Shown here piece by piece: positions 1 through 64,000 of a DNA stretch of 64,000 nucleotides (within the stretch, counting starts at the first letter, position 1; each line of letters opens with the position of its first letter). The notes beneath the pieces are model-generated. The model did not search any database and had not been told where the DNA came from. It saw only the letters and a list, made by a program, of their open reading frames with translations. The position numbers and the translations under genes were made by a program. Location: assembly GCA_040386315.1 (NCBI GenBank), contig JAZKFS010000001.1, forward strand, positions 24,099 to 88,098. The letters are read 5' to 3'. The stretch comes from Bacteroidota bacterium. Its GTDB lineage: Bacteria; Bacteroidota; Ignavibacteria; Kapaibacteriales; DASPKH01.

Positions 1-2
1 CA

Positions 3-1322
3 AGCATTACTGCTGCGAAGGAAGCCGGTGCGACACTTCTGATCACGGTTGACTGCGGCATTACGTCCGTAGATGCAGTTGCGCTTGCCAATTCAATGGG
101 CTTTGACTGCATTATCGTTGACCATCATAAACCCGGCGAGGCGCTCCCTGACGCGCTTGCAATCCTTGACCCGATCAAACCCGGCTGTAATTATCCTTTT
201 AAATTCCTCGCAGCGTGCGGCGTTGTTTTTAAACTTTGCCAGGCGCTTGCCATTTCACGCGGTGAACCCGAACGCGCCTTCCTCTACCTCGACTTTGTTG
301 CAATCGCTTCCGCCGCCGATATCGTTCCAATTCTCGACGAAAACCGCATTTTAATGCACTTTGGGCTGGAGCTTTTAAATACTTTTCCGCGCCCGGGTTT
401 TAAAGGTTTGTTTGAATGCGCGGGAATTGAGATCGGTACGGTAAATACAGCAAGTATCGTCTATGGTTTAGCTCCGCGTATCAATGCTGCCGGACGTGTT
501 GGCAGTGCGCGCCGTGCTGTGGAAATGATGATCCAGAGCGATGAATTAGCCGCTTTCAGAATTGCACAGGAATTAGAACAGGAAAACCGCCGCCGCCGTG
601 CTTTTGACGAAGTTGCTTTCGACGATGCTTCACGCCGCGCCGATGAGTTTTTAAAAGATAGCGCCAAACGCTCGCTTGTACTGTATTCTGAGGACTGGCA
701 TGCTGGCGTCATCGGCATTGTGGCATCGCGTCTTGTAGAGCGCTTTAATATGCCGTCGGTGATGCTTACCAAATTTGACGATTACGCAAAAGGTTCAGCT
801 CGCAGCGTTCGCAGTTTTGATATTTTTTCGGCTTTAAAAAACTGTGAATCGCATTTGCAGGAATTCGGCGGACATAAGCACGCAGCCGGCGTTTCGCTTA
901 AAATCGACAATATTGACGCTTTCCGAGAAGCGTTTGATGAGCAGGCGCGCGGCGGAATTTCACAGGAAATGCTCCTGCCGGAAATAGTTATTGACACAGA
1001 ACTCCGCCTGAATGAGCTTTCTCCGGACTTTTTCCAGGTAATAAAAAAATTCGCTCCGTTCGGTCAACAAAATTTTAAACCTGTCTTCCATGCGAAAAAT
1101 GTGACCTCCGCAAACGGCGTTCGCATCGTGGGGAATAATCATTTAAAATTCCGCGCGCTCCAGTCAAACTTTGCTATTGATGCCATTGGCTTTAATCTGG
1201 GCGATAAGATTGAACATTGCACCGATGGAAAAATGTTCTCGCTCGCCTTCACGCTTGAAGAAAATACGTTCAACGGGCAGACTGCTCCACAATTACGGCT
1301 GAGGGATGTTCGTCCTGAGTGA
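3..1322 (+). CDS. recJ: Single-stranded-DNA-specific exonuclease RecJ (C-terminal part; the gene starts upstream of the window)
   Basis: The frame is open from base 3 and reads SITAAKEAGATLLITVDCGITSVDAVALANSMGFDCIIVDHHKPGE. This contains the DHH-family phosphoesterase motif (IIVDHH). It is followed by a DHHA1-like region, and the overall similarity to RecJ is clear. Confidence 0.9.
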   Translation, partial: SITAAKEAGATLLITVDCGITSVDAVALANSMGFDCIIVDHHKPGEALPDALAILDPIKPGCNYPFKFLAACGVVFKLCQALAISRGEPERAFLYLDFVAIASAADIVPILDENRILMHFGLELLNTFPRPGFKGLFECAGIEIGTVNTASIVYGLAPRINAAGRVGSARRAVEMMIQSDELAAFRIAQELEQENRRRRAFDEVAFDDASRRADEFLKDSAKRSLVLYSEDWHAGVIGIVASRLVERFNMPSVMLTKFDDYAKGSARSVRSFDIFSALKNCESHLQEFGGHKHAAGVSLKIDNIDAFREAFDEQARGGISQEMLLPEIVIDTELRLNELSPDFFQVIKKFAPFGQQNFKPVFHAKNVTSANGVRIVGNNHLKFRALQSNFAIDAIGFNLGDKIEHCTDGKMFSLAFTLEENTFNGQTAPQLRLRDVRPE

Positions 1323-1395
1323 CATTTTTAAAAGCTTTTAAAAAAATCTAACTCTTTTAAAAGCATAAAATAAGCACCACTCACTCCTGAAAAAT

Positions 1396-4300
1396 ATGCT
1401 CTCAACCGAAACGGCATCCGGCTACTACGAAGAACTCTCCGATATTATGACATCGGACGACGTGCCCGCGCGCGAAAAAATTCTCCGTTTTAAAAGCGTT
1501 CTGGGCGAACTCTATTCAGAGGTTCTTTCGGAGGAATTCCAGTTCTTCTCCAGCGTGTATGCGCAGTCGGTGTATATTTTTGATAAATTTGCTGTTCCGG
1601 AATCGCTCGTTCAGCAACTCCATGCGCTTCGCATTTATTCCAACAAGATCTACCACAGCACCTCGGTTTTCCCAACGGAAGATGACGTTTGTGCCGCATT
1701 ACAGGCGCTTTGCCTTGCAATCTCTCACTTCTCCGGGCTTGATATTCCTGCCTCGCTTTTAAAACATTACGCCGGGCGTGCGCTTTTAAAACACACGGCA
1801 TTTCGCAAAAGCGCCGAAAAGGAAACTGTCGGCTTTCTTGAAAGCGTCGTTTTAAAAGTTGGAAAGCTCGATGAAACGACCGCTATTCCCCGCTGCCCTG
1901 TGCGGCTGATGACGGAAGAATTCGGGCCGATCACTCTTGTTTTAAAAGATAAGCTCGCAGCTCTCGGACGCGCTTTATGGAAAGGCGCAGCGGTGAATTT
2001 ATTTGATATTGAGGCAATTCCGGACCGCGAGAATATTTTTGCAACGAACTCCTCCACGCTTGTCGTCATTGAGCCGGACGTGCTGATTGACGTAACGGAA
2101 ATAGCAGAATGTTTCCAGGGGAACGGCTCAAATCCTAAGCTCTACTTTTTAAAAAAGTTTTTTCCTGCCGAGCCAAGCGAAAGTATGGTGGTGGGAAATC
2201 TCGTGAACGCCTACTTTGACGCGCTTTTAAAAGACCCTGACGCCGATTTTGATTCCATTTTTGAGGAAGCTATACGCTATAAGCCGCTCTCTGCGCTTTT
2301 TCTTATGTACAAAGAGCCAGGCTGCATTGAGAAGATCAAGCAAGAGGTGCTTAAACATTTTTTTGCTTTAAAAGAAATCCTGCCGCAATTCCACTATGAT
2401 TCCATTAATGTCGAGCCGTCGTTCATTTCAGCGAAATATGGCTTACAAGGGCGCCTGGATGCGATGTTTGAATATAGCGATGATGAATTTCGTAAAACGA
2501 TTATAGAATTAAAATCCGGCAAGCCGCCCGCCTTGGATTATAATATTCAACCTGTTTCAGGTGGTACGTCAGCGCGGGGACTGTGGGTGAATCATTACGC
2601 GCAGACAACGTGCTATAACCTGCTTTTAGATTCGACGTTTGAACATCGCACGGGAAGTAGCCAGATTTTGTACTCGCAGGCACACCAGCACCCGGTTCGC
2701 AACGCTCCGAATATAGCTCAGCACAAGCAGGAAGTAATGATCTTGCGGAACTGGATCGTTGCTATTGAGCGCACGATTATGAATAATTACTGTGCGATTT
2801 TGGAATCATTTACTATTCCACGATTTGGCCTGGCGCCGTCATTCACACAGGAAAAGATCCATATTTTTGCCACCGTTTACGAAAATCTGAGTGAGCTGGA
2901 GCGCGAGTATTTCCATGCATTCCTGTCCTTCATCATACGTGAGCAAAATTCTTCGCGCATCGGCTCAGGCAGAAATAACGGTTTTTCCTCGCTCTGGAAG
3001 AATTCTCTGGAAGATAAACTTGCGCAAATGAGCATTCTGGCGCATCTGGAATTAGATATAGAGCAGTCTGACTTTGCCAACCTGCACCTCTGTTTTAAAA
3101 GAACGGAAGTTTCATCGCCTGTTTCGACAATTCGAAAAGGCGATATTGCCATTTTATATCCACTGTCCGATGACGGCGCGGCGCGGCCTCTGTCACATCA
3201 GATCATCAAGTGTTCCGTAAAAGACATCACGCCGTCGCATATTAGCGTCAGCCTGCGCAATAAACAAATTGATGAAGAATACTTTTTAAAAAGCGCGAGC
3301 TGGATTATCGAACCCGATGTAATGGAAAGCGGTTACGGCAGCATTATCCAATCGCTTTTTGCATTTCTGCGAACTGACACCCGGAAAAAAGAAATCATTT
3401 TAGGACTGCGCGAACCCCAATTTGGCGAGCAGCCAAACATCTCGGAAGAAGCTTTAAGTGGAGAACAAAACATTCTTTTAAATCAGGCACTTAGCACAAA
3501 CGACTATTTTTTACTTCAGGGGCCTCCGGGAACAGGAAAAACATCAGTGATGATGAAATCTATTGTTGAGTATTTGTATTTCAATACCGATGAAAACATC
3601 CTGCTCCTTGCCTTTACAAATCGCGCTGTAGATGAGATTTGCACTGCTGTTTCAAAGATTTCCGAAGATATTGAGTTTATCAGGATCGGCGGGAAAGATT
3701 CAACTTCTTTTAAAAATAAAACACTTAACGAGATTTCCAATCAATTTACTTTAAATGAGTTAAATCAAAATTTAAAGTCAAAACGTATTTTTATCGGGAC
3801 CGTTTCTTCGCTTCATTCCCATTCCGAGCTTTTAAAACTAAAAGATTTTCATACGACGATAGTTGACGAGGCATCGCAGCTTTTAGAACCGCATTTATTA
3901 TCAATTCTGGCAGCTTCCGGCAGATTTATTCTTATTGGTGATGAAAAGCAGCTGCCTGCAGTTGTTACTCAAAGGGAATTCACACAGGTGCATGACTCGC
4001 CTCTGCTTCAGTCAATAGGTCTGGAGCGCCTCAGCACTTCGCTTTTCGAGCGTCTCCTCCGCTGCTGTGCTGCGAACGGCTGGCATAATGCGTATGGAAT
4101 GCTTTCGCGTCAGGGCAGGATGCACCGCGATATTCAGTCATTTGTCAATACATTTTTCTACGATGGAAAACTTGAGACGATCAGCGACTGGCAGGAAGAT
4201 CCGGCGCAAAAATTCAGCGCTGATTCCGACAGTTCGATGGAGCGAACTATGTCCCAGTCGCGGCTTATTTTCATGCCCTCGCAGGCGGAAAAGCTTTTAA

Positions 4301-4740
4301 AAATAAATCATAGTGAAGCGGCTCAGGTAGCTGAACTCGTGCAATGTATCTATGATGTATACGGCGATCATTTTACAGAAAAGACCATTGGTATCATTAC
4401 ACCGTTCCGAAGCCAGAGCGCCGAGATATACCGCGCGCTTGATGAAAATATACGGAACAGTATCAGTATTGACACGGTAGAACGCTTTCAGGGCAGCGAG
4501 CGGGATATTATTATTCTCTCCTACGCTGTCAATAAAAAATCTCATCTGGCAATGGTAGAATCGCCTGTTATTATCAATGAAAAAGTAATTGACAGGAAAT
4601 TAAACGTAGCATTGACGCGGGCTAAACATCATTTAATTATTATTGGCGTTCCGGGAGTTTTTAAAGAATCAGAGACTTTCAGCAATCTTTTAAAGTATTG
4701 CTTTATACCCGAAGATTTAACTTTAACTGATTTAAAGTAG
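1396..4740 (+). CDS. Dna2/NAM7-like nuclease-helicase: N-terminal PD-(D/E)xK (RecB/Cas4-like) nuclease plus C-terminal SF1 helicase (AAA_11/AAA_12)
   Basis: Nuclease motifs are present: D...IIELK (ExK) and QTTCY (QxxxY) near aa 355-400. The helicase part has Walker A LLQGPPGTGKT, Walker B IVDEASQLLE, and C-terminal helicase motifs (VERFQGSERDIIILS, ALTRAKHHLIIIG). Confidence 0.75.
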   Translation: MLSTETASGYYEELSDIMTSDDVPAREKILRFKSVLGELYSEVLSEEFQFFSSVYAQSVYIFDKFAVPESLVQQLHALRIYSNKIYHSTSVFPTEDDVCAALQALCLAISHFSGLDIPASLLKHYAGRALLKHTAFRKSAEKETVGFLESVVLKVGKLDETTAIPRCPVRLMTEEFGPITLVLKDKLAALGRALWKGAAVNLFDIEAIPDRENIFATNSSTLVVIEPDVLIDVTEIAECFQGNGSNPKLYFLKKFFPAEPSESMVVGNLVNAYFDALLKDPDADFDSIFEEAIRYKPLSALFLMYKEPGCIEKIKQEVLKHFFALKEILPQFHYDSINVEPSFISAKYGLQGRLDAMFEYSDDEFRKTIIELKSGKPPALDYNIQPVSGGTSARGLWVNHYAQTTCYNLLLDSTFEHRTGSSQILYSQAHQHPVRNAPNIAQHKQEVMILRNWIVAIERTIMNNYCAILESFTIPRFGLAPSFTQEKIHIFATVYENLSELEREYFHAFLSFIIREQNSSRIGSGRNNGFSSLWKNSLEDKLAQMSILAHLELDIEQSDFANLHLCFKRTEVSSPVSTIRKGDIAILYPLSDDGAARPLSHQIIKCSVKDITPSHISVSLRNKQIDEEYFLKSASWIIEPDVMESGYGSIIQSLFAFLRTDTRKKEIILGLREPQFGEQPNISEEALSGEQNILLNQALSTNDYFLLQGPPGTGKTSVMMKSIVEYLYFNTDENILLLAFTNRAVDEICTAVSKISEDIEFIRIGGKDSTSFKNKTLNEISNQFTLNELNQNLKSKRIFIGTVSSLHSHSELLKLKDFHTTIVDEASQLLEPHLLSILAASGRFILIGDEKQLPAVVTQREFTQVHDSPLLQSIGLERLSTSLFERLLRCCAANGWHNAYGMLSRQGRMHRDIQSFVNTFFYDGKLETISDWQEDPAQKFSADSDSSMERTMSQSRLIFMPSQAEKLLKINHSEAAQVAELVQCIYDVYGDHFTEKTIGIITPFRSQSAEIYRALDENIRNSISIDTVERFQGSERDIIILSYAVNKKSHLAMVESPVIINEKVIDRKLNVALTRAKHHLIIIGVPGVFKESETFSNLLKYCFIPEDLTLTDLK

Positions 4741-4749
4741 CATATTTAT

Positions 4750-5502
4750 ATGGCCGGACATAGTAAATGGGCGAATATTAAGCACAAAAAAGCTGTAACG
4801 GATTTCCGTCGGGGCAAGATATTCACGCGCCTTGTAAAAGAGATCATCGTAGCTGCGCGGGAAGGTGGCGGCAATCCTGATAGTAATTCCCGCCTTCGTC
4901 TTGCAATCCAGAATGCACGCTCACAAAATGTACCATCGGAGAACATCAAACGCGGCATACAGCGCGGCACCGGCGAGATCGAAGGCCTGACGTATGAAGA
5001 GAACGTGTATGAAGGATTCGGGCCATCAGGAGTTTCTGTCCTCGTGCAGACGCTTACTGACAATCGCAACCGCACGGTAGCTGAGTTGCGTGCGCTTTTT
5101 AATAAACATGGCGGTACACTTGGCGAGGCCGGCTCTGTTGCATGGAATTTTCATCGTAAAGGGATTGTGCAAATTGACAGTAACGGCAGCACAGATGATG
5201 ATATCCTTATGCATGTTTTGGAATGTGGAGCAGATGACGCGGAATTTACTGATGAAAAGACTGCGCGTATTATATGCCCGCCCGAGCAATTAGCACAATG
5301 CCACAGGTATTTTGAAGATCAGAAATTTACCGTTTCAGAAGTAAAATTCGAATATCTGCCGAATACTTTTGTAAAGATTTTCACTCCCAATGATGCGCAG
5401 GTTTTCATGAAATTTCTCGATGCAGTTGAAGATTATGACGATACACAGGATGTTTTCACCAACGTTATTATTGACGATACAGCGATCAGCGACACCGAAT
5501 AA
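4750..5502 (+). CDS. yebC: YebC/PmpR family DNA-binding transcriptional regulator
   Basis: The N-terminus MAGHSKWANIKHKKAVTDFRRGKIFTRLVKEIIVAAREGGGNPDSNSRLRLAIQNA is diagnostic of the YebC (DUF28) family. The gene is adjacent to ruvC, as in many bacteria. Confidence 0.95.
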   Translation: MAGHSKWANIKHKKAVTDFRRGKIFTRLVKEIIVAAREGGGNPDSNSRLRLAIQNARSQNVPSENIKRGIQRGTGEIEGLTYEENVYEGFGPSGVSVLVQTLTDNRNRTVAELRALFNKHGGTLGEAGSVAWNFHRKGIVQIDSNGSTDDDILMHVLECGADDAEFTDEKTARIICPPEQLAQCHRYFEDQKFTVSEVKFEYLPNTFVKIFTPNDAQVFMKFLDAVEDYDDTQDVFTNVIIDDTAISDTE

Positions 5503-5609
5503 TTACCCTGTTTTTAAAATCTTTTGTAAATCTTTCCTTCTCATCGTATATTTAGCATAATTATCAGCAGCAGCATTGCCGGTAAAAGTTTTTAAAAGAG
5601 GAAATCATC

Positions 5610-6158
5610 ATGCGTGTATTGGGAATTGACCCCGGAAGCGTCGTCTGCGGCTACGGCGTCATAGAAAAAATCGGAGCAAAGATCACGCTCGTCGAGTACG
5701 GTGTGATCGAAGCAAAAAAAATACATCCTTCCCTGCAACTTCGCCTCGAAGCGATCTTCACGCGCCTGCAAAAAGTCGTTGAGCGTTCGCTGCCGGATGA
5801 GGCATCGCTGGAATCCCTTTTCTACGCAAAAAACCCGCAGTCGCTCATGAAACTCTCTCATGCGCGTGGCGTTGCAATGCTTGTGCCCACTCTAAAGCAA
5901 ATTCCCGTGACGGAATATTCCGCCCGCGAAGTAAAGCGCGCTGTGACAGGTAATGGAAATTCCAGTAAGGAACAAGTGCAGTTCATGGTGCGAACTCTGC
6001 TTAATATCGAGGAAACCCCGGAATTTTTCGACGCGACCGATGCGCTCGCTATTGCCATCTGTCACGCTTTTAAAGCAGCCAATCCTCAGTCCCGCGCCCG
6101 CTCGTGGAAGGATTTCATTGCGCAGAATCCGCAGCGTGTAGCGGCTGGTGCGAAGTAG
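5610..6158 (+). CDS. ruvC: Crossover junction endodeoxyribonuclease RuvC
   Basis: MRVLGIDPGSVVCGYGVIE with the catalytic Asp in LGIDPG, and a C-terminal ATDALAIAICHA motif. A Shine-Dalgarno-like AGAGGAAA precedes the ATG. Confidence 0.95.
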   Translation: MRVLGIDPGSVVCGYGVIEKIGAKITLVEYGVIEAKKIHPSLQLRLEAIFTRLQKVVERSLPDEASLESLFYAKNPQSLMKLSHARGVAMLVPTLKQIPVTEYSAREVKRAVTGNGNSSKEQVQFMVRTLLNIEETPEFFDATDALAIAICHAFKAANPQSRARSWKDFIAQNPQRVAAGAK

Positions 6159-6200
6159 TTTTTAAAAAGTATATTTCTCGACGTACTTTTTCTATTTATT

Positions 6201-6310
6201 ACCTTCCCAAAATCATTTTTTGCCTTCCCAAAATCATTTTTTGCCTTCCCAAAATCGTTTTTTGCCTTCCCAGAATCATTCCGGGACTTCCCAAAATCAT
6301 TCCGGGAAAG
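6201..6310. repeat. Five tandem copies of a 21-bp direct repeat (consensus CCTTCCCAAAATCATTTTTTG), the last two diverging to ...ATCATTCCGGGA
   Basis: Read directly from the sequence. The repeat lies just downstream of the ruvC stop and generates the spurious 76-aa ORF 6104..6334. Confidence 0.9.
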
Positions 6311-6430
6311 TCTTTTAAAAAGATCGGAGCATAAAAAAGGGTAGAATATTCCCGCCTTTTTAAAATCCTGCCCTTTCCGCCTGTGTAATGATAAATCTTT
6401 GGTTTTTAATGGAGTTTTTAAAAAATAGGA

Positions 6431-6519
6431 TTGTCATTCTGAGCATAGCGAAGAATCTAGGCCGGAATGGATAAACGCGAACTGCTGACGTAGATCCTTC
6501 GCTATGCTCAGGATGACAG
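6431..6519. repeat. Palindromic MITE-like element, copy 1 (TGTCATTCTGAGC...GCTCAGGATGACA hairpin family)
   Basis: A near-perfect inverted repeat: tgtcattctgagcatagcgaag...cttcgctatgctcaggatgaca. It has a conserved central core, AACGCGAACTGCTGACG. A partial copy (ccggacaagccggaatgacag) sits at 6556-6580. Confidence 0.85.
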
Positions 6520-6668
6520 ATATGGAATTTAATGCTTTGCCCTGTTTAAAAGAAAGATTCCGGACAAGCCGGAATGACAGAGTTTTGGAATGATTTTTAA
6601 AATCCCCCGCACTTTGGTAAATTGCCACCGCTACGACTTACACACCATACAAATAATTATAAAAGAAA

Positions 6669-9425
6669 ATGGCACTCAGCTGGAATGAAATAAAAGACCG
6701 CGCCCTCCATTTTTCAAAGGAATGGGCGAATACCTCAAATGAAGAAGCCGATGCAAAACCTTTTCTCGTTGAATTTTTTAATGTGTTCGGTATTTCCAGC
6801 CGGAAGGTGTCCACATTTGAGCATCGGGTAAAGAAACTCGACGATAAGGACGGCTATATAGACCTGCTGTGGAAGGGTACGATCCTTATTGAAATGAAAA
6901 GCCGGGGCAAGAACCTCGATAAAGCGTTCCAGCAGGCGAAGGACTATCTGCACGGCTTGAAACAGCATGAATTGCCCAAGTATATCCTTGTGTCGGACTT
7001 TGAAAAATTCCGGCTCACCGACCTTGAGGAGGAGAAAACCGTAGAATTTACGCTCGCGGAGCTGGTACATAATGTGCAGCACTTCGGCTACCTGCTGGGC
7101 TATCAGAAAAAAGTGTACAAGGAGCAGGATCCCGCGAATATCAAGGCCGCCGAGCTGATGGGAAAACTCCACGATAGTTTAAAAAGTATCGGCTACGACG
7201 GGCATCCGCTGGAAGTATATCTGGTGCGGATACTTTTTTGCCTTTTTGCCGAAGATACCACGATTTTTAATAAGCAGCAGTTCCAGGACTATATCGAGCA
7301 GCGGACGGGCGAGGACGGCAGCGACCTCGCGGCGCGTTTGCAGGAACTCTTCCAGGTGCTGAATACGGAAAAGGAGCGCCGTTTTAAAAACCTGGACGAG
7401 CAGCTGGCGGACTTTCCCTATGTGAACGGGAAATTATTCGAGGAAATACTGCCCACGGCGAGTTTTGACGCGCAGATGAGGCAGGCGCTGCTGAATTGCT
7501 GCTATATAGACTGGAGCAAAATCTCCCCCGCTATTTTCGGCTCCATGTTCCAGAGCGTGATGAACCCCGTCGAGCGGCGCAATCTCGGCGCGCACTACAC
7601 CAGCGAGACCAATATTTTAAAACTGATAAAGCCGCTTTTCCTCGATGAGCTGTGGCGGGAATTTGAGCTTTTAAAAAACAACAGGAACAAGCTCCCGGAA
7701 TTCCATAAAAAGCTCTCGGAGCTGGCCTTCCTCGACCCCGCGTGCGGCTGCGGCAATTTCCTCGTCATCACCTACCGCGAGCTGCGCCTGCTGGAAATAG
7801 AAATCCTGCGCGCCATGCTCAAAAGCGACCAGATAATCGCGGACGTGAGCGCATTTATCCGCCTCGACGTGGACAGGTTTTACGGCATAGAGTACGAGGA
7901 GTTTCCGGCGCGGATAGCGGAGGTGGCGATGTGGCTGATAGACCACCAGATGAATATGCTCATCAGCAACGAATTCGGGCAGTACTTCGCGCGGCTTCCT
8001 TTAAAAAAGGCGGCAAATATCACGCACGGTAACGCCCTGCGGCTGGATTGGGAAAGTATTGTGCCGAAGGATAAATTGTCGTTTATTCTGGGTAATCCGC
8101 CGTTTATTGGTTTTAAATTGCAGAATCAACAACAAAAAATTGATTTACAATGTGCTTTTGATAATACTCTAAACGTGGGTGTGCTTGATTATGTAACTGG
8201 TTGGTATATAAAAGCTGCTAAATACATTCAAGGTACGAATATTAAAGTTGGTTTAGTCTCCACAAATTCAATTGTACAAGGTGAACAAGTTAGTATTTTG
8301 TGGAATTCTTTAATAAATAAACATAATCTAAAAATTCACTTTGCGCATCGAACCTTTAAATGGAGTAATGAGGCAAAGGGTAATGCTGCCGTGTATTGTG
8401 TAATTATTGGCTTTGCAAATTTTGATACTCAAAACAAATCAATTTTTGAATATGAAGACATTAAAGGAGAAGCACATGAATTAAAAGTAAAGAATATTAA
8501 TCCTTATTTAGTTGATGCGAAGAATTTATTTATTGAAAAGCAATCTACTCCGATATGTAAAGCTCCTAAAATGAATTTGGCAAATTTGGCTTACGATTAC
8601 GGTTATTTAACTTTTACAAAAGAAGAAAAAGAAGAATTTCTTTTAAAAGAACCAAAGTCAGATAAATATATTAAGCCTGTAGTTTCTGCATATGAGTTTT
8701 TAAATAACAAAGAAAGATGGTGTCTTTGGTTAGTAGATGCTGATCCTAATGAAATCAAAAGAATGCCCGAGATTTTAAAAAGATTAGAATTAGTAGCGCA
8801 GAATAGAATTAAAAGTACAAGACCGCAAACTTTTAAAGGAGCTACAACACCAGGACTATTCGCTGAGATAAGACAACCGAAAGGTAATTATTTAGCTTTT
8901 CCAATTACAAGTTCTGAGAATCGAAATTATATTCCTATCGGCTTTTTTACAAGTGATTATATAACAAGTGCTGGAATTCACGTAATACCAAATGCTAATT
9001 TTTATCATTTTGGTGTTTTAACTTCAGCTATGCATATGGCTTGGGTTAGAAACATTTGCGGTCGTATGAAAAGTGATTTCAGATATTCAAATACTATCGT
9101 CTACAACAACTACCCGTGGCCGGAAACCCCGAGCGAGAAGCAGAAAGAAGCCATAGAGCGAGCAGCGCAGCGGGTATTGGACGTACGGGCGGAGTTTCCG
9201 GGCAGCTCGCTGGCGGACCTGTACGACCCGCTCACCATGCCGCCCGCCCTCGTCAGGGCGCACCGCGACCTGGACCGCGCCGTTGACCTCGCCTACCGCC
9301 CCCAGCCCTTCACCTCCGAGGCCCACAGGATGGAATATTTGTTTGAACTCTACGAAAAATACACGGCGAACCTCTTCACGGAGGAAAAGAAGAAGAAGGG
9401 GCGGAAAAAGGATGTGGCGGAATGA
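6669..9425 (+). CDS. Type IIL (MmeI-family) restriction-modification enzyme: PD-ExK endonuclease + gamma-class N6-adenine methyltransferase + target recognition domain in one 918-aa polypeptide
   Basis: The N-terminus MALSWNEIKDRALHFSKEWANTSNEEADAKPFLVEFFNVFGIS is typical of MmeI-like enzymes. The nuclease motif is D...LIEMKSRGK (D-ExK). The methyltransferase motif I is FLDPACGCGNFLV and motif IV is ILGNPPFIGF (NPPF). At 918 aa the size matches MmeI (919 aa). Confidence 0.85.
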   Translation: MALSWNEIKDRALHFSKEWANTSNEEADAKPFLVEFFNVFGISSRKVSTFEHRVKKLDDKDGYIDLLWKGTILIEMKSRGKNLDKAFQQAKDYLHGLKQHELPKYILVSDFEKFRLTDLEEEKTVEFTLAELVHNVQHFGYLLGYQKKVYKEQDPANIKAAELMGKLHDSLKSIGYDGHPLEVYLVRILFCLFAEDTTIFNKQQFQDYIEQRTGEDGSDLAARLQELFQVLNTEKERRFKNLDEQLADFPYVNGKLFEEILPTASFDAQMRQALLNCCYIDWSKISPAIFGSMFQSVMNPVERRNLGAHYTSETNILKLIKPLFLDELWREFELLKNNRNKLPEFHKKLSELAFLDPACGCGNFLVITYRELRLLEIEILRAMLKSDQIIADVSAFIRLDVDRFYGIEYEEFPARIAEVAMWLIDHQMNMLISNEFGQYFARLPLKKAANITHGNALRLDWESIVPKDKLSFILGNPPFIGFKLQNQQQKIDLQCAFDNTLNVGVLDYVTGWYIKAAKYIQGTNIKVGLVSTNSIVQGEQVSILWNSLINKHNLKIHFAHRTFKWSNEAKGNAAVYCVIIGFANFDTQNKSIFEYEDIKGEAHELKVKNINPYLVDAKNLFIEKQSTPICKAPKMNLANLAYDYGYLTFTKEEKEEFLLKEPKSDKYIKPVVSAYEFLNNKERWCLWLVDADPNEIKRMPEILKRLELVAQNRIKSTRPQTFKGATTPGLFAEIRQPKGNYLAFPITSSENRNYIPIGFFTSDYITSAGIHVIPNANFYHFGVLTSAMHMAWVRNICGRMKSDFRYSNTIVYNNYPWPETPSEKQKEAIERAAQRVLDVRAEFPGSSLADLYDPLTMPPALVRAHRDLDRAVDLAYRPQPFTSEAHRMEYLFELYEKYTANLFTEEKKKKGRKKDVAE

Positions 9426-9435
9426 TAATATTTAT

Positions 9436-9579
9436 TTGTCATTCCCCTGAAAAGGGGAATCAACGTTGGTTGGACGCGTCAGGATACAATTCTCGTTTTA
9501 AAAACAGCGCTTTTAAAATGTCATAACATCATTTTTCAACTTCTTCTGACGTTGATTCCCCTTTTCAGGGGAATGACAG
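9436..9579. repeat. Palindromic MITE-like element, copy 2 (longer variant; TGTCATTCCCCTGAAAAGGGGAATC...GATTCCCCTTTTCAGGGGAATGACA)
   Basis: It has the same terminal TGTCATTC / GAATGACA inverted repeats and the internal AACTTCTTCTGACG core as the other copies. Confidence 0.8.
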
Positions 9580-9600
9580 ATGTAAAAAACAACCACTACA

Positions 9601-9689
9601 TTGTCATTCTGAGCATCGCGAAGAATCCACGTTGGAATGACTGAACGCGAACTTTTGCCGTAGATTCTTCGCTCCGCTCAGAATGACAA
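9601..9689. repeat. Palindromic MITE-like element, copy 3
   Basis: ttgtcattctgagcatcgcgaagaatc...gattcttcgctccgctcagaatgacaa, with the central GAACGCGAACTTTTGCCG core. Confidence 0.85.
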
Positions 9690-9713
9690 TGCAGGTAAGA
9701 AAGAATTAATCGA

Positions 9714-9840
9714 AAAAATCCCCTCCTCGGAGGGGTGCCCATCGGGCGGGGTGGGTTCGCGTTGGATGGTCGCGCGATTGCTGACGATTGCTACTGTGAG
9801 CCCACCCCGGCCTGCGGCCACCCCTCCGGGGAGGGGATTT
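9714..9840. repeat. GC-rich long imperfect hairpin (aatcccctcctcggaggggtg ... cacccctccggggaggggatt)
   Basis: The terminal inverted repeats are about 20 bp. The composition is strikingly GC-rich relative to the flanks. The hairpin sits in the intergenic region between the MmeI-like gene and ispH. Confidence 0.7.
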
Positions 9841-9844
9841 TAAA

Positions 9845-9885
9845 AACAAAAAAGCAGTTCCCTTTTTTAAAAAGAAACTGCTTTT
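9845..9885. terminator. Bidirectional rho-independent terminator between the convergent MmeI-like gene and ispH
   Basis: aaaagcagttccc-ttttttaaaaa-gaaactgctttt forms a GC stem flanked by T/A runs on both strands. Confidence 0.6.
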
Positions 9886-9912
9886 AAAAACTTTTAAAAT
9901 ATTTTTAAAACC

Positions 9913-10818
9913 TTACACCGCTTCGTGAGCGTAGCGCTCCTCTATCGCGCGTTTCACCTCATCCATGTGCCACTGTGGCGTGCTTGTCGCTCCACTGATA
10001 CCAACCGTTTCCGCGCCGTCAAACCACTCGTCCTGAAGCTCATCAATATCTTCGATGAAATAGGTACGCTCATTCACCGCTTTGCACACGTCGTGCAGCA
10101 CCTTGCCATTTGAAGATTTGCGCCCGGCAACGAATATTATCACGTCATTTTCCTGCGCGAATTTCGCCAGTTGCGTTTCCCGCCCGGAAACCTGTCCGCA
10201 GATGGTGTCTTTGGTGTGAAATTCCGTTGCTATATTTTCGGCAGAATCTACGATGAGCTCTTTAATACGCGCCTGAAGTGCATCACGGATCGCGTAGAAT
10301 GTCGGCCTGTCCATCGTCGTCTGTGAAAAAAGTACAGTTTTCCGGTTGAAATCCACCGCTTTTAAAGCTTCTTCTTCGCTCAGCACGACAATTGCATTAT
10401 CACGGCAAACGCCGCGGATCCCGAGAACTTCGGCATGATCGTATTTCCCGAAAATAACGATCTGGTAGCCACCATCGTAGAATTTGCGGACGCGCTCCTG
10501 GAGCTTCGTTACCACCGGGCACGTTGCGTCAATGATCTCGATCCCGTTTTTAAAAGCTTTCACGTATGTTTCCGGCGGCTCGCCGTGTGCGCGGATAATT
10601 ACACGCGCATCCTGCCCGGCGATCGTTTCAAAATCGTCAATAGTAATCGTTTTTAAACCTGCCTGCGCCAGGCGTTCGATCTCTTTTGGATTGTGAATAA
10701 TATGCCCGAGAACGTACACGGGAGTGCCGGGATATTTCGCCAGCATTTCTTCCGCTATATGGACCGTACGGACGACGCCCCAGCAAAACCCCGAGTTTTT
10801 ATCTATGGAAACCTGCAT
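9913..10818 (-). CDS. ispH: 4-hydroxy-3-methylbut-2-enyl diphosphate reductase IspH/LytB
   Basis: MQVSIDKNSGFCWGVVRTV matches the conserved N-terminal Cys motif of IspH. The protein is similar to IspH across its full length, including the ATCP and SSNGK regions. Confidence 0.95.
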   Translation of the reverse strand: MQVSIDKNSGFCWGVVRTVHIAEEMLAKYPGTPVYVLGHIIHNPKEIERLAQAGLKTITIDDFETIAGQDARVIIRAHGEPPETYVKAFKNGIEIIDATCPVVTKLQERVRKFYDGGYQIVIFGKYDHAEVLGIRGVCRDNAIVVLSEEEALKAVDFNRKTVLFSQTTMDRPTFYAIRDALQARIKELIVDSAENIATEFHTKDTICGQVSGRETQLAKFAQENDVIIFVAGRKSSNGKVLHDVCKAVNERTYFIEDIDELQDEWFDGAETVGISGATSTPQWHMDEVKRAIEERYAHEAV

Positions 10819-10864
10819 TGATTTTAAAAGTAGGTTTTAAAAAGAAGTTAGTTAAAGTAAATGT

Positions 10865-11560
10865 TTAACTGTTTTTTTCAATTTGTTCAGTATTCATCGC
10901 TTTAAAAGCAAGTTCAAGAATTGTCTCAACCTGTTCTGTAACGGAAAGCTTGGTAGTGTCAATTTCTATAGCATCCTCTGCTTTTAAAAGCGGCGCTACT
11001 ACACGCTCTGAATCCATTTTATCGCGTTCCTTCAGCTGCTGCGCCACTTCATCTTCGGAAGAAAGGATACCTTTTGCATTCATTTCACTGCTACGACGTT
11101 GTGCGCGCTTGTCTATTGAGGCGGTCATAAACACCTTCACCTCGGCATTAGGAAATACCACTGTACCAATATCGCGCCCGTCCATTACCACGCCTCCGCT
11201 CCGCCCGATCATGCGCTGCTGCTCCACCATTGCACGGCGCACGGCAACTTTTGCGCTGACCACACTGACATTTTTCGTAATGTCCGGGTGGCGGATCTCA
11301 TCGCTCACATCCTCGCCGTTTAAAAACGTCCGCTGCCCGTGAGGCGATTGCGCCAGCTCGATCAGGAGGTTTTCGACTAATTCGCTTAACGATTCTTCCG
11401 TAAATTCGATCCCTTCTCGCAGCGCAGCAAGCGTTACGGCGCGGTACATCGCCCCTGTGTCAATATATATGTAATGCAGCCGGTCAGCCAGCATTTTCGC
11501 CGTTGTGGTCTTACCCGAACCGGCAGGCCCGTCAATTGCTATGATAATATTTTTTTTCAT
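10865..11560 (-). CDS. cmk: Cytidylate kinase
   Basis: IIIAIDGPAGSGKTTTAKMLADRLHYIYIDTGAMYRA contains the P-loop and the Cmk signature (IDTGAMYR). Confidence 0.95.
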   Translation of the reverse strand: MKKNIIIAIDGPAGSGKTTTAKMLADRLHYIYIDTGAMYRAVTLAALREGIEFTEESLSELVENLLIELAQSPHGQRTFLNGEDVSDEIRHPDITKNVSVVSAKVAVRRAMVEQQRMIGRSGGVVMDGRDIGTVVFPNAEVKVFMTASIDKRAQRRSSEMNAKGILSSEDEVAQQLKERDKMDSERVVAPLLKAEDAIEIDTTKLSVTEQVETILELAFKAMNTEQIEKNS

Positions 11561-11578
11561 GAAATCTTTTTAAAAACC

Positions 11579-12298
11579 CTACTGTAACTCAGTCAATGCG
11601 CGAATTGTGCGCTCCAAATCCGAAAAATCTTTTAAAACCAGGTCCGGCTGTAATTCCTGCAGATCTTCTACTGTTGATTCTGCCGTCGCCACGCATACTA
11701 CCGGGATATTATTGGCGTGAGCGCAGTCTATATCGCGCGGCGAATCGCCGATTATCACGCTATTTGCGCTCTTAAAGACATCTGTGCCGTTTTTATCGTT
11801 GGCGCGCTGTATTGCTATCGGCGGGAGTTTGCGGCGCTCTATATTGTCGCAACCAAAGGCGCCGGTTTTAAAAAAGCCGTCCAGACCGTACGAACTTAGT
11901 TTTAAAAACGCGCATTCACGCAGGTTTCCCGTTACCAGCCCAAGCTCTACGTTTTTATTTTCCGAAAGTGTTTTTAAAAGCTGCGGGACGCCGGGCAAAA
12001 GGTCAATATGCTCCGGTGAAATATACTCCGCGCAGAGTTCAGCAAGCGTTCGCTGGAGTTCCGGCATCTTTTGCTGAAATTCGGCATCATCTATTTTTAA
12101 AACATCGGCAATTTCTTTAAAGATCAGCAGGTCGGTCTTCCCGGCAAAGCTCGTGAGCGAGCCGTCGGGCAGGTCCCTTTTAAAAACTTCCTGCGTCAGG
12201 CGGCGCGTGATCTCGGTCGAGCGCCCGCGTTTCCAGCGTATCAGCGTTCCGTCAATATCAAATAATAAAAGTTTACGCGGCATAGCAAAACAAAACAT
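11579..12298 (-). CDS. HAD-superfamily hydrolase (phosphoglycolate-phosphatase-like)
   Basis: HAD motif I LLLFDIDGTLI is present, and a C-terminal GDSPRDIDCA matches motif IV. The true start is probably Met7 (MPRKL). The gene lies in a minus-strand operon HAD-cmk-ispH. Confidence 0.8.
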   Translation of the reverse strand: MFCFAMPRKLLLFDIDGTLIRWKRGRSTEITRRLTQEVFKRDLPDGSLTSFAGKTDLLIFKEIADVLKIDDAEFQQKMPELQRTLAELCAEYISPEHIDLLPGVPQLLKTLSENKNVELGLVTGNLRECAFLKLSSYGLDGFFKTGAFGCDNIERRKLPPIAIQRANDKNGTDVFKSANSVIIGDSPRDIDCAHANNIPVVCVATAESTVEDLQELQPDLVLKDFSDLERTIRALTELQ

Positions 12299-12504
12299 TG
12301 GTAAAAAATTCCCGCTAAATTACGCCTTTTACCGTAAATATTTGTTTTAAAAAACACTTTTAAAAAGCTATTTCGGCATAGAAACCAAATATTACAACGA
12401 TTTTAAAAGCGTTTCAAAATCGGAGATAAGAAAGAAAGTGTACGGATTTTCGTAATTTGCGCAATTAAGACATCTACATATTTCACCAACTCTTTTTAAA
12501 ATTT

Positions 12505-14649
12505 ATGAAAAAACATTTTCAGACATTTCTTGCGTGCGGACTTCTTACTGCAAGTGCTCTGCCGCTCTTTGCGCAGGTACAGATCGCCCCGCCAAGCGGA
12601 AATCCGCATGGAGTAAAAGGAACAGCGACGATTTTAAAATCAAAAGTGAACACGCTGGCTGCTCCCAATGCAACGATCTACAGCCACGGCGACCCGACTG
12701 ACGAAGAGCAATATACGCTAGAACTGATCAACCGCGCCCGCGCAAACCCGACAGAAGAAGGAATCCGCCTTGCCAATACAACAGACCCGGATGTAACTTC
12801 TTCCTATCAGTATTTCAATATCAATACAAATACGGTAAAAACGCAGTTCGCCGGGTATCCATCACGTCCGCCACTTGCTTTTAATGAAAAGCTGATCTCA
12901 GCCGCGCGCAAGCATTCGCAATGGATGAAGGACAATAATACACAAAGCCACACCGGCGCTAACGGCACGTCTCCTTTTCAAAGAATGAATAACGAAGGAT
13001 ACACCGGCTGGTCAAATGCAGGCGAAAATGTGGCTGCATACGCGCGCAGCCTCTGGCATGGGCATGCGGGATTTAACGTGGACTGGGGCACACAAAACCA
13101 GATCGATCTCGGCCACCGCGAAAATATCATGAATTTTAAAAACTTCACCTACACAGAGATCGGTGTTGGGATTATTCATGCCAGCGGCGGCGGCAATCAG
13201 GTCGGGCCAATGATCATCACGCATGACTTTGGCAGACGCGCAGATTATTTCCTGACAGGAGTAGTTTTTAAAGACAATAATAATAACGGTTTCTATGATG
13301 TCGGCGAAGGCGTTTCGGGCGTGACTGTTACACCATCGAAAGGTACATTTTACGCCATTACATCAAGCTCCGGCGGCTACGCAATTCCTATGACAAATGT
13401 CAGCGGTCCTGTCAGCGTAACGGCATCCGGCACGGGAATTGGCGGAAGCGCAACCAAAAACGTATCATTTTCCGGTGAAAATGTAAAACTGGATTTCACT
13501 TCTGCCCTGCCGGGAAATGTTTCGCTCATCTCTCCTGCAAATGAAGAGCTTTTAAAAGCGGATTCGGTAAAATTCTCGTGGATGAAAAGCGCGAATGTAT
13601 CAAAATACTGGTTTGAGCTTTCCGAAAAACCGGATTTCACAACAGTTGTAAAACGTGATTCGACACTCAGCGACACAACATTTCCTTTTAAAAACCTCAC
13701 TAACGGCAAAACATATTTTTGGCGAGTAAAAGCTAAGACTACAGCCGGCTGGGGCGATTTCTCCGAAGCTAATTCATTCACGGTTGAGATCATTCCTGAT
13801 ATGGTTGAATTATCATATCCTGCTAACTTCATCGATGTCGGCACGCAAACCCGCATTGGCTGGTACAAACAGGCAGGCGCTACAAAATACTGGTATGAAT
13901 ATTCCACCGATGAATTCTTTTTGGAAAATGTCACGAGCGATACAAATACGAGCGACACGACAGCGCTTTTAAAAGCGTTAGAGCCCGGCATAAGTTACTT
14001 CTGGCACGTCAAAGCATCGAACGGCACATATTGGGGTGAGTTCTCTGAAACACGTTCGTTTATTACGCAGTTGACGCTTCCGGCGCAGGTGGAGTTGATT
14101 TCACCTGAGGATGGAACTCTAGATTTATTAGATTTAAGGTTTAAATGGATAGCAATTCCAGACGCAAACTTTTATGAACTAGAAGTTTCTGAAGATTCTA
14201 CTTTTACAAATATAGTTTTTCGGGATAGTACAATAACTCAGAATGAAATTGGTGAATCTACTTTTGGTACAGGAACCGGAGCAAGGTATTTTTGGCATGT
14301 CCGTGCAAAAAATCTTGATGGTTGGGGTGAATATAGCCCAACATGGCAATTTACGGTACATGGACTATCAGTATACGAAAACGCAGCATCCAAATTCAAA
14401 CTCGAAAATTCCCCAAATCCTTTTGAAAAAGCAACAGCAATCAAATTCACGCTTTTAAAAGACCAGAATGTGACACTCCGCATTTACAATGCAGCCGGGC
14501 AGGAAGTTTTTAAAAGCGTTTTAAAAGACGCTCACGAAGGCGAAAATTCCTTCACATGGCATGCCTCCGGCTTTGAGAACGGCGTCTATTATTACGAAAT
14601 TGAAGCGGACAATATGAAGGGAATTCGCCCTATGGTCCTGGTGAAATAA
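12505..14649 (+). CDS. Secreted CAP/SCP (PR-1-like) domain protein with four fibronectin-III-like repeats and a T9SS C-terminal sorting domain
   Basis: A signal peptide is present. The CAP-like region contains EEQYTLELINRARANP. There are four repeats of about 90 aa with a W..S.....YFW(R/H)VKA..GWG(D/E)FSE pattern. The C-terminus (NSPNPFEKATAIKFTLLKDQNVTLRIYNAAGQEV) is a Por-secretion tail. Confidence 0.75.
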   Translation: MKKHFQTFLACGLLTASALPLFAQVQIAPPSGNPHGVKGTATILKSKVNTLAAPNATIYSHGDPTDEEQYTLELINRARANPTEEGIRLANTTDPDVTSSYQYFNINTNTVKTQFAGYPSRPPLAFNEKLISAARKHSQWMKDNNTQSHTGANGTSPFQRMNNEGYTGWSNAGENVAAYARSLWHGHAGFNVDWGTQNQIDLGHRENIMNFKNFTYTEIGVGIIHASGGGNQVGPMIITHDFGRRADYFLTGVVFKDNNNNGFYDVGEGVSGVTVTPSKGTFYAITSSSGGYAIPMTNVSGPVSVTASGTGIGGSATKNVSFSGENVKLDFTSALPGNVSLISPANEELLKADSVKFSWMKSANVSKYWFELSEKPDFTTVVKRDSTLSDTTFPFKNLTNGKTYFWRVKAKTTAGWGDFSEANSFTVEIIPDMVELSYPANFIDVGTQTRIGWYKQAGATKYWYEYSTDEFFLENVTSDTNTSDTTALLKALEPGISYFWHVKASNGTYWGEFSETRSFITQLTLPAQVELISPEDGTLDLLDLRFKWIAIPDANFYELEVSEDSTFTNIVFRDSTITQNEIGESTFGTGTGARYFWHVRAKNLDGWGEYSPTWQFTVHGLSVYENAASKFKLENSPNPFEKATAIKFTLLKDQNVTLRIYNAAGQEVFKSVLKDAHEGENSFTWHASGFENGVYYYEIEADNMKGIRPMVLVK

Positions 14650-14762
14650 TCCCTTTTAAAAACAGGTTTTAAAAACAGGTTTTAAAAACAAAAGGCAGTT
14701 CTTTTTAAAAAGAGCTGCCTTTCCTGTTTTTTAAAGTTTTTTTTACAAAACACTTCGCAAAC

Positions 14763-14862
14763 TGTCATTCCGGCTTGCCCGGAACCTTCTTCTACATCGT
14801 TTGGAGGAACCAACGCGAACTTCTGACGATTGCAGAAGATTCCGGGCAAGCCGGAATGACAA
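14763..14862. repeat. Palindromic MITE-like element, copy 4 (TGTCATTCCGGCTTGCCCGGAA...TTCCGGGCAAGCCGGAATGACA)
   Basis: It has the same terminal inverted repeat and the CAACGCGAACTTCTGACG core as copies 1-3. Confidence 0.85.
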
Positions 14863-14913
14863 TCCTAAGTAAATGTCTCTCTCCCGGGAGATGTCCGAAG
14901 GACAGAGGGATTC

Positions 14914-16593
14914 TCAATTCTTTTTATTAAAAATCCGCTTCATGATCGGCACAATATCAAGCTGCGACGGCTGCTGCCCGGCAACTTCATTCACCAGCGC
15001 CTGGAGTTCCTGCCCGCTGCTCCCTTTTTTTGCAATGATAATCGGGATATGGCTGTCCTGCTTCGTCGGGCTGCCATGCCACGAATGATACGGCGCTGAA
15101 AAATAATACCGTTCCTCCACCGGCTGCTCAAAACCGGATTTACTCAGCAGCAGAATATCACCCGCACGATGTCCGTACGGCCCCGCAGCCAGCCCGCGCA
15201 TACGCTCTTCCAGGTTTAAAAGGTCAGGACGCGGATGCTTTGTTAAATATTCGCCAATTGCCAATAAACTATTCCCGTCAAAGATTTTAAAAGGAAGCGC
15301 ATCCTGCCCGATCGGACGAGGTTCGCGGGCAAAAATGAGGTCAAGCGTTCCCTTTAATTCCGGCACGCCTTCACCTGTTTCATTCGCTTTATAAAATGCA
15401 CGGACAAGCGGCATTACGTCTTCTTCCAGCCGCGGGCCACGTTTCCAGTCGCACTTCTGCCCTTTGTCCGGACACGTGGAGCGGTCAGCAAGATATACGT
15501 ATGCAATCGCGCCCTGGTACGCCACTGTCGCCTGATAATCTTCTTCTTTAGGTTCTAATTCAAACGGGCGAACACGCCAGCCAAGCTTTTTTAAAAGGTC
15601 AGGCGGTTCATGTCCGCCTTCACTGGAAAGCGCGTGCCTGTCGTCGTTTAAAACCGGTGTGTGGCCGTGATCGGCAATGAACATAATATATGTTTCATCA
15701 AGTATTCCCGCTTTTTCATATACGTCAAGAATACTTCCCATTGCGCTGTCGAGAACTCTCTGCAAATACTCTTCCTGCTTTTCCAGCGGATAATTTGCAA
15801 TATGGCTGTACAGGTCAATTCCCGGGAAATATACGACCTGCATATCAGCCGGGCCATTCCTTTTAATAGTTTCCAGCAGCTTTGAGACTGATTCGTAATC
15901 CACTTCCTTATATACTTCCTGGCTGACAGTTTCCTCGCCTACCATTCCCTTTGCTACAGCCACAGCAACTTCTGCCAGCGTCGTCGGCTTTGGTGTGGTA
16001 AAAATATCGGCGCCACGATAGATTGGTGAAAGTGACACATACGAACGCACATCGAGCATTTCAAAGATAGTCGGCACTTTTAAAGCATTTCCCACCAGCC
16101 CGTCATTCAGCATTTGCAATGTGTGCTTATTTTCCGTCACGGAAACCGGCGCAGGGGCATAGAATTTCATTTCCTCGCGAACAAACCACTCATTTCCGGG
16201 AACACCTGTTTCAGCGGGCGGCTTGCCGGTGTAAATTGAGCTCCATGCGGCCATTGTTGTTGATGGCAGGATACTCATCGCATTTTGAACGGAGTACCCG
16301 TTTTTAAAAAGCCCATTCCCTTCATCTTCGCCGAGCAACTGTGCAATACGCGAGGTTTTCCGCGATCTGATAGCTTTTTCAAGCTCGTCCGCTCCCACAC
16401 CGTCAAATGCAAATACCAGTAATCGTGTGCCGCCTTTTGCAGGGCGTAATTCATCCCGGAGCTGGTGATCTCCATCTTCGGCAGCTAATTCGCCAAGCTC
16501 GCCAAGCGGAGTATTGGATTTCCAAAGGTAAAAAGCGCCGCCTGCCAGCAGTAAAATTATGAGAACAAACCACCATTTTTTAAAAATTTTCAT
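14914..16593 (-). CDS. Alkaline-phosphatase-superfamily protein (nucleotide pyrophosphatase/phosphodiesterase-like), membrane-anchored
   Basis: An N-terminal TM segment is present (WWFVLIILLLAGGAFYLW). The motifs YFPGIDLYSHI and MFIADHGHTP are typical of metal-binding residues in the AP/ENPP/PhnA family. Confidence 0.6.
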   Translation of the reverse strand: MKIFKKWWFVLIILLLAGGAFYLWKSNTPLGELGELAAEDGDHQLRDELRPAKGGTRLLVFAFDGVGADELEKAIRSRKTSRIAQLLGEDEGNGLFKNGYSVQNAMSILPSTTMAAWSSIYTGKPPAETGVPGNEWFVREEMKFYAPAPVSVTENKHTLQMLNDGLVGNALKVPTIFEMLDVRSYVSLSPIYRGADIFTTPKPTTLAEVAVAVAKGMVGEETVSQEVYKEVDYESVSKLLETIKRNGPADMQVVYFPGIDLYSHIANYPLEKQEEYLQRVLDSAMGSILDVYEKAGILDETYIMFIADHGHTPVLNDDRHALSSEGGHEPPDLLKKLGWRVRPFELEPKEEDYQATVAYQGAIAYVYLADRSTCPDKGQKCDWKRGPRLEEDVMPLVRAFYKANETGEGVPELKGTLDLIFAREPRPIGQDALPFKIFDGNSLLAIGEYLTKHPRPDLLNLEERMRGLAAGPYGHRAGDILLLSKSGFEQPVEERYYFSAPYHSWHGSPTKQDSHIPIIIAKKGSSGQELQALVNEVAGQQPSQLDIVPIMKRIFNKKN

Positions 16594-16760
16594 CAGTTTT
16601 AAAGAATTAAAAAAGAATATGTAGTGTTATAACCACTTTTCATCATTATTAGTGCGGTAATTTTCACCAAAAAAAGAATGACTTTTTTAAAATTCCCGCT
16701 AAATATTTGTAATTTCACACAATTAGTTTTTTTACTCATTTTTTATGTAACTAAAAACCT

Positions 16761-17639
16761 ATGCGCAATATTTATATTTGCCTCGTTTTTGCGATCTTCA
16801 GTTCGGTTTCTTTAAAAGCACAGCACTCATGCTGCGCACCCGCTTCTGCTGCCAGTTCAACGCAGAAATTCGCGGCATTTGCCTCTGATGTAAAATTTGG
16901 CGCAGCGCATGAAACGCCGAAGCCGTTAGCTCTCGACAGCCTGCGCGGCGAGATGGTCACATTTGCAACTGTCAGCGGCGAAGGACGTGCGTACTTTTTA
17001 AAAACACCTAAAGCAAGCAGCAAGGTTGTATTTGTTTTTCATGAATACTGGGGACTAAATGATTATATAAAACGCGAAGCACAACGCATTCAGAAAGACC
17101 TTGGCGATGTAACGGTGTATGCAATTGACCTGTATGATGGGAAAATTGCGACAACAGCAGAAGATGCAGGAAAATTCATGCAGGCCGTAAAGGAAGACCG
17201 CGCTCGTGCAATTATCGAAGGTGCAATAGCGAAAGCCGGAAGTGAAGCAAAGATCGCAACGATCGGCTGGTGTTTTGGCGGTGGCTGGGCGCTTCAGGCG
17301 GCGATCATGGCGGGTTCGCAAACGCAGGGCTGCATAATTTACTACGGAATGCCGGAAACTGATGTAGCAGTTTTAAAAACACTGCAAGCGCCTGTTGTAG
17401 GACATTTTGCTTCAAAAGATGCGTGGATCACACCGGCCATTGTAGCAGATTTTAAAAAGAATATGAAAGCCGCCGGGAAGAAATTAACGGTACACATGTA
17501 TAATGCAGATCATGCTTTCGCTAATCCGAGCAATCCAAAATATAACAAGTCGCTCTCAGCACAGGCGTATAAAAAATCTATCGCGTTTTTTAAAGAAGTT
17601 TTTAAAAGAAAGCGCCCGGTACCTGCAAAAAAGAAATAA
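16761..17639 (+). CDS. Dienelactone hydrolase family protein (secreted)
   Basis: A signal peptide is present. The nucleophile elbow is IGWCFGGGWAL, and a His sits in HAFAN, giving the DLH fold pattern. Confidence 0.8.
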   Translation: MRNIYICLVFAIFSSVSLKAQHSCCAPASAASSTQKFAAFASDVKFGAAHETPKPLALDSLRGEMVTFATVSGEGRAYFLKTPKASSKVVFVFHEYWGLNDYIKREAQRIQKDLGDVTVYAIDLYDGKIATTAEDAGKFMQAVKEDRARAIIEGAIAKAGSEAKIATIGWCFGGGWALQAAIMAGSQTQGCIIYYGMPETDVAVLKTLQAPVVGHFASKDAWITPAIVADFKKNMKAAGKKLTVHMYNADHAFANPSNPKYNKSLSAQAYKKSIAFFKEVFKRKRPVPAKKK

Positions 17640-18117
17640 TGTGCAGAAGTAATTTAAAACAAAAAATCTCTTTAAAGATCATTTTCTTTAAAGAGATTTT
17701 TGCATTTCAGGCCAAAGTGACAACTGCATGCACTTCAAAAATAATTTCCGTTTTTAATATTCGCCTTCGATAGTTGTATATCGCTTGGCGGCTTTACTGC
17801 TAAAGTGCAGTCTGCACATAGATATTGCGCCAAATACGCTGACTGATAGTATTGTCCATGCAAGCAAGACTAGTAAAATAGTTTCTATCATGGCTAACTC
17901 CGGCAGAAAAAATGCAAAAATAATTACATTATATTTCTATAACTTTCTGCGCACTTTGAATAGTTCCCTTAAAGCTATGCTTTTAAAGGAATTATCTCAG
18001 AATAGCCGCTTCCCGCTCTAGCTTTTAAAAGTTTTTTTGAGCTTTCAGGTATAATTCATAAAAAAACCTTGCTTTGGAATATACCAATGCAAGGTTTTAA
18101 ATCATTTCATAATCGTG

Positions 18118-18200
18118 TGCGAGGAGCGGGAATTGAACCCGCACGGGATTGCTCCCACAGGATTTTAAGTCCTGTGCGTCTACCGATTTCGCCATCCTCG
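18118..18200 (-). tRNA. tRNA-Leu(TAA)
   Basis: The reverse complement reads GCGAGGA-TG-GCG..AAATCGGTAGAC..CAGGA-CTTAAAA-TCCTG-long variable arm-GCGGGTTCAATTCCCGC-TCCTCGC-A. This is a class II cloverleaf with anticodon TAA. Confidence 0.9.
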
Positions 18201-18461
18201 CGGCTCTTTTAAAAGAATGCTCTTTTAAAAAGAGAGGCAAAAATACACATTTTATCCTGTAAGAAAAAAGTTTTTTTTATTCTTTTAAAAATCTTTGTAA
18301 ACATTAAACCTTTTTAAAACCCAGTCGTCTATTTTGCAAATTGTTTGTTTTAGAAAGTGTATCGGATTTTTATTCGCATTGTTATTACCACTAAGACCGA
18401 CAAAATTCGCTTTTTAAAAGAATATCACATATACCGTATTCTACACAGAGGATCACTTCCT

Positions 18462-19280
18462 ATGAAACTTTTACAAAAAAATCTGCTGGCCGGAGCTGCA
18501 TTTGCACTGCTTGGAATTATCGGCTGCGCTTCTCCGCAAGGCACGCGTGAAGATTATTTCGGCTATAATAATAAACCTGTGATCGAAGAGGAAAAACCTG
18601 AGGCAACACAACCGCAGGCAGAAACCGCTCCCCAGGAAAAAAAATGGCGCAATCCCCTTTCGGATAACTCCCGGACGGCCCATGTATATTATGAACCCGT
18701 TTTTGTTCCGGTAACGGCTCCGTGGTGGGATAGATATTATGGATGGGAAGACTATCATCACAGCCGTGTTGTGGTAATGTATCCTCATCATCGTGTACGC
18801 TATTATGACTGGGATTATGCGAATTACCCGTACTATGGAGGATACCCGTATTACGACCGCTATCCGAACTATGACCGGTTTCCATATAATAATTACCCGG
18901 ATTCACGTGAAGTCGAGCCGGTAGCTGCGAAAAAAACCTCACGCGGATTTGGCTCATCACGCGGTACGATCAACCGTGATTCAGAGAAAGACACTCGCGG
19001 ATCTAATAATTCCGGCTGGAAGGTGCGAGGACGCGACGGAAATGTAACAACACCAACACCTGAAAAGCCAAATGAATCAACCTCATCAAGTTCATCCTCA
19101 CGTTCACGCGGCTCCGTAGGCGTGACTCCACGCGGCGGCAGCTCAACAGAAAAGAAAGAAACTACAACAACGCAAACCAATACATCAAAGAAATCTGATT
19201 CAGGCGCGAAAAAATCAGAACCGGCAAAATCAGAAACGAAAAAAGAAACAACTAATAAAGTCAGAGGACGTGGCGAATAA
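18462..19280 (+). CDS. Lipoprotein of unknown function, Tyr/Pro/Arg-rich with a low-complexity Ser/Thr/Lys tail
   Basis: The likely start is MKLLQKNLLAGAAFALLGIIGCAS, which has a lipobox. The body is repetitive (YYDWDYANYPYYGGYPYYDRYPNYDRFPYNNYP) and then low-complexity. Its stop overlaps the start of the next gene. Confidence 0.45.
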   Translation: MKLLQKNLLAGAAFALLGIIGCASPQGTREDYFGYNNKPVIEEEKPEATQPQAETAPQEKKWRNPLSDNSRTAHVYYEPVFVPVTAPWWDRYYGWEDYHHSRVVVMYPHHRVRYYDWDYANYPYYGGYPYYDRYPNYDRFPYNNYPDSREVEPVAAKKTSRGFGSSRGTINRDSEKDTRGSNNSGWKVRGRDGNVTTPTPEKPNESTSSSSSSRSRGSVGVTPRGGSSTEKKETTTTQTNTSKKSDSGAKKSEPAKSETKKETTNKVRGRGE

Positions 19281-20722
19281 TGAAAAACCTTTTAAAAACA
19301 TCACTTTTAAAACATACGCTGATCTACGGCATCGCACTTTTCGCAGCCAGTTCGGCACAGGCACAGTTTATTGAGGACGGATTGCGGCTTTCACAATCAA
19401 ACGGCTATATCACGCCGCGCGCAGGCGGTCTTGGCGTAGCATATCATGGTGTATCAGATGATTTTGCTGCATTATATTACAACCCCGCAGGGCTTTCGCT
19501 TTTAGGAAAAAATGAGGTTACTGTTGGTTTGGGATTTATGCGTAATGCGACTGAAACGAACTTTTTACAAAACGAGACACCTTTTCAGGTTAATTCCACG
19601 ATCGTTTCGCATGCAGGATTTTCAGCGCCTTTTAAAATCAATGGCAAAAATGCTGCGATATCTATTGGTTACGCACTTGAAAATAATTATGATAATATCG
19701 TTAAGATTGACGGTTTTAATAGAACTTCTTCTATTATTCCGGGTTTGCCAAGCCCTACACTACCAGAAGCTGACTTGAGAACCGCCGGGTTGGGAGGATT
19801 TGTAAATGAGAAATTTGTCACTCCCCTGCGAGATAGCTTGCAGCAGACTGCCACCATTCAGGAATCAGGTGGGCTTCACACAGTAACAGGTGGAGCAGGA
19901 TTTGACCTGACGGATTGGGTTTCAGCGGGATTTGCTCTAACGGCAAAAGGCGGCCAATACAATTATTCCCGCCGCTATACTGAGACTGATATCTATAACA
20001 AATATAAAACATTGGACGATGTAAATTATACTGATATAGATTTCAGATCTTTGGATATCCGCAATGAACTTACACAGGATATCGAAGGAGTTTCAGCTAC
20101 GCTTGGCGTGCAGGGGAAGATCGATAAGTTTATGCGCATTGGCGTTACAGTCAAAACACCAACATTTTACCAGATCAAGGAAACATTCAGTACTGACCTC
20201 ACAGCCACATTTGATAATGACGCAACAGGCAATATCACGACCGGTGAGGAAACGACTGCCTACAATTTCACGACGCCGTTTATCTTTGGCGCAGGGCTTT
20301 CTTTCAATGCGCTTGGTATGACATTTACAGCAGGTGCGGAATATAATGACGTGACGCAAATGCAATTCAGCGACGCGACTCCGGAAGTAACCGATTTAAA
20401 TCTCAAAGCAAAAGAAGAACTCAACGGTCAAACTACTTGGGGCGTAGGTGTAGAATACGAAGTTCCCCTAGCGCCGATCATTGTCCGTGCCAGCTATACA
20501 GCGATCACATCACCATACAAGGAAGATATTGCAGGAGCTGATGCGCGTATCGTGGCGCTTGGCGGCGGTATCTACCTCGCTCCGAATGTACGTCTTGACG
20601 GGCTTTTCCGCTGGACTGATGTTTCGCAGCTTCGTGCTAATTATGGCAATGGCTCCGGCTCGCAGTTTATCATGCAGCAGCGCCCGCTCAATATCGCGCT
20701 TCAGCTGACCTATCGCTATTAA
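19280..20722 (+). CDS. Putative outer-membrane beta-barrel protein (FadL/PorV-like)
   Basis: A signal peptide is present. The protein shows alternating-hydrophobic beta-strand character throughout. The C-terminal ...NIALQLTYRY is an aromatic OMP terminus. Confidence 0.45.
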   Translation: MKNLLKTSLLKHTLIYGIALFAASSAQAQFIEDGLRLSQSNGYITPRAGGLGVAYHGVSDDFAALYYNPAGLSLLGKNEVTVGLGFMRNATETNFLQNETPFQVNSTIVSHAGFSAPFKINGKNAAISIGYALENNYDNIVKIDGFNRTSSIIPGLPSPTLPEADLRTAGLGGFVNEKFVTPLRDSLQQTATIQESGGLHTVTGGAGFDLTDWVSAGFALTAKGGQYNYSRRYTETDIYNKYKTLDDVNYTDIDFRSLDIRNELTQDIEGVSATLGVQGKIDKFMRIGVTVKTPTFYQIKETFSTDLTATFDNDATGNITTGEETTAYNFTTPFIFGAGLSFNALGMTFTAGAEYNDVTQMQFSDATPEVTDLNLKAKEELNGQTTWGVGVEYEVPLAPIIVRASYTAITSPYKEDIAGADARIVALGGGIYLAPNVRLDGLFRWTDVSQLRANYGNGSGSQFIMQQRPLNIALQLTYRY

Positions 20723-20788
20723 TTCTTTTAAAAAGATTTTTAAAAACAAAGAAACCTCATCAATTATAACTGATGAGGTTTTCTTTTT

Positions 20789-21313
20789 TCACTGTAATTC
20801 TTTTAAAAACTCTTTCGCCTGCGCCGGATTTTTAAATTCCACAATTTTTAAATGAGAATTTTCCGGCCTTTTTAAAAGCTCCGGCGTATCACGCCGCCTC
20901 CGGTAATACGTTTGTAGTACCCAGAGTAAAATTGAATCGCGGCTCATAAAACTCCTTTTAAAAGTCTCAACATTTCCGTTACAGATCACTTCCTTTACGA
21001 AAACACGGCGAAAAGTTCTTTTAAAAGCGCGGTACAGTACGGTTGTAAAAGAGTAATTCAGCCAGATGATCGTATCAGCGCGAGGCCAGATAATATCACG
21101 CACAGCACCATAATTCCCCACAACGATCCAGCTTTCTTTTTCAACTTCTTTTAAAACCAGATCGCGCATTTCCTCATTTGGGATTTCCACCCAGTTCGGA
21201 CGCCAGTGAATATCATCCAGCTCAATGTGCGGCGCTTTTAAAAGAACTGACAGCTCCCGCCCAAACGTGGTTTTGCCCGAACAGCTCGTGCCAATGACGA
21301 CGATTCGCTTCAT
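20789..21313 (-). CDS. P-loop NTPase, topology-modulation protein (FlaR)-like adenylate-kinase-related family
   Basis: MKRIVVIGTSCSGKTTFGRELSVLLKAPHIELDDIHWRPNW shows the Walker A motif and the HLD..HW pattern of the FlaR/AAA_18 family. Confidence 0.65.
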   Translation of the reverse strand: MKRIVVIGTSCSGKTTFGRELSVLLKAPHIELDDIHWRPNWVEIPNEEMRDLVLKEVEKESWIVVGNYGAVRDIIWPRADTIIWLNYSFTTVLYRAFKRTFRRVFVKEVICNGNVETFKRSFMSRDSILLWVLQTYYRRRRDTPELLKRPENSHLKIVEFKNPAQAKEFLKELQ

Positions 21314-21346
21314 TTTTAAAAGCTTTTAATACGTTTTAAAAAGAAC

Positions 21347-21577
21347 CTACAAAGGCCAGATCTTCACGCCATTTTCATAAATTTCAATCGCGCCTGTCGG
21401 GCAACTTTGCGCTGCCAGGAGAATATTTTCCTCAGTATCTGTGCCGCCTGCGAAATCCACTGAGTTCTTATGCTGAAGCGTAAAAACTTCCGGCGAAACA
21501 GAAGTGCATGCAGCAGCCGAAATGCAATTATCTTCCAGCAGTTTTATCGTATAATTTCCAATGATTTTTTCTGACAT
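21347..21577 (-). CDS. Small ferredoxin-like Fe-S protein
   Basis: It has the Cys motifs C-ISAAA-C and SCPTGAIE (single-cluster ferredoxin-like). It lies adjacent to an FNR-type reductase. Confidence 0.5.
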   Translation of the reverse strand: MSEKIIGNYTIKLLEDNCISAAACTSVSPEVFTLQHKNSVDFAGGTDTEENILLAAQSCPTGAIEIYENGVKIWPL

Positions 21578-21610
21578 TTTTCTCTTTTTTAAAGCTTTAA
21601 AAATTCTGTT

Positions 21611-22333
21611 TTAAAAAAATTGCTCTTCATGAAGATTTTCGGCCGCCATTCCTTTTTCTTTTAAAAGTTTTTTCACATCGGCGATCATTTCATGGCTGCC
21701 GCACACATATGCTTCATGTTCTTGTAAAGACTCAAAGTGTGTGTCAATCCATTTTGTTACGCGCCCTTCGAGATAATCTGCTGTTTCGCCTGGTTTTGAA
21801 AGACAAAGATGAAAATGAAAGTTTTTAAAAGAATTTTTTAAAAGGTTGAATTCTTCCAGCCAGAAAATATCAGCGCGATTCCTCAAACCCCAATAGAGTG
21901 TAATTTCACGTGCATCCTGCTTTTTTAAAAGCAGGTCGTCAATCATCGCTTTCAGCGGCACAATTCCCGAACCCGTCGCCACGAAAAGCAGTTTCATCTG
22001 ACGGTGACTTTCATCAATAACAAATCTGCCGAGTGGCCCCAGCACTTCAGTTTCCTGACCGATCTGTAAACTTTTTAAAAACTCCGATCCCGCGCCTTCC
22101 GGTGAAATATCCACCGCTATTTCAAATTCATCACCGACTGTTGCCGCTACAGAATACGAACGTCTTTCCCCTTTCTCATTAATTTTAAAAGAAAAATATT
22201 GCCCGGCGAGAAATTCAAAAGCAACAACACTTTTAAAACGAATACGCAGAAATTTTTCCGAATTATCGAGGAAGTCTTTTAAAAGAACTGTTGAGGTAAA
22301 TTTTTGCGGGCGCGGAAATATCATAAATATCAA
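21611..22333 (-). CDS. Ferredoxin-NAD(P) reductase-type FAD/NAD(P)-binding oxidoreductase
   Basis: The FAD motif RSYSVAA (RxYS) and the NAD(P) motif VATGSGIVPLKAM (GTG) are present, along with the C-terminal CG...M pattern. Confidence 0.75.
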   Translation of the reverse strand: MIFMIFPRPQKFTSTVLLKDFLDNSEKFLRIRFKSVVAFEFLAGQYFSFKINEKGERRSYSVAATVGDEFEIAVDISPEGAGSEFLKSLQIGQETEVLGPLGRFVIDESHRQMKLLFVATGSGIVPLKAMIDDLLLKKQDAREITLYWGLRNRADIFWLEEFNLLKNSFKNFHFHLCLSKPGETADYLEGRVTKWIDTHFESLQEHEAYVCGSHEMIADVKKLLKEKGMAAENLHEEQFF

Positions 22334-22356
22334 TGTGAATTCTTTTAAAAATCTTT

Positions 22357-23790
22357 TTAAAGCAGCGTGCCGCGCAGGATGGAAATTGCCACAAGGAAGT
22401 AAATGACAAGCCCCACCACATCAGCAACCGTAGCGACAAATGGCGCAGACGCGGTTGCCGGATCGAATTTCAGCTTTTTTAAAATAAATGGCATCATAGA
22501 TCCGCAAATACTTCCCCACATAACCACGCCGACAAGCGAGATCCCAACGGTAAGGGCAATAAGAAATGAATGAATTCCATAAATATCAGAAAAAAGCGAC
22601 CACGCCTCAATACGAAGAAATCCGATCACGCCTAATATTAAACCCAGGACAAGGCTTACAAGGATTTCCTTGCGAAGGATGCGCCACCAGTCGCGCAGGC
22701 GTATTTCTCCGAGTGCAAGCGCACGAATAATAAGCGTTGTGGCCTGCGAACCGGAATTACCACCACTGGAAATGATGAGTGGTAAGAACAACGAAAGAAT
22801 AACTGCTTTATCTAATTCATGTTCAAAAAAACCAAGCGCTGTTGTGGTAAGCATTTCACCAAAAAGCAGCACAATCAGCCATCCGGCACGCTTCTGAATA
22901 AGTTTTAAAAACGGCGTGGACATATAGGGTTCGTCAAGCGCCTCCACACCACCGATCCTCTGGATATCTTCGGTAGCTTCTTCCTGCGCCACGTCCATCA
23001 CGTCATCAAAGGTTACAATCCCGATCAGATATCCTTCCGAGTCCACCACCGGGATAGCGGGAATATCGTATTTTTCAAGTGTGCGTACAGCTTCTTCCTG
23101 CTCATCAAATGCTGAAAGGCTCACCACATTAAAGTCCATCAGCGACTCAACTGTATCATCTTCCTCAGCCAGGATAATATTGCGCAGCATAATATCGTCC
23201 ACGAGCTTCCCGGAGATATCCCGCACGTAGATCCGGTTAATCGTTTCGCTGTTTTTGCCAAATTTACGAATGTGGGCAAGTGCGCGCTTGATAGTCCAGT
23301 CCGGGCGCACCATCACGAAGTCCGGCGTCATCATCCGCCCGATACTTCCCTCAGGATAGCCGAGCAGCTGACGGGCTTCCTTTAAATCGTCAGGATTAAG
23401 CAGATTTAAAAGCCGTTGGGTAATTTCAGCAGGTAATTCTTCAAGCAGTGATGTACGGTCATCAGGACTGAGACTGGCCAGGATTTCACGCGTTTCAGCG
23501 TCCGTCAGCTCTTCTAAAAGCGCGTCCTGCTGATCCGGCTCCAAGTACGAAAATACTTCCGTAGAAAGCGCGCGTGGCAGCGAGCGGAACATCAGCACGC
23601 GGTCATGCTTTTCATTGTCCAGCAGCAGATCAGCGATCTCCGGCGCAGGCCACGTAGCCAGGACTTCGCGCAGCTCACTCCATTGACGCGATTCAATGAG
23701 TTCCTGTATTTCCGGTTTTAAAAGTTCCTTTAGCATTTCGGGCGATTTCCGGTTCGATAATTTTTTTTGGAGAGCTATGTGCGATCGCAC
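22357..23790 (-). CDS. mgtE: Magnesium transporter MgtE
   Basis: The architecture is an MgtE N-domain, tandem CBS domains and a C-terminal 5-TM MgtE domain (GEMLTTTALGFFE, PFVATVADVVGLVIYF). The true start is probably the internal Met (MLKELLKPE) near 23736. Confidence 0.9.
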   Translation of the reverse strand: MRSHIALQKKLSNRKSPEMLKELLKPEIQELIESRQWSELREVLATWPAPEIADLLLDNEKHDRVLMFRSLPRALSTEVFSYLEPDQQDALLEELTDAETREILASLSPDDRTSLLEELPAEITQRLLNLLNPDDLKEARQLLGYPEGSIGRMMTPDFVMVRPDWTIKRALAHIRKFGKNSETINRIYVRDISGKLVDDIMLRNIILAEEDDTVESLMDFNVVSLSAFDEQEEAVRTLEKYDIPAIPVVDSEGYLIGIVTFDDVMDVAQEEATEDIQRIGGVEALDEPYMSTPFLKLIQKRAGWLIVLLFGEMLTTTALGFFEHELDKAVILSLFLPLIISSGGNSGSQATTLIIRALALGEIRLRDWWRILRKEILVSLVLGLILGVIGFLRIEAWSLFSDIYGIHSFLIALTVGISLVGVVMWGSICGSMMPFILKKLKFDPATASAPFVATVADVVGLVIYFLVAISILRGTLL

Positions 23791-24002
23791 AGGAAGTGCA
23801 GTACAAAAATAACACAGTAATTCGTGAATTGGTGCAAGAGAATTGGAAATTCTAAAATTTTATCGTATTTTTAGAATCTTCTCCTCACAGAAGCCAGGTA
23901 AAAATATTTATTTTTAAAAAGAATAATTTTTCTTGACTTATACAGGAAAAAGCAGTATTTTTGCAGTCTAAATTTTTCAATAGCGCATTACTAACAGCAC
24001 AC

Positions 24003-24263
24003 ATGGCACATCATAAGTCGGCTTTAAAAAGAATTCGTCAGGACAAAAAAAGAAAATCATATAACCGCTTCAACAAAAAGCAAATGCGCGAGGCTTTAAA
24101 AGCAGTTCGCACAGCTACTACATTTGAAGACGGACAAGAGAAACTTCGCCTTGCAGGCAAAATTCTCGATAAAGTTTCTGCTCGTGGCATCATCCACAAA
24201 AACAACGCAGCAAACAAAAAATCTTCTCTTGCAAGGCTGATCAACAAGCTGAAAACTGCATAA
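24003..24263 (+). CDS. rpsT: 30S ribosomal protein S20
   Basis: MAHHKSALKRIRQDKKRKSYNRFNKKQMREALKAVR is the classic S20 N-terminus. Confidence 0.9.
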   Translation: MAHHKSALKRIRQDKKRKSYNRFNKKQMREALKAVRTATTFEDGQEKLRLAGKILDKVSARGIIHKNNAANKKSSLARLINKLKTA

Positions 24264-24309
24264 AATATTTTTAAAAGAATTTTTTCAAAAGAAATCTTTT
24301 AAAAACCGC

Positions 24310-24383
24310 GCACCCGTAGCTCAACTGGATAGAGCATCTGACTACGAATCAGAAGGTTGTAAGTTCGAATCTCGCCGGGTGCA
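24310..24383 (+). tRNA. tRNA-Arg(ACG). It serves as the integration site (attL side) for the downstream insertion.
   Basis: GCACCCG-TA-GCTC-AACTGGATA-GAGC-A-TCTGA-CTACGAA-TCAGA-AGGTT-GTAAG-TTCGAAT-CTCGC-CGGGTGC-A gives a cloverleaf with anticodon ACG (there is one A.C pair in the T-stem). A terminator hairpin (aaatccttataag...cttataaggattttt) follows. Confidence 0.9.
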
Positions 24384-24781
24384 CTCTAAATCCTTATAGG
24401 TCAATGACTTATAAGGATTTTTGCTTTTAACGCGTAACAAATACATAACAAAAATATCGCGTTTTTTAGTTGACTTCTTAACATTTAGCCCACTTTTGCT
24501 CAAGTTTCTTAGTTAAGTTTGGAATTTTTCCAGTAACACCACCCACCTAGGAGTTATTAGTGGTATGCAATAAACCAAATTATCTAAGCCAAAGAGAACT
24601 CCTGTAAAACTGACACGATCTTCCGAAGTCTTCAGACTTCGACCGGGCCTCAGTATGAAATAGATTCCAGAAAAAAGCTTAACAACTTCATGGTTAACCT
24701 TTATGTCTCCCGTACACCTAAGACTAACCTATTTTGTTTTATACCTGCATTTTTTGTTCGTACTCGATACAGTAGTATCTT

Positions 24782-25432
24782 ATGCAAATTGATTTCGGCT
24801 TTACAGATAAAAATATTGCTCAATATTTCACTCCTAACTTTGTTACGAGTGAGGTATTGACCAGCAAAGAAAAACTTTATGCTAAGGGTTTTTCGCATAA
24901 AAGATTATGTCATTTTAGTACAGGCAGACATTGTGCTAAAAAAGTCATTGAAAACTTAAATGTAGCTGATAATGAAATTTTAATTGGATCGGATAATGTA
25001 CCGGTCTGGCCGAAAGGTATTGTTGGCTCGATTAGCCATACTAATGGTATGGTTGGAGCAGTTGCTGCAAAGTCTTCTGAACTACTTTCAATAGGAATGG
25101 ATATTGAGGAAATCGGGCGTGTCAAAGGCAATATGTGGGATATGCTATATACCCCAGCAGAACAAAAATATCTTTATCAACTACCGGAAAAAGAAAAGGC
25201 TCTTTACACTACTTTACTCTTTAGTATGAAGGAAAGTTTTTATAAACTTCAATATCCTCTTACACAAAATAAATTATGGTTTACCGATGTACAGATTAGT
25301 AAAAAAGATGAAAACTTCAGTCTGCAGGTCTTGATCGATTTTGAAGGCAAAGAATTGCTGAAAAATTCAACCAAGCTTCATTTTGCAGTCTTTAATAACT
25401 ATGTCATCAGTCTTTGTTTTATAGAAAGTTAG
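24782..25432 (+). CDS. 4'-phosphopantetheinyl transferase (Sfp/PfaE-type)
   Basis: The PPTase motifs are GSISHTNG, IGMDIEEI (the (V/I)G(I/V)D motif) and LLFSMKESFYK (the (F/W)(S/C/T)xKE(S/A)xxK motif). It lies next to a multi-ACP PKS. Confidence 0.75.
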   Translation: MQIDFGFTDKNIAQYFTPNFVTSEVLTSKEKLYAKGFSHKRLCHFSTGRHCAKKVIENLNVADNEILIGSDNVPVWPKGIVGSISHTNGMVGAVAAKSSELLSIGMDIEEIGRVKGNMWDMLYTPAEQKYLYQLPEKEKALYTTLLFSMKESFYKLQYPLTQNKLWFTDVQISKKDENFSLQVLIDFEGKELLKNSTKLHFAVFNNYVISLCFIES

Positions 25433-25709
25433 TCAACTAATTTCTCTTATCTTTCAGAGCTTCTTCCGTAAAAAAACATTAATATGTTTCAACAGTAAGT
25501 ACCTTCATAAAACGAGGACATTCAGTAGCTCCGACACTAACCATGATGGATGTGAAAATGTGGGCTAGGAAAGATTTTTAATCTGGATATCATAGGTGAA
25601 CTGGATATGATAACAACAGGGCTCATTGGAAGGAGAAATATATTGATTCGCAATATATTCCTGCGTTTTAGCCAGTCGGATAATATGTTGTAGCTTCTAT
25701 TCTTTTGAT

Positions 25710-28145
25710 TTAAATATCATCAAATTGTTCTCTTCTTTCTGTTCCTTTTTTACTGTAATACAACTCTTGACTGACAATTATTTCAGCACCTTCAGATCTT
25801 AGGCACACTTTTGAGTCCATATCATAAGTGGTTACATTAGCCACCAACTTAGTTGGTGAGTGTGTTACCATTTCAAAGAAAACATTGTAATCCTTATCAA
25901 ACTCAAGGGGCTGATATACCAAAACCTTATTACACTTTACTGGAAGACTCCCAGCATCGTAAATATACTTGGCCCAGATTAACAGACCCTGATACTGAAC
26001 ATCGGAAATAAAAGTATTTATTTGATTGATAGGAAATTGCCCTTGCATCTCATCCTCAACTGATTTTACATTGCATTGAAAACGCATGTAATTCTCGCCA
26101 TATATCTCCACCTCCTTAATCCCTTGAAAAGATTTTCCATGAAATAAGGTACCGTTTGTATAATAATTATCTCCGTTTTTCTTCAAATTACATTCAGGTA
26201 AAGTGGGTAAAGAAAATGATGGAATTTCTTCTTTACGTTTTGTCAAAATCACCTCACTTCTGTAATGGAAAACTTTATTTCCATAATCATTTTGACTGTA
26301 AATACTTCCTTCACATTTAATTGTATCCTGGGATTTTTCCAGTTCTTTAATTTCAAGATGATAATCTTTGATTAAATCATCATTTAAAACTATACCTTTA
26401 AACATTTTACTGTTTTCAATTGCAGAAATGTATAAGCCTGGGTAGAGGTTGGCTGTAGATTCTGCAATCCAGGCTATCGAACTTACAACCGGAAGTACCG
26501 GATTCCCTCCTATTTCATGGTCATGAAGAAAAGGATTTAATTTTAACTTCAGCTGGCGATTGATCAAATATGTTTTCAGAGTCGAATCTGCACTATAATT
26601 TGGTACAGGTTTCGTTGCATAAACGACCTCAATATGTGTGTCAGCGATATTTAATTCATTTATAAAAAATTGAACAGCCTTGTCTTTTTCGATAGAAATG
26701 ACACCATTTTCCGCAAATAAATTTCTAAGCTGAGGGCTTGTATTTTCATCATTCCAGGGTGCCCAGTTAAATGCTTTTACTATACATCCGGGATTTTGGT
26801 CATGTATTTGATAACATACATGATTAAGGATTTCATCGGTCATAGCTACTTCAACCTGGCCAAAAGATCCAAATTTTCCACCGGCAGAAGAAAACACTAT
26901 TAAATACTTTAACTCATTTAGGTTGATGGCTTTAAATACATTGTAAAAGTTCTCAATTCTAGCAAAAAAAATCTTTTCAAATTCCTCAATTGTCTTTCGT
27001 TCTATTTGTTTATAGGTCGTTTTGATGGATCCAAAAATTACTCCGGAGATTGATCCTAATTGTAATTTTTTTTTCTCCATTTGTTCTTTGAAAACCGTTT
27101 CCTGATAGAAAGTGACCTTAGATCCTACCTCCTGCAAGGTTTGGACAATCTTTTGAATCGTTCTTTTATAAATGATTGAATCATAGAGTTTTTGCACCTC
27201 AATTGGTAGTGGGTTCAAATTCTGCGATTTAAGATAATTTACAATAATCTCCTTTAAGTTCTTTTCTTCTATAATGCCTCTAGACCAATCATCTTCAGGT
27301 ATACTAATATCAGCTTTACCCACTACTAATAGTTCCGGCTTGTACCTTTTAGCCAATTCTAAAACTAAAGAACTGGTTGGCTCATTTTCAATATTGTCAA
27401 CAGCAAAAACTTCTGCTTTGGAAACAGGATTATAAGAGGTAATTGTCGGAACCAAGGGCTTAAGTTCTAATGCATATCTGCCTCTTTTGTGCCATATAAT
27501 TTCTTTAAAGTTTAAATTCGGGTCAAAAAGCTCAGAAAGTAAAAGCTCTGCTTTTTCTTCATGAGTATATGAAGTTGAAAACTTTATATGTCGGCTATTA
27601 CAATCTGGCCATTCAAGACTTAAACTATTTGCTAAACCGGTGTAAGCTCCATTCAGAGCCGATCCACAGGCAATATTCGGATGACCGTAAAAATTTGAAA
27701 CAAAAAAGATCTGAAACATCTCCGATTTTTCATAAAAAAGATCTTTAAGACGCTTCGATAATAAAAATGCCGTTCTGATAGAAAAGACTTCTGCCTTGAG
27801 ATTTGGTGAAAAAATATCATTCCCTAAACAAGAAAAGAAAAGCAAACCGGATAAAGATCGCCTAATAATGTGTTCAGCGTCCTTTAAAGCGTTTTTAATC
27901 GATTCATCATTAATATTATCCAATTTTACAGATTTTATTTCCTCTGAAATACTTGATTGTGTTTTAGAATTACAAATCACGACAATTTCAATCTGGTTCT
28001 TTTTTAAAATTTTTACGAGGGGATTAAAGAATTCAATGTCATCGGAAAAAATCACATAAGCATTTCTATAAGGCAATACAGACACAAGTCTGTCAGGATA
28101 AGGAAGTTGTTTTAAGGTAGGGATGCGGCGAAAAATGGATTCCAT
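25710..28145 (-). CDS. Degenerate ketoreductase-dehydratase (KR-DH) paralog of the 702-aa KR-DH protein; probably non-catalytic
   Basis: It is homologous to ORF 36984..39092: LIVFSSAGGKFGSFGQVEVAMTDE aligns with ICCFSSVAARMGNIGQVDYAMANE, and KAFNWAPWNDENTSPQLRNLF aligns with KSINWGPWEGGMVSPQLKKHF. The catalytic Tyr of the YxxxN motif is replaced (VAMTD), and there is no Gly-rich NADPH motif. Confidence 0.6.
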   Translation of the reverse strand: MESIFRRIPTLKQLPYPDRLVSVLPYRNAYVIFSDDIEFFNPLVKILKKNQIEIVVICNSKTQSSISEEIKSVKLDNINDESIKNALKDAEHIIRRSLSGLLFFSCLGNDIFSPNLKAEVFSIRTAFLLSKRLKDLFYEKSEMFQIFFVSNFYGHPNIACGSALNGAYTGLANSLSLEWPDCNSRHIKFSTSYTHEEKAELLLSELFDPNLNFKEIIWHKRGRYALELKPLVPTITSYNPVSKAEVFAVDNIENEPTSSLVLELAKRYKPELLVVGKADISIPEDDWSRGIIEEKNLKEIIVNYLKSQNLNPLPIEVQKLYDSIIYKRTIQKIVQTLQEVGSKVTFYQETVFKEQMEKKKLQLGSISGVIFGSIKTTYKQIERKTIEEFEKIFFARIENFYNVFKAINLNELKYLIVFSSAGGKFGSFGQVEVAMTDEILNHVCYQIHDQNPGCIVKAFNWAPWNDENTSPQLRNLFAENGVISIEKDKAVQFFINELNIADTHIEVVYATKPVPNYSADSTLKTYLINRQLKLKLNPFLHDHEIGGNPVLPVVSSIAWIAESTANLYPGLYISAIENSKMFKGIVLNDDLIKDYHLEIKELEKSQDTIKCEGSIYSQNDYGNKVFHYRSEVILTKRKEEIPSFSLPTLPECNLKKNGDNYYTNGTLFHGKSFQGIKEVEIYGENYMRFQCNVKSVEDEMQGQFPINQINTFISDVQYQGLLIWAKYIYDAGSLPVKCNKVLVYQPLEFDKDYNVFFEMVTHSPTKLVANVTTYDMDSKVCLRSEGAEIIVSQELYYSKKGTERREQFDDI

Positions 28146-28357
28146 GTTTAATAAATTTGTTATGTAATTTATGTCATCCGTCTAATCTGCAAAGTTCATA
28201 ATTGAAGGGTAGACTTTTTTTAGCTTTACCAAAGATATCATCTCAGAAGAAGTGTGTATCAACCTGGGATTTCTACACAAATGATAATCACTTCTTATTT
28301 TACTGCAAGTCCTTTACCCTCCTGACTATTCTTGGAGCATGGTAAACTTTCAATCCA

Positions 28358-28579
28358 TCAAAGTCTTGCTTTACCTAAAACAATTACTCCTTTTGCATTT
28401 CTAACGATTTCATTTACATCAAAATCAACTAAATCAACTTTGTTATCAGGTATTACCTGCCCTCTATAATGCCATTCAGATTCTTCCTTAATTGCTACAG
28501 GTTTAAAGATCGGTTTGGTTATCCCAAGGTGAAGTCCCTGTTGAATAATAAAAAAACTGTACACCAAATCGCACTCCAT
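28358..28579 (-). pseudogene. Remnant of a FabA-like dehydratase domain C-terminus (fragment duplicated from the large pfa protein)
   Basis: The 73-aa ORF KPVAIKEESEWHYRGQVIPDNKVDLVDFDVNEIV...VLGKARL matches EPIAIMEETEWHYRGQVTPDKKLISIDFEVREVL...VMGESRL in ORF 29886..36971. There is no N-terminal domain and no proper start. Confidence 0.6.
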
Positions 28580-28752
28580 GATTTTTTAAAACACCATCGG
28601 GTTCTAATTTTCAAACACTACGCTAATGAAACTTCCTATTTTTCTATCATGAGAAAAGAAATTTTTTAATATATAATAGAGTTTGCGCCAGATCCGAAAC
28701 AAACTTTAGGTTACTTTCCATTATATGTATTATTTATTTTAAAAGACCCCTT

Positions 28753-29856
28753 TTATACATTAGTTATTTCTTTGTGATTATTAGTTTGCTCTCTTATTAT
28801 ACCCAATTCCTTTTTATAAAGATTAGCACTAACCAGGTTCGCCTTGCCCCAAAGTGTTGTTAATTTTTTGTCGGACCAGTTATAAACTGGCTCATTATTT
28901 CTTTCTTTTGCCGGATTAAGAAAGCCGGTATATAATAAGGTTAAATACAGTGCCAAAACACGATTTTCAATAAATTCTGTAGGCTTATTATGATAATTTG
29001 CTACCTGAGGAATAATAAGTTTCGGTAACAGATACAAAAATGAGGGATATTGGGAAACAAAAGCCATATTCCAAGTTTGATACAGATTGGCCCACTCTTT
29101 GGGTAGTGACATTCTGATACGAATAGTTTTCTTATCTTCTGACCATATGGAAGGCCCAGCACCTGTCAACGGATCTTCTTTCGCAGCCCCAGCACGATTA
29201 ACTACAAGAGGCAGGCAGGCCTTAGCATTATCTTTATTGCCCTTTAGAAAATCAAAAAGGTAAGCCTCCAGAATATTAAGAGGCAGCAACCAGCGAAAGG
29301 CTCCTGGAGGAACAACCCCTGTTTTATGCATTTCTAATTTTTTCAGGAGACCAGCTTCTATACTTAATAATTTTACTTTATGAAAAAAACTAGGATGCCG
29401 AAATACCTGTGCTTTATTTTTTCTTTCCCGGAAAATATTTGTTAAAAGAATAATGAATTCTGGGTCTTGGGCCATCTGTATAGATAATCGCTCTAGTACA
29501 ATGGCAAAGGCTAATAAATCGGGAATTACATAAGTCCCCTCCTCTTTAAACTTTTCCGTTAGGGTTTCAAATCTCTCGCTCCCAACCTGCTCCAGAAAGT
29601 TTACTAAATATTCATTTTTCTGGGCAAGTTCAGTCATTTCCCAAACAAAAGACTTCGTGCGGTTTTCCGTCCAATTTTTGCCTAAAAGTTCATCAGACTT
29701 TTTTTGTAACTGGGGGTGTACCCAATTCATTTGGTTATCTAATAGCTGGAAAATTTGGTAATGCTTTACCATTAATTGAAACATACTTTCACTATCAATG
29801 CCATTAAGGCACTCGTTAATCTTATCGGCTATTTTGTTTAATACCATTATTTGCAC
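28753..29856 (-). CDS. Hypothetical protein (367 aa) within the pfa-like operon
   Basis: The ORF is long and uninterrupted, co-oriented with the flanking PKS genes and tightly spaced to them. No motif was recognised. Confidence 0.4.
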   Translation of the reverse strand: MQIMVLNKIADKINECLNGIDSESMFQLMVKHYQIFQLLDNQMNWVHPQLQKKSDELLGKNWTENRTKSFVWEMTELAQKNEYLVNFLEQVGSERFETLTEKFKEEGTYVIPDLLAFAIVLERLSIQMAQDPEFIILLTNIFRERKNKAQVFRHPSFFHKVKLLSIEAGLLKKLEMHKTGVVPPGAFRWLLPLNILEAYLFDFLKGNKDNAKACLPLVVNRAGAAKEDPLTGAGPSIWSEDKKTIRIRMSLPKEWANLYQTWNMAFVSQYPSFLYLLPKLIIPQVANYHNKPTEFIENRVLALYLTLLYTGFLNPAKERNNEPVYNWSDKKLTTLWGKANLVSANLYKKELGIIREQTNNHKEITNV

Positions 29857-29885
29857 CTATTGCTACTCTTACGTTTAATTTAGTT

Positions 29886-32800
29886 TCATTCAATAATTTG
29901 AAAAAGCGGATTCATTTTTCCTAGAATAGGATTAATAAATGGCTTATGATAACTCTTAAAGCCCATAAACTGGTACAAAGGCAATAATTCATCCCTACAA
30001 AACATTAGAAGCAATCCTGGTCCCATTTTTAAAATGTGATCATAAACACCTACACACAAAGTTCGTAAGTCTGTAAAATCCCGGTAATCAGAATGAAATA
30101 TCAACTTATCGGTAAAATAAAAATCGTCGAATTTTTCCTGAAAAGCAGATAATTGATAGTTTTCAAAGAATTCCGAGCTAGCATTTGCCATTTTTAACAT
30201 GTTTAGCCGGCAAACACCAATTATTCTTTTATCCTTTTGAAGATAAAAATTTACACCTGTGGCATCGAGTTCATCAGTTATTATTTTTTCATTTTTATTG
30301 GGAAAATCATATCCCATATTTTCCGCATAAACTGTATACCGAAGCCGGTAGATTTCATCCAATTCTTCTTGAGTAGAGGCAATTTTTACTTTTCCCAAAC
30401 CCTTATCCACTACCCGCATTCCAATATTTGGGGCATGGTAAATTTTTAATCCATCAACCCACAAACGAGACTCTCCCATTACTGTAATGGCCTGTTCTTC
30501 TATGAGCACTTCCCTAACTTCAAAATCAATAGAAATCAACTTTTTATCGGGGGTAACTTGTCCTCTATAATGCCATTCTGTTTCTTCCATTATAGCAATC
30601 GGCTCAAAAACAGGATTATTCAGATGAGCGTGAAATCCTTGATCTAGCATATAAAACTGCATGAGTTGCACCATTGCTTCAATTCCCAGGGAGCCGGGTT
30701 GTACCGGATCCTGGAAAAAATGCACTTTAAAAAACCATTCGCTTTTTTCTACATCTTTTTCTGACTTGATATAACCTTTTCCATGTTTTCCACCTTCCGG
30801 ATAGAAAGCTACTATTCTGTCAATCATAAGCAATTTCGATGACGGAAGGCAGGCTGAACTTGCGCTGAAATATTTCTCAGGGAAGGAAGTTAAATCTACT
30901 TGGACATTGCTGGCCAGAGACACATTTACTTTTTCTTCTGAGGTAATGGCTAATCCCTTCTGGGTTTTCATCGACCCGGTATCAAAAAAGCCGAAAACCG
31001 TGTTCATAGTAAAAACAGGCTCATCGTTAATAGTAGAAACTACATCAAATTTTACAATGATGATTTCTCCCATTATCGATACACCAGTTAGGTCTGTACG
31101 GGTAATAATGGTTTTATCTGCGGGAGTAATTGGCCTATGTTGAATAGCTTTGCCATCGAGATTGCGGAACACCAAATCTTTATCCTTAATGTCATGCTGG
31201 CAAATAAAGGTACTAAACCAACCACAAGGCTGTAATGCTACCTCCATTAATACCCCGTATGGCATGGTTTTATAACCATTTTCCCTGAAATACCAAACAT
31301 CCTCCGAAATATCGTACTCTGCCACCGCAAATGACTTAGCCTTGTAATTTCCGGGTTCTAGCTGGTAATCGGCAATGCGAGTCATAAAATGATATGGAGG
31401 ACCTGGTAATCGTGGGCTTCTGTCCGATCCATCGTAATGATTAAAATCAGGTCCGAAGGCATCTGCTGGCCGACCCAAAGCACAATTAATCAAGGATTCG
31501 TACCCAAATTTAAATCCTTTATAATTGGCGATAGGCTTTCCAACTACATCCTCCTCAATTAAATGCCGCATAGTAGCCAAAGGCCAATCAGGAACAAGTC
31601 TTAAGCCAAGGCCTTCACAAAGAAATGCTTTATTGCCATCTACTGTAGTTAAAACGTGGGCATAAATTGTAGGATATTCGCCATCAATGATTTCCGAAAC
31701 AAAAATTTCATAAGTAACTTTTTCAGATTCCGGGGTAACCTGTCCGCGACAAACAAACTTGTATTTATCGTTAGTAACGGGTTCAAAACGCCAACCGTCT
31801 TTGTTAACCGTTAACCCGGCTCCTACCATATAAAAAGCCATCATCTGCATGCAGGCATCAGCCATTAAGGTACCGGGCATGCAAGGATCATTTTTAAAAT
31901 GGCCTTTGAAGTACCAGTCATTCGGATTTACAGTTGTCTCTGATTTCAGATATCCTCTTTTTGCAGGTCCTCCAAGCAGATCGAAAGTGGTTATATTTTC
32001 TATAAAATTCTGATATCCGGCTTGTGACCGGGGAGTTCTGGTATGAGTTGTAGTCCAGTTTAATTCTTCTCCGAAACAAGTAACCATATCTCCTAACGTA
32101 TAAGCAACAACCTCTTCAGAACTAAAGGATTGTTTCTTAGTTGGGCTTTTTAGATGTGGAAGAGCGGAAGAACTATATGCTGCTTTTTCAGGATCCCATA
32201 TAATTCCTTTAGACTCTTTTAGCTCTTCCTTTGTAAAGAATCCAGCCTGCCCATTTCTTACTGATATTCTAAGGTTGCCATCAATATGGCAGTCATAATG
32301 GAAAAAGAATAATGTTGTTTCTCCTGTTTTCGCATAGCCGTCAACATGAATTTCATATTTTAGCGTATCACCGGGCTTTGGTAACTCACCAAAGAATTCC
32401 AATTCGCAGCCTAGTAAACGGTATGCCCTTTCACCTTTATTCTGAAAATCAATTCCCAGATACGATATAAGCAGTAAGTCTGCCTGACCTGCTTCTATAA
32501 AGATCCCGGGAGGCATACGGTTATTATGCAAATACCAGCTCTGCTCTGTTACATCAGTTTCTGTCCAAATAGTACCCAGCTTTAGCGAACCAGGTTCTCC
32601 TTTGATACCCGTTACTCTGTCACACAGCAATAAGGGAGGCTCAGGCATTCTCACTTGAATGTCATATTGATCCTGCTTTTCAAATAAAGATCCAAAGACA
32701 GAAGATATTTTTCCAGATGCAAGAATCTCTAACTGCTCTCTGCTAAATTTTGGGCCCGGCAGTCCCTTAACATCTTCAAGCAAAGCAGTGGAAACCTTCA

Positions 32801-35800
32801 ACTCTTCACCTTGTAGAATAGAAGAAGAAGCAGGTAATTGCAAATCTCTATTTTCTTTATTGACTATAAACTGACTATTCGATGAGATACCTTCATCAAA
32901 TGGATATTGCTCTAATGGGACTACATTTCTCTGGCCTTCATTTATCAATTGGCTAGCCATGTTTTGCAAAAGATTTGTAAAATCTCTCTGGGCTTTTAAC
33001 TGTACTTTAAGGAAATTATCATATACTTCAGTCATTATGTTATGTTGATCTAATATCATGTCTGTTATAAAGCCTGAGCTTTCCATTACCTGGTCATTAT
33101 TTACAAACTGCACGGTTTGATCAGAAACTTGGAATGTTTGAGTTGCTGCCATATTTTCTTCTTTATTCTCAGCTGAAATAATCGAAGGTATATTTCGCAT
33201 CACTCTTTTTGTCACTGCTATCTGAGGTGCTCTTTCCAATATATGTGGCGAATTCATAGGTTTTTCAGATGCTGAAGTATGAAACATTTTATTTTGGGAT
33301 ACCATCTTATTATGTATTTGCTCAATGTGCATGGGAAATTTAATTTCCATCACTGGCTGTTCTGTTTTACTCATGGCAGCCAAAACTTCCAGATTTACCG
33401 GAACACCAGCACACCACAATTCTGTGCTGGCTCTAAAAGCTTCCAAGAGGTCAGATTGTCCGAATTTATCTAAAGCTACACTTACAAAATCTCGTCCTTG
33501 TAGAATTTCATGGATCGCTAAGGTTAAGCTGTTACGTGGACCGTGTTCTACAAATACGCGGACACCATCTTTATATGCTTTTTCTACAATTCTGGTAAAA
33601 TCAATAGGCTGCAAAGCCTGGCCGGTTAAGGCGTCAGCGACTGTCTCTGAAGTGGGTGAATAAATGCCATCCAGGTAATTAGAATAGAATCTAACATCTT
33701 CAACTTTATTTACCTTTCTGGTATGTAGCTTCCGCCATTTATTTTCATATGGAATTGCAGGAGCACAATGAACAGCAATATCGTGATGTAATGGCATTGC
33801 TTTTTCAGCACCAATATGGTGTAGTATTCTTGCGCAGGCTTCTTTATCACCGCCAATTACACAATCACTTTTTGTATTTACTATGGTCAGATATACGCGC
33901 TCTTCATTAACCAGGAGCTCTCTGACCTCCTCTACAGGTGCTAAGATTCTCCAATTTTCCCAATCCACTTTTTCATGAGTCTTCAATCCCCAGTATTCTT
34001 TTACCGAATTGAAATCTACTGCTAATGATGAACGGTACAGTTCACTTTCGTAAATATCCTCTAACAGGGTGTCCATATCTTCCCAAACACCAAAAGCAAA
34101 CATAGAATTGGTTTCTCCTGATGAAAGTCCGATAGAGGCATCAGCCTTTAATCCCAGTACCTTCCGAGTAAACGTAGAATGCACCTGGCACATCAAAGAA
34201 GAGCCAGTTAATTGGTAAAATGGCAGCTTTCCTTTCGGGCTATTTGTTTCATATATCCAGTCTCCTGCAAAAGCCGGGTTTTTGCAGAAATGTTCTACTC
34301 CTTCCACCAATCCCGGAAACTCCTGTAAAAGATCCCTTCCCATTTGAGGATAGGCTGATGCCGCACCTGTAAATACAAAGGCTACCTCTCCATTTATCTT
34401 TTGAGATCTATAATGTATAAAAGGGGTGATCCAACCATTGATCTTTTTTTCCTGTTGCAATAATTGTAAAGACTGTTCTTTATGCTTTTGCAAATCCTCT
34501 ATTGAAGAAATAATTCCCAGGCGATGTGTACCATCCTGAGAATAAACATTTTCTTTTATTGAATTAATAAGCGATACTTTATCATTACCGGAGTAACAAT
34601 GAATCAACAAGGATTCCGTACTACGGATTTTTATATCGTTCAATGGTTGAGAATGAACAAAGACATCACTTTTAGCTCCGAATAATGAATAACATGTGAT
34701 TTTATAAGAATAGTCGTTGCTATTTTCCAGCAAAGGTTTTAAAGATGTAGCTTCATGTATCTGTAAACGATGGCGGGTCAATAACACAGCGGTCGCGACT
34801 TCCAACAAACCGCTACTCGCATGAGAATAGCCGGTTTTGGACCTCATATAACCATTATCGAACGGGTAAACATTTTCACGCTTTTCATCTGAACCAATTG
34901 TTGCATAAATTGAATCGCCATCTGAAATCGCTTTATTATAGTCCTTTAAAACCAAAACAACTGCCGTGTTGCCTGAAGGAAGATTTATATCCAATACATT
35001 TGACAATGCTGCACGATTCACCAGCTCATCCGACATATCAACCGCTCCTACAATAGCGGCACTAAGTTCTCCATTTTGTATTGCGTCTATAGCCACCTCA
35101 AGGGCTTTTACGCCCGAAAGCTCTTCACATGAAACTGTAAAACCCGTTCCCGTTAAATCAAAATGATAGTTAATTCTATTTGCCGGAATATTTGGCATAG
35201 TACCCAAAGCACCTGCTGCATTTAGTACGGGGCTTATAGATTCTTCAAGTTGCTCCAATTCATTTCTTTCATATGCGATATTGCCTTTCTGTAGTAATTC
35301 CTTAAGTCTTATCCGGAATATATACCTGTTAATTTCGGCATCCGCCCCGATTCCAACAAATACCCCGGTACTTTCCTTATCCAGCTTAGCACCCTTTGCC
35401 AGCAATTGCTGAGTGGTTTGAAGCATTAATAACTGCTGGCCCAAAGCATACTTCAAATCAATTGGAGGAGAGCTTAGTTTATTAAGTTCAAATGTTATAT
35501 TTTCATTTGTATACTTGCTGGCATCTTCATTCAATAAGCACTTCACATAGTCGTTTGCGCTTTTGAATTTATCAGACTGTACTTCCACACCGACAACTGC
35601 AACTTTTCGCTTCTTTGGATTACTTTTATTTGTAGGATACTCGGTAAGAGGGTTCCATTCTTCCAATATCACATGCGCATTATTTCCACCAAAACCGAAG
35701 TTGCTTATTCCAGCTATCCTGTTTCCTTTGCTCTTCCAATTCGCAGGATCGTTGGAAACTGAGAAGCCGCTGTGTGCTAAACCTTCATTAAGTGGGAACG

Positions 35801-36971
35801 TATTCGGTGTGGGTGGCAACGTATTGTATTGAAATGCGCCTAATACTTTTATTATACTTCCAATGCCTGAAACAGTAATAGTATGCCCTATATTTCCTTT
35901 AAGTGAGCTTAGATGTATAGATGATGAATGACCGTACACCTCCTGCATGCTACCGATCTCAATAAGATCACCTGTAGTAGTACCTGTAGCATGACATTCA
36001 ATATAACTTACTTCCTTTGGATCAATTCCTGATGATGCCAAAGCATTTTTCATAGATCTTGCTTGCCCTTTTTGCGAAGGCGACAGGAATCCACCCTGTT
36101 TTCCATCATTGGAAAGCCCAATACCTCTGATAACACCCAGGATTTTATCATTGCTGGCAATGGCATCCTTTAATCTCTTTATCACAACAAATCCTGCGCC
36201 TTCTGCAGGTATTAATCCATTAGCATTCTTATTGAATGGGAGCGAATGACCTGATGGACTTAAGGCATTTAGGGCAGTAAATCCAACATGGAGGAATAAC
36301 TGATCGGACGCACAAACGCCACCTATCAGCATCATATCTTCTGTGCCATTTTGTAATTTATCACACCCTAATTTTAAGGCATATAATGAAGAAGCACATG
36401 CAGCATCTATGGCAAATGCATCACCTGCTAATCCTATTGCCTTGGCAGTAAGTATTGCAGGTAAACCCGACATAAAACGATTTACTGCTTCAACAGGTTG
36501 AGCCGGATTCTGCCACTCAGGAAATAAGGACAATAAACACTGCTCTTCATAGTATTGGCTAAAGGAACGTGTTGGATAAGAAAGATTACCCATTATCAAA
36601 CCAGTTCTTTCTGTCACTTCATGACCAAAATACCCTGCATCTTTTAGCGCAGCCAATGCAGAATGAAAGCTCCACTTAAAAAGCGGGTCTAAACCCTTTA
36701 CAATACTCGCATCAAGCAAATAAGCATTAGCATCAAAAACCTCTTCAAAACCTTTGATGTAACCACCAAAGCTATGCCAAGCTTTGTTTTTTAATGATAT
36801 CTCACCTCCTTCAGCAAGCACTTCATTTATCTGTACTCTCCAGTCATCAGAAGTTCCAGCTGTGATATTTACTTCATTATTCGACACCATTTGCCACAGT
36901 TCCTCAGGTGTAAAACATCCTGGAAGAACACATCCCTGCCCGATAATTGCTACTGGTTCAAAATTTTTCAA
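29886..36971 (-). CDS. PfaB/PfaC-like multidomain PUFA/polyketide synthase subunit: KS - KS-like (chain-length-factor-type) - AT - two FabA-like DH domains - C-terminal putative acyltransferase domain
   Basis: The KS domain has DAACASSLYALKLGCDKL (active Cys), ECHATGT and GHTITVSG. The second KS-like domain spans about aa 450-780. The AT domain has VAFVFTGAASAYPQMG and GLSSGE (GxSxG). The two hot-dog DH domains contain FFKGHFKNDPCMPGTLMADACMQ and WFFKVHFFQDPVQPGSLGIEAMVQ (FabA-type active-site His). The C-terminal roughly 190 aa (30464-29886) contain an HSDYRD (HxxxxD) motif. Confidence 0.85.
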   Translation of the reverse strand: MKNFEPVAIIGQGCVLPGCFTPEELWQMVSNNEVNITAGTSDDWRVQINEVLAEGGEISLKNKAWHSFGGYIKGFEEVFDANAYLLDASIVKGLDPLFKWSFHSALAALKDAGYFGHEVTERTGLIMGNLSYPTRSFSQYYEEQCLLSLFPEWQNPAQPVEAVNRFMSGLPAILTAKAIGLAGDAFAIDAACASSLYALKLGCDKLQNGTEDMMLIGGVCASDQLFLHVGFTALNALSPSGHSLPFNKNANGLIPAEGAGFVVIKRLKDAIASNDKILGVIRGIGLSNDGKQGGFLSPSQKGQARSMKNALASSGIDPKEVSYIECHATGTTTGDLIEIGSMQEVYGHSSSIHLSSLKGNIGHTITVSGIGSIIKVLGAFQYNTLPPTPNTFPLNEGLAHSGFSVSNDPANWKSKGNRIAGISNFGFGGNNAHVILEEWNPLTEYPTNKSNPKKRKVAVVGVEVQSDKFKSANDYVKCLLNEDASKYTNENITFELNKLSSPPIDLKYALGQQLLMLQTTQQLLAKGAKLDKESTGVFVGIGADAEINRYIFRIRLKELLQKGNIAYERNELEQLEESISPVLNAAGALGTMPNIPANRINYHFDLTGTGFTVSCEELSGVKALEVAIDAIQNGELSAAIVGAVDMSDELVNRAALSNVLDINLPSGNTAVVLVLKDYNKAISDGDSIYATIGSDEKRENVYPFDNGYMRSKTGYSHASSGLLEVATAVLLTRHRLQIHEATSLKPLLENSNDYSYKITCYSLFGAKSDVFVHSQPLNDIKIRSTESLLIHCYSGNDKVSLINSIKENVYSQDGTHRLGIISSIEDLQKHKEQSLQLLQQEKKINGWITPFIHYRSQKINGEVAFVFTGAASAYPQMGRDLLQEFPGLVEGVEHFCKNPAFAGDWIYETNSPKGKLPFYQLTGSSLMCQVHSTFTRKVLGLKADASIGLSSGETNSMFAFGVWEDMDTLLEDIYESELYRSSLAVDFNSVKEYWGLKTHEKVDWENWRILAPVEEVRELLVNEERVYLTIVNTKSDCVIGGDKEACARILHHIGAEKAMPLHHDIAVHCAPAIPYENKWRKLHTRKVNKVEDVRFYSNYLDGIYSPTSETVADALTGQALQPIDFTRIVEKAYKDGVRVFVEHGPRNSLTLAIHEILQGRDFVSVALDKFGQSDLLEAFRASTELWCAGVPVNLEVLAAMSKTEQPVMEIKFPMHIEQIHNKMVSQNKMFHTSASEKPMNSPHILERAPQIAVTKRVMRNIPSIISAENKEENMAATQTFQVSDQTVQFVNNDQVMESSGFITDMILDQHNIMTEVYDNFLKVQLKAQRDFTNLLQNMASQLINEGQRNVVPLEQYPFDEGISSNSQFIVNKENRDLQLPASSSILQGEELKVSTALLEDVKGLPGPKFSREQLEILASGKISSVFGSLFEKQDQYDIQVRMPEPPLLLCDRVTGIKGEPGSLKLGTIWTETDVTEQSWYLHNNRMPPGIFIEAGQADLLLISYLGIDFQNKGERAYRLLGCELEFFGELPKPGDTLKYEIHVDGYAKTGETTLFFFHYDCHIDGNLRISVRNGQAGFFTKEELKESKGIIWDPEKAAYSSSALPHLKSPTKKQSFSSEEVVAYTLGDMVTCFGEELNWTTTHTRTPRSQAGYQNFIENITTFDLLGGPAKRGYLKSETTVNPNDWYFKGHFKNDPCMPGTLMADACMQMMAFYMVGAGLTVNKDGWRFEPVTNDKYKFVCRGQVTPESEKVTYEIFVSEIIDGEYPTIYAHVLTTVDGNKAFLCEGLGLRLVPDWPLATMRHLIEEDVVGKPIANYKGFKFGYESLINCALGRPADAFGPDFNHYDGSDRSPRLPGPPYHFMTRIADYQLEPGNYKAKSFAVAEYDISEDVWYFRENGYKTMPYGVLMEVALQPCGWFSTFICQHDIKDKDLVFRNLDGKAIQHRPITPADKTIITRTDLTGVSIMGEIIIVKFDVVSTINDEPVFTMNTVFGFFDTGSMKTQKGLAITSEEKVNVSLASNVQVDLTSFPEKYFSASSACLPSSKLLMIDRIVAFYPEGGKHGKGYIKSEKDVEKSEWFFKVHFFQDPVQPGSLGIEAMVQLMQFYMLDQGFHAHLNNPVFEPIAIMEETEWHYRGQVTPDKKLISIDFEVREVLIEEQAITVMGESRLWVDGLKIYHAPNIGMRVVDKGLGKVKIASTQEELDEIYRLRYTVYAENMGYDFPNKNEKIITDELDATGVNFYLQKDKRIIGVCRLNMLKMANASSEFFENYQLSAFQEKFDDFYFTDKLIFHSDYRDFTDLRTLCVGVYDHILKMGPGLLLMFCRDELLPLYQFMGFKSYHKPFINPILGKMNPLFQIIE

Positions 36972-36983
36972 ATTTCTGCTTTA

Positions 36984-39092
36984 TTAATTCTTGTACATGT
37001 AAATTCTTAAACCAGTCATTTCTGCAAGTAGCTGCTGATCTTTATCCTTGAAGTGAATATCCCATTCAGAATCCTTATCTCCCTTCTTTCTCAGTGCCAG
37101 CTCGCAATGCATTTGAGAAGCAGGATAAGATTGTGTATATAACTTCAGGGAATCATAACCTAAGGGAAGTGATGAGTTATTACCAGTCCATTTATCCATT
37201 GCCAGCAACGCTAGTTGTATGCCGCCGTCAAAAAGAAACATATCTGATAACCACCTCATTTTACTAATATGGTTAGAATCAGAGATTTTTACAATACCCT
37301 TGCAACCATCTTCATTAATTCCTTCCAGCTTTTCAACTACCTGAAAATCGGGTCCATGAAAAAGGTGGCCATTATAAATGTCGTTTTTCTTCCAAGTCCA
37401 TGATTGTAGATTTTTTAGTTCTATACCTGAATCAGGAGCATTAGATATTGCATTAGATAAGTTTACTGTGACAGCATAATATGGCTGATTGCCTTCATCT
37501 TCAATTTTAATCTTGACTACTGCAGTGTTATTTTTTCTTTCCACACTATAATTAAAGAGAAGGATGTCTCCATTATTTTCAAAATTTTCAAGATGAATGC
37601 CTTTATAAACTTTCAGGTTGTTTACTTCAACTATCCTAAGATCCGGGCAAAGACTTTGGGCGAGGCGCATGCTCCATTCATTGGCCATCATCATTGGTAC
37701 AATGACCTTTCCCTCTATTCTATGACTTTCCAGAAAAGCATTGTTTGATTTGTGAATCCACATATTGCGGTAATTCTGTGATATGGGTCCCACTTTTTTA
37801 CCCCATCCATCAAATGCACCACCGACTACAACTTCTACATTGTCAATAGAGGCATCTTCCATTTCATCAGCAAACATTTCTACTCCTGTTCGCAATGGGA
37901 TCAGATCTACATCCATAGATTCAAAATGTTTCTTCAATTGCGGAGATACCATTCCGCCCTCCCAAGGTCCCCAATTGATTGATTTTACCACGCAGGTGTT
38001 TTTGCGTTTCTTCTGTTCTGCCTGGCAAACTTTGTTTAGTACTTCATTGGCCATAGCATAATCCACCTGACCTATATTCCCCATACGGGCAGCCACAGAA
38101 GAGAAACAACAGATATGTGTAAGTTTATCTTTTGCTGTTGCTTCTAGCAAATTGATAAATCCTGTAATCTTGGTATTGAAAACTTTATTAAACTGATCAG
38201 TTGTTTTTTCGTGTATATATTTATCAGCCAGTACTCCTGCTGCATGAACTATTCCGTGTATAGCACCAAACTCCTTTCTTATTTCATCCACAGCAGCTTT
38301 CACAGCATCTGCATTGGAGATATCTACAGAAAAATACTTTACAACTGAACCATCATTGGTTAGCACATTAATATTTTCCAGGACTTCCCTGTTGCCGAGA
38401 GTTTTTGAAACAGTCGCATTCACATCCATTGGAGAAACTTTCTGACCTTCTTTTATAGCCTGTTGAAATACTGCGTTTTTTAGTTCCGCGTCAGTTTTAT
38501 AACTGGCTAAATATGCTGGCTCTTCTTCCAATTTTGTTCTTCCCAAAATGCCGATATTCAGCTTTTTACGTTCTGATAAGGCAATAAGACATGCTGCAGT
38601 AACACCTTTGGCGCCACCGCTCACTATTATTGTATCACCATTATTAAGACTTTTCGAGTGATCGTTAATATCTACAACAGTAGAAATTAATTGATATCTG
38701 TTTCCAGATGCATCAATTTCTATTTCTGTAACAGATCCGCCAGAGGTAATAGCATCAAAGAGTTCGTTTGCAATTTTTACAGCAGCCTTTCCGCTACAAT
38801 CAATATTAATAGATTGAACGTCAGCATTAGGCCATTCCAATTTAGCCGTTTTAGCCAGGGCACTTATCCCACCTGACCAGGCTCTGTTGTTATTTTTTTT
38901 ACTTGCTAATCCATTATCGAAAGGGAGTATTAAACAACCGCTTCCCGTAAACAACGTTTTGGCACAGGTCTGAGCTATCTCAAAAGTATCTGTATTGACA
39001 GCAAGAATCTGCTCAATGGTATTATTAGCATATATATTGAGTCCTCTCAAATTAATGACGTAAGCAGCACTTTCCGGTAAACTGCTTACCAC
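36984..39092 (-). CDS. Ketoreductase + PKS-type dehydratase (KR-DH) protein, equivalent to the C-terminal third of a canonical PfaA
   Basis: The Rossmann motif is IIVSGGAKGVTAACLIAL and the KR catalytic motif is GQVDYAMANE (YxxxN). The C-terminal hot-dog fold contains LFHGPDFQVV. The gene starts 13 bp after the stop of the preceding large pfa gene. Confidence 0.8.
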   Translation of the reverse strand: MVSSLPESAAYVINLRGLNIYANNTIEQILAVNTDTFEIAQTCAKTLFTGSGCLILPFDNGLASKKNNNRAWSGGISALAKTAKLEWPNADVQSINIDCSGKAAVKIANELFDAITSGGSVTEIEIDASGNRYQLISTVVDINDHSKSLNNGDTIIVSGGAKGVTAACLIALSERKKLNIGILGRTKLEEEPAYLASYKTDAELKNAVFQQAIKEGQKVSPMDVNATVSKTLGNREVLENINVLTNDGSVVKYFSVDISNADAVKAAVDEIRKEFGAIHGIVHAAGVLADKYIHEKTTDQFNKVFNTKITGFINLLEATAKDKLTHICCFSSVAARMGNIGQVDYAMANEVLNKVCQAEQKKRKNTCVVKSINWGPWEGGMVSPQLKKHFESMDVDLIPLRTGVEMFADEMEDASIDNVEVVVGGAFDGWGKKVGPISQNYRNMWIHKSNNAFLESHRIEGKVIVPMMMANEWSMRLAQSLCPDLRIVEVNNLKVYKGIHLENFENNGDILLFNYSVERKNNTAVVKIKIEDEGNQPYYAVTVNLSNAISNAPDSGIELKNLQSWTWKKNDIYNGHLFHGPDFQVVEKLEGINEDGCKGIVKISDSNHISKMRWLSDMFLFDGGIQLALLAMDKWTGNNSSLPLGYDSLKLYTQSYPASQMHCELALRKKGDKDSEWDIHFKDKDQQLLAEMTGLRIYMYKN

Positions 39093-39232
39093 CTTAGTGG
39101 TTGTACCAACTGTGTGAAATAACCTTTCCAGCTGTTTGGCTATACCTTGATCATCTTCTACTATGTATAAGATATCCGCTTTTTTCCAGCTGGTATATCC
39201 AAATCCATTATCAGCTATCGGCGCACGGGAAA

Positions 39233-42200
39233 CTATATATCTAAATATGTTGCCGTGCGCAGGGACTTTTTTCCCTGTGAAAAAACGCCTCCTGCGCCAG
39301 TTAAATCTGTGTTACTAGAAAATGCAAGTATTTCTCCAAGCGTATTCATTGCCGCTAATTTGGCTTTGTCTACATTTTTCAATTCAGGGAAGACTTCCTG
39401 TAAAGCAGAAAGAATCTCTACCCGTTTGATAGAGTCTATTCCCAATCCCGACTCAAGATCGGTCTCTAGATCCAGTATTTCTTTAGGATACCCAGTTTTT
39501 TCTGCAACTATCTCCAGCATAGTATCTTTCAAATCACCATGCGAAACAGTATTATCAGTCGCAACTGGAGCCCCACCCTGACTTGCCGGAGCATTACCTC
39601 TGGAGAATCTAAGTATTTCTCCAAGTGTATTCATGGCAGCTAATTTCGCTTTATCTACATTTTTTAAGTCAGGAAACACATCTTGCAAAGCAGAGAGAAT
39701 TTCCACTCTTTTTATAGAATCAATTCCTAAGCCGGATTCCAGATCGGTAGTTAGATCAAGAATTTCTTTTGGATAACCTGTTTTTTCCGCAACAATCTGC
39801 AACATGGTATCCTGGAAGTTCTCTGAAACTGCTTGTGTTGTAACCGGTGCGGGAACAGCCCGCTGACCTACTGAGTTTGTAGGTTGTGGTGAACTGCTTT
39901 TAGAGAAAGCAAGAATCTCAGCCAAAGTATTCATTGCTGCTAATTTAGCCTTATCAACACTTTTCAAAGCTGGAAACACATCTTGCAAAGCAGAGAGAAT
40001 TTCCACTCTTTTTATAGAATCTATCCCTAAGCCAGATTCCAGATCCATATTTAGATCAAGAATTTCTTTTGGGTAGCCTGTTTTATCAGCAACAATAGTT
40101 AATAAACTATCTTCGAAAACAATACCAGCGACAACAGCAGGTGCTTGTACTTGTGGTCCAACAACGTGAGGAGCAACAATAACTTCTTGTACAATTTGCG
40201 GTTTGGCTACCATTCTTTCTACTACTGGCTGTGGTTGAGATACAACTTGTTTCTCAGGAGCAGCTGGTAAATATTGGGGTGCTGACTGTTGGATTGTTGC
40301 ACCATTACCTGACAAGTTTCCTAAATGGTGAAACGCTACCTGAGATGTTTCTAAAAACATCCGGTGACTTTCTGCTAAAGTTTCCTGAAAACTTTTTTGT
40401 GCACTCAGTGTATTTTTCTGAATTTCCTGAAATGCACTTAACCATTGATTGTTTATTCCGCTCATTGTGCTTTTTTGTGATGTTGTTTGGATTAAATTTG
40501 TTCTGATCTCTGTTTTTTGAGGAGCAGATTCTTGGCTGGTTACTACTTGTTGTTGTTTCTGTTGCACCGGCACCGCGCTGTTTTGATTGTTAACAGTATT
40601 GACTATTTGCATTTCCGGCTGTGGGACTTCAACAACTTCTGGATTCGGTTTTGGAAGACTATTAAATCCTCCTACAGGTGGATAAGGTTTTCCGTAATTA
40701 GATCCGTTAATCTTTACTGTGGCAACAGATGGTTTCTTTTGTGCGATAACTTTTTTATTGTCATCGATACTTTTCCAGATTTCTTCGAAAGCAACAGGAA
40801 TACCTGTCACAGCAAGATGACCAATAGCTCCCCAGAAAGCATCTTTACTGTTCAACTTTTTACCACCATCCATAGAAATGGCCGTGTGTGGTTTATCTTT
40901 TAAAATATCTTTAACAAAGTTTCCTAATACTTTACCAGGACCAACTTCTAAAAATACTCTCACACCTTCTGCATACATTGCCTCAACCTGTTTCTCAAAC
41001 TGCACAGGTGCTGCCAGTTGATTGGCTAACACCTTGGCGTACTCTGCACTATTCCTAGGATAATGTGAGGCAGTGGTATTGGAGTACACTGGCATGCTCG
41101 CTGTACCAAAATTTATCTTTTTCAGGTAGGTTTCAAAGTCTACTGCACTACCTGCAACAAGGTCAGAATGAAATGCAGTTGACACATTCAAACGCATAAA
41201 GCGTATTCCGGCCTGTTCAATTTCTTTCTCAATTTCTACTATAGCATCAAAAGTTCCTGTAATAACGGTTTGAAGAGGGCTATTCAAATTTGCGATCACC
41301 ACTCTGGTTTTTGCTTTCTTTAAAAATTCTGCAACCACTTTAGAAGAAGCAAGTACGGCTGTCATGGCACCCTTTTCTTTCGAAGCAGCTGCCATTAATT
41401 CACCTCTTTTTCTGGAAATATTTATCAAATCTTCTTCATTGGTAATTATACCTGCAGCATAAAGTGCAGCCACTTCACCATAGCTATGACCTCCTACTAC
41501 ACTTGGCACAACATGTAATTTATTCAATAAATTTAGATGCGACATCGCCAATGCTCCAATAGCAGGCTGGGCCCATTTCGTATCAACCAGTAAATCGGTT
41601 TGGGCTTGTATTTCTTCTTCCGAGAAAACAGGAATAGGATATACAACGTTATTCAACCGTTTGCTTGGATCGAGTTTCATAGACGAAACTTTATTCCATG
41701 GACTTAAGGCTGCGTCATATTGCATCAATAGATCAGCACCCATATTTACATATTGACTTCCTTGTCCGGAGAAAAGGAAAGCTACATTTCCATCAGGTTT
41801 CTCTTCAGAATAAAAAACAGTGTTATTGATTTCTACTTTAGAAACTTTTTTTGCAAGTTCAGAAATGACATGTTCGCTCCATTTTAATATTTCAGCCATA
41901 TTTTCACCATAAATGGCAAGCCTTACAGTGTCCTGTGAATTAAATGCAGCTTGTGTAGATTTAGCTAATTGCACTAAATCCTGGGTCGTTCCGCCACTTT
42001 TTAAATGCGTAAGTGCACTAATTATTTCTGCCTGATTTTTTCCTGAGTATAAAAGTAATTCGCGGCTAACATTGTAAACTTTATCTGGTCGATTCGCTTT
42101 TTTATCATACTCTTCCATTACGACATGGAAGTTAGTTCCACCAAAACCCATGGAGCTAACTCCTGCTTTACGTGAAGTAGTTTCATCATGGATCCATGGC

Positions 42201-43501
42201 CTGGCTTTAGTATTCAGGTAAAAAGGACTGTCTTCTATATGTAGTTTTGGATTGGGTTTTTCAACTTTTATGGTTGGAGGTAAAATTGAATTGTTAAGAG
42301 CCATGGCCACTTTCAAAATACTGACAGCCCCAGCAGCAGATTTGGTATGTCCAATCATAGACTTAACAGAACCTAAGGCACAATACTGATTTCTTTCAGT
42401 AGCACCATATCCTAATTTCAATCCACTGAACTCTGCATAATCCCCGGCCATTGTTCCGGTTCCATGTCCTTCTACCAAATCAATCTGATTAGGAGTAAAA
42501 CCTGCATCTTCATATGCTCTTTTTATCGCTATTGATTGACCGTTAGAATCCGGGGCATAAATACTTCCTGATTTTCCATCAGAAGAACTTCCGATAGAAG
42601 CAATCACAGCATAAATTCTGTCGCCATCTCTTTCAGCATCTTCCAATCTTTTCATTGTCATCATGGCTATAGCTTCACCGAGGACAGTTCCATCTCCGGT
42701 ATCAGAAAAAGGTCTGCAATCTTCTGTTGGAGAAAGCGCCGTTGTTTTGCTGAAACACATATACATGAAGATATCATTCAAGGCATCCGATCCACCGGTA
42801 ATTACCATGTCTGTTGTTTCAAGTTGCAACTCTTGTACAGCCATTTTAACGGCTGCTAAACTACTAGCACATGCTGCATCAAGTACACAATTGGTTCCTT
42901 TTAAATCGAACCTGTTTGCTATTCTTCCGGATACTACGTTTCCTAATAATCCAGGAAAAGTATTTTCATTCCATTTCGTATAGCTGGTATCTAAATCTTC
43001 TGTAATGGCTTTTATTTTACTTTCCGGGAGGCCCTGTTTACGCATAGCAGAAACCCATTCAGGCTTATGTATCTTGGCAGACATCTGGCCAATTAACTCG
43101 GTGCCCCCTGCTACTCCAAGAATAACACTGATCTTGTTTTTATCAACTTTACCATCTTGATAACTAACTGTATCTGCCAGAGTATCTCTTGCAACCACTA
43201 GAGATAGTAATTGTACTGTATCAGTAGTACTTAAAAGATTTGGAGGCATGCCGTATTCTACGGGATCAAAAGAAACATCATCCAAAAAAGCTCCCTTCTT
43301 ACAATATACTTTATCCCCGGTTTTATTATTCGGATCATAATAATCCTCTGTGAGCCAGTGGGTATCCGGAACATCTTTTACCTGATCTTTCTCTGCAAGA
43401 ATATTTAACCAGAAATCCTTCGTATTAACTGCACCGGGAACTAATGTGCCGGTACCTACGATAGCAATTTTATGCTGTCCTTTTTGGTTTTTATGTTCCA
43501 T
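39233..43501 (-). CDS. PfaA-like PKS subunit: KS - AT - Pro/Gln-rich linker - three tandem ACP domains
   Basis: The KS domain has VLDAACASSL, EGHGTGT and GHTKSAAG. The AT domain has FLFSGQGSQY and GHSYGE. There are three ACP repeats, each with the phosphopantetheine site LESGLGIDSIKRVEIL. Confidence 0.9.
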   Translation of the reverse strand: MEHKNQKGQHKIAIVGTGTLVPGAVNTKDFWLNILAEKDQVKDVPDTHWLTEDYYDPNNKTGDKVYCKKGAFLDDVSFDPVEYGMPPNLLSTTDTVQLLSLVVARDTLADTVSYQDGKVDKNKISVILGVAGGTELIGQMSAKIHKPEWVSAMRKQGLPESKIKAITEDLDTSYTKWNENTFPGLLGNVVSGRIANRFDLKGTNCVLDAACASSLAAVKMAVQELQLETTDMVITGGSDALNDIFMYMCFSKTTALSPTEDCRPFSDTGDGTVLGEAIAMMTMKRLEDAERDGDRIYAVIASIGSSSDGKSGSIYAPDSNGQSIAIKRAYEDAGFTPNQIDLVEGHGTGTMAGDYAEFSGLKLGYGATERNQYCALGSVKSMIGHTKSAAGAVSILKVAMALNNSILPPTIKVEKPNPKLHIEDSPFYLNTKARPWIHDETTSRKAGVSSMGFGGTNFHVVMEEYDKKANRPDKVYNVSRELLLYSGKNQAEIISALTHLKSGGTTQDLVQLAKSTQAAFNSQDTVRLAIYGENMAEILKWSEHVISELAKKVSKVEINNTVFYSEEKPDGNVAFLFSGQGSQYVNMGADLLMQYDAALSPWNKVSSMKLDPSKRLNNVVYPIPVFSEEEIQAQTDLLVDTKWAQPAIGALAMSHLNLLNKLHVVPSVVGGHSYGEVAALYAAGIITNEEDLINISRKRGELMAAASKEKGAMTAVLASSKVVAEFLKKAKTRVVIANLNSPLQTVITGTFDAIVEIEKEIEQAGIRFMRLNVSTAFHSDLVAGSAVDFETYLKKINFGTASMPVYSNTTASHYPRNSAEYAKVLANQLAAPVQFEKQVEAMYAEGVRVFLEVGPGKVLGNFVKDILKDKPHTAISMDGGKKLNSKDAFWGAIGHLAVTGIPVAFEEIWKSIDDNKKVIAQKKPSVATVKINGSNYGKPYPPVGGFNSLPKPNPEVVEVPQPEMQIVNTVNNQNSAVPVQQKQQQVVTSQESAPQKTEIRTNLIQTTSQKSTMSGINNQWLSAFQEIQKNTLSAQKSFQETLAESHRMFLETSQVAFHHLGNLSGNGATIQQSAPQYLPAAPEKQVVSQPQPVVERMVAKPQIVQEVIVAPHVVGPQVQAPAVVAGIVFEDSLLTIVADKTGYPKEILDLNMDLESGLGIDSIKRVEILSALQDVFPALKSVDKAKLAAMNTLAEILAFSKSSSPQPTNSVGQRAVPAPVTTQAVSENFQDTMLQIVAEKTGYPKEILDLTTDLESGLGIDSIKRVEILSALQDVFPDLKNVDKAKLAAMNTLGEILRFSRGNAPASQGGAPVATDNTVSHGDLKDTMLEIVAEKTGYPKEILDLETDLESGLGIDSIKRVEILSALQEVFPELKNVDKAKLAAMNTLGEILAFSSNTDLTGAGGVFSQGKKSLRTATYLDI

Positions 43502-43502
43502 A

Positions 43503-45119
43503 TTAATTAAGTTTTAATTCAGTTGGTATATAAAAAAATGCTTCTTCCCCAATTGATACCCCATAGGTTTTTAACTGGTATGCTTTCGTTATAATTGCAG
43601 CCCCTTCTAATAGATTTAACGCTACTTGTTGCACTCTGCGGTTTTCAACTGATTCCAAGAATGTTCCTTTCACCCATTGATTGAACGCTCCCATTGCAGG
43701 ACCGCACCAGATCTGATAATCGAGTTGGCGTTCCTTGACTTCCTGCATTGGCCACTGACTTGACTTCCCTATGTACCATCTGAAAAGCAAGGCCATTTTA
43801 TGACGCGGATCCGTTGCCGCACGTTCTATTTGTGAAGGTTCTACTTCTCTGAAAAAGGCTTCAGTGTCTTCCCAAATTCTATTTATCGGAGATTTAAATA
43901 TTTCCCTTTCCAGTTTTACCTTTTCTTTTTCCGGCAGCTCTTCAATGGATTTATAATTGATATATAGATTATACAGGTAATTTCCTCGCTGAGGCATCAG
44001 TGTGCCGCGTTTCAATACCTGAACTTTTACGCCTTGCTCAAACATGTCTGCACAGGCTGTTAATGCAACATCTGCAAGCCCTGCTTCTCCCAGCATCTTC
44101 TTTCCGGCTTTCGACATGCCTGATTCAATACAGGATTGATGTACGGAACCTATGCAAACATAAGCAGCACCTAATGCATACGCAGAGGCCACTGCTGATG
44201 GTGTTCCAAGTCCTCCTGCAGCACCTACCCTTGGCCATGTTTCATATCCGAATTTTTCGCACAGGTTATTTCTTAATTGTAAGATCTCTGAAAATAAAGG
44301 CCCCAAGGGTCTTCCATCGGTATGTCCGCCTGAATCGGATTCTACTGTGATGTCTTCTGCTATGGGAAGATTTTTCGCTAAGGCGGCTTCTATGACAGAA
44401 AGTTTTCCTTCAGATACCAGACTTTCTAAGATCTCATAAGGAACAGGTGTTAAAAAGTGCATTGCAACTTCAGATCGTGAAATTTTTGCAAAGACATGGT
44501 TCATGCGGATCATACTTCCGTTAGTATCCTGTCTGAGGCCTTTAAAAGCGAAATGAACAATAGCAGGAGATAACCCCTTGAAAGCAGCTGTTTCTATTTT
44601 ATTTACTCCATTTCTTAGATAAAGATCAACGATAGCTTCTTCAAGTGCAGGCTCATTGGGTGTATGAATCAAGTTCATTCCCCATGATAGACCTTGAGGA
44701 TGCAACCGGTCTTTGAGAGTATTGATTTCTTTTTGTAAGCGTTCGAGCGATAATCCTGCTGATCCAAAAAATCCTAACATACCGCTTTCTGCCAATGCAA
44801 TTACCAGATCTGATGAACCTATTCCTCTGGCCAAAGCACCACCTACGTAAGAATAACGTACCCCATGCACCTGCTGAAAAGAACGGTCTCCAAGCCATTC
44901 GGGATAGATGGCAGGTAGAATGCCTATAAGCTGATAATCTGTAAGATGATTTTTGATTTCAGTACTTAACTCCCCATCAAAGCCTAAACCGTATTGTTGG
45001 GTGGCTTTGTTGAAAATAACGATATGTGCTTTTCTGATAATTCTTGCATGATGAACCATGCCGGAATAGTCAAAAATAGGCTCAGTTTCTTTGTTTCTCC
45101 AATAGCCAATAATTTGCAT
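43503..45119 (-). CDS. PfaD-family trans-acting enoyl reductase (NMO/FMN-dependent)
   Basis: It has the size (538 aa) and motifs of PfaD-type ERs (GMLGFFGSAG, GGHTDGRP, TIM-barrel FMN region). It lies immediately upstream of, and adjacent to, the PfaA-like gene. Confidence 0.8.
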   Translation of the reverse strand: MQIIGYWRNKETEPIFDYSGMVHHARIIRKAHIVIFNKATQQYGLGFDGELSTEIKNHLTDYQLIGILPAIYPEWLGDRSFQQVHGVRYSYVGGALARGIGSSDLVIALAESGMLGFFGSAGLSLERLQKEINTLKDRLHPQGLSWGMNLIHTPNEPALEEAIVDLYLRNGVNKIETAAFKGLSPAIVHFAFKGLRQDTNGSMIRMNHVFAKISRSEVAMHFLTPVPYEILESLVSEGKLSVIEAALAKNLPIAEDITVESDSGGHTDGRPLGPLFSEILQLRNNLCEKFGYETWPRVGAAGGLGTPSAVASAYALGAAYVCIGSVHQSCIESGMSKAGKKMLGEAGLADVALTACADMFEQGVKVQVLKRGTLMPQRGNYLYNLYINYKSIEELPEKEKVKLEREIFKSPINRIWEDTEAFFREVEPSQIERAATDPRHKMALLFRWYIGKSSQWPMQEVKERQLDYQIWCGPAMGAFNQWVKGTFLESVENRRVQQVALNLLEGAAIITKAYQLKTYGVSIGEEAFFYIPTELKLN

Positions 45120-45904
45120 AAAATATTATGTAATTAAGTATTCAGACTAAATTATTGTGAAAATTGTCGGCAATATGCTAGCAGACATCTGCAAGTGATA
45201 ATTTTACATGTGTAATACAACACGTTACGTGTAAAGCACTTGCAATTCTGATACGGGTACAAAAATATAGGAAGAATGAAAACTATAACTACTAAATAAC
45301 TACCAATAATTTTGCATCTAATTAGATACCAACGAGTTACGAAGATTTTAAAGCTATACAAGAAACTTTAAAATGTATTAGGGTAGAATGCTATATTCTT
45401 AGGTAATGTAGTTGATTCAACGAGTTACAACAACAAAAAACCTGTAAGCCGTTGATTTACGAGAGTTTAACTGGTGGGATTAGAGGGACATCTCGAACCG
45501 CATGTAAGACCGCACTGTAGCTTGCTTCAATTTTATAATTTTATTTTTGCCGTTCGTTTGCAGAATACCCAATTGAATCTACTACTTTAAATAATATTCC
45601 ATAACCATTCTTAAAAAAGTGAGGAATTTGCGCTGCTCTTTAGCCGGATTCCAGCCCTGGGAGAGATCCCTCCTCGCCCACTTTTTTATTCTTGCAAGAC
45701 AACTACTTGCAACGAAATTTTTCTCCATAAAAAAACTACAACATTAATTATTTTTGCAAAAACAACTGTGCCTGTTTATCATTTCTTTTATATAAAAATG
45801 AAGAAGTAAAAACTTTTAAAAACAGACATATTTTCTCGTATGGTAATTTGTTGTAGTTTTATAATCCAACTGTATATTGGTACATCCTTTATCACTTTTT
45901 TACG

Positions 45905-47614
45905 ATGGTTATGGCGCAATCTTCTCACGATAAAAAAGCTCAACAGGCGCGTTTACAATATATCAATAATTTTGCTGATACAAATCATTCGAGTGACCCG
46001 GCGGAGTGTATTCACCTGATGGCGGAAGCTGCTGAAATATATCGTGAGGAAGGGGAGTTCCATCTTCAAGCCCGGAGCTTGTGGCGGCAGGCATTCAGTA
46101 TGCGTGAGCTGCTACAGTTTGAGGAGATCGTGCCTGTCCTGGAATCCGCGTTTGAGATTTGCATTAAGCATGGTTTTAAAAGGGAATGTGCGAAGATCTG
46201 TGGTGAACTTGGCAGCATGTACCAGATCTTAGGAAATTTTACAAAGTCTAGAGAGAATATTCAGCGTTCACTTGATGGATATCGTGAATTAAACGATGTG
46301 GAGCGTCAAGTAATTACACTTTCTGATTTTGCAAACCTGAACGTCGCAGAGGGTAAATTCACCGAAGCATTACAGCATTGCAATGCTGCTTTCCTGATCT
46401 GTGAGGAAAATAGCATTGATCTACCCGGGCTCCTATGGGTCATTAAAGGTGTTATTTTTTCCAGCATTGGCGATGGACAAAGAGCGCTTGACGCTTATGT
46501 ACAATCATTGGAAATTACGCGGCAGGATCCTCTTTCAGAAATTACCGGCATGACGCTCTCCGCAATGGGCGAGCTCTACTGGCATAAAGGCGAGCCGGAA
46601 ATTGCGCTTGAATACATGAAGGAAGGCATTAAGGAGTATCGGCGAACAAAATGTCCCGATGAGGAAATGTGGCTGCTGTGTAATGTGGCGGGAGTGCTCA
46701 CGGAACTGAATCGAGTAGATGAAGCTGAGGAATATATAGCTAAGGCATCAAATATTTTAAAAGGCCGCGAAATTCCTGCTGCAATGCTGCCGGTGCTTAC
46801 TGCAAGCGCTAAGCTTCAACAGGCGAAGGGAAATCCCGATGAAGCACTCAGGATTTTACACGAAGCGCTCATGCTTTCGGAACAACTGAATGAGTTCAAC
46901 GCGCGTACCCGGATATTTCTGGAGAAGGGACGCCTTCACACAGGAAGTGAACAAGAGGGGTTTTTAAAAAATGCGCTTGCTATGAGCCAGATAAGCGGTC
47001 AGAAACAAATGAATTATAACATTCATTTTGCATTATACGAATATTATCAGAATCAGGGCGACAGCTTTCAGGCGTTAGAGCATTTTAAAACATATCAGCT
47101 TTTAAAAGATGAAATGCTTGCCGAGAAAACGCGCCTCCAGATGGATATTTTGAAAGTAGAAAATGAGATGCAGAAGATTATAAAAGAAGCCGAAGACAGT
47201 AAGATCAAACTAAAAGAACTCACATCTGACCTAATACAGCGAAATGAGGTATTGTCCGAGATCAGGAAACTAGCCCAACACGGACTTCAGCAAAAAGGCA
47301 TTATTCAAAAGAAAAGCTTGTCCTCAATAGTGCGAACTACTGAGGCCGGGGCCACTTCATTCTGGAAACAACTCGAAGAGCGTTCGGAGCTAATCGACAA
47401 ATCGTTGTCAGAAAAGGTTCTTGATCTGTGCCCGGATTTTACCTCTATCCAACTTCGCATCCTCACGCTTTTAAAAGCCCGTCTCTCCAATAAAGAAATT
47501 GCACAATTACTTTTCATAACAGAAAGAGCCGTCGAATACCACCGCACGGTGATCCGGAAGAAACTTCACCTGAGCACCACGACAAATATATCGGCATATC
47601 TCAGTACACTATAA
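45905..47614 (+). CDS. TPR-repeat + LuxR-type HTH transcriptional regulator
   Basis: It has an N-terminal TPR-like helical repeat region and a C-terminal GerE/LuxR HTH (LSNKEIAQLLFITERAVEYHRTVIRKKL). It is divergent from the pfa operon across a 780-bp AT-rich region. Confidence 0.75.
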   Translation: MVMAQSSHDKKAQQARLQYINNFADTNHSSDPAECIHLMAEAAEIYREEGEFHLQARSLWRQAFSMRELLQFEEIVPVLESAFEICIKHGFKRECAKICGELGSMYQILGNFTKSRENIQRSLDGYRELNDVERQVITLSDFANLNVAEGKFTEALQHCNAAFLICEENSIDLPGLLWVIKGVIFSSIGDGQRALDAYVQSLEITRQDPLSEITGMTLSAMGELYWHKGEPEIALEYMKEGIKEYRRTKCPDEEMWLLCNVAGVLTELNRVDEAEEYIAKASNILKGREIPAAMLPVLTASAKLQQAKGNPDEALRILHEALMLSEQLNEFNARTRIFLEKGRLHTGSEQEGFLKNALAMSQISGQKQMNYNIHFALYEYYQNQGDSFQALEHFKTYQLLKDEMLAEKTRLQMDILKVENEMQKIIKEAEDSKIKLKELTSDLIQRNEVLSEIRKLAQHGLQQKGIIQKKSLSSIVRTTEAGATSFWKQLEERSELIDKSLSEKVLDLCPDFTSIQLRILTLLKARLSNKEIAQLLFITERAVEYHRTVIRKKLHLSTTTNISAYLSTL

Positions 47615-48200
47615 ATATTTTTACGTAGTTTTTAAGATTGTTTTAAAATCTCACGAAACCATTGCTACTAAAGGACAGACCAATTTCTTGCTGGTCATTT
47701 AGTAGTGACATCTATTATCTTGCACCCATAAGAATTGCATGAGTATTATTCACACTGCGATTCACATCTTTATTAATTACGTAGAGGGTGTCGTAATGCA
47801 ACACACAAAAGGAATCGCCGAAACAACTCGTTTAAATTTTTCATATGTCCACGGTTCGTGAAAAATGCAAAAAAGTGAACACTTATAAAATTGACAACGC
47901 TTTATTATGTTATAACAGAACAGGGTAGATTAAACCGGATAAACAGAAAATAGATATTGTAATAATAAAATTGATAAAAGCCGTATGTATTCAGCGGTTA
48001 AAGGTAGCAAAAGACTGGTAAGTTAAAATTAACTGTTATAAGGGAACTTTCCAGTCGGTTCGAGCGCACATCTAGGCAACCTACTGAGTTAGAAATACCA
48101 AAAGCATTAATGAAAAAAAGTAATTTAATTCAAAATTTCCTTGGTCTAATTTTGGTCTAATAACTTTAAAAACCTATCAAATTTTCCAAATTTCGAGGCT

Positions 48201-48253
48201 TACCTTACTCCTACGAATCAGAAGGTTGTAAGTTCGAATCTCGCCGGGTGCAC
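48201..48253 (+). mobile_element. Direct repeat of the 3' 43 nt of tRNA-Arg(ACG) (att core; right boundary of the pfa insertion), preceded by TGGTCTAAT arm-type direct repeats
   Basis: ctacgaatcagaaggttgtaagttcgaatctcgccgggtgcac is identical to tRNA-Arg positions 32-74. Upstream are tggtctaattttggtctaata repeats (48138-48160). Downstream is a terminator hairpin (aaagcccttgaac..gttcaagggcttttt). Confidence 0.75.
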
Positions 48254-48510
48254 ACATCAAAAGCCCTTGAACACTAAAGTTCAAGGGCTTTTTACGTTTT
48301 AAAAATCTCCTTTTAGTTTTGTTTTAAAAACATTTGAAATTGGCAGGAATCGTATGCGTTTGGTGATTGCGCACTTCTTTTTTAACTTCGCTACACTAAA
48401 CGTATACTCTCTTATCAATACCTATTGTATCTAGCAATCCCCCTATTCACTTTAGTTTACGCTTTTAGTTTCAAAAATTACTTTCGCTATTTTATATCTG
48501 ACATGTCCCT

Positions 48511-51500
48511 ATGAAACAACTTTTACTTAGCCTCATACTTTTGCTTAGCGCAAATATTTTGCCTATACCAGCACAGCCAAACATGAAACTGGTCAGCACC
48601 AACCCAACCACCGGTGATGCGGACTCTCTATATTATGCTAAAACAAAGTATCGCCTGGTCGGACCCTTTCGTGGTGGCAGGAGTGCGGCAGTAACGGGAA
48701 GCTTTAAAAACAAAAACACTTTCTACTTTGGTGCTACCGGCGGCGGTGTTTGGAAGACAACCGACGGCGGTAGCAACTGGAAAAATATTTCTGATAAATA
48801 CTTTGGGGGTTCTATTGGTGCGGTAGCGGTAGCACCAAGCGATGAAGGAACCATATATGTAGGAGAAGGCGAGAACACACTTCGTGGAAATGTAGCCGAA
48901 GGCTTCGGCATCTGGCGCAGCGACGATGGTGGAAGAACCTGGCGGAATCTCGGTTTGAACGATACCCGGCACATCACACGCATTGTTATTCATCCACGGA
49001 ATCCGGACATTGTGTGGGTATCTGCTTTAGGTCATCTTTTTGGTCCTAATCGTGAAAGAGGTATTTATAAAACCATCGATGGCGGTAAGACATGGAAGAA
49101 TGTCTTGTTTGCAAATGATAAGGCCGGTGGTTTTGATCTTGTTATGGAGCCGGGTAATGTCTCTACATTTTATGCTACTACGTGGAATGTAAAAAGAACT
49201 GGTTATAGTTTAGAAAGCGGCGGCGAAGGCAGCGCATTATGGAAAAGCATAGATGGCGGCGAAACATGGAAGAACCTGATGGATAAGAAAGGGCTTCCAA
49301 AAAATGAAACGATCGGTATCATTGGTGTTACTGTTAGCGCTGTTAGTCCTGATCGTGTCTTTGCAATTATCGAAGCAAAAAATGGTGGACTGTTCCGAAG
49401 CGATGACGGCGGCGAAACATGGACGAAGACAAGTGAAGACGCAAACATCAGGCAGAGAGCATGGTACTTCAGCCGCATTTTTGCTGACCCTAAAAAAGAG
49501 AATACTGTTTATGCATTAAACGTAGGCATGTACAGGAGCAGCGATGGTGGTAAAACATTTCAGCCGATTGCTACACCACATGGCGATCACCATGATCTAT
49601 GGATTGATCCCGAAGATCCAAACAGGATGATTGTTGGTGATGATGGCGGAGCACAGGTAAGCTTTGATGCCGGTGCAAACTGGAGCACCATGGACAACCA
49701 ACCTACGGCACAATTCTATCGTGTGTCCGCCGATAATCATTTTCCTTATCGCATACTTGCTGCACAGCAGGACAATACAACCGTTCGAATCCTGAGCCGT
49801 TCCAACGGCCGCGGCATTACCGAAAGCGACTGGTCACCTACTGCAGGATTTGAAAGCGGCTATGTTGTGGCTGATCCAACTAATCCTGACATTGTCTATG
49901 GTGGTAATTATGGCGGCTATATCTCACGAATGGATCACCGGACCGGCGAAAACCGTTCCGTAAGCGTTTGGCCTGAAAGTCCTATTGGTTCGGGCGCCGA
50001 TGTTTTAAAATATCGTTTTCAATGGAATTTCCCCCTCTTCTTCTCGCCCCACAATCCAAAGCGCCTGTATGCGGCAGGTAATCATCTTTTCGTAACGGAA
50101 AACGAAGGGCAGAGCTGGCAGGAGATTAGTCCCGATCTTACTACGAATGATAAGAGCAAGCAGGGGCCGAGCGGTGGGCCAATTACGAATGACAATACAA
50201 GTGTAGAATATTACTGCACCATTTTTACTGCGGCGGAGTCTGCTTTGGAAAAAGACCTTCTCTGGGCAGGTAGTGATGATGGGTTGATACATGTAAGCCG
50301 GTATGCAGGCAAGAATTGGCAAAATGTAACTCCACCGGCCGCAGGCAAATTTATGATGTGGAACTGTGTGGAAACGGATCCTTTTAAAAAAGGAAGCGCG
50401 TACGTTGTCGGGACAAAGTACAAAAGCGATGATTTTACGCCATATATCTACAAGACAGAAGACTACGGAAAATCATGGCGCTTAATTACCAGCGGTATCA
50501 ATAGTATGCACTTTGCAAGGGCTATCAGGGCAGACAAAAAAGTGCCGGGCGTGTTATATGCAGGAACTGAATTTGGCATGTACATTAGCTATGACGACGG
50601 TGCCAACTGGAAGAGATTCCAGCTAAACCTTCCTGTTGTTTCTATTACTGATTTGTTGGTTAAAGAAAATGATCTTATCGTAGGTACACAGGGAAGATCA
50701 ATTTGGATACTTGACGACCTGACTTTTGTGCAACAAAGAAAACAGGCAACCACAGAAAAGAGAATGCAGATATTTCCCGTTAATGATGTGTATAGAACTG
50801 AAGGTATGCAGGACCTGAATGTAAAGAATGCCGGCTTCAATCCGATCAATGGAGTCGTTTTCAATTACTTTCTAAAAGATACTGTTAATGCGCCAAAGCA
50901 TTCGATTACCATTCTTGATAAAAAGGGGGCTGAAATAAGGACTTTCAGCAAAGATGCAAAAGACACGAGTAACAGGTTAGATTTTAATGAAGGTATGAAC
51001 CAGTTCATATGGGACATGACGTATGCTCGTGCCGATAAAATAGAAGGAATGATACTGTGGAACGGGTCTGTAGGTGCACCTAAAGCAGCACCGGGAATGT
51101 ATACCGCCCGTTTCCGGTATGCAAAAGATTCTATCGATATGCCATTTGTGATAAAGGCGGATCCTAACTATAAAATGACTGAAGCCGAATATGATGAACA
51201 GGTTGCTTTCCTACTAAAAATAAGAGACAAGTTCTCAGAAGTTCAAAAAGCAATCAAAAACATCCGGCTTATACGAACGCAATTAAACGACTTCATATCA
51301 AGAGCAGATAGTTCAGGTAAAGAACTAAAACCGCTTGCTGACAGCATCAACAAGAAGATGACAGCAGTCGAAGAGGCTTTATACCAGACAAAAGCAAAGA
51401 GCGGCCAGGACTTACTTAATTATCCAATCCGCCTCAATGATAAGATCTCCGGCATTTTCGATTATGCGTCAAGCGGTAATAATGCACCTAACCAGCAGGC

Positions 51501-51636
51501 AATAGAAAGCTTCAACTATCTAAGCGGCGAAGCTGACAAGCACCTCAATGTCCTGAAGCAGGTCATGGAGAACGAAATAAAACAGTTCAACCAGCTCATT
51601 TACCAAAAGCAGCTACCTGTCATCGGGGTGCAATGA
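48511..51636 (+). CDS. Secreted BNR/Asp-box repeat (sortilin/VPS10-like) protein
   Basis: A signal peptide is present. There are many SxDxGxTW Asp-box repeats (TTDGGSNW, SDDGGRTW, TIDGGKTW, SIDGGETW, SDDGGETW, SSDGGKTF, ...). Confidence 0.7.
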   Translation: MKQLLLSLILLLSANILPIPAQPNMKLVSTNPTTGDADSLYYAKTKYRLVGPFRGGRSAAVTGSFKNKNTFYFGATGGGVWKTTDGGSNWKNISDKYFGGSIGAVAVAPSDEGTIYVGEGENTLRGNVAEGFGIWRSDDGGRTWRNLGLNDTRHITRIVIHPRNPDIVWVSALGHLFGPNRERGIYKTIDGGKTWKNVLFANDKAGGFDLVMEPGNVSTFYATTWNVKRTGYSLESGGEGSALWKSIDGGETWKNLMDKKGLPKNETIGIIGVTVSAVSPDRVFAIIEAKNGGLFRSDDGGETWTKTSEDANIRQRAWYFSRIFADPKKENTVYALNVGMYRSSDGGKTFQPIATPHGDHHDLWIDPEDPNRMIVGDDGGAQVSFDAGANWSTMDNQPTAQFYRVSADNHFPYRILAAQQDNTTVRILSRSNGRGITESDWSPTAGFESGYVVADPTNPDIVYGGNYGGYISRMDHRTGENRSVSVWPESPIGSGADVLKYRFQWNFPLFFSPHNPKRLYAAGNHLFVTENEGQSWQEISPDLTTNDKSKQGPSGGPITNDNTSVEYYCTIFTAAESALEKDLLWAGSDDGLIHVSRYAGKNWQNVTPPAAGKFMMWNCVETDPFKKGSAYVVGTKYKSDDFTPYIYKTEDYGKSWRLITSGINSMHFARAIRADKKVPGVLYAGTEFGMYISYDDGANWKRFQLNLPVVSITDLLVKENDLIVGTQGRSIWILDDLTFVQQRKQATTEKRMQIFPVNDVYRTEGMQDLNVKNAGFNPINGVVFNYFLKDTVNAPKHSITILDKKGAEIRTFSKDAKDTSNRLDFNEGMNQFIWDMTYARADKIEGMILWNGSVGAPKAAPGMYTARFRYAKDSIDMPFVIKADPNYKMTEAEYDEQVAFLLKIRDKFSEVQKAIKNIRLIRTQLNDFISRADSSGKELKPLADSINKKMTAVEEALYQTKAKSGQDLLNYPIRLNDKISGIFDYASSGNNAPNQQAIESFNYLSGEADKHLNVLKQVMENEIKQFNQLIYQKQLPVIGVQ

Positions 51637-51773
51637 TGAAGATGCTAAAATACTGCGGCGCAATACTTCTTTGAGCGTTTCTGAAAATGAAATCAAACTG
51701 AATGTACAAGAGATATATAATTCCGGTGATGCCTTAGCTTCGAGTATTTACTAAACCAAATTATGCAGACCAA

Positions 51774-51806
51774 AGAGAACTCCTGGTTTTACAGGAGTTC
51801 TTTTCT
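51774..51806. terminator. Bidirectional terminator hairpin between the convergent BNR gene and pnkp
   Basis: aagagaactcctg-gttttac-caggagttctttt. Confidence 0.6.
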
Positions 51807-51815
51807 AATCTTCTG

Positions 51816-54368
51816 TTAGAGCCGCGGATCCACTGGCTCACTCTCTAATGCAAGTACTCCAAAGACACACTCATGGACTCGCCGTAATGGTTCTTTTAAA
51901 ACAAATCTTTCCATTGCCTCCACACCCAACGCAAATTCCCGCAAAGCAAGCGAGCACTTACCAGAAAGGCCTCGAGAGCGCAACCGTTCGAGATTTTTAG
52001 GGAAATCATATTCAGGCCCATAAATAATCCTCAAATACTCTCTCCCGCGACACTTTACAGCTGGCTGAATTAGGCCTCGTTTTCCTCGTGCTATAAAATC
52101 CAGAGGTTTGACGACAGCTCCCTCGCCTCCTGCATTCGTCATAGATTCCCACCACATGATTGCATCAGCAACGGTTTCTTCTTTTTCAAAATCCACAATT
52201 TTAAAAGCAGTTTTAAAAAAGAATTCCGCGTCTGTTGAGCACAATTGCGCGATAGTCTCCATGTGCCAGAGGTGGTTTTTGTCCGTGTGAACAGTGCCTT
52301 CCGTTGCCAGAATGTGAAATGGCGCAAGTCTTATCCCTTTTAAAGAATCCACAGGCCAGCAGTAATTGCGATAGGATTTTGTGTAATCCTCCACAGCTTC
52401 CTGTCTGTTTTTAAAATGTGCTGAAAGCTCGCCAACGTCCAGCCCGTTTTCCAACGCCGTTTTTAAAACGCTGTTTGCAGCTTCGAGCGAATGTTTTGCG
52501 GCAGCACCGACGGTGGCATACTGCGTTTTTAAAAGCTCCTGCGCTTTGGCTGACCACGGCAGAAGCTCGCAGTCGAGGCAAATCCAGTCTGTTTTTAAAA
52601 CGTCCCACAGCCCGGACGTTTCCATTCCGTCAGTAACCTTTTTTAAAAACTCCTTTTCAAGATTTTTCTCGGTAAAAAACGGCCTTCCAGTCCGAGTATA
52701 GCATACTCCAATTTCATCTCCATTAATACCAAATCGTTTTTTAGCGGAGGCATTATCACGACATACGATCACAACAGCACGAGAACCCATATGTTTTTCC
52801 TCGCATATCACTGAAGGTACTCCCTCTTTCCGATAATAGGCAAGTGCTTCCTCAATATGCTCAAGATAATCCTCTCGCTTACTGGTTTCACTCGGTGACA
52901 TTGTTGGTGGAAGATACATGAGCCATTTGGGATTCACTGCAAAACGACTCATAAGCTCAAGAGCTGCAATAGAATTTTCTTCCCTGATCGTAACTGTATG
53001 ATGCAGTTTCGTGGGAATAATTCGTTTTCCTGAGATGTCGGACAAATCCAGAATGTCGTCTGCCTCAAAGGGAGTCGTTCCTGCTTGCAGCTGGTCATAC
53101 CCAATCGGTTTTGATGGTATGGCATATTGATTTTTAGCCTGAACATGAACAATTTCACGCTCAGGGTACCGAAGCGCGGAAAGCTTTCCGCCGAACACAC
53201 ATCCAGTATCAATATTCATCGTATTGTTGAGCCACACAGCTTCAGGGACTGGAGTATGTCCATAGACTACCATCGACTTTCCACGATATTCCGCTGCCCA
53301 GTTCAACCGTACTGGAAGCCCAAATTCATCCGTTTCTCCTGTCGTTTCGCCAAAAAGAGCAAAATCACGAACCTTCGCTGAGCCTCTTCCCTGCAATTCC
53401 TCTTTTATTCCTGCATGAGCTACAACGAGTTTTTCATTATCGAGGACATAATGACTAATAAGCCCATCAATGAACTTTGCAACCCTCTCAGAAAATTCTT
53501 TTGGCCGTTGCTCAAGCTGCTCCAAAGATTCAGCCAGTCCATGGGCAATCTTGACATTCCGCCCTGTTAGTTTTTTCATGAGCTTAATATCATGGTTACC
53601 TGGCACGCACAAAGCTATGCCAGACGAGACTGAGTTCATAACCAGTTCCAGGACTTCCGGTGTTTTCGGTCCACGATCTACAAGGTCACCCAGGAAGATG
53701 ATTTTCCTGCCGTGTGTCGCTGTAATATCCGGTCCGTTATCAGTATCTATGACCTTGTAATCAAGCTTCGTCAGTAATTCCACCAATTCATCATAGCAGC
53801 CATGAATATCACCGATAATATCAAACGGGCCATGTTCGTGTGAACGATTATTCCATAGAGGTTTTCGGGTGATTTGCACTTTTTCTACGGCTTCCTGTGA
53901 ATCCAGAACATACGTAAAGCGAAAACCCTCCCGCTTTAAAGCTTTAAGTGAACGTCTCAGTTGATGGCGCTGCTGCGGTATAACATGAGAGCCAAAATTC
54001 CTGTCAGAACGCATCGCGTTTCTATCTAGACATACTCTTTCCGGCATATCAAGCACAATTGCTACCAGATGGCAATGATATTGCTGAGCAAGCATAAGCC
54101 ATGATTTTCTGGCTTCCGGCTGCACATTTGTTGCATCAATGACCGTCAGGCGTTTAGCAGAAAGACGCTTTGCAGTTATATACTGCAATACATCAAAAGC
54201 GTCCTTTGTAGCCGCCTGATTATTTTCATCATCCGACACCAGCCCCCGGCAATAGTCCGATGACAGGATTTCAGTCGGTAAGAAATGCTTCCTTGCAAAT
54301 GTTGATTTTCCTGACCCTGAAGCTCCCATAAGCACCACAAGGCAAAATTCCGGTAATTCTATGTTCAT
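51816..54368 (-). CDS. pnkp: Polynucleotide kinase-phosphatase Pnkp (RNA repair): 5'-kinase - metallophosphoesterase - C-terminal adenylyltransferase/ligase-like domain
   Basis: The P-loop is VVLMGASGSGKST. The calcineurin-type phosphatase motifs are GDIHGC, GDLVDRG and GNHD. The C-terminal nucleotidyltransferase motif is I-like (EEKHMGSR, KxxGxR). The protein is 850 aa, and its start overlaps the hen1 stop by 1 nt. Confidence 0.85.
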   Translation of the reverse strand: MNIELPEFCLVVLMGASGSGKSTFARKHFLPTEILSSDYCRGLVSDDENNQAATKDAFDVLQYITAKRLSAKRLTVIDATNVQPEARKSWLMLAQQYHCHLVAIVLDMPERVCLDRNAMRSDRNFGSHVIPQQRHQLRRSLKALKREGFRFTYVLDSQEAVEKVQITRKPLWNNRSHEHGPFDIIGDIHGCYDELVELLTKLDYKVIDTDNGPDITATHGRKIIFLGDLVDRGPKTPEVLELVMNSVSSGIALCVPGNHDIKLMKKLTGRNVKIAHGLAESLEQLEQRPKEFSERVAKFIDGLISHYVLDNEKLVVAHAGIKEELQGRGSAKVRDFALFGETTGETDEFGLPVRLNWAAEYRGKSMVVYGHTPVPEAVWLNNTMNIDTGCVFGGKLSALRYPEREIVHVQAKNQYAIPSKPIGYDQLQAGTTPFEADDILDLSDISGKRIIPTKLHHTVTIREENSIAALELMSRFAVNPKWLMYLPPTMSPSETSKREDYLEHIEEALAYYRKEGVPSVICEEKHMGSRAVVIVCRDNASAKKRFGINGDEIGVCYTRTGRPFFTEKNLEKEFLKKVTDGMETSGLWDVLKTDWICLDCELLPWSAKAQELLKTQYATVGAAAKHSLEAANSVLKTALENGLDVGELSAHFKNRQEAVEDYTKSYRNYCWPVDSLKGIRLAPFHILATEGTVHTDKNHLWHMETIAQLCSTDAEFFFKTAFKIVDFEKEETVADAIMWWESMTNAGGEGAVVKPLDFIARGKRGLIQPAVKCRGREYLRIIYGPEYDFPKNLERLRSRGLSGKCSLALREFALGVEAMERFVLKEPLRRVHECVFGVLALESEPVDPRL

Positions 54369-55765
54369 TAATGTATTCTCCTTTTAAAAACAGCCATTTG
54401 TGTCGGCGAGCCCAAATCCTCATTCACTTCACCAACCGTGAAAAAGTCTGCTTCGTAGCCGTATTTCGCTCCAACCTGATGAGCCCACGCCTGAAACTGC
54501 TGACGCGTCCATTCAAACCGGTGATCCTTATGCCTGAATTTTCCTGCCGGCAACGTTTCAAAAAGTGCATTATACTCTGCATTTGGAGTCGTAACAATCA
54601 CTATTCCAGGTTTTGAAAATCCGAATACATTGCGCTCAAGAGCCGTTAATCTATCTTCATCTAAATGTTCAATTACTTCAATGATTGTCGCAACATCATA
54701 GCCCTCAAGACGCTTGTCACGATAGACAAGAGACGAGTGCAGAAGCTGTATGCGCTGTCGCTGTTTCTCCGGCAGCATATCTAATCTCAAGCGTTTTGTA
54801 GCAATCTCCAGCGTCCGGTAGGAAACGTCCATTCCTACGATCTCAGTAAATTGTTTATCACCTAGAAGCATTTTTAAAAGATTGCCTTCTCCACAGCCAA
54901 GATCCAAGACTCGAGATGCTCCGGTGCCTTTTACTTGTTCAAATACACTCTGCATCCGTATATCATTGAGCCGTAGCTTTTTCTCTACCTGTTCTTCTTC
55001 CTGTGCATGCTCTTCTTCCTTTTCAGCAATCACCGATTCATCAGGTATTAATCTTTGTAGTGCCTCATTTGCCAGAGCTGCCCTATGTTTCAGATAACGT
55101 TTTGTGATGAGTTCCTTTTCAGGATGTGACGCTAGCCAGCCATCTCCTTTGCGGAGGAGTTTTTCCAACTCACCCGTATCTACCCAGTAATGCTTTTCAT
55201 CATCCAGTACTGGGATAAGTACATAAAGATGATTAAGCATATCCTGAACTCTACACACGCCCCAAATTTGAACATCGAAATACCGGCTGTCACCCCACTC
55301 GGGAAATTTCTCATCCAGGGTGAGGCGTTGAGCCTTTACAGTATAACCAAGTGGTTCAAAGAGATTTTTCAGTACAGTCTCGCCACCCCTGCATGGTAGA
55401 ACCGGTATAGCTACAGTAAGTGGAATCGCTGTTTCAGCAAGCTCCTGCCTGTCCTTGCTTCTGCCGCCCATCGCCGTTCCGAAAACCTGCGCCAGCGCCA
55501 CGCTTAAAAACGACGATGCTGCATACGGCCTGTCATTCACATATTGTTGGAGTGCAAATGCCTGCTCGGATTTTTTCCGCACAAGCCCCACCGGGTCAAC
55601 ATCTATGAGTAACGCCGCTGTGCACCTCTTCTCCGTAGCTTCAGGATAGAAAATATGCGCCTGACCAAAGCTCAAATTTGTTGTTTGAACCCGTGCGGGA
55701 TTTTTATGAAGCAAAAAACCCAGGTCTGTTGCGGGCTGATGCGTTGTTGTTATTGTAAGAAGCAT
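54368..55765 (-). CDS. hen1: 3'-terminal RNA ribose 2'-O-methyltransferase Hen1 (bacterial)
   Basis: The protein is 465 aa with the N-terminus MLLTITTTHQPATDLGFLLHKNP. The C-terminal SAM-MTase motif is VLDLGCGEGNLLKML. It is translationally coupled to pnkp. Confidence 0.8.
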   Translation of the reverse strand: MLLTITTTHQPATDLGFLLHKNPARVQTTNLSFGQAHIFYPEATEKRCTAALLIDVDPVGLVRKKSEQAFALQQYVNDRPYAASSFLSVALAQVFGTAMGGRSKDRQELAETAIPLTVAIPVLPCRGGETVLKNLFEPLGYTVKAQRLTLDEKFPEWGDSRYFDVQIWGVCRVQDMLNHLYVLIPVLDDEKHYWVDTGELEKLLRKGDGWLASHPEKELITKRYLKHRAALANEALQRLIPDESVIAEKEEEHAQEEEQVEKKLRLNDIRMQSVFEQVKGTGASRVLDLGCGEGNLLKMLLGDKQFTEIVGMDVSYRTLEIATKRLRLDMLPEKQRQRIQLLHSSLVYRDKRLEGYDVATIIEVIEHLDEDRLTALERNVFGFSKPGIVIVTTPNAEYNALFETLPAGKFRHKDHRFEWTRQQFQAWAHQVGAKYGYEADFFTVGEVNEDLGSPTQMAVFKRRIH

Positions 55766-55809
55766 ATGTGATTCAGCTTTTAAAAAGCGTTTTTATGTTT
55801 TTAAAAAAT

Positions 55810-57186
<1,377 letters not shown>

Positions 57187-57198
57187 TTAAAAGTAATT

Positions 57199-58143
57199 TT
57201 ACAAATCCAGCACTTGAAATTCCGAAATCCTAAATTCCTTTCTTTTTACAAGTTTTGGTTCTTTTAAAAGAAATTCCGGCTTTTCCTTCGTGCTTTTAAA
57301 ACAAAACCTGCGCGGCAAATCTGTATAAATTGAGCGAGGCGGCTTTTTATAACTAATGTCTTTTAAACGATTCCCGCTTTCATATTCATGGTAAAAAATC
57401 CTGCGGATTCCCATTTCCTCGCGGATAAACCACAGCGCAGCGGCCAGCATCGCCTCATCCCAAATCTTCACATGCGGTTTTAAAACGTCTTCTACATACG
57501 TGTGCAGATTTCCCGAATTTACACGATTGCGATGTGTCAGCTGACGCACACGAACACGATTATCGTCGAGTGATTCCACCACTTCCACCGTTGTGCTTCT
57601 ACGCAGTGCCACACGAATCCAGTCATTTTGGATTTCCTCTATCAACGCCTCGCCCGTCGTCAGGTCGAGGTCAATCCGTGCCCACGCCATCGTGCGCCGT
57701 TCACCACCTGCAATCGGATGGCATGAATATTCAAACGGATGGTAATCTTTCGGCTTTATCATCGAAGTATAAGCGCGATTGTGTCCGGCATTGAAATTCA
57801 TTTGCAGAACGATATTCAATCCCGCGCGCGTTTTTTGAGCACCCCATTGTAAGCCGCGTCCCCATTGACCAACTGTCAACGTGTACGATTCAAAGCTCTC
57901 CGGCCACTTCATTTCAAAAAGCTCTGGATAAAGCATTCCGTCCGGTGCCAAAGCAATCAGCTCCCGAACGTCTTTCTTCTCCAGCAAACCTTTAAAAGGC
58001 GTGGCCTTAATATCGCGCACATGTTTGCGCTCTTTCGTCAGATATTGCAAAATCTGGCGCGCGTATTTATCCCGAAAATAATAGAATACCGTCCGCCCCG
58101 GCGTCAGGCACTCGATAATTTCCCTGTATTCTTTTTCTGTCAT
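57199..58143 (-). CDS. Hypothetical protein (314 aa) embedded in the RNA-repair cluster
   Basis: The ORF is uninterrupted and co-oriented with the cluster, 25 bp upstream of the rtcB-like gene. No motif was recognised. Confidence 0.4.
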   Translation of the reverse strand: MTEKEYREIIECLTPGRTVFYYFRDKYARQILQYLTKERKHVRDIKATPFKGLLEKKDVRELIALAPDGMLYPELFEMKWPESFESYTLTVGQWGRGLQWGAQKTRAGLNIVLQMNFNAGHNRAYTSMIKPKDYHPFEYSCHPIAGGERRTMAWARIDLDLTTGEALIEEIQNDWIRVALRRSTTVEVVESLDDNRVRVRQLTHRNRVNSGNLHTYVEDVLKPHVKIWDEAMLAAALWFIREEMGIRRIFYHEYESGNRLKDISYKKPPRSIYTDLPRRFCFKSTKEKPEFLLKEPKLVKRKEFRISEFQVLDL

Positions 58144-58542
58144 AAAAATAGATTATTCTGTCGTTTTTAAAAGTTATTTTTTTCACATTTCCGCAGCTAA
58201 TCCGCGGTTTTAAAAGTTTGTTTGTCCCGCTACCGGGCAGATAATTTTGTCTTAGAATTGTCATTGGATGTTTCCTCCGTTTTGGATTTTTAAAAGAAAA
58301 ACCCGCTCCTGCACGAAGCAAAAGCGGGTTTTAAAAGTTGAAAATTTTAAAAACACTACCTTCGCTTCAGACACAATACACCACGCCCATCCCGCTTTTG
58401 CAGCAGATTTATCGCGTGGCTATATTGTTCAATAAAGGAGCGCATTGTTTTTAAAAGTAATTGCTTATAAAAAAAGTAATAATTCATTGTACCTGCCGAA
58501 AACAGGTTTCCCGCAGGTACAATTTTTAAAAGCCTAGCGAAC

Positions 58543-59976
58543 TCAGTTTTTAAAAGAAACCGAGCTAATTTTCTCAATCATCGAAGCTTTATCTGTTTCC
58601 ATCAGCTTCATGATGTCGAAAATTTTATCTGAAAATCCGGCCGTGCAGAATACTTTGTTTTGAGGCAATTGCAGTGTTCCATAGCCTTGCAGATCAAATG
58701 AATAGACAAACGGGTCAGCGCCAGTACGGCGTTTGTACGCTGTGAATTCGTTTGCCGGAGTGTCATTGCCAATCCAGCCCTGCATGTCTGACAAGATGAT
58801 GATGCGGTCGTATTTTCTTTTCGCCTTTTGAAAGATCGCGTGGAAGTTTGTACCTCCCATCGCAAATTTTATCGAACGCGCAATCGTTATTGTGCTGTCG
58901 CCAATATTCACGTTTTTGTAGGCCGCATCATCGGAAAATGTCATAAAATCAGCATTGTTGGATTTCACCAGGATTGCCGAAAACAGCGAACCGATTTCAG
59001 CCGGTTTTCCCGCCATCGAACCCGAAACATCCAGTACAACAAGCGTTTCGCCATCGAACTTCGGAACGTTATTCAGTGAAATGTCAACCGCCGTATTCAG
59101 CGCTTGCAGCACCTCGCGAACAACTTTCCCGCTGTCCATTTTTAAAACTTCCTCGTACGCCGTTGTAAAGCGGAACGGCAGAACAAGTGATTTTTTAATC
59201 AGGCGCTCGTTCGTCAGCATTTCCAGAGCTTCGCCGATGACGTCAGGTGCCTGCGTAATGATATTGCGCAAGTTTCGCAAAAGTGCAAAGTAGCCGATTT
59301 TTCGCGAGCGAATCAGCTCCGTCCACGCTTCGTTTTTAAAAACGGCTTTTTGCTCGTCGTTTTCAGCTGTTTGTCCGGTTTTTGTCAGCGCGGATTCCCA
59401 TGTACCTGTTGAGCGAAGTTCATCTTTAATCAATGCCGAAATTGCTTCAGCATTTTTCTCAACCGGCACCGGGTGAACCAGATTCACAACATCTACAAGT
59501 TTAAAATCTTTAGATGCCGCACGGTATTTACCCAGCTGGTAGCTATCGAAACGTTCGAATGCTTTTGCAAAACCTTTTTTCATTGAGTTCGGCACTTTAC
59601 CGTTCGTCGCTGTGTGGTATGCCAGGATTTCCATCATGTCATCCGGACGGAATACAACCGCGCTGTAAAAATCCTTCGCCCACACCTGTCCGCCGATGTG
59701 CTTTGCCAGCTCTGAAGCGACCACATGCGAAATCGTACGCATACCAAATTCCGTTCGCGCAAAAATGGCTGCCTTCGCGACGAACTCCTTGTCGCAGAGT
59801 GCGATGAGATTTTTCAATCGCTCTAAGCCGTCATGCTGGCTTCTGTAAAACTGGTCTTTCACGAACGACGTGACCAGCATCGAAACCAGTTCGAGTTCAG
59901 GCGACTGCTTGTACGCATCACCGCCCGCGAAGTTTTTGACTTTTGCCAAAGCTGTTGAAAAATTAAATCGTGCCAT
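58543..59976 (-). CDS. rsr: Ro60-related protein Rsr (TROVE domain + C-terminal vWA domain)
   Basis: It has a TROVE-like N-terminal region and a C-terminal vWA domain with the MIDAS motif LVVLDVSGSM. It sits immediately downstream of the tRNA-like ncRNA array. Two terminator hairpins follow the gene (58488-58525, 58290-58330). Confidence 0.65.
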   Translation of the reverse strand: MARFNFSTALAKVKNFAGGDAYKQSPELELVSMLVTSFVKDQFYRSQHDGLERLKNLIALCDKEFVAKAAIFARTEFGMRTISHVVASELAKHIGGQVWAKDFYSAVVFRPDDMMEILAYHTATNGKVPNSMKKGFAKAFERFDSYQLGKYRAASKDFKLVDVVNLVHPVPVEKNAEAISALIKDELRSTGTWESALTKTGQTAENDEQKAVFKNEAWTELIRSRKIGYFALLRNLRNIITQAPDVIGEALEMLTNERLIKKSLVLPFRFTTAYEEVLKMDSGKVVREVLQALNTAVDISLNNVPKFDGETLVVLDVSGSMAGKPAEIGSLFSAILVKSNNADFMTFSDDAAYKNVNIGDSTITIARSIKFAMGGTNFHAIFQKAKRKYDRIIILSDMQGWIGNDTPANEFTAYKRRTGADPFVYSFDLQGYGTLQLPQNKVFCTAGFSDKIFDIMKLMETDKASMIEKISSVSFKN

Positions 59977-60037
59977 TATGCACCTCCTCTAAAAAATATG
60001 GAAACATGGCTTTTTAAAAAGCCGGGGAATCAAAAAA

Positions 60038-60112
60038 ACGGCAGAGAAAACTGCGGGAGTTCTACTGGGCGATTTAGCAAATCGAAGTAACTCAAAGCCG
60101 CATCACTACTGC
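60038..60112 (-). ncRNA. Y-RNA-like repeat unit A (short form, lacks a tRNA-like module)
   Basis: It shares the unit ends (GGCAGAGAAAA ... CACTACTGC) and the internal CGAAGTAACTC motif with units C-F. Confidence 0.35.
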
Positions 60113-60138
60113 TTTTAAAAAGACAATTTTAAAAATAA

Positions 60139-60222
60139 GAGGCAGAGAAAATTCGCGTGGAATTTAGGGCGAATTAAAAGTTCGCTGCTTTAAAGCGATG
60201 TATTCCGCGTGTCGCTACTGCC
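60139..60222 (-). ncRNA. Y-RNA-like repeat unit B (short form)
   Basis: It has the same terminal motifs (GAGGCAGAGAAA ... CGCTACTGCC) with complementary ends. Confidence 0.35.
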
Positions 60223-60235
60223 TTTTTAAAATAAA

Positions 60236-60362
60236 TGACGGAGAAAATGGGGTAAGGCTGTGCTTTACCAATTTAGCTACCAACGGAGTTTTAAAACCCC
60301 GATGGACTGGACTCGAACCAGCAATGACTTACGTCGAAGTAACTCACCTTTCACTACCGTCA
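60236..60362 (-). ncRNA. Y-RNA-like (YrlA-type, tRNA-mimic) unit C
   Basis: The minus strand reads GACGGTAG..GAGTTACTTCG..CTGGTTCGAGTCCAG-TCCATCGG..CCGTTGG-TA-GCTAAATTGGTAAAGC..CTCCGTCA. That is T-arm, then 3' acceptor strand, then a short linker, then 5' acceptor strand plus D-arm. The acceptor strands are complementary (6/7), and the unit ends pair (GACGG/CCGTC). Confidence 0.45.
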
Positions 60363-60392
60363 AACTTTTAAAAATGAAAGAACAAAAAATAA

Positions 60393-60532
60393 AGAGGCAG
60401 AGAAAGTTTATGTAGGACTTTTTCGTTGCTCTACCAACTGAGCTATATTCAGAATTTTAAAATCTGAACAGCCGGACTCGAACCGGCGACCCACGGCACC
60501 CTAAGCGAAGTAACCCACATATCGCTACTGCC
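60393..60532 (-). ncRNA. Y-RNA-like (tRNA-mimic) unit D
   Basis: The T-arm is GCCGGTTCGAGTCCGGC. The 3' acceptor strand TGTTCAG pairs with the downstream CTGAATA, which is followed by TA-GCTCAGTTGGTAGAGC (D-arm). Confidence 0.45.
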
Positions 60533-60547
60533 TTTAAAAAAACAAAA

Positions 60548-60692
60548 TGACGGAGAAAATCTGAGTGAGTAAGCTGCTCTACCAACTGAGCTACATCCCC
60601 ATTTTTAAAAACTTAAATCAGAGGAGATGGCGGGACTCGAACCCGCGACAGGCCGCGTGATAAGCGAAGTAACCCACTCGTCGCTACCGTCA
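60548..60692 (-). ncRNA. Y-RNA-like (tRNA-mimic) unit E
   Basis: The T-arm is GCGGGTTCGAGTCCCGC. The 3' acceptor strand CATCTCC pairs (with one G.U) with the downstream GGGGATG, which is followed by TA-GCTCAGTTGGTAGAGC. The unit ends are TGACGG/CCGTCA. Confidence 0.45.
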
Positions 60693-60703
60693 AAAAAATA
60701 CGT

Positions 60704-60833
60704 GATGGAGAAAGTTTACAGGAGTTGTTAGGCGAAACGCTCTAACCTTTGAGCTATATTCCGTTAGCTGGAACAGCCGGACTTGAACCGGCAACGTTTT
60801 CGTACGAAGTAACTCGCCGTATCACTACCATCA
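60704..60833 (-). ncRNA. Y-RNA-like (tRNA-mimic) unit F
   Basis: The T-arm is GCCGGTTCAAGTCCGGC. The 3' acceptor strand TGTTCC pairs with GGAATA, which is followed by TA-GCTCAAAGGTTAGAGC. The unit ends are GTGATGG/CCATCAC. Confidence 0.45.
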
Positions 60834-61252
60834 CATTTTCCAAAGAACATTTTTAAAAGCAAAAAACCCACCTTCGCGAATCTTGCAAAGGTGGGTTTTC
60901 AAAAAGATGAAACCGCTCTATATGTATTGCTACACTACCTCTGCTTTAGACAAAACCCTTCCTGACTGCCAAGCATATGCTTGCGGTCTATCACGGGATT
61001 ATATGTTGCTAAAGTGAGGCGCATTGTTTTTAAAAGTAATTATCGTCGTGTTTGTAAAATTGAGTTGCAAACCTACAAAGGTTTTTTACAAAGTCAAATT
61101 AATTTTTTGTCATAATGCAAATAATTATAAGACTTCACATCGGTAAGTTTTACATTGTGATGCTAAAGAAGTATTTAAATTTGATATTTCTCTGGTCTAA
61201 TACAGGTCTACTGGTTCAAGAAATCCCTTAAATTTACCAGATTTCACCACAT

Positions 61253-61303
61253 ACCTTACTCCTACGAATCAGAAGGTTGTAAGTTCGAACTCGCCGGGTG
61301 CAC
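61253..61303 (+). mobile_element. Second direct repeat of the tRNA-Arg 3' half (att core with a 1-nt deletion) with upstream arm-type repeats
   Basis: ctacgaatcagaaggttgtaagttcgaa-ctcgccgggtgcac. It has the same 10-nt upstream context (taccttactc) as the 48.2-kb copy. TGGTCTAAT / AGGTCTACT repeats lie at 61190-61215. A terminator hairpin follows. Confidence 0.7.
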
Positions 61304-61376
61304 ATAAGAAAAGCCGATCAGATAAATTTCTGACCGGCTTTCCTGTTTTTTAGACTTCTCTTTAAAAAAGCTCAAT

Positions 61377-61913
61377 CTACTTCGTCACCAGCGGCAAATT
61401 TGATGTATGCTCGGCTACCAGTTGCCAGACACCGTTATTCCGTATCCACGTTTGGGTGAATCTTGTACTGGATTTGCTAGAACCGCTTTCGGCTGTCATT
61501 GTTAGATTTGCTTTTCCCGTAATAACTGCAGCGTCAGCATACGTGTGAACTTTCACATCCTGCGTTTCAATCGCTCCAATATGGAACATCGGATTCGTCA
61601 GCGATGCGATATTATCCTGCTTTGTCAGCATCGTCCCGTCAAATCCGGTAAAGAAGTGTTCATCCGCAGCAAGGCGGTTCAACGCCTCTGCATCCTGCTG
61701 GGTAATTGCCGTCGTCCATTCGTTTAAAAGATTCTTGATCTCCTGCTCCTGCTGCGAAGCATTTTGCGAACTTCCTTCTGAGGTAGTATTATACGTTTTC
61801 TGTTCGCAGGAAGTAAGCAGTAAGACCATCACACAGAAAAATGCGGAAAGAATTTTCATTACAATAGATATAATTGGTTTAACAAGATCGTCTCGTGTAG
61901 AATAACAAAGCAA
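61377..61913 (-). CDS. Lipoprotein with a SnoaL/NTF2-like (DUF4440-type) fold
   Basis: The probable start is MKILSAFFCVMVLLLTSCEQ, which has a lipobox. Its length and hydrophobic pattern fit ketosteroid-isomerase-like proteins. This call is weak. Confidence 0.4.
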   Translation of the reverse strand: MLCYSTRDDLVKPIISIVMKILSAFFCVMVLLLTSCEQKTYNTTSEGSSQNASQQEQEIKNLLNEWTTAITQQDAEALNRLAADEHFFTGFDGTMLTKQDNIASLTNPMFHIGAIETQDVKVHTYADAAVITGKANLTMTAESGSSKSSTRFTQTWIRNNGVWQLVAEHTSNLPLVTK

Positions 61914-62094
61914 ATGTTAATTTTGTGCTGGTTTTTAAAAGAAAATTTTAAAAACTATTATTTTAAAACAATTACCTTCCCATTTGTTTTTATATCTCGT
62001 AGCCGTACATTTTTATATGAAACCCTAAAAAAAGTAATTCCACGTGTTTTTAAAACATGGAATTACTCATTTTTCTAAAACAATTTACAACTTT

Positions 62095-62808
62095 TTAAAA
62101 ATTCATCGGAACATCAATCACCAAAACTTCAGAATCTTTTAAAAACTTCATTTCAACATTTTTAAAATCCTCAATTCCAATCGCGTCACGTTCTTTTAAA
62201 ACATTTTCGTCAATTTCCGCTTCACCTTTTAAAAGAAAAATAAACGCGCCATTTCCTTCCTTTTTAAAAGAATATTCCGCCGTTTTTCCTTCATCAAAAT
62301 TCCCCATCGAAAACCACGTATCCTGGTTTATCCAAACTGCATCGCTCTCTTTTTGGGGCGAAACAACCGTTTTAAAACTATTTTTAAAACCATCTTTTTC
62401 AAAGCTTTTCTGCTCGTAGCGCGGCTGAATATCCTTTTCTTTCGGGTAAATCCAGATTTGCAGAAAATGCACTTCCTCTTCAGGCGAATAATTATATTCC
62501 GAATGCGTGATACCGCTTCCAGCTGACATGATCTGCACATCGCCCGTTTTAATTTCCTTCGCCACTCCGGTTGAATCCTTGTGCGCCAGCGTTCCTTTAA
62601 GCGGAATGGAAACAATTTCCATATTCTCGTGCGGATGCGCGCCAAAACCCTTTCCCGGTGCAACAATATCGTCATTCAGCACGCGCATCAGGCCAAAATT
62701 CATCCTGTTCCTATCCTGATAACCCGCAAAGCTAAACGTGTGGCGCGATTTCAGCCAGCCGTGATCTGCATTTCCCCGTGATTCACTTGTAAAAATTGTC
62801 GTTTTCAT
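62095..62808 (-). CDS. Pirin-family (bicupin) protein
   Basis: GFGAHPHENMEIVSIPLKG and SAGSGITHSEYN match the pirin HPHxG and cupin His motifs. Confidence 0.85.
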   Translation of the reverse strand: MKTTIFTSESRGNADHGWLKSRHTFSFAGYQDRNRMNFGLMRVLNDDIVAPGKGFGAHPHENMEIVSIPLKGTLAHKDSTGVAKEIKTGDVQIMSAGSGITHSEYNYSPEEEVHFLQIWIYPKEKDIQPRYEQKSFEKDGFKNSFKTVVSPQKESDAVWINQDTWFSMGNFDEGKTAEYSFKKEGNGAFIFLLKGEAEIDENVLKERDAIGIEDFKNVEMKFLKDSEVLVIDVPMNF

Positions 62809-62907
62809 TTCAAACCTTTTTTTAAAGAATAATTTTTTGCCCCTCGAATGTATTGAGAGCTTATACAGACATTAACGATTAAAAATAAAGTTGCGTGTTT
62901 AAACACA

Positions 62908-64000
62908 CTAATTCTCATTCAGAAAGTATGTCTGCATAATTCCTTTGCCCTTAATGTCAATTGGCTCTCTTTTTTCAAAAGAAAAATTACCATTTAACCT
63001 TTTAAAAACTTCTTCGCTTACATGAATTCTGTCAGTTTCACCGGTGGCTTCCATGCGGGCGGCTGTATTGACAGTATCGCCCCACAGGTCGTACGCATAT
63101 TTTTTCATGCCGATCACGCCGCCGATCGCTTCGCCGCAATGCAGGCCGATCCGAACCCGGATTTCGCCAATCGTCGTCATCCAGGTTCGGTCGCCTTCAA
63201 TCTCCTTGGGAATTTTGACCACAAGGTTTTTTAAAACTTTTAAAAGCTCGACAGCTGTTCGTGCTGCTTTTTGCACATGCTGTTCGTCATATTCAGGAAT
63301 TCCGGATGCCGCCATATACGCATCGCCTATTGTCTTGATCTTTTCAAGGCCAAATTTGTCAATAACGCTGTCACAGGCATCGAAAATCGAATTTAAAAGA
63401 TAGAGCAGCTGACGGGAAGAAACGATAGCCGATAAGTGGGTAAAATTAACAATATCGAGGAAAAGCACGCTGATATCAGGATAATAATCCGCAAGCGGAG
63501 ACTCACCGTCACGAAGCCGGTCAACAACCGAACTTGGAAAAATATTATTTAAAATCGTGTATGTGGCTTTCTGCTCGCGCCGCTCTATTTCACGCTCTTT
63601 TTCAATTTCAGCAAATTTCTTTTGAGCTTCAAGATCAGCCATTTTCTTGGCAACTTCCTCACTGAAGACTTCCTTTTCAAGCTCATGAAATTTCGTAAAA
63701 TACTCCGCATAGCTCTGCCAGTCTTCAATTTCTTTATACAATTGTGCAAGCGATTCATACAATTTCACTTTAATATCTCGCTCACCTGTTTCCTCGTTTA
63801 AACCAAGCGCCCTCTTTAAAAAGTCAGTGGCTTTTAAAACATCATACTCTGCAAAATTTTTGTTGCCATAGAGCATGCCGATGTTTTGCAACGCCTGCAT
63901 TACGCCATTTTTATCACCAATTTTTTCCTTTATTTCCAGCGATCTTTTAAAGCACTGAAGCGCTTTTAAAAAGTCCCCCATTTCGACATAGATCGGGCCA
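62908..64000 (-). CDS. TPR-repeat class III adenylate/guanylate cyclase (N-terminus beyond the window end)
   Basis: The catalytic domain has ILFLDIVNFTHLS, KTIGDAYMAASGIP and GLHCGEAIGGVIG. The N-terminal part present in the window is TPR-like. The ORF is open to position 64000. Confidence 0.8.
   Translation of the reverse strand, partial: GPIYVEMGDFLKALQCFKRSLEIKEKIGDKNGVMQALQNIGMLYGNKNFAEYDVLKATDFLKRALGLNEETGERDIKVKLYESLAQLYKEIEDWQSYAEYFTKFHELEKEVFSEEVAKKMADLEAQKKFAEIEKEREIERREQKATYTILNNIFPSSVVDRLRDGESPLADYYPDISVLFLDIVNFTHLSAIVSSRQLLYLLNSIFDACDSVIDKFGLEKIKTIGDAYMAASGIPEYDEQHVQKAARTAVELLKVLKNLVVKIPKEIEGDRTWMTTIGEIRVRIGLHCGEAIGGVIGMKKYAYDLWGDTVNTAARMEATGETDRIHVSEEVFKRLNGNFSFEKREPIDIKGKGIMQTYFLNEN

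Follow-up and report, generated by a model that had tools for sequence, protein, structure and literature searches.

The tRNA-Arg(ACG) gene of this uncultured Bacteroidota bacterium is followed at its 3′ end by what are probably two decayed islands of the CIME type arranged in tandem, flanked by att sites and without an integrase, a reading to which we assign a probability of about 0.6. Two integration events by related but non-identical elements would have produced the order tRNA, island A (24385–48210), fragment 1, island B (48254–61261), fragment 2 and chromosome. All coordinates refer to the window, i.e. the whole stretch of 64,000 nt that was analyzed.

ARAGORN and Rfam (tRNA, 64.9 bits) identified an intact tRNA-Arg(ACG) at 24310–24384 on the plus strand as the single such gene. 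Its last 43 nt, CTACGAATCAGAAGGTTGTAAGTTCGAATCTCGCCGGGTGCAC, have two further copies downstream on the same strand, with no fourth copy in the 64 kb. Fragment 1 (48211–48253, plus strand) is identical at 43/43 positions, and fragment 2 (61262–61303, plus strand) is 42 nt long, as it lacks one T of the T loop, and has no substitutions. The original prediction had claimed two such fragments. Both were recovered, the first at the coordinates given and the second starting one base earlier than the proposed 61263. The match of the fragments to the tRNA starts precisely where the anticodon loop (CTACGAA) begins, and the att core is the segment 24342–24384, which runs from this point to the 3′ end. 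A search with a 28-nt core pattern, allowing up to three mismatches, gave exactly three matches in the window and none in 100 shuffles. The core within the intact gene is an attL-type junction; fragment 1 is the attR of island A as well as the internal junction of the array, and fragment 2 is the distal attR.

Directly upstream, both fragments are preceded by TACCTTACTC (48201–48210 and 61252–61261), the shared 10-nt context that had been noticed before, but the homology is in fact longer and extends over 97 nt. Arm 1 (48114–48210, plus strand) and arm 2 (61165–61261, plus strand) can be aligned without gaps at 68/97 positions (70%). The next 100 nt upstream of the arms show 33% identity, which is about background, the DNA downstream of the cores shows 24–40%, and the arms are 19–22% identical to the 5′ half of the tRNA. 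The direct repeats expected in these arms are also present, and their positions are conserved. Exact TGGTCTAAT occurs three times in the 64 kb, always within the arms, namely at 48142–48150 and 48153–48161 in arm 1 and at 61193–61201 in arm 2, where AGGTCTACT follows at 61204–61212. These TGGTCTAAT/GGTCTA repeats have a spacing of 11 bp, are equally far from the core in the two arms and are absent elsewhere in the window. They are putative arm-type binding sites of an integrase. No other members of the arm family were found in the viral, metagenome or fetched loci examined.

The arms differ at 29 of 97 positions, while the cores have 0 substitutions in 42 aligned positions (Fisher p = 8e-6). 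The greater divergence of the arms suggests that they diverged before integration, and argues for two integration events by two related elements. Judged from this contrast, the two arm-plus-core modules look like the attachment sites of related but distinct elements and not like a local duplication. At the sequence level, the fragments themselves are in every respect like displaced 3′ tDNA fragments of the attR type: they share the strand of the gene and lie downstream of it, start at the anticodon loop and have related non-tRNA arms upstream. It is hardly credible that they are instead tRNA pseudogenes, partial tandem copies of the tRNA gene or tRNA-like pieces of a Y-RNA array, even though an array of RNAs that have tRNA-like domains is located 420 bp away from fragment 2. 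Both consist of the 3′ 43 nt alone with the exact anticodon-loop start, lie 24 and 37 kb away from the tRNA-Arg gene and follow mutually homologous arms that do not resemble the tRNA; the Y RNAs have different T-arm sequences and are encoded on the other strand, and corynephages use the same tRNA segment as their attP core. Register and arm homology together effectively refute these alternatives.

In the tandem reading, three parts in succession would have made up the attP of each element: an arm bearing repeats of the TGGTCTAAT type, a copy of the tRNA stretch that starts at the anticodon loop and runs to the 3′ end, and the element's own terminator. A tyrosine integrase would have recombined this attP with the gene of the tRNA inside its anticodon-loop region, where we infer the crossover site. 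Such recombination would make the tRNA whole again at the left junction, and the prior 3′ half would come to lie at the element's right border. Both integrase genes would have been lost later. The islands would then be mobile only with a cognate integrase from elsewhere in the genome or from an incoming relative, and both appear to be immobile at present. Island A is probably the later arrival, given its foreign composition and its perfect fragment.

One point against this scheme concerns fragment 2, which is expected to be the native 3′ half. The tRNA-Arg has A at position 37 and a T stem GTAAG/CTCGC with one A·C mismatch, and all three cores of the window, including fragment 2, carry both features. 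However, the tRNA-Arg of three relatives (L002, L030 and L100) has G37 and a different, fully paired T stem. Since fragment 2 shares these features with the other copies and not with the relatives, it may be element-derived too, with the native fragment lost or further off. A Logan contig of the same organism (L001) ends exactly at the fragment 2 repeat.

The cargo of island A (24385–48113) comprises a PPTase gene (24782–25432), pfa-type PUFA/polyketide synthase genes on the minus strand (25710–45119, identified with Pfam and NCBIfam) and a TPR-LuxR regulator gene (45905–47614). PfaA (TIGR02813, 1160 bits) and PfaD (TIGR02814, 576 bits) both scored over the cut-off. The GC3 of the pfa genes and PPTase is 0.28–0.33 versus 0.35–0.57 in the flanking genes, and the tetranucleotide correlation of 24385–45200 to the left flank is r = 0.43. 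The pfa genes are thus compositionally foreign, and the array marks this synthase cluster as a horizontal acquisition. The end with the TPR-LuxR gene has a host-like composition (GC3 0.447; r = 0.77 for 45200–48210). By the Islander criterion, composition is atypical for 24385–45200 and not for 45200–48210 or 51744–61261.

Island B carries an RNA-repair cargo (48254–61164; Pfam, Rfam and folds). A BNR/sortilin-type protein is encoded on the plus strand (48511–51636), followed on the minus strand by PnkP (51816–54368), Hen1 (54368–55765), RtcB (55810–57174), orf314 (57199–58143) and Ro60/Rsr (58543–59976). Six Y-RNA-like genes lie at 60038–60844, also on the minus strand; their YrlA matches in Rfam are below the gathering score (E = 9e-9 to 1.6e-3), and they are further indicated by their folds. 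The right flank, from 61304 onwards, encodes a DUF4440 protein and a pirin. That island B is one discrete element would follow from topology only. No conserved synteny of its genes was found elsewhere, the BNR and Rsr homologues lying in unrelated contexts. Its composition had been described as host-like, and this is what we found: the tetranucleotide correlation of 51744–61261 to the flank is r = 0.90, and GC3 also matches. This makeup of island B, especially of 51.7–61.3 kb, and that of the TPR-LuxR gene speak against two islands. The earlier suggestion of an old, ameliorated island is disfavoured, as amelioration of 13 kb should have left several substitutions in a non-functional 43-nt core, and the core of fragment 2 has none and just one indel.

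Comparison with relatives gave evidence on both sides. In the closest relative (L002, together with L089), MgtE is 86% identical, synteny extends over about 6 kb, and the tRNA-Arg is followed by a terminator 84% identical to that of fragment 1. The hairpin after fragment 1 (48259–48292, plus strand) was called by the terminator scan; blastn of L002 against the window gave 84% over 83 nt, spanning core and hairpin, and one compensatory stem change was seen by eye. After the terminator, L002 has a decayed C-terminal remnant of a tyrosine integrase reading toward the tRNA (PF00589 positions 135–170, E = 5e-4). The DNA downstream of tRNA-Arg differs in all four lineages with left-hand synteny (the window, L002, L030 and L100). 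An empty site was not found in L002/L089, L030 or L100, none of which shows the right flank of the window, and the sequence of the only close relative stops 1.3 kb past tRNA-Arg. The two attR-type fragments, the arm/core divergence and the integrase remnant of L002 support the predicted tandem elements, while the missing empty site and the host-like second segment do not.

It could be that fragment 1 is followed by the native terminator of the tRNA, the orthologue of that in L002; if so, the DNA to the right of this terminator would be resident and not element-borne. The intact tRNA is itself followed, at the left end of island A, by a terminator-like hairpin (24388–24420, plus strand, a 15-pair stem and then a T run by the terminator scan) without homology to the DNA after either fragment. 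On the presumed P′ sides, the DNA after the tRNA and that after fragment 1 share no homology, unlike the P arms, which counts against a tandem array. A hairpin with one mismatch after fragment 2 was recognized by eye only and was not called by the terminator scan. The hairpins behind the tRNA and the two fragments speak for the tandem reading. There is also a second direct-repeat pair, identical at 35/42 positions, with one copy about 180 bp after the tRNA (24563–24604) and the other (51744–51785) at the convergent terminator hairpin of BNR and PnkP, both on the plus strand. A 34-nt degenerate pattern matched these two sites only, versus 0 matches in 100 shuffles. This pair suggests a further rearrangement, again contrary to the tandem reading.

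It is possible, though doubtful, that the pfa island (24385–48253) alone is a discrete integration, that the DNA to the right of fragment 1 is resident and opens with the native terminator of the tRNA, and that arm 2 and fragment 2 are the relic attR or attP of an earlier element, largely deleted or rearranged; 48.25–61.3 kb would then not form a single mobile unit. The fragment 1 terminator resembles that of L002 at a level similar to flanking orthologous DNA (84% versus 74%), and the match of 51.7–61.3 kb to the flank, the scattered BNR and Rsr homologues and the pair 24563/51744 agree with this. However, if fragment 2 arose by integration here, all DNA from the tRNA to fragment 2 came with elements or later events, and resident DNA in between would need an extra inversion or translocation. 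The integrase remnant lies within about 95 nt of the L002 terminator, as for element-borne DNA, and the unsubstituted core of fragment 2 is not ancient.

Another alternative is a single composite island, in which the A–B tandem was built in another genome and entered as one 37-kb unit via the outermost att sites, fragment 1 being an internal chimeric att. The three cores are nearly identical, and transfer of a whole CIME–ICE composite has been documented (PMC5704250). But the composition of the two halves is very different, foreign in the pfa part and host-like in the rest; this is easier to explain by separate origins and arrivals, and we consider one-step entry very unlikely. Sequence alone does not separate it from accretion in situ.

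No integrase, PF00589 domain or other recombinase was found in the long coding ORFs of 150 aa or more, which were scanned with Pfam or NCBIfam, the latter being used instead of Pfam for the ORFs at 29886–36971 and 39233–43501. The scan also took in ten of the larger stop-to-stop frames in intergenic gaps and left out two short ORFs left of tRNA-Arg. A tblastn search of the whole window with the L002 integrase remnant gave no match, and no relaxase or T4SS domain was present in any scanned ORF. The predicted lack of an integrase thus holds for the regions examined. In the terms of the CIME definition, attL and attR appear to be retained, with cores bounding both segments and arm plus core at both right ends, and integration and transfer genes are lost in the scanned ORFs. 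No backbone remnants indicating descent from an ICE or IME were found in the window, the one hint being the L002 integrase pseudogene by the homologous terminator. There is a small chance that the islands are instead members of a family of integrase-less cargo cassettes in this uncultured lineage, with functional arm and core sites, moved in trans by an integrase encoded elsewhere. If this were true, the complete Ro60/six-Y-RNA/RtcB/PnkP-Hen1 module would be a mobile unit targeting a tRNA gene.

The structure is of a known kind and adds no new concept to the biology of integrative elements; its main point is the cargo, as the RNA-repair module (Ro60, Y RNAs, RtcB and PnkP/Hen1) may have come in as island cargo. 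The tandem reading would provide a clean case, from a barely sampled Bacteroidota lineage, of a tRNA gene gathering cargo by repeated integration followed by integrase loss. Pipelines that require an integrase would miss such an array.

An attP of the lambda type consists of a core flanked by arms with repeated arm-type Int sites. The modules described here appear similar in having a short core and, on one arm, a 9-bp motif repeated at one-helical-turn spacing about 50–70 bp from the core, and the motif is conserved between two diverged arms. They differ in that the P′ side shows no matching motif, and no integrase was found for comparison.

Corynephage beta and temperate Corynebacterium phages related to it use tRNA-Arg(ACG) genes as integration sites (attB1/attB2 in C. 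diphtheriae). With a 201-nt query, a segment of 43–44 nt alone (112–155) matched un-annotated DNA in such phages, at 84–86% identity over 44 nt; it is the part of tRNA-Arg(ACG) that begins at the anticodon loop and reaches the 3′ end. The match in corynephage beta is about 86 nt after tox, in the known location of attP, and in phage Poushou a Y-Int gene is about 1.5 kb from the match. These phages thus carry the same tRNA segment adjoining tox or near a Y-Int gene, but their host, arms and cargo are unrelated, and they are functional phages with their own integrase.

Among tDNA islands in Islander (Hudson, Lau & Williams 2015), 2083/3919 belong to the anticodon-centred class and 3760/3919 have 3′ fragments (PMC4383910). 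The present islands, of 24 and 13 kb, likewise combine an intact tDNA with a same-orientation cognate fragment downstream at each island end, starting at one of the canonical crossover sublocations of Williams 2002 (the anticodon loop, class A in PMC4383910, the other being the T loop/acceptor junction), in a tandem array at one tDNA. However, Islander requires an integrase gene in each island, and neither has one, so its pipeline would filter them out.

CIMEs and site-specific accretion were first described for relatives of ICESt1/ICESt3 in Streptococcus thermophilus (Pavlovic 2004 and Bellanger 2011, summarised in PMC5704250), and PMC5704250 also describes a route with three steps, in which an element integrates, decays to a CIME and is then joined by a second element through accretion. 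The array described here differs in its host, an uncultured Bacteroidota, and in its target, a tRNA. Both members lack an integrase, so that the array has no functional partner, and the islands yielded no remnants of conjugation or mobilisation functions that would prove ICE/IME descent. As far as sequence goes, the array resembles CIMEs in being att-flanked, in the loss of integration and transfer genes, in its tandem position next to a related element at the target gene's 3′ end, and in its chimeric internal att.

Two tRNA genes were found in the window, tRNA-Leu(TAA) at 18117-18201 on the minus strand and tRNA-Arg(ACG) at 24310-24384 on the plus strand. The 3′-terminal 43 nt of the latter, CTACGAATCAGAAGGTTGTAAGTTCGAATCTCGCCGGGTGCAC (here called the core), occur twice more downstream on the same strand. 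Fragment 1 (48211-48253) matches the tRNA 3′ end at 43/43 positions, and fragment 2 (61262-61303) has one T-loop T deleted and no substitutions. These positions agree with the original prediction, except that its start of fragment 2 was one base off. A 28-nt core pattern, allowing up to 3 mismatches, gave exactly three matches in the window versus 0 in 100 shuffles. The block of identity starts with the first anticodon-loop nucleotide; upstream of it the fragments show no resemblance to the tRNA (19–22% identity), and the DNA 3′ of the three cores has a mutual identity of 24–40%.

Each fragment is preceded by homologous DNA, arm 1 (48114-48210) and arm 2 (61165-61261), which are identical at 68 of 97 positions without gaps. 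The shared upstream context, previously put at 10 nt, thus extends over about 97 nt; in the next 100 nt upstream, identity between the two sites is 33%. Conserved blocks present in both arms are TGGTCTAAT (9/9 identical), GGTCTA located 11 bp past it, AAATTTnCCAnATTTC, and TACCTTACTC, which directly adjoins the core. The 64 kb contain three exact copies of TGGTCTAAT, all inside the arms. The arm motif was found in none of 85 fetched loci. An exact scan of viral and metagenome contigs for the arm-core junction ACCTTACTCCTACGRATCAGAAGG gave 0 matches, as did a search of viral contigs for the arm-repeat-plus-core pattern.

An intact tRNA gene followed by 3′ fragments on the same strand is the signature used for mapping tDNA islands, among which the anticodon-centred class is the commonest (PMC4383910). 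When 48100-48300 was searched by blastn against phage and plasmid collections, matches were confined to query positions 112–155, that is, to the core, and lay in unannotated parts of temperate Corynebacterium phage genomes. The match is ~1.5 kb away from the Y-Int gene in phage Poushou and ~86 nt past tox in corynephage beta, the known site of attP in that phage. Therefore, this tRNA-Arg(ACG) segment is a recurrent attP core.

Between the arms, 29 of 97 positions differ, whereas the 42 aligned core positions show no substitution (Fisher p = 8e-6). Even decay would be expected of a local duplication; the contrast seen here would be exactly what is predicted for two attP sites of related, distinct elements, each held to the same tRNA. 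The only other way to account for it is that the tRNA gene converted the cores. Terminator-like hairpins were called by a terminator scan 3′ of the intact tRNA and of fragment 1, as expected of elements that supply a terminator to the regenerated tRNA; a one-mismatch hairpin after fragment 2 was spotted by eye and was not called by the scan. Non-att explanations of the repeats are effectively excluded. Duplication of the tRNA gene, which the original prediction had set against its own reading, and a pseudo-tRNA origin are rejected by the repeat register and the arms. Fragment 2 is not a member of the Y-RNA array described below, being on the opposite strand and of different sequence, and 48040-48075 ('GGTTCGAGC') was dismissed as a third tRNA fragment for lack of a T-stem complement.

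The absence of an integrase, remarked before on inspection of the DNA, was borne out by our scans. No integrase was found by Pfam in ORFs of at least 150 aa over 24-64 kb, in the long left-flank ORFs scanned, or in ten of the larger stop-to-stop frames from the array's intergenic gaps, nor by NCBIfam in the two largest ORFs (PfaC-like and PfaA-like). The Y-RNA region is the sole gap long enough to house an integrase gene. The ORF fragment 48008-48157, which contains a 'KTGK' motif, was considered as an integrase relic and rejected, having no Pfam match and no space for a catalytic domain.

Segment A (24385-48210), between tRNA-Arg and fragment 1, carries a 4′-phosphopantetheinyl transferase (PPTase), a pfa-type PUFA/polyketide synthase set, a 367-aa orphan and a TPR-LuxR regulator. 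The set comprises PfaA and PfaD, both above NCBIfam cut-offs, a PfaC-like KS-CLF-AT-DH2 protein and two KR-DH proteins, and the pfa-type cluster spans 25710-45119. PfaA is split: 39233-43501 encodes KS-AT and three tandem ACP repeats (repeat family D1), and KR-DH is in the next protein; a second KR-DH paralogue lies at 25710-28145. By eye, a 75-aa minus-strand frame (28361-28585) is similar to the final FabA-like dehydratase region in the PfaC-like protein, and it has the look of a pseudogene fragment.

Segment B (48254-61261), between the two fragments, carries a BNR/sortilin-type protein on the plus strand and PnkP, Hen1, RtcB, a 314-aa orphan and Ro60/Rsr (TROVE), in that order, on the minus strand. 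A single co-oriented cluster (51816-59976, minus strand) joins the PnkP/Hen1 and RtcB RNA-repair systems, Ro60 and Y RNAs. No Pfam or NCBIfam match was found for the 314-aa protein (57199-58143), which lies between RtcB and Rsr. Six tandem Y-RNA-like genes (60038-60844, minus strand) are located directly upstream of rsr (Ro60), each with a terminal stem of GACGG/CCGUC or GGCAG/CUGCC. Four have tRNA-like domains, with Rfam YrlA scores of 46, 39, 33 and 28 bits (E = 9e-9 to 1.6e-3), all below the Rfam gathering score of 69; the other two (60135-60224 and 60038-60116) are short YrlB-like units. Several YrlAs near rsr have already been described (PMC4201824), and six Y-RNA-like genes in succession look unusual. 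A 53-nt direct repeat (family D16; 58410-58462 and 60989-61041), 75% identical and with the same terminal GCGCATTGTTTTTAAAAGTAATT, has one copy transcriptionally upstream of the orf314-RtcB-Hen1-PnkP genes and the other upstream of the Y-RNA array; it may be a common promoter or regulatory element.

In composition, the pfa block alone stands out clearly as foreign: GC3 is 0.28–0.33 in the pfa genes and PPTase and 0.35–0.57 in flanking genes, and the tetranucleotide correlation of 24385-45200 to the left flank is r = 0.43. The TPR-LuxR end of segment A (GC3 0.447; r = 0.77 for 45200-48210) and 51.7-61.3 kb of segment B (GC3 0.40–0.52; r = 0.90) look host-like, and the BNR gene with its flanks (48254-51743; GC3 0.43; r = 0.60) is intermediate. 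The main rival explanation holds that one recent pfa island and an older att scar enclose resident or rearranged DNA, which we consider rather unlikely. The suggestion that segment B is an old, ameliorated island is also unlikely, because the core of fragment 2 is free of substitutions although non-functional; a donor of similar composition is more plausible.

A second pair of direct repeats was identified at 24563-24604, ~180 bp past tRNA-Arg, and 51744-51785, 110 bp past the BNR stop (35/42 identical, no chance matches). No further copy of this 42-nt repeat was found in the window or in 87 fetched loci. At the BNR/PnkP convergent terminator, the 51744-51785 copy makes up the left half of a hairpin; the other has no hairpin. 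The pair may be a remnant of a common left-end backbone, in which case the terminator-BNR block (48254-51743) would have been inserted or rearranged within segment B at a later time. In many intergenic regions of the window, gene boundaries carry recurring motifs centred on TTTTTAAAA (e.g. 24268-24304, 56427-56445, 58162-58180 and 61025-61043), which dominate the short repeat families (D9, D13, D14 and D20, plus several inverted pairs) and may be a promoter or terminator element specific to the lineage. At 6669-9425, amid housekeeping genes, the window encodes an MmeI-family type IIL restriction-modification enzyme that has all five MmeI domains; GC dips locally to 0.32 at 8-9 kb.

Loci anchored on MgtE, whose gene adjoins the tRNA, were drawn from 185,579 species-representative genomes and JGI metagenomes. 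One close relative, L002/L089, was found (86% amino-acid identity in MgtE); it is syntenic with the window from tRNA-Leu to tRNA-Arg, at ~74% nucleotide identity across 5 kb. Among these loci, synteny at tRNA-Arg is kept only in L002/L089 and two distant relatives with the same left-hand synteny, L030 and L100 (55–56%). No empty site was found in them and none of them has the right flank of the window; the L002 contig stops 1.3 kb after the tRNA. The DNA 3′ of tRNA-Arg is the pfa island in the window, a type I restriction-modification system in L030, aldehyde-oxidase genes in L100, and in L002 a terminator followed by a 50-aa open frame directed towards the tRNA. This frame aligns with Phage_integrase (PF00589) at positions 135–170, the C-terminal end of that domain (E = 5e-4), and is a pseudogene, because the reading frames upstream of it are broken. 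Against 5.8 billion proteins it matched only itself, and nothing was found with it in viral contigs or the window.

The L002 terminator is homologous to that of fragment 1, not to that of the intact tRNA: core plus terminator are 84% identical over 83 nt, with one compensatory stem change seen by eye. The simplest reading of this likeness would be that segment B is related to the L002 element and has lost an integrase formerly after its terminator; alternatively, the terminator is native in both genomes. The L002 contig (DASPKH010000066.1) was deposited as 'Patescibacteria group bacterium'; its synteny and MgtE identity suggest that it is mis-binned or mislabelled. Proteins identical to some encoded in the window carry the label of a Bacteroidota MAG. 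Exact-protein look-ups of MgtE, S20, BNR and TPR-LuxR gave no record, and those of pirin, Rsr and PPTase gave only short Logan contigs (run SRR26324626), broken inside the 43-nt repeat and carrying no junction information. BNR homologues (81–82%) and Rsr homologues (~70%) occur in unrelated contexts, one of them phage-like, and lend no support to segment B as a mobile unit conserved in other genomes. At 10001-11431 of locus L086 (GCA_030841345.1, JAUPWY010614745.1), a homologue sharing 69% identity with the Ro60 of the window has phage-like neighbours (NinG, a DnaB-type helicase and many small ORFs), which fits phage carriage of Ro60.

All three core copies have A37 and a GTAAG/CTCGC T stem containing one A.C mismatch. 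The tRNA-Arg genes of L002 (1295-1369), L030 (7165-7239) and L100 (9469-9543) have G37 and fully paired T stems. The window tRNA-Arg differs from that of L002 at 1/32 positions in the 5′ part and 6/43 in the 3′ part, a bias that would fit an element-derived 3′ half. Fragment 2, for which the native sequence was predicted, is element-type (A37), and no G37-type fragment was found in the window. Possible explanations are loss of the native fragment, a formerly longer array, or simply a host tRNA with this sequence.

The best explanation, with a probability of about 0.6, is that two related integrative elements accreted in tandem at tRNA-Arg(ACG) and that both integrases were then lost. A variant, in which a pre-formed composite was acquired en bloc, seems very unlikely. 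The array belongs to a well-known kind of structure; its interest lies in its cargo and in its being a case missed by integrase-dependent island finders. Tandem accretion with loss of both integrases would thus leave two att-flanked, integrase-less islands of the type of cis-mobilizable elements (CIMEs), as in PMC5704250.

Follow-up and report, generated by a model that had tools for sequence, protein, structure and literature searches.

A probable RNA-damage response cluster in a Bacteroidota genome joins two RNA-ligation systems with a phage-type Ro protein and six Y RNAs

Analysis of a 64-kb stretch of a Bacteroidota genome (the window) revealed a 9.3-kb RNA-repair cluster on one strand (minus, 61124-51776), in which two RNA-ligation systems, RtcB and Hen1-Pnkp, are joined with a phage-type Ro protein and six Y RNAs. 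The order on the minus strand is a conserved upstream region, leader A, the six Y RNAs, rsr, leader B, a 314-aa open reading frame (ORF), a divergent RtcB, Hen1, and Pnkp. The enzymes all belong to known kinds; what is new is an unannotated protein family that recurs beside RtcB, together with a duplicated hairpin-terminator element that precedes both halves of the cluster. On balance, the cluster is probably a mobile, modular response to RNA damage (most likely of tRNA), horizontally assembled and gated by two paralogous terminator leaders. The first module would be the gene for a phage-type Ro60 homologue (Rsr) preceded by six Y RNAs, and the second a four-gene operon for a GNAT-like 314-aa protein, the divergent RtcB, Hen1, and Pnkp. 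Transcription would start in the conserved stretch that precedes leader A. Since any expression would have to pass two paralogous leaders, each with a long hairpin and a strong intrinsic terminator, the leaders may act as conditional terminators that place both modules, co-transcribed, under one signal. An earlier note on this DNA had placed five contiguous, co-oriented ORFs over about 9 kb here; all five are present on the minus strand where it put them. Only 24 nt separate the 314-aa ORF from RtcB and 44 nt separate RtcB from Hen1, which itself overlaps Pnkp.

Ligases, the 314-aa protein, and the Rsr/Y-RNA module

The family assignments made earlier from the sequence (Hen1, Pnkp, RtcB, and TROVE/vWA) were all upheld by domain searches. 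Pnkp (51816-54368, minus strand; 850 aa), a predicted kinase/phosphatase/ligase, matches TIGR04075 with 1407 bits (cutoff, 750) and contains AAA_33 kinase, Metallophos, and PNKP_ligase domains. Hen1 (54368-55765, minus strand; 465 aa), a predicted RNA 3′-terminal 2′-O-methyltransferase, matches TIGR04074 with 734 bits (cutoff, 340) and has Hen1_L and methyltransferase domains. The predicted 3′-phosphate/5′-OH RNA ligase of the RtcB family (55810-57174, minus strand; 454 aa) scores 117 bits against PF01139 (gathering score, 27) but falls under all NCBIfam equivalog cutoffs and therefore represents a divergent subfamily. Its metal-binding and nucleophile motifs align to PH1602, it carries an extra N-terminal module, and its N-terminal residues 2 to 29 weakly match the tail of CCA-adding enzymes (E = 0.03). 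A terminator hairpin (51776-51801, minus strand), detected in a terminator scan, lies at the end of the cluster. As established for these families, RtcB directly reseals breaks with 2′,3′-cyclic-phosphate and 5′-OH ends, and Pnkp/Hen1 heals those same ends, 2′-O-methylates the junction nucleotide, and seals, leaving a junction that resists recleavage. The suggestion that the cluster is a complete machine for healing, sealing, and protecting broken RNA is an inference; RtcB and Pnkp/Hen1 would be alternative routes for one type of break, not consecutive steps.

The 314-aa protein (57199-58143, minus strand) has a GNAT-like fold, and domain searches returned no Pfam or other family match for it. 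Its unannotated family is cellular and comprises ∼855 clusters. Among 11 independent contexts, 4 place a member no more than two genes from an RtcB, and in two of those four a long tRNA array (14 or 24 genes) adjoins the pair; true tRNA arrays next to the family and RtcB were found at loci L141, L145, and L151. An RNA-repair neighbor was absent in 7 of the 11 contexts. The protein is probably a genuine accessory of RtcB-type repair. A possible upstream ORF of 65 aa (58067-58264, minus strand), of uncertain status, has a strong Shine-Dalgarno sequence and overlaps the start of the 314-aa gene; it is kept with the same stop in the related locus L007, and the substitutions are distributed 3:3:5 across codon positions.

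The rsr gene (58543-59976, minus strand) encodes a 477-aa phage-type Ro60 homologue with TROVE and vWA domains (Pfam TROVE, 66 bits; gathering score, 23). Its best relative of solved structure, matched over the full length, is Ro60 of Thermus phage phiLo (PDB 9KOP/9L5Y; E = 1e-24), and the nearest non-self relatives, 68 to 69% identical, lie on IMG/VR phage contigs, each with Y-RNA arrays. Judged by these relatives, Rsr looks phage-derived. The Y-RNA array proposed in the earlier note proved to be real. An Rfam search at the gathering threshold gave no Y-RNA match in the window, and at an E-value threshold it gave four YrlA matches of 28 to 46 bits, under the gathering score of 69. A covariance model (R1) derived from the window plus its relative detected six units (60834-60031), with a consensus fold of 31 predicted pairs, 14 of which show compensatory changes. 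Four of the six, all YrlA-like, carry a tRNA-like domain: Y RNA 1 (60694-60834; 113.6 bits with R1 and 28 bits, short of the gathering score, with Rfam YrlA), with a module of T-arm, closed acceptor stem, and D-arm; Y RNA 2 (60538-60693; 136.9 and 46.3 bits); Y RNA 3 (60385-60534; 147.2 and 39.4 bits); and Y RNA 4 (60226-60363; 128.8 and 33.3 bits). Y RNA 5 (60130-60224; R1, 49.8 bits) is short and has a Ro-type stem without the tRNA-like module, and Y RNA 6 (60031-60115; R1, 24.4 bits; E = 0.007), also short, is the weakest member and only 62% identical to its L007 counterpart; all six are on the minus strand. Upstream Y RNAs, two to seven per locus, are present in nearly all of 45 metagenome loci of the same Rsr clade. 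A hairpin (58489-58520, minus strand) lies 3′ of the rsr stop codon, and L007 also has a hairpin here, of different sequence. From what is established for this family, Rsr-Y ribonucleoproteins would sort out or break down RNA beyond repair together with a 3′-5′ exonuclease, or would divert tRNA nucleases as decoys.

The duplicated leader

A 25-nt sequence had been noted in two places. The repeat is indeed exact, nonrandom (2 copies versus 0 expected), and present at two sites, but it is 23 nt long (61019-61041 and 58440-58462) and the upstream copy lies ∼10 nt from the position first given. Its core, TTTTAAAA, is overrepresented genome-wide (177 versus 10 expected), and the full 23-mer is unique to its two cluster sites. 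A duplicated element of ∼180 nt begins with it at the 5′ side; there it is the predicted 5′ strand of a ∼110-nt imperfect hairpin that is followed by an intrinsic terminator of 15 to 16 bp. Leader A (60862-61041, minus strand) comprises the 23-nt box (61041-61019), the long hairpin, and a terminator at 60900-60862; leader B (58298-58462, minus strand; fold z-score, −6.8) comprises the box (58462-58440), the long hairpin, and a terminator at 58332-58298. In a scan of 10 kb, no other terminator was as strong as these two (16 and 15 pairs). The gap from terminator A to Y RNA 1 is 28 nt and that from terminator B to the next start codon is ∼35 nt, which means that downstream expression would need read-through. 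The box pairs with the second most conserved segment, GCRRAGGTAGTGT, in 94% of cells compared to 29 to 75% in slid controls. Only two pairs of the hairpin covary, the structure being based on two independent paralogues, and the leader B copies of the window and L007 differ by two pair-breaking changes with zero compensations. When the 5′ strand of the hairpin was blocked in silico, the terminator still dominated the minimum-free-energy fold in all four copies. This disfavors a simple built-in antiterminator, and a trans factor would be needed.

Upstream of leader A is a conserved region (61042-61124, minus strand) that is 95% identical to L007, is the point at which L007 homology begins, and is likely the promoter. 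It contains TTTG-N19-TAGGTTTG (61098-61068), which matches the Bacteroidetes −33/−7 consensus; patterns of this type are not enriched across the window (4 found versus 3 expected). The earlier note had interpreted the repeat as a shared promoter or operator. A common cis element does precede both halves, but the 23-mer is no isolated operator; it is a predicted hairpin strand coupled to a terminator. A promoter or operator role for it is possible. In its full form, this reading makes the 23-mer a DNA element for a trans-acting regulator or alternative sigma factor in two separate transcription units, with the start just downstream of a conserved ATATA and the box untranscribed, which we consider doubtful. 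It fits the identity of the box in both paralogues, the remaining unit having drifted to ∼75% identity, but it leaves the complementarity of the box to GCRRAGGTAGTGT, with its two covarying pairs, unexplained. The conserved ATATA (TATAAT in copy A) lies ∼16 to 20 nt downstream of the box; however, there is no −35-like hexamer at the proper distance in either copy, and the promoter scan lists none there. The hairpin after rsr and the poorly conserved spacer (58%) before box B suit an independent start of unit B, whereas the 83-nt region ahead of box A, conserved as stated above, holds the Bacteroidetes-type promoter match. Repeats shared upstream of tRNA arrays and rtcB offer a precedent for such co-regulation (PMC8421152). 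Protein regulators are also the norm for these modules elsewhere, since a divergently transcribed WYL-WCX regulator stands beside orthologous RtcB at 22 of 80 loci and a small RHH gene lies upstream of phage-type rsr arrays in other genomes; yet domain searches and the neighborhood revealed no regulator gene in or beside the cluster.

The leaders could also have no gating role and be small RNAs in their own right, sites at which RNase III processes the transcript, or copies of a mobile miniature inverted-repeat element (MITE). A long inverted repeat with a terminator is the form of many small RNA genes and MITE-like repeats, and under every in silico condition the terminators come out as very stable. 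This is nevertheless quite improbable, as the 64-kb window holds just two copies, both within the cluster, in sense orientation, and each directly ahead of a unit; L007 has leaders at the same two places; and no space is left for a further promoter before Y RNA 1 or the 314-aa operon. The leader was absent from the other lineages searched, with 0 copies in 2.2 Mb of related loci. Conditional termination at both leaders is the reading that we prefer.

Conservation and island context

The survey covered 80 RtcB-ortholog loci and 45 + 8 Rsr-ortholog loci. The whole arrangement was found only in one lineage at 82% nucleotide identity (L007, L006, and L087), and the RtcB and Rsr orthologs were almost always in other settings. 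RtcB was paired with Hen1/Pnkp in 3 of 51 informative RtcB-ortholog loci and with Rsr and Y RNAs in 4 of 49. The functional grouping put forward in the earlier note is weakened to this extent: across related loci the cluster is largely not conserved, and only sub-pairs of modules recur in other lineages (RtcB-Hen1-Pnkp in L055 and L016; WYL / Rsr-Y-RtcB in Balneolaceae). Given this, it may be that the modules simply act in parallel. Identity to L007 is highest in the parts of leader A (92 to 96%) and the upstream region, the most conserved stretch of the cluster. It is 88 to 90% for rsr (88%), the 314-aa gene, and RtcB, 86 to 89% for leader B, 62 to 88% for the Y RNAs, 75 to 76% for hen1/pnkp, and 58% for the spacer just upstream of leader B, around the post-rsr hairpin.

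The cluster sits inside a 13-kb segment that has direct repeats of a tRNA-Arg 3′ end at its boundaries; there are three direct copies of this 3′ end, of 42 to 43 nt, versus 0 expected. Partial copies on the plus strand form the proximal (48211-48253) and distal (61262-61303; tRNA-Arg(ACG)) boundaries, and an intact tRNA-Arg gene lies at 24310-24384. Homology to L007 stops exactly at the cluster borders (3′ end, 51816), and the downstream flank differs. It is from these repeats and flanks that an island is suggested; no integrase was seen, and the base composition is not deviant. The earlier note had missed this island setting, the affinity of the Rsr/Y module to phages, and the recurrence of the 314-aa protein as a neighbor of RtcB.

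Independent modules (phage Rsr/Y, RtcB, and Hen1-Pnkp) might have been co-located by mobile-element accretion, with no joint regulation or pathway. Such accretion would agree with the limitation of the full arrangement to one lineage, the separation of the modules nearly everywhere else, the tRNA-derived repeats that flank the cluster, and the far greater divergence of Hen1/Pnkp from L007 (75 to 76% versus 88 to 90%), which suggests separate histories. We regard it as unlikely, however, since paralogous leaders under purifying selection precede both halves, the genes are tightly spaced on a single strand, the same pairs recur independently, and all parts share one substrate class. A horizontally assembled cluster under joint control thus remains the preferred reading.

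Comparison with known systems

The rsr-yrlBA-rtcBA RNA repair operon of the Salmonella type was reportedly described by Chen in 2013/2014. Common to it and the present cluster are a Ro60 orthologue, tRNA-like Y RNAs, and RtcB on one strand, together with a presumed response to tRNA breakage; in Salmonella, rsr, the Y RNAs, and rtcB form a single operon that tRNA fragments induce (Hughes 2020, PMC7790460). Unlike that operon, the cluster is without RtcA and without RtcR/sigma-54 control, its Y RNAs lie upstream of rsr and number six instead of two, its Rsr is of the phage (phiLo-like) clade, its RtcB belongs to a divergent subfamily and has an additional N-terminal module, it adds the 314-aa protein and Hen1-Pnkp, and it has two terminator leaders in place of a protein regulator. 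The bacterial Pnkp/Hen1 RNA repair cassette (Martins & Shuman 2005; Chan 2009; Jain & Shuman 2010; summarized in PMC6097658) is represented by both proteins at equivalog scores, encoded by adjacent, overlapping genes, but here it would follow RtcB as the distal half of an extended operon, a placement seen in 3 of the 51 informative RtcB-ortholog loci. As in Thermus phage phiLo (PMC12135203), Y-like RNAs lie directly upstream of the Ro60 gene; the cluster differs in the number of its Y RNAs (six, not two, and four bear the tRNA-like module of YrlA), in its setting, which looks chromosomal or island-borne rather than a phage genome, and in the linkage of Rsr/Y to ligases. With terminator-based attenuators and processive antitermination RNAs (PyrR, T-box, and put/EAR), the leaders share a structured leader and a strong intrinsic terminator ahead of genes, but they have no thermodynamically competitive antiterminator and occur in one lineage only. 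An Rfam search gave no family match for the leaders, and a weak PyrR-site hit (26 bits; E = 1.1) stems from this common leader-terminator architecture. Finally, in Anabaena, long tRNA arrays accompany rtcB, and co-regulation through common upstream repeats has been proposed (PMC8421152). The cluster likewise combines a probably horizontally mobile array of tRNA-shaped genes beside RtcB with a shared upstream repeat, but the arrayed genes are those of Y RNAs, which mimic tRNA and have a Ro-binding stem, and not of functional tRNAs, and its repeat belongs to a hairpin-terminator unit.

Repair enzymes, Rsr, and the Y-RNA array

All five protein-coding genes of the cluster lie on one strand, as the earlier note had stated, here the minus strand, and its Hen1, Pnkp, RtcB, and TROVE/vWA assignments were upheld by Pfam and NCBIfam domain searches. 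Pnkp (51816-54368, minus strand) scored 1407 bits over residues 1 to 850 against TIGR04075 (bacter_Pnkp; equivalog cutoff, 750), and its Pfam domains, AAA_33, Metallophos, and PNKP_ligase, make up a full-length kinase, phosphoesterase, and adenylyltransferase/ligase. The adjacent Hen1 gene (54368-55765, minus strand), whose stop codon overlaps the pnkp start, encodes a protein that scored 733.6 bits against TIGR04074 (bacter_Hen1; equivalog cutoff, 340) and contains both the N-terminal Hen1_L (Pnkp-activating) region and a SAM methyltransferase domain. The RtcB ORF (55810-57174, minus strand) matched PF01139 with 117.3 bits (gathering score, 27), the match being limited to profile positions 136 to 424. 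In the NCBIfam search it rose above no RtcB equivalog cutoff; for example, it is not a member of PRK09588 (76 bits compared to 407) or of the PrfH-linked TIGR03073 (50 bits compared to 272). Because only the C-terminal two thirds match and every NCBIfam equivalog failed, this RtcB is, by its profile scores, a divergent subfamily, with 462 relatives in the genome collection, mostly Bacteroidota. Alignment to P. horikoshii RtcB paired SADICC with DINCG, GDGNHF with GSGNHF, HHGSRG with HTGSRG, and PHGAGR with CHGAGR. The catalytic residues are present, namely, the Asp/Cys metal ligands, three His ligands, and the His nucleophile in HGAGR, roles that we take to be those of PH1602. The N-terminal ∼30 residues weakly resemble the tail of the CCA-adding enzyme (E 0.03), and the same N-terminal module is found in an RtcB of another lineage, 28% identical to that of the window. 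Compared to L007, a sister contig carrying the same cluster, nucleotide identity is 75 to 76% for hen1/pnkp (window 51816-55765, L007 5338-9287) versus 88 to 90% for the rsr, 314-aa, and RtcB genes. The lower value suggests either a separate history of the Hen1-Pnkp half (cassette replacement by recombination) or its faster evolution.

The rsr ORF (58543-59976, minus strand) encodes a TROVE domain (66 bits compared to 23) followed by a vWA domain (vWA_Ro60, 23.1 bits, just below the 27.7 cutoff). Residues 13 to 463 align over the full length with Ro60 of Thermus phage phiLo (E 1e-24; PMC12135203), the best relative of solved structure, and the score against NF041674, the NCBIfam equivalog for bacterial Rsr, was 28.5 bits (cutoff, 900). 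Judged from these similarities, Rsr belongs to a phage-type Ro60 clade and not to the NF041674 bacterial Rsr. Its Y-RNA binding is putative, based on the adjacency of six Y-like RNAs. At the gathering threshold, Rfam returned two tRNAs and nothing else in the whole window. At the E-value threshold, four YrlA (RF02553) matches appeared within 60232-60831 (28 to 46 bits, below the gathering score of 69); two further Y units went undetected even then. A covariance model (R1) built from an alignment of the four Rfam-matched units and the four orthologous L007 units detected six units on the minus strand, at 60834-60694, 60693-60538, 60534-60385, 60363-60226, 60224-60130, and 60115-60031. The subthreshold Rfam matches together with the six R1 units bear out the Y-RNA array that had been proposed from the sequence, as four YrlA-class RNAs and two shorter Y-like RNAs (units 5 and 6), which lack the tRNA-like module.

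Of the 31 pairs in the consensus fold of the eight aligned units, 14 show compensatory changes. The fold consists of a terminal stem (GGTAGYGA:TTTCTCC), an invariant GTTACTTCG, a T-arm, a loop-closed acceptor-like stem, and a D-arm; GGTTCRAGTCC and TAGCTCA..GGTAGAGC are invariant as well. The YrlA-class units of the array, which stands directly upstream of rsr, thus have the YrlA structure, i.e., a stem of the 5′ and 3′ ends plus a module of T-arm, closed acceptor stem, and D-arm. Nucleotide identity to L007 is 62 to 88% for the Y RNAs and 88% for rsr. In D. radiodurans, M. smegmatis, and phages, rsr is likewise preceded by multiple Y RNAs (PMC4201824), and six is at the high end for such arrays.

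Twin leaders upstream of the two gene sets

The earlier note had described a 25-nt repeat present twice. The two copies stand; the repeat is 23 nt long, at 58440-58462 and 61019-61041, exactly two occurrences with 0 expected. Homology of the two sites runs on for ∼180 nt and defines two paralogous leaders, leader A (60862-61041) ahead of the Y RNAs and leader B (58298-58462) ahead of the 314-aa gene. Each contains the box, a conserved ATATA, a hairpin (P1), a conserved TGTCYRAAGCRRAGGTAGWGT, and a terminator. The P1 stems differ between the copies yet stay paired. The terminators (16- and 15-pair stems, each with a T run after it) are the two strongest of the 10 kb scanned, and in both leaders the intrinsic terminator lies directly upstream of the downstream genes, as in an attenuator. 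Terminator A lies only 28 nt from Y1, and terminator B ∼35 nt from the next start codon, so expression downstream needs read-through. Identity to L007 is 95% in the 83 nt upstream of box A, 92 to 96% in leader A, and 86 to 89% in leader B (box, hairpin, and terminator in each case), compared to 58% in the spacer just before box B, which argues that the leaders are under selection.

The core of the box is a palindromic octamer, TTTTAAAA, that is a genome-wide word (177 copies in the whole window compared to 10 ± 3 expected), whereas the complete 23-mer is unique to the two sites. Per strand, the octamer is found ∼7.9 times per kb of noncoding and 1.9 times per kb of coding sequence, for instance, at 9838-9910, at 52199-52648, and in the loops of Y2 to Y4, and is almost missing from 24.4 to 45.8 kb. 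In the Y RNAs of both the window and L007, it lies in the loops that close the acceptor-like stems, and it does so even at stems that covary. An uptake-signal-like word, a protein site, and loop-loop pairing are candidate roles.

The repeat had been read as a shared promoter or operator, and a DNA element of this kind is nearly as probable as the reading that we slightly favor, in which the box is the 5′ strand of an RNA helix. Two observations tip the balance toward RNA. First, the box is complementary to a GCRRAGGTAGTGT segment around P1: in RNAalifold, 94% of cells pair, compared to 29 to 75% with the partner slid. In the proposed helix, box:GGUAGUGU, two pairs covary between copies A and B (C-G/U-A to U-A/C-G), the comparison being of two independent paralogues only; single-sequence folds agree with RNAalifold, with a z-score of −6.8 for copy B. 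Second, a Bacteroidetes-type promoter match, TTTG-N19-TAGGTTTG, which is not significant on its own, lies upstream of box A at 61098-61068. A search of the box itself, by hand and by promoter scan, gave no acceptable sigma-54 or sigma-70 match.

Several other identities for the leaders were rejected. Rfam gave a subthreshold PyrR-like match (E 1.1) and noise only. The P1 strands, inspected by hand, do not fit the kink-turn consensus. The leaders have the heptamer GGTAGTG alone in common with the Y RNAs and are not detected by R1, and the region after terminator B has no convincing homology to Y1 that would make it a decayed Y RNA. In both copies, the 3′ strand of the hairpin can be paired by hand over 8 bp with the 5′ arm of the terminator; as a built-in antiterminator this pairing gained no support from constrained minimum-free-energy folds, in which it never displaced the terminator. 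When the 5′ strand of the hairpin was blocked in silico, the terminator still formed in all four copies, so gating by the leaders would need a trans-acting factor. When 2.2 Mb of related loci were searched with a leader model (R2), the element turned up in one near-identical lineage only (the window, L007, L006, and L087). A scan of IMG/VR with the leader 17-mer gave four chance matches, all without the leader structure; blastn of phage records found nothing, and the leader was not seen upstream of 314-family genes in other genomes.

A 65-aa ORF (58067-58264, minus strand) with a strong Shine-Dalgarno sequence, GGAGGAAA, is in a different frame from the 314-aa gene, whose start it overlaps, and is conserved in L007 with the same stop. 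The stretch also holds two small hairpins, CCCGGTAGCGGG and CCGCGGATTAGCTGCGG, and may represent either a coding uORF or an RNA structure.

The 314-aa protein family

The 314-aa ORF (57199-58143) had no match in Pfam, NCBIfam, PADLOC, or PDB sequences, and none of 65 family members had a Pfam match. The protein has the features of a GNAT fold. Its family is large (628 matches at 90% clustering; 855 representative clusters at 50%, 484 of these with E below 1e-30), its members are almost all single-domain proteins of 300 to 330 aa, and none was found on viral or phage contigs. When mapped by hand through the secondary structure, the invariant residues E169, E170, Q172, D174, W175, H252, and K261 cluster at the GNAT acyl-donor site. 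The acetyl-CoA motif Q/R-x-x-G-x-G/A between strand 4 and helix 3 is missing in this mapping, the segment being an invariant EE.Q.DW with no glycine motif.

A family member lies no more than two genes from an RtcB in 4 of 11 independent contexts; the other seven are unrelated. The first of the four is the window itself. In the second (L141 and L145), a tRNA array is followed by a 485-aa helical plus vWA protein, then the family member, a vWA protein, and an RtcB that shares the N-terminal module of the window RtcB. The third (L150) has RtcB-RtcA, RtcB2-PrfH, and then the family member, and the fourth (L151) has a 14-tRNA array, Band-7, the family member, HNH, and RtcB. The tRNA arrays stand directly upstream of the clusters that hold the family member and RtcB, at 1-4160 in L141 (24 genes), 1-2234 in L145 (18 genes), and 223-1862 in L151 (14 genes), and a YrlA-like RNA lies inside the L141 array at 118-288. 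The 485-aa protein of L141, which has no TROVE match, may be a very divergent Ro-like protein. Because adjacency to RtcB would be expected for a random gene at an estimated frequency of well under 1%, we consider the 314-aa family a genuine, though facultative, partner of RtcB-type repair with a link to tRNA. The family is unannotated, lies next to RtcB in four architectures that are unrelated (Rsr/Hen1-Pnkp, tRNA array plus vWA, RtcB2-PrfH, and Band7-HNH), and is thus well suited as a candidate for a repair cofactor that is missing.

A more far-reaching reading, which we regard as unlikely, is that the family is a dedicated accessory enzyme of RtcB-type tRNA repair and that the whole set is also switched by the two-copy cis RNA element. 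The 314-aa protein could then enable RtcB to act by modifying or de-modifying the broken or aminoacylated tRNA or, alternatively, could mark repaired tRNA against recleavage, as Hen1 does. The new cis element would sense a damage signal and override its own terminator in this lineage, switching the Y-RNA decoys with Ro, the 314-aa protein, RtcB, and Hen1/Pnkp.

Conservation, genomic context, and relation to known systems

The supercluster described in the earlier note is conserved in part: pairs of its modules recur, and the full set is confined to one lineage. Among the RtcB loci surveyed (the best 80 of the 462 relatives; 65 to 94% identity), the whole cluster recurs only in L007, whose RtcB is 94% identical. 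Hen1/Pnkp adjoin an orthologous RtcB in L055 (same order) and L016 (convergent), which makes 3 of the 51 loci having at least 3 kb of downstream sequence. A distant Rsr with Y RNA adjoins RtcB in three Balneolaceae loci, and a Band-7 protein is found downstream of RtcB in five. In 22 of the 80 loci, a WYL-WCX regulator of ∼345 aa is divergent from the RtcB orthologue, ∼90 nt upstream of it (L046, L050, L054, L057, L059, L060, L065, L066, L068-L073, L076, L079-L084, and L086). On the Rsr side, 45 metagenome loci (38 to 91% identity) and 8 IMG/VR contigs (49 to 69%) were surveyed; RtcB, Hen1, Pnkp, and the 314-aa gene were absent from all of them. Nearly all Rsr loci have 2 to 7 Y RNAs upstream of rsr, and portal- and capsid-like genes and tRNAs clearly mark several of the loci as phage. 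Taken together, the two surveys point to modules that are individually mobile and to a full set that is a lineage-specific assembly. A conserved ∼60-aa ORF (…F.IEQKWIDRLK……VSSF.RFI.IKFF), which looks like a ribbon-helix-helix protein, lies just upstream of the phage-type Y arrays in L088, L090, L091, L092, L096, and L098 and, by eye, in L101; the window has leader A in this position.

Homology with L007 spans exactly 61124 to 51816, and the downstream flank differs, with a BNR/Sortilin gene in the window compared to a vWA/large protein/AAA set in L007. This set (L007 9341-13598, minus strand), convergent to the sister cluster, encodes a 385-aa vWA protein, a protein of 731 aa, and an AAA protein of the MoxR-like type. 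A 42- to 43-nt core of the 3′ end of tRNA-Arg(ACG) (gene, 24310-24384) occurs in direct copies at 24342, 48211, and 61262, all on the plus strand, and the partial copies at 48211 and 61262 share sequence on both flanks of the core. These direct repeats carry the sequence signature of two tandem insertions at one tRNA, of 24.4 to 48.2 kb and 48.25 to 61.3 kb. The first segment (24310-48253), which adjoins the intact tRNA-Arg and ends at the partial copy 48211-48253, encodes a PPTase, a large PKS/PUFA-synthase-like set (KS-AT-ACP, KR, and DH, including a 2361-aa ORF), and, in addition, a TPR-LuxR regulator. Its depletion of TTTTAAAA suggests that it is probably a recent acquisition. The second contains the repair cluster together with the BNR gene. 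No integrase was found among ORFs of at least 150 aa or in the Pfam results, and there was no compositional island signal, GC being uniform and the TTTTAAAA density in the cluster host-like; if the second segment is indeed an island, it is an old one or a remnant. PADLOC models gave no meaningful match to a defense system. L007 (DASPKH010000453.1), 82% identical to the window over 9.3 kb, is labeled "Patescibacteria group bacterium," probably a binning error; NCBI places the 314-aa protein of the window in a Bacteroidota MAG. The L007 and L087 contigs both break no more than ∼100 nt upstream of leader A, a hint that these assemblies have a repeat at that point. The view that RNA repair modules are traded as defense or counterdefense cargo is supported by the island context and by the affinity of the Rsr/Y cassette to phages.

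RtcB joins 2′,3′-cyclic-phosphate or 3′-phosphate ends directly to 5′-OH ends. Pnkp/Hen1 heals the same ends, methylates the junction 2′-OH, and seals, leaving a junction that a transesterifying nuclease cannot cut (PMC6097658). Ro/Y RNPs tether a 3′-5′ exonuclease for the decay of structured RNA, and the YrlA domain that resembles a tRNA may be a decoy (PMC7790460). That one cluster combines the two ligation routes with a Ro RNP, its six tRNA mimics, and a further conserved protein suggests cleaved tRNA as the common substrate. A single promoter upstream of leader A would serve the cluster, and the two terminator leaders would tie the Y RNAs and Rsr, on the one hand, and the 314-aa protein, RtcB, Hen1, and Pnkp, on the other, to one signal, so that broken tRNA would be offered fast resealing, protective resealing, or triage. 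We consider this jointly controlled response to broken tRNA a reasonably probable reading of the cluster; its leader-gating step, taken alone, is more tentative. The "complete machine" of the earlier note is overstated, since the two ligation routes are alternatives rather than steps of one pathway.

Every enzyme of the cluster belongs to a known family, and Rsr-Y-RtcB and Pnkp-Hen1 are known cassettes. The main census of RNA repair neighborhoods, that of Burroughs and Aravind (2016), reportedly surveyed multiligase neighborhoods as well. The novelty lies in this particular combination of modules, in the twin leaders, in a Y array of six members that stands beside ligases, and most of all in the 314-aa family associated with RtcB. 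The real repair and decay targets of bacterial RtcB and Ro/Y RNPs are poorly known, and the duplicated compact leader could show by what means such clusters are turned on when they lack RtcR and WYL regulators. The RtcR/sigma-54-controlled rtcBA operon has rtcR and rtcA, whereas neither a divergent rtcR (CARF plus AAA+ enhancer-binding) nor the rtcA cyclase is among the ORFs of 48.5 to 64 kb in the window. The Balneolaceae loci, in which WYL is divergent from Rsr, Y RNA, and RtcB in that order, parallel rtcR/rsr-yrlBA-rtcBA, with the WYL regulator in the place of RtcR.

Follow-up and report, generated by a model that had tools for sequence, protein, structure and literature searches.

Six probable Y RNAs in a head-to-tail array upstream of a bacterial rsr gene

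The rsr gene in the 64 kb window (the whole stretch of DNA that was analysed) encodes an Ro60 orthologue with the TROVE HEAT-repeat ring and C-terminal vWA domain that characterise Ro60/Rsr proteins. Pfam recognises the TROVE domain (66 bits, E 4e-18) and gives a weak, sub-cut-off match to vWA_Ro60 (23 bits), while comparison with PDB sequences gives a full-length alignment (residues 13-463) with the phage Ro60 TROVE protein (9l5y/9kop; E 1e-24) and a match to Xenopus laevis Ro60 (1yvp; E 5e-5). Downstream of rsr, a co-oriented block of genes on the minus strand (51816-58143) encodes a 314-aa protein, which has no match in Pfam, NCBIfam, PADLOC or the sequences of the PDB, followed by RtcB-family, Hen1 and Pnkp proteins (Table 1). 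Outside the window, the gene order rsr, 314-aa protein, RtcB, Hen1, Pnkp was found only in the closest relative (L001), which has a 91% identical Rsr and is labelled Patescibacteria.

Table 1 Features of the rsr locus, in window coordinates
Feature	Coordinates	Strand	Basis or description
e1	60862-61098	minus	Promoter match, long hairpin, strong intrinsic terminator before U1
Array of six units, head to tail	60833-60039	minus	Motif pairs at unit ends
U1, candidate Y RNA unit, YrlA type	60833-60703 (131 nt)	minus	6-bp closed acceptor-like hairpin
U2, candidate Y RNA unit, YrlA type	60692-60548 (145 nt)	minus	7-bp acceptor-like stem CAUCUCC/GGGGAUG, 23-nt loop
U3, candidate Y RNA unit, YrlA type	60533-60395 (139 nt)	minus	Rfam YrlA and R2 models
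U4, candidate Y RNA unit, YrlA type	60362-60236 (127 nt)	minus	Rfam YrlA and R2 models
U5, candidate Y RNA unit, short form	60223-60140 (84 nt)	minus	Stem module only
U6, candidate Y RNA unit, short form	60114-60039 (76 nt)	minus	Weakest member
rsr, Ro60 orthologue (477 aa, TROVE + vWA)	58543-59976	minus	Pfam and PDB matches
e2, paralogue of e1	58296-58462	minus	Between rsr and next gene; long hairpin and intrinsic terminator (58332-58298)
314-aa protein	57199-58143	minus	Downstream of rsr
RtcB-family ligase	55810-57174	minus	Pfam
Hen1	54368-55765	minus	Pfam
Pnkp	51816-54368	minus	Pfam

Upstream of rsr and on the same strand lies the array of six units that the original prediction had placed there, with the end of U6 62 nt from the rsr start codon (ATG). 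YrlA RNAs are expected to share the strand of an rsr/Ro60 (TROVE) gene and to be encoded no more than about 4 kb away (Chen et al. 2014), and this is where the array is found. All six units begin with N5-GTAG(C/T)GA and end with TTTCTC-N5, and the terminal N5 segments are complementary within each unit and covary between units (GACGG/CCGTC, GGCAG/CTGCC, GATGG/CCATC), in keeping with the paired termini first described. The spacers between units are T-rich and 10-32 nt long, and the mutual identity of U1-U4 is only 62-68%. The four pairs of acceptor-like strands quoted originally are all present in U1-U4 (CATCTCC/GGGGATG, TGTTCAG/CTGAATA, TGTTCC/GGAATA and CCATCGG/CCGTTGG). The motif sequences quoted alongside them were mostly correct, but small variants occur in U1 (GGTTCAAGTCC and TAGCTCAAAGGTTAGAGC) and in U4 (TAGCTAAATTGGTAAAGC), and the internal motif, GGGTTACTTCG in U2 and U3, is degenerate in U5 (GGAATACATCG).

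Each of the six units folds with paired ends, an internal loop that interrupts the stem and a second stem. In U1-U4, stem 2 leads into the tRNA-like elements in the order T arm, closed acceptor-like hairpin, UA linker, D arm. The minimum-energy folds of these four units show stem 2 closing a junction from which the T arm and acceptor-like hairpin project, joined by the D arm in U2 and U3 (fold z-scores are -2.7 for U1 and -3.7 for U4). The permuted order of D and T arms had been recognised from the start and is real, but it is no novelty, because YrlA is defined in the literature by this very layout, a circularly permuted tRNA with a closed acceptor stem (bioRxiv 10.1101/312249; PMC4201824). 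Positions that take part in tRNA tertiary interactions, and which are known to be conserved in YrlA (bioRxiv 10.1101/312249), are kept in the units, namely the UA linker, the D-loop GG, the T-loop UUCRA and the pyrimidine before the T stem. The alignment of the long units displays TAGCTCA..GGTAGAGC and GGTTCRAnTCC, with invariant columns, and the D-stem, D-loop and T-loop nucleotides conserved in YrlA are present; the variable regions are long, at 15-23 nt. The two short forms anticipated by the prediction, U5 and U6, consist of the stem module only and are without T, acceptor and D arms. As paired-end hairpins that carry the Ro motif beside YrlA-type units and rsr, with no full tRNA-like domain, they may be classed as YrlB-like by design rather than by a sequence match to Salmonella YrlB.

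The conserved 5' strand of the stem, GUAG[C/U]GA, which follows a covarying 6-bp helix, is likely to be the Rsr-binding site. It is invariant at the 5'-strand position of the published motif GNCGAAN0-1G, a proposed Rsr contact, and has a YGA core in common with it, while the literal published motif is absent from the aligned units of this clade. Because their acceptor-like stems are 7-bp long, U2 and U3 could be substrates of RNase P, like the YrlA of Mycobacterium smegmatis. The octamer TTTTAAAA, found in acceptor loops and spacers, was also considered as an array-specific processing signal; this reading was dropped because the octamer is over-represented across the whole window (177 occurrences against 10 expected).

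At gathering thresholds, Rfam reports just two ordinary tRNAs elsewhere in the window and no match in the array, so the case for YrlA is made from sub-threshold matches and custom models. In a local E-value search of 1.2 kb, the Rfam YrlA model (RF02553) matches U2 (46.3 bits, E 7e-9), U3 (39.4 bits, E 6.8e-7), U4 (33.3 bits, E 3.8e-5) and U1 (28.1 bits, E 1.3e-3), each over the first to last model position and in the correct helix register, although none of the four scores attains the 69 bits of the curated gathering threshold and the E-values are significant in the local search only. Since this score is not reached and the literal GNCGAA is absent, we name U1-U4 YrlA-type by architecture and do not assign them to the curated Rfam family. 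The metazoan Y_RNA model of Rfam has no listed match at E<=10 in the local search, and a permuted-tmRNA model matches the T arm and acceptor of U2 (60592-60646).

Two custom covariance models were used, the first (R1) built from a MAFFT alignment of 12 long units of the window, L001 and two further loci (L002 and L003), and the second (R2) a leave-out model of 39 long units from 28 other rsr loci, with the window, L001 and L010 excluded. Within the window R1 matches the array only, with 98.8 bits for U1, 42.0 for U5 and 21.4 for U6 (E 1.4e-4 in 3 kb), and it gives the L001 orthologue of U6 36.9 bits. R2 scores U3 at 117.6 bits, U2 at 106.3, U1 at 91.1, U4 at 77.9, U5 at 36.7 (E 1e-6 over 64 kb) and U6 at 23.0 (E 2.4e-3 over 64 kb), so that U6 is weak in both models, at 21-23 bits. 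Over the 64 kb R2 recovers exactly the six array units and nothing else with E<0.1; the array is more than chance, as a model without any sequence of the window or its close relatives finds just these units.

This search also bears on whether the units might be debris of attachment sites or mobile elements, an origin brought to mind by the habit of integrases of targeting tRNA-like sequence. There are no further copies of the units in the 64 kb, no integrase domain was found in the neighbouring ORFs scanned with Pfam, and the units are divergent paralogues with a conserved structure, not decaying identical copies. On the grounds that other copies and, in the scanned neighbours, integrase domains are lacking, we exclude such an origin, which we hold to be extremely improbable.

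A second deflationary explanation is that the units are decayed or dimeric tRNA genes, in which juxtaposed T and D arms mimic YrlA. This is a known class of false positive, an example of which was met among the related loci (a tRNA dimer at L081:3523-3613), and the T-arm and D-arm sequences of the array are tRNA-like. However, neither ARAGORN nor the Rfam tRNA model reports a tRNA gene within 60039-60833, and the array contains no anticodon arm and no canonical cloverleaf. Each pair of T and D arms is, moreover, enclosed by its own terminal stem and stem 2, and these enclosing helices covary. RNAalifold, applied to the plain MAFFT alignment of the 12 long units (A2), returns the five helices of YrlA, from the terminal stem and stem 2 to the T arm, the acceptor-like stem and the D arm. 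Compensatory changes occur at 21 of 30 pairs, and pairing holds in 90.8% of cells, a share that falls to 35-45% if the 3' partners are slid; none of the shuffles reaches the observed values, in an alignment that is unfitted to structure but comprises 12 related sequences only. The larger set (A3; 125 distinct units from 67 sources), an alignment that leans towards structure because it was fitted to the model, has 94.3% of its cells paired against 39-48% in shifted controls, compensatory changes at 29 of 30 pairs and a covariation score of 0.445 against 0.05-0.07 for the slid controls. Covariation extends to all five helices and, in the 125 sequences, to 13/13 pairs of helices 1 and 2, which bears out the helix-preserving changes on which the prediction had relied.

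Comparison with the L001 orthologues gives the same picture. Pairs in the T stems show double compensatory changes (from G-C to either A-U or U-A), the acceptor stem of U2 has exchanged C-G for G-C, and five of eight acceptor pairs of U3 have changed on both sides, with pairing kept in every case. These compensatory substitutions show selection on the helices of the array. With enclosing stems that covary and anticodon arms that are absent, decayed or dimeric tRNAs are excluded as a very unlikely source of the array, and the structured RNAs of the original prediction are preferred. U1-U4 diverge markedly among themselves, and U2 and U3 are matched more closely by units of loci in which Rsr identity is no more than 66-68%, so the paralogues are, on this comparison, old and individually maintained.

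With Rsr as bait, 9 genome loci and 80 metagenome loci were collected, giving 90 sources including the window; the labelled relatives are mostly Bacteroidota MAGs. R1 yields 148 matches in the 90 sources, all of them upstream of rsr and in its orientation; removal of the single tRNA-dimer artefact leaves 147 candidate units in 67 sources (the window and 66 loci). One unit is present in 30 of these 67 sources, two in 11, three in 16, four in 5, five in 2 and six in 3, the window being counted as five at the survey threshold and as six with U6. Four long and two short units make up the six-unit arrays of the window and its close relatives L001 and L010; the other source with six matches (L005) has ARAGORN tRNAs within or overlapping several of them. 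The array had been called unusually expanded, which holds in part: none of the 67 sources has more than six units, but arrays of three to five are common in related loci, and more than one YrlA per locus is already on record (PMC4201824). As judged from the surveyed sequences, multi-unit arrays are the norm in the clade and the window marks the upper end of the observed counts.

Short units are likewise widespread in the related loci, with 70 distinct sequences that have the same stem, GUAG(C/U)GA and GUUACUUC at the base of a small apical loop, and there are a few intermediates with a T arm only. Three distant loci (L004, L005 and L007) have units with a D/T orientation like that of Yrn1, unlike the units of the window. 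On the strength of the sub-threshold Rfam matches, the YrlA architecture with its covarying helices, the co-oriented position upstream of rsr in 66 related loci and the full-length Rsr, the multi-copy YrlA-like Y RNA locus proposed at the outset has held up. From sequence, predicted structure, covariation, family resemblance and synteny, we consider it probable (at about 0.82) that the array represents six Y RNAs that would be partners of the adjacent Rsr/Ro60, U1-U4 being of the YrlA type and U5-U6 minimal YrlB-like forms. The class is already known; on present comparisons, the array has a divergent sequence and a large number of copies.

Two further elements flank the array and rsr. The sole full match to a Bacteroidetes-type promoter consensus in the region (61098-61068) lies at the upstream end of e1, which is 94.6% identical in L001 and ends with a strong intrinsic terminator (60900-60862) just upstream of U1. 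A terminator stands between this match and the array, a point against the Y RNA reading. Its paralogue e2 (fold z-score -6.6) shares a 23-nt identical box with it. We also considered e1 and e2 as candidate 29-codon leader peptides and set this reading aside as doubtful: both ORFs persist in L001, but their substitutions are not biased towards third positions (4/11), and the elements fold as long hairpins. Possible antiterminator pairings can be seen by eye. The two elements could be leaders, attenuators or separate small RNAs.

The terminator scan detected no terminator-like site within the array or between the array and rsr. In one alternative the array has a mainly cis-acting role, and forms a structured leader at the 5' end of the rsr mRNA that provides autoregulatory Rsr sites or stabilises the message, and gives rise to no trans-acting RNAs. 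The uninterrupted 62 nt between U6 and the rsr start, spacers too short for individual promoters and the presumed Rsr-binding motif in the units would all suit such a leader. Against this, characterised systems set free stable RNAs from units in the same position (PMC4201824), several related loci (L002 and L003) have, as seen by eye, a hairpin and subsequent T run between array and rsr, and the maintenance of distinct paralogues across loci with 66-68% Rsr identity fits individual functional RNAs better. We consider a purely cis-acting array unlikely, while a leader role and separate Y RNAs are compatible and could coexist.

We tentatively propose the following mechanism for the six Y RNAs, drawn from work on Salmonella Typhimurium, M. 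smegmatis and Deinococcus radiodurans (PMC4201824, PMC7790460). The six units would be transcribed together as one precursor, since they are separated by such short spacers and no terminator was detected inside the array or before rsr, and single units would then be excised from it. Each unit would bind Rsr via its stem, through the conserved 5' strand. In the YrlA-type units stem 2 would stand in for the anticodon stem of a tRNA and carry the permuted core, that is, the variable region, T arm, acceptor-like hairpin, UA and D arm, whereas U5-U6 keep just the stem module together with GUUACUUCG as junction motif. The tRNA-like end could then serve as an effector or adaptor surface, which may link Rsr to PNPase or some other factor, or act as a decoy for tRNA-directed nucleases. 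The first of these roles has a precedent in D. radiodurans, where a Y RNA tethers Rsr to PNPase (PMC4201824), and a decoy role has been suggested for the YrlA tRNA-like domain (PMC7790460), although the roles of bacterial Y RNAs, including the function of this domain, are still poorly understood (PMC4201824, PMC7790460).

The closest parallels are found in the same three organisms. In S. Typhimurium, with its rsr-yrlBA-rtcBA operon (PMC7790460), the RNAs likewise lie beside rsr on the same strand and pair their 5' and 3' ends into the Ro-binding stem; the YrlA core has the same order of T arm, closed acceptor-like hairpin, UA and D arm, its D stem (GCUC/GAGC) and T loop almost match those of the window units, the partner RNA is shorter and without a full tRNA-like domain, and an RtcB-family ligase is linked. 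The Salmonella locus differs in having two RNAs, downstream of rsr, where the window has six upstream, in its 5' motif (GNCGAA as opposed to GUAG(C/U)GA) and in its linked genes, RtcA and RtcR in place of Pnkp and Hen1. The arrangement in M. smegmatis is similar in that YrlA and YrlB, the latter with a T arm only, lie upstream of rsr and are cut from one precursor (PMC4201824), but there are two RNAs only. Several small RNAs (Yrn1/Yrn2) are also encoded upstream of rsr in D. radiodurans, although the D/T orientation of Yrn1 is opposite to that of the window units.

The presence of RtcB, Hen1 and Pnkp genes invites a further reading, in which the array encodes Rsr-independent tRNA-like RNAs, for example decoys or substrates for RtcB, Pnkp, Hen1 or anticodon nucleases, and their place beside rsr is a matter of operon packaging only. 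The decoy role proposed for the YrlA domain would sit well with it. However, the linkage of Rsr with RtcB, Hen1 and Pnkp is confined to the window and L001, whereas Y units adjoin rsr in 66 related loci with varied neighbour genes, and the short units keep the common stem motifs even though they have no tRNA-like part; we regard Rsr-independent RNAs as quite improbable. For the Y RNAs as partners of Rsr, the linked RtcB, Hen1 and Pnkp genes make it probable that the Ro RNPs serve to survey or repair RNA when the cell is under stress. Vertebrates have two to four paralogous Ro60-binding Y RNAs (Y1, Y3, Y4 and Y5) with a common stem and divergent effector loops, a small family that resembles the array in these respects but is without a tRNA-like module. 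By extension, the four YrlA-type paralogues and two minimal forms might constitute a specialised panel like vertebrate Y1-Y5, whose tRNA-like modules, each having an acceptor-like stem and variable arm of its own, would mimic or compete with different tRNA classes, or recruit different partners (PNPase, RtcB, Pnkp/Hen1) to Rsr. The conservation of paralogues across loci with 66-68% Rsr identity allows this reading, which we offer as a speculation of rather low probability.

What emerges is a group of mostly Bacteroidota-labelled rsr loci that would carry up to six Y RNAs, all missed at threshold by the curated Rfam model. A clade with three forms, one with the full tRNA-like domain, one with the T arm only and one with the stem only, may serve as a comparative system in which the Rsr-binding and effector-binding parts of Y RNAs can be told apart. 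In the lineage of the window the array is linked, in addition, to the RNA-repair genes for Pnkp, Hen1 and RtcB, and if its units do form a specialised panel, they would constitute a modular set of Ro RNPs for the surveillance of tRNA damage.

Between the full YrlA type of Y RNA, in which a T arm precedes the acceptor-like hairpin and D arm, and the minimal short type, which consists of the stem module only, there are intermediate forms. These are found in three of the related rsr loci gathered with Rsr as bait (L032, L035 and L087), where the T arm is present and both the acceptor-like hairpin and the D arm are absent. In three distant rsr loci (L004, L005 and L007), the Y-like units still have their terminal stem, together with the UUACUUCG motif, and their tRNA-like part is not permuted, running from UA through the D arm and an anticodon-like arm to the T arm. 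Of the six such units listed for these loci, five contain tRNAs called by ARAGORN (His, Asn, Val and Phe), although acceptor pairing is poor by eye in L007:4797-4938, the single stretch inspected in this way. The orientation of these units resembles that of Deinococcus radiodurans Yrn1 as described. Several distant relatives also carry 7-17 tRNA genes with diverse anticodons immediately upstream of rsr and on the same strand, in some cases interleaved with Y-like units.

Within the window array, the 5′ part of the fourth unit, U4 (60362-60336), reads GACGGUAGUGAAAGGUGAGUUACUUCG and includes GGUAGUGA and GAGUUA, both of which human Y1 RNA also has at its 5′ end. Since a local search of the array region listed no match to the Rfam metazoan Y_RNA model at E<=10, we treat this likeness as a coincidence or a lead only.

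The commonest octamer of the 64-kb window by far is the palindrome TTTTAAAA, with 177 copies against 10.0 ± 3.1 expected. Copies occur in spacers and RNA loops as well as within ORFs, and in the latter they encode Phe-Lys or Leu-Lys. Among the loci compared, a density similar to that of the window is found only in its closest relatives, L001 and L010 (~4 per kb; median of the remaining loci, 0.14 per kb). TTTTAAAA has the look of a highly iterated palindrome specific to this lineage and comparable to cyanobacterial HIP1. Only six sites fall within a segment of ~21.5 kb whose G+C content is 0.35-0.39 versus 0.43-0.47; this segment, which carries a pfa-type PUFA/polyketide synthase cluster adjoined by a phosphopantetheinyl transferase, was probably acquired horizontally.

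The closest relative of all, L001 (DASPKH010000453.1), has an Rsr 91% identical to that of the window, the same six-unit array and the same operon. It is labelled as a Patescibacteria-group MAG, the other labelled relatives being mostly Bacteroidota, and its label may reflect mis-binning.

The module formed by the Y array and rsr is flanked on both sides by paralogous elements, e1 upstream of the first unit and e2 downstream of rsr, which share an identical 23-nt box (TTACTTTTAAAAACAATGCGC..). In each, a strong intrinsic terminator follows a long hairpin, and the hairpin includes an ORF of 29 codons, itself conserved, as well as a ..AGGTAGTG 3′ box. Both are kept in L001 at ~89-95% identity and may be leader/attenuators, small-protein genes or sRNAs. 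A 314-aa ORF in the same region is 93% identical in L001 and also present on L090. Sequence searches of Pfam, NCBIfam, PADLOC and the PDB returned no match to it, and its product could be a component of the RNA-repair locus that has yet to be characterised.

Coordinates of features in the window and in related rsr loci (L-numbers)
Feature	Location	Details
e1	window 61041-60862	minus strand
e2	window 58462-58296	minus strand
314-aa ORF	window 57199-58143	minus strand; between rsr and RtcB-family gene
TTTTAAAA example region	window 62093-62389	inside Pirin gene
TTTTAAAA example region	window 60012-60858	Y RNA array
pfa-type cluster	window 24300-45800	KS-AT-ACP, KS-FabA dehydratase, KR, enoyl reductase
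Intermediate Y RNA form	L032:3792-3883	
Intermediate Y RNA form	L035:3683-3783	
Intermediate Y RNA form	L087:3620-3714	
Non-permuted Y-like unit	L004:211-345	
Non-permuted Y-like units	L005:609-750; L005:841-984; L005:1120-1262	
Non-permuted Y-like units	L007:4797-4938; L007:5752-5893	
tRNA gene array	L005:1784-4241	same strand as rsr
tRNA gene array	L007:4820-5962	same strand as rsr
tRNA gene array	L009:3297-5748	same strand as rsr
tRNA gene array	L081:2233-3730	same strand as rsr
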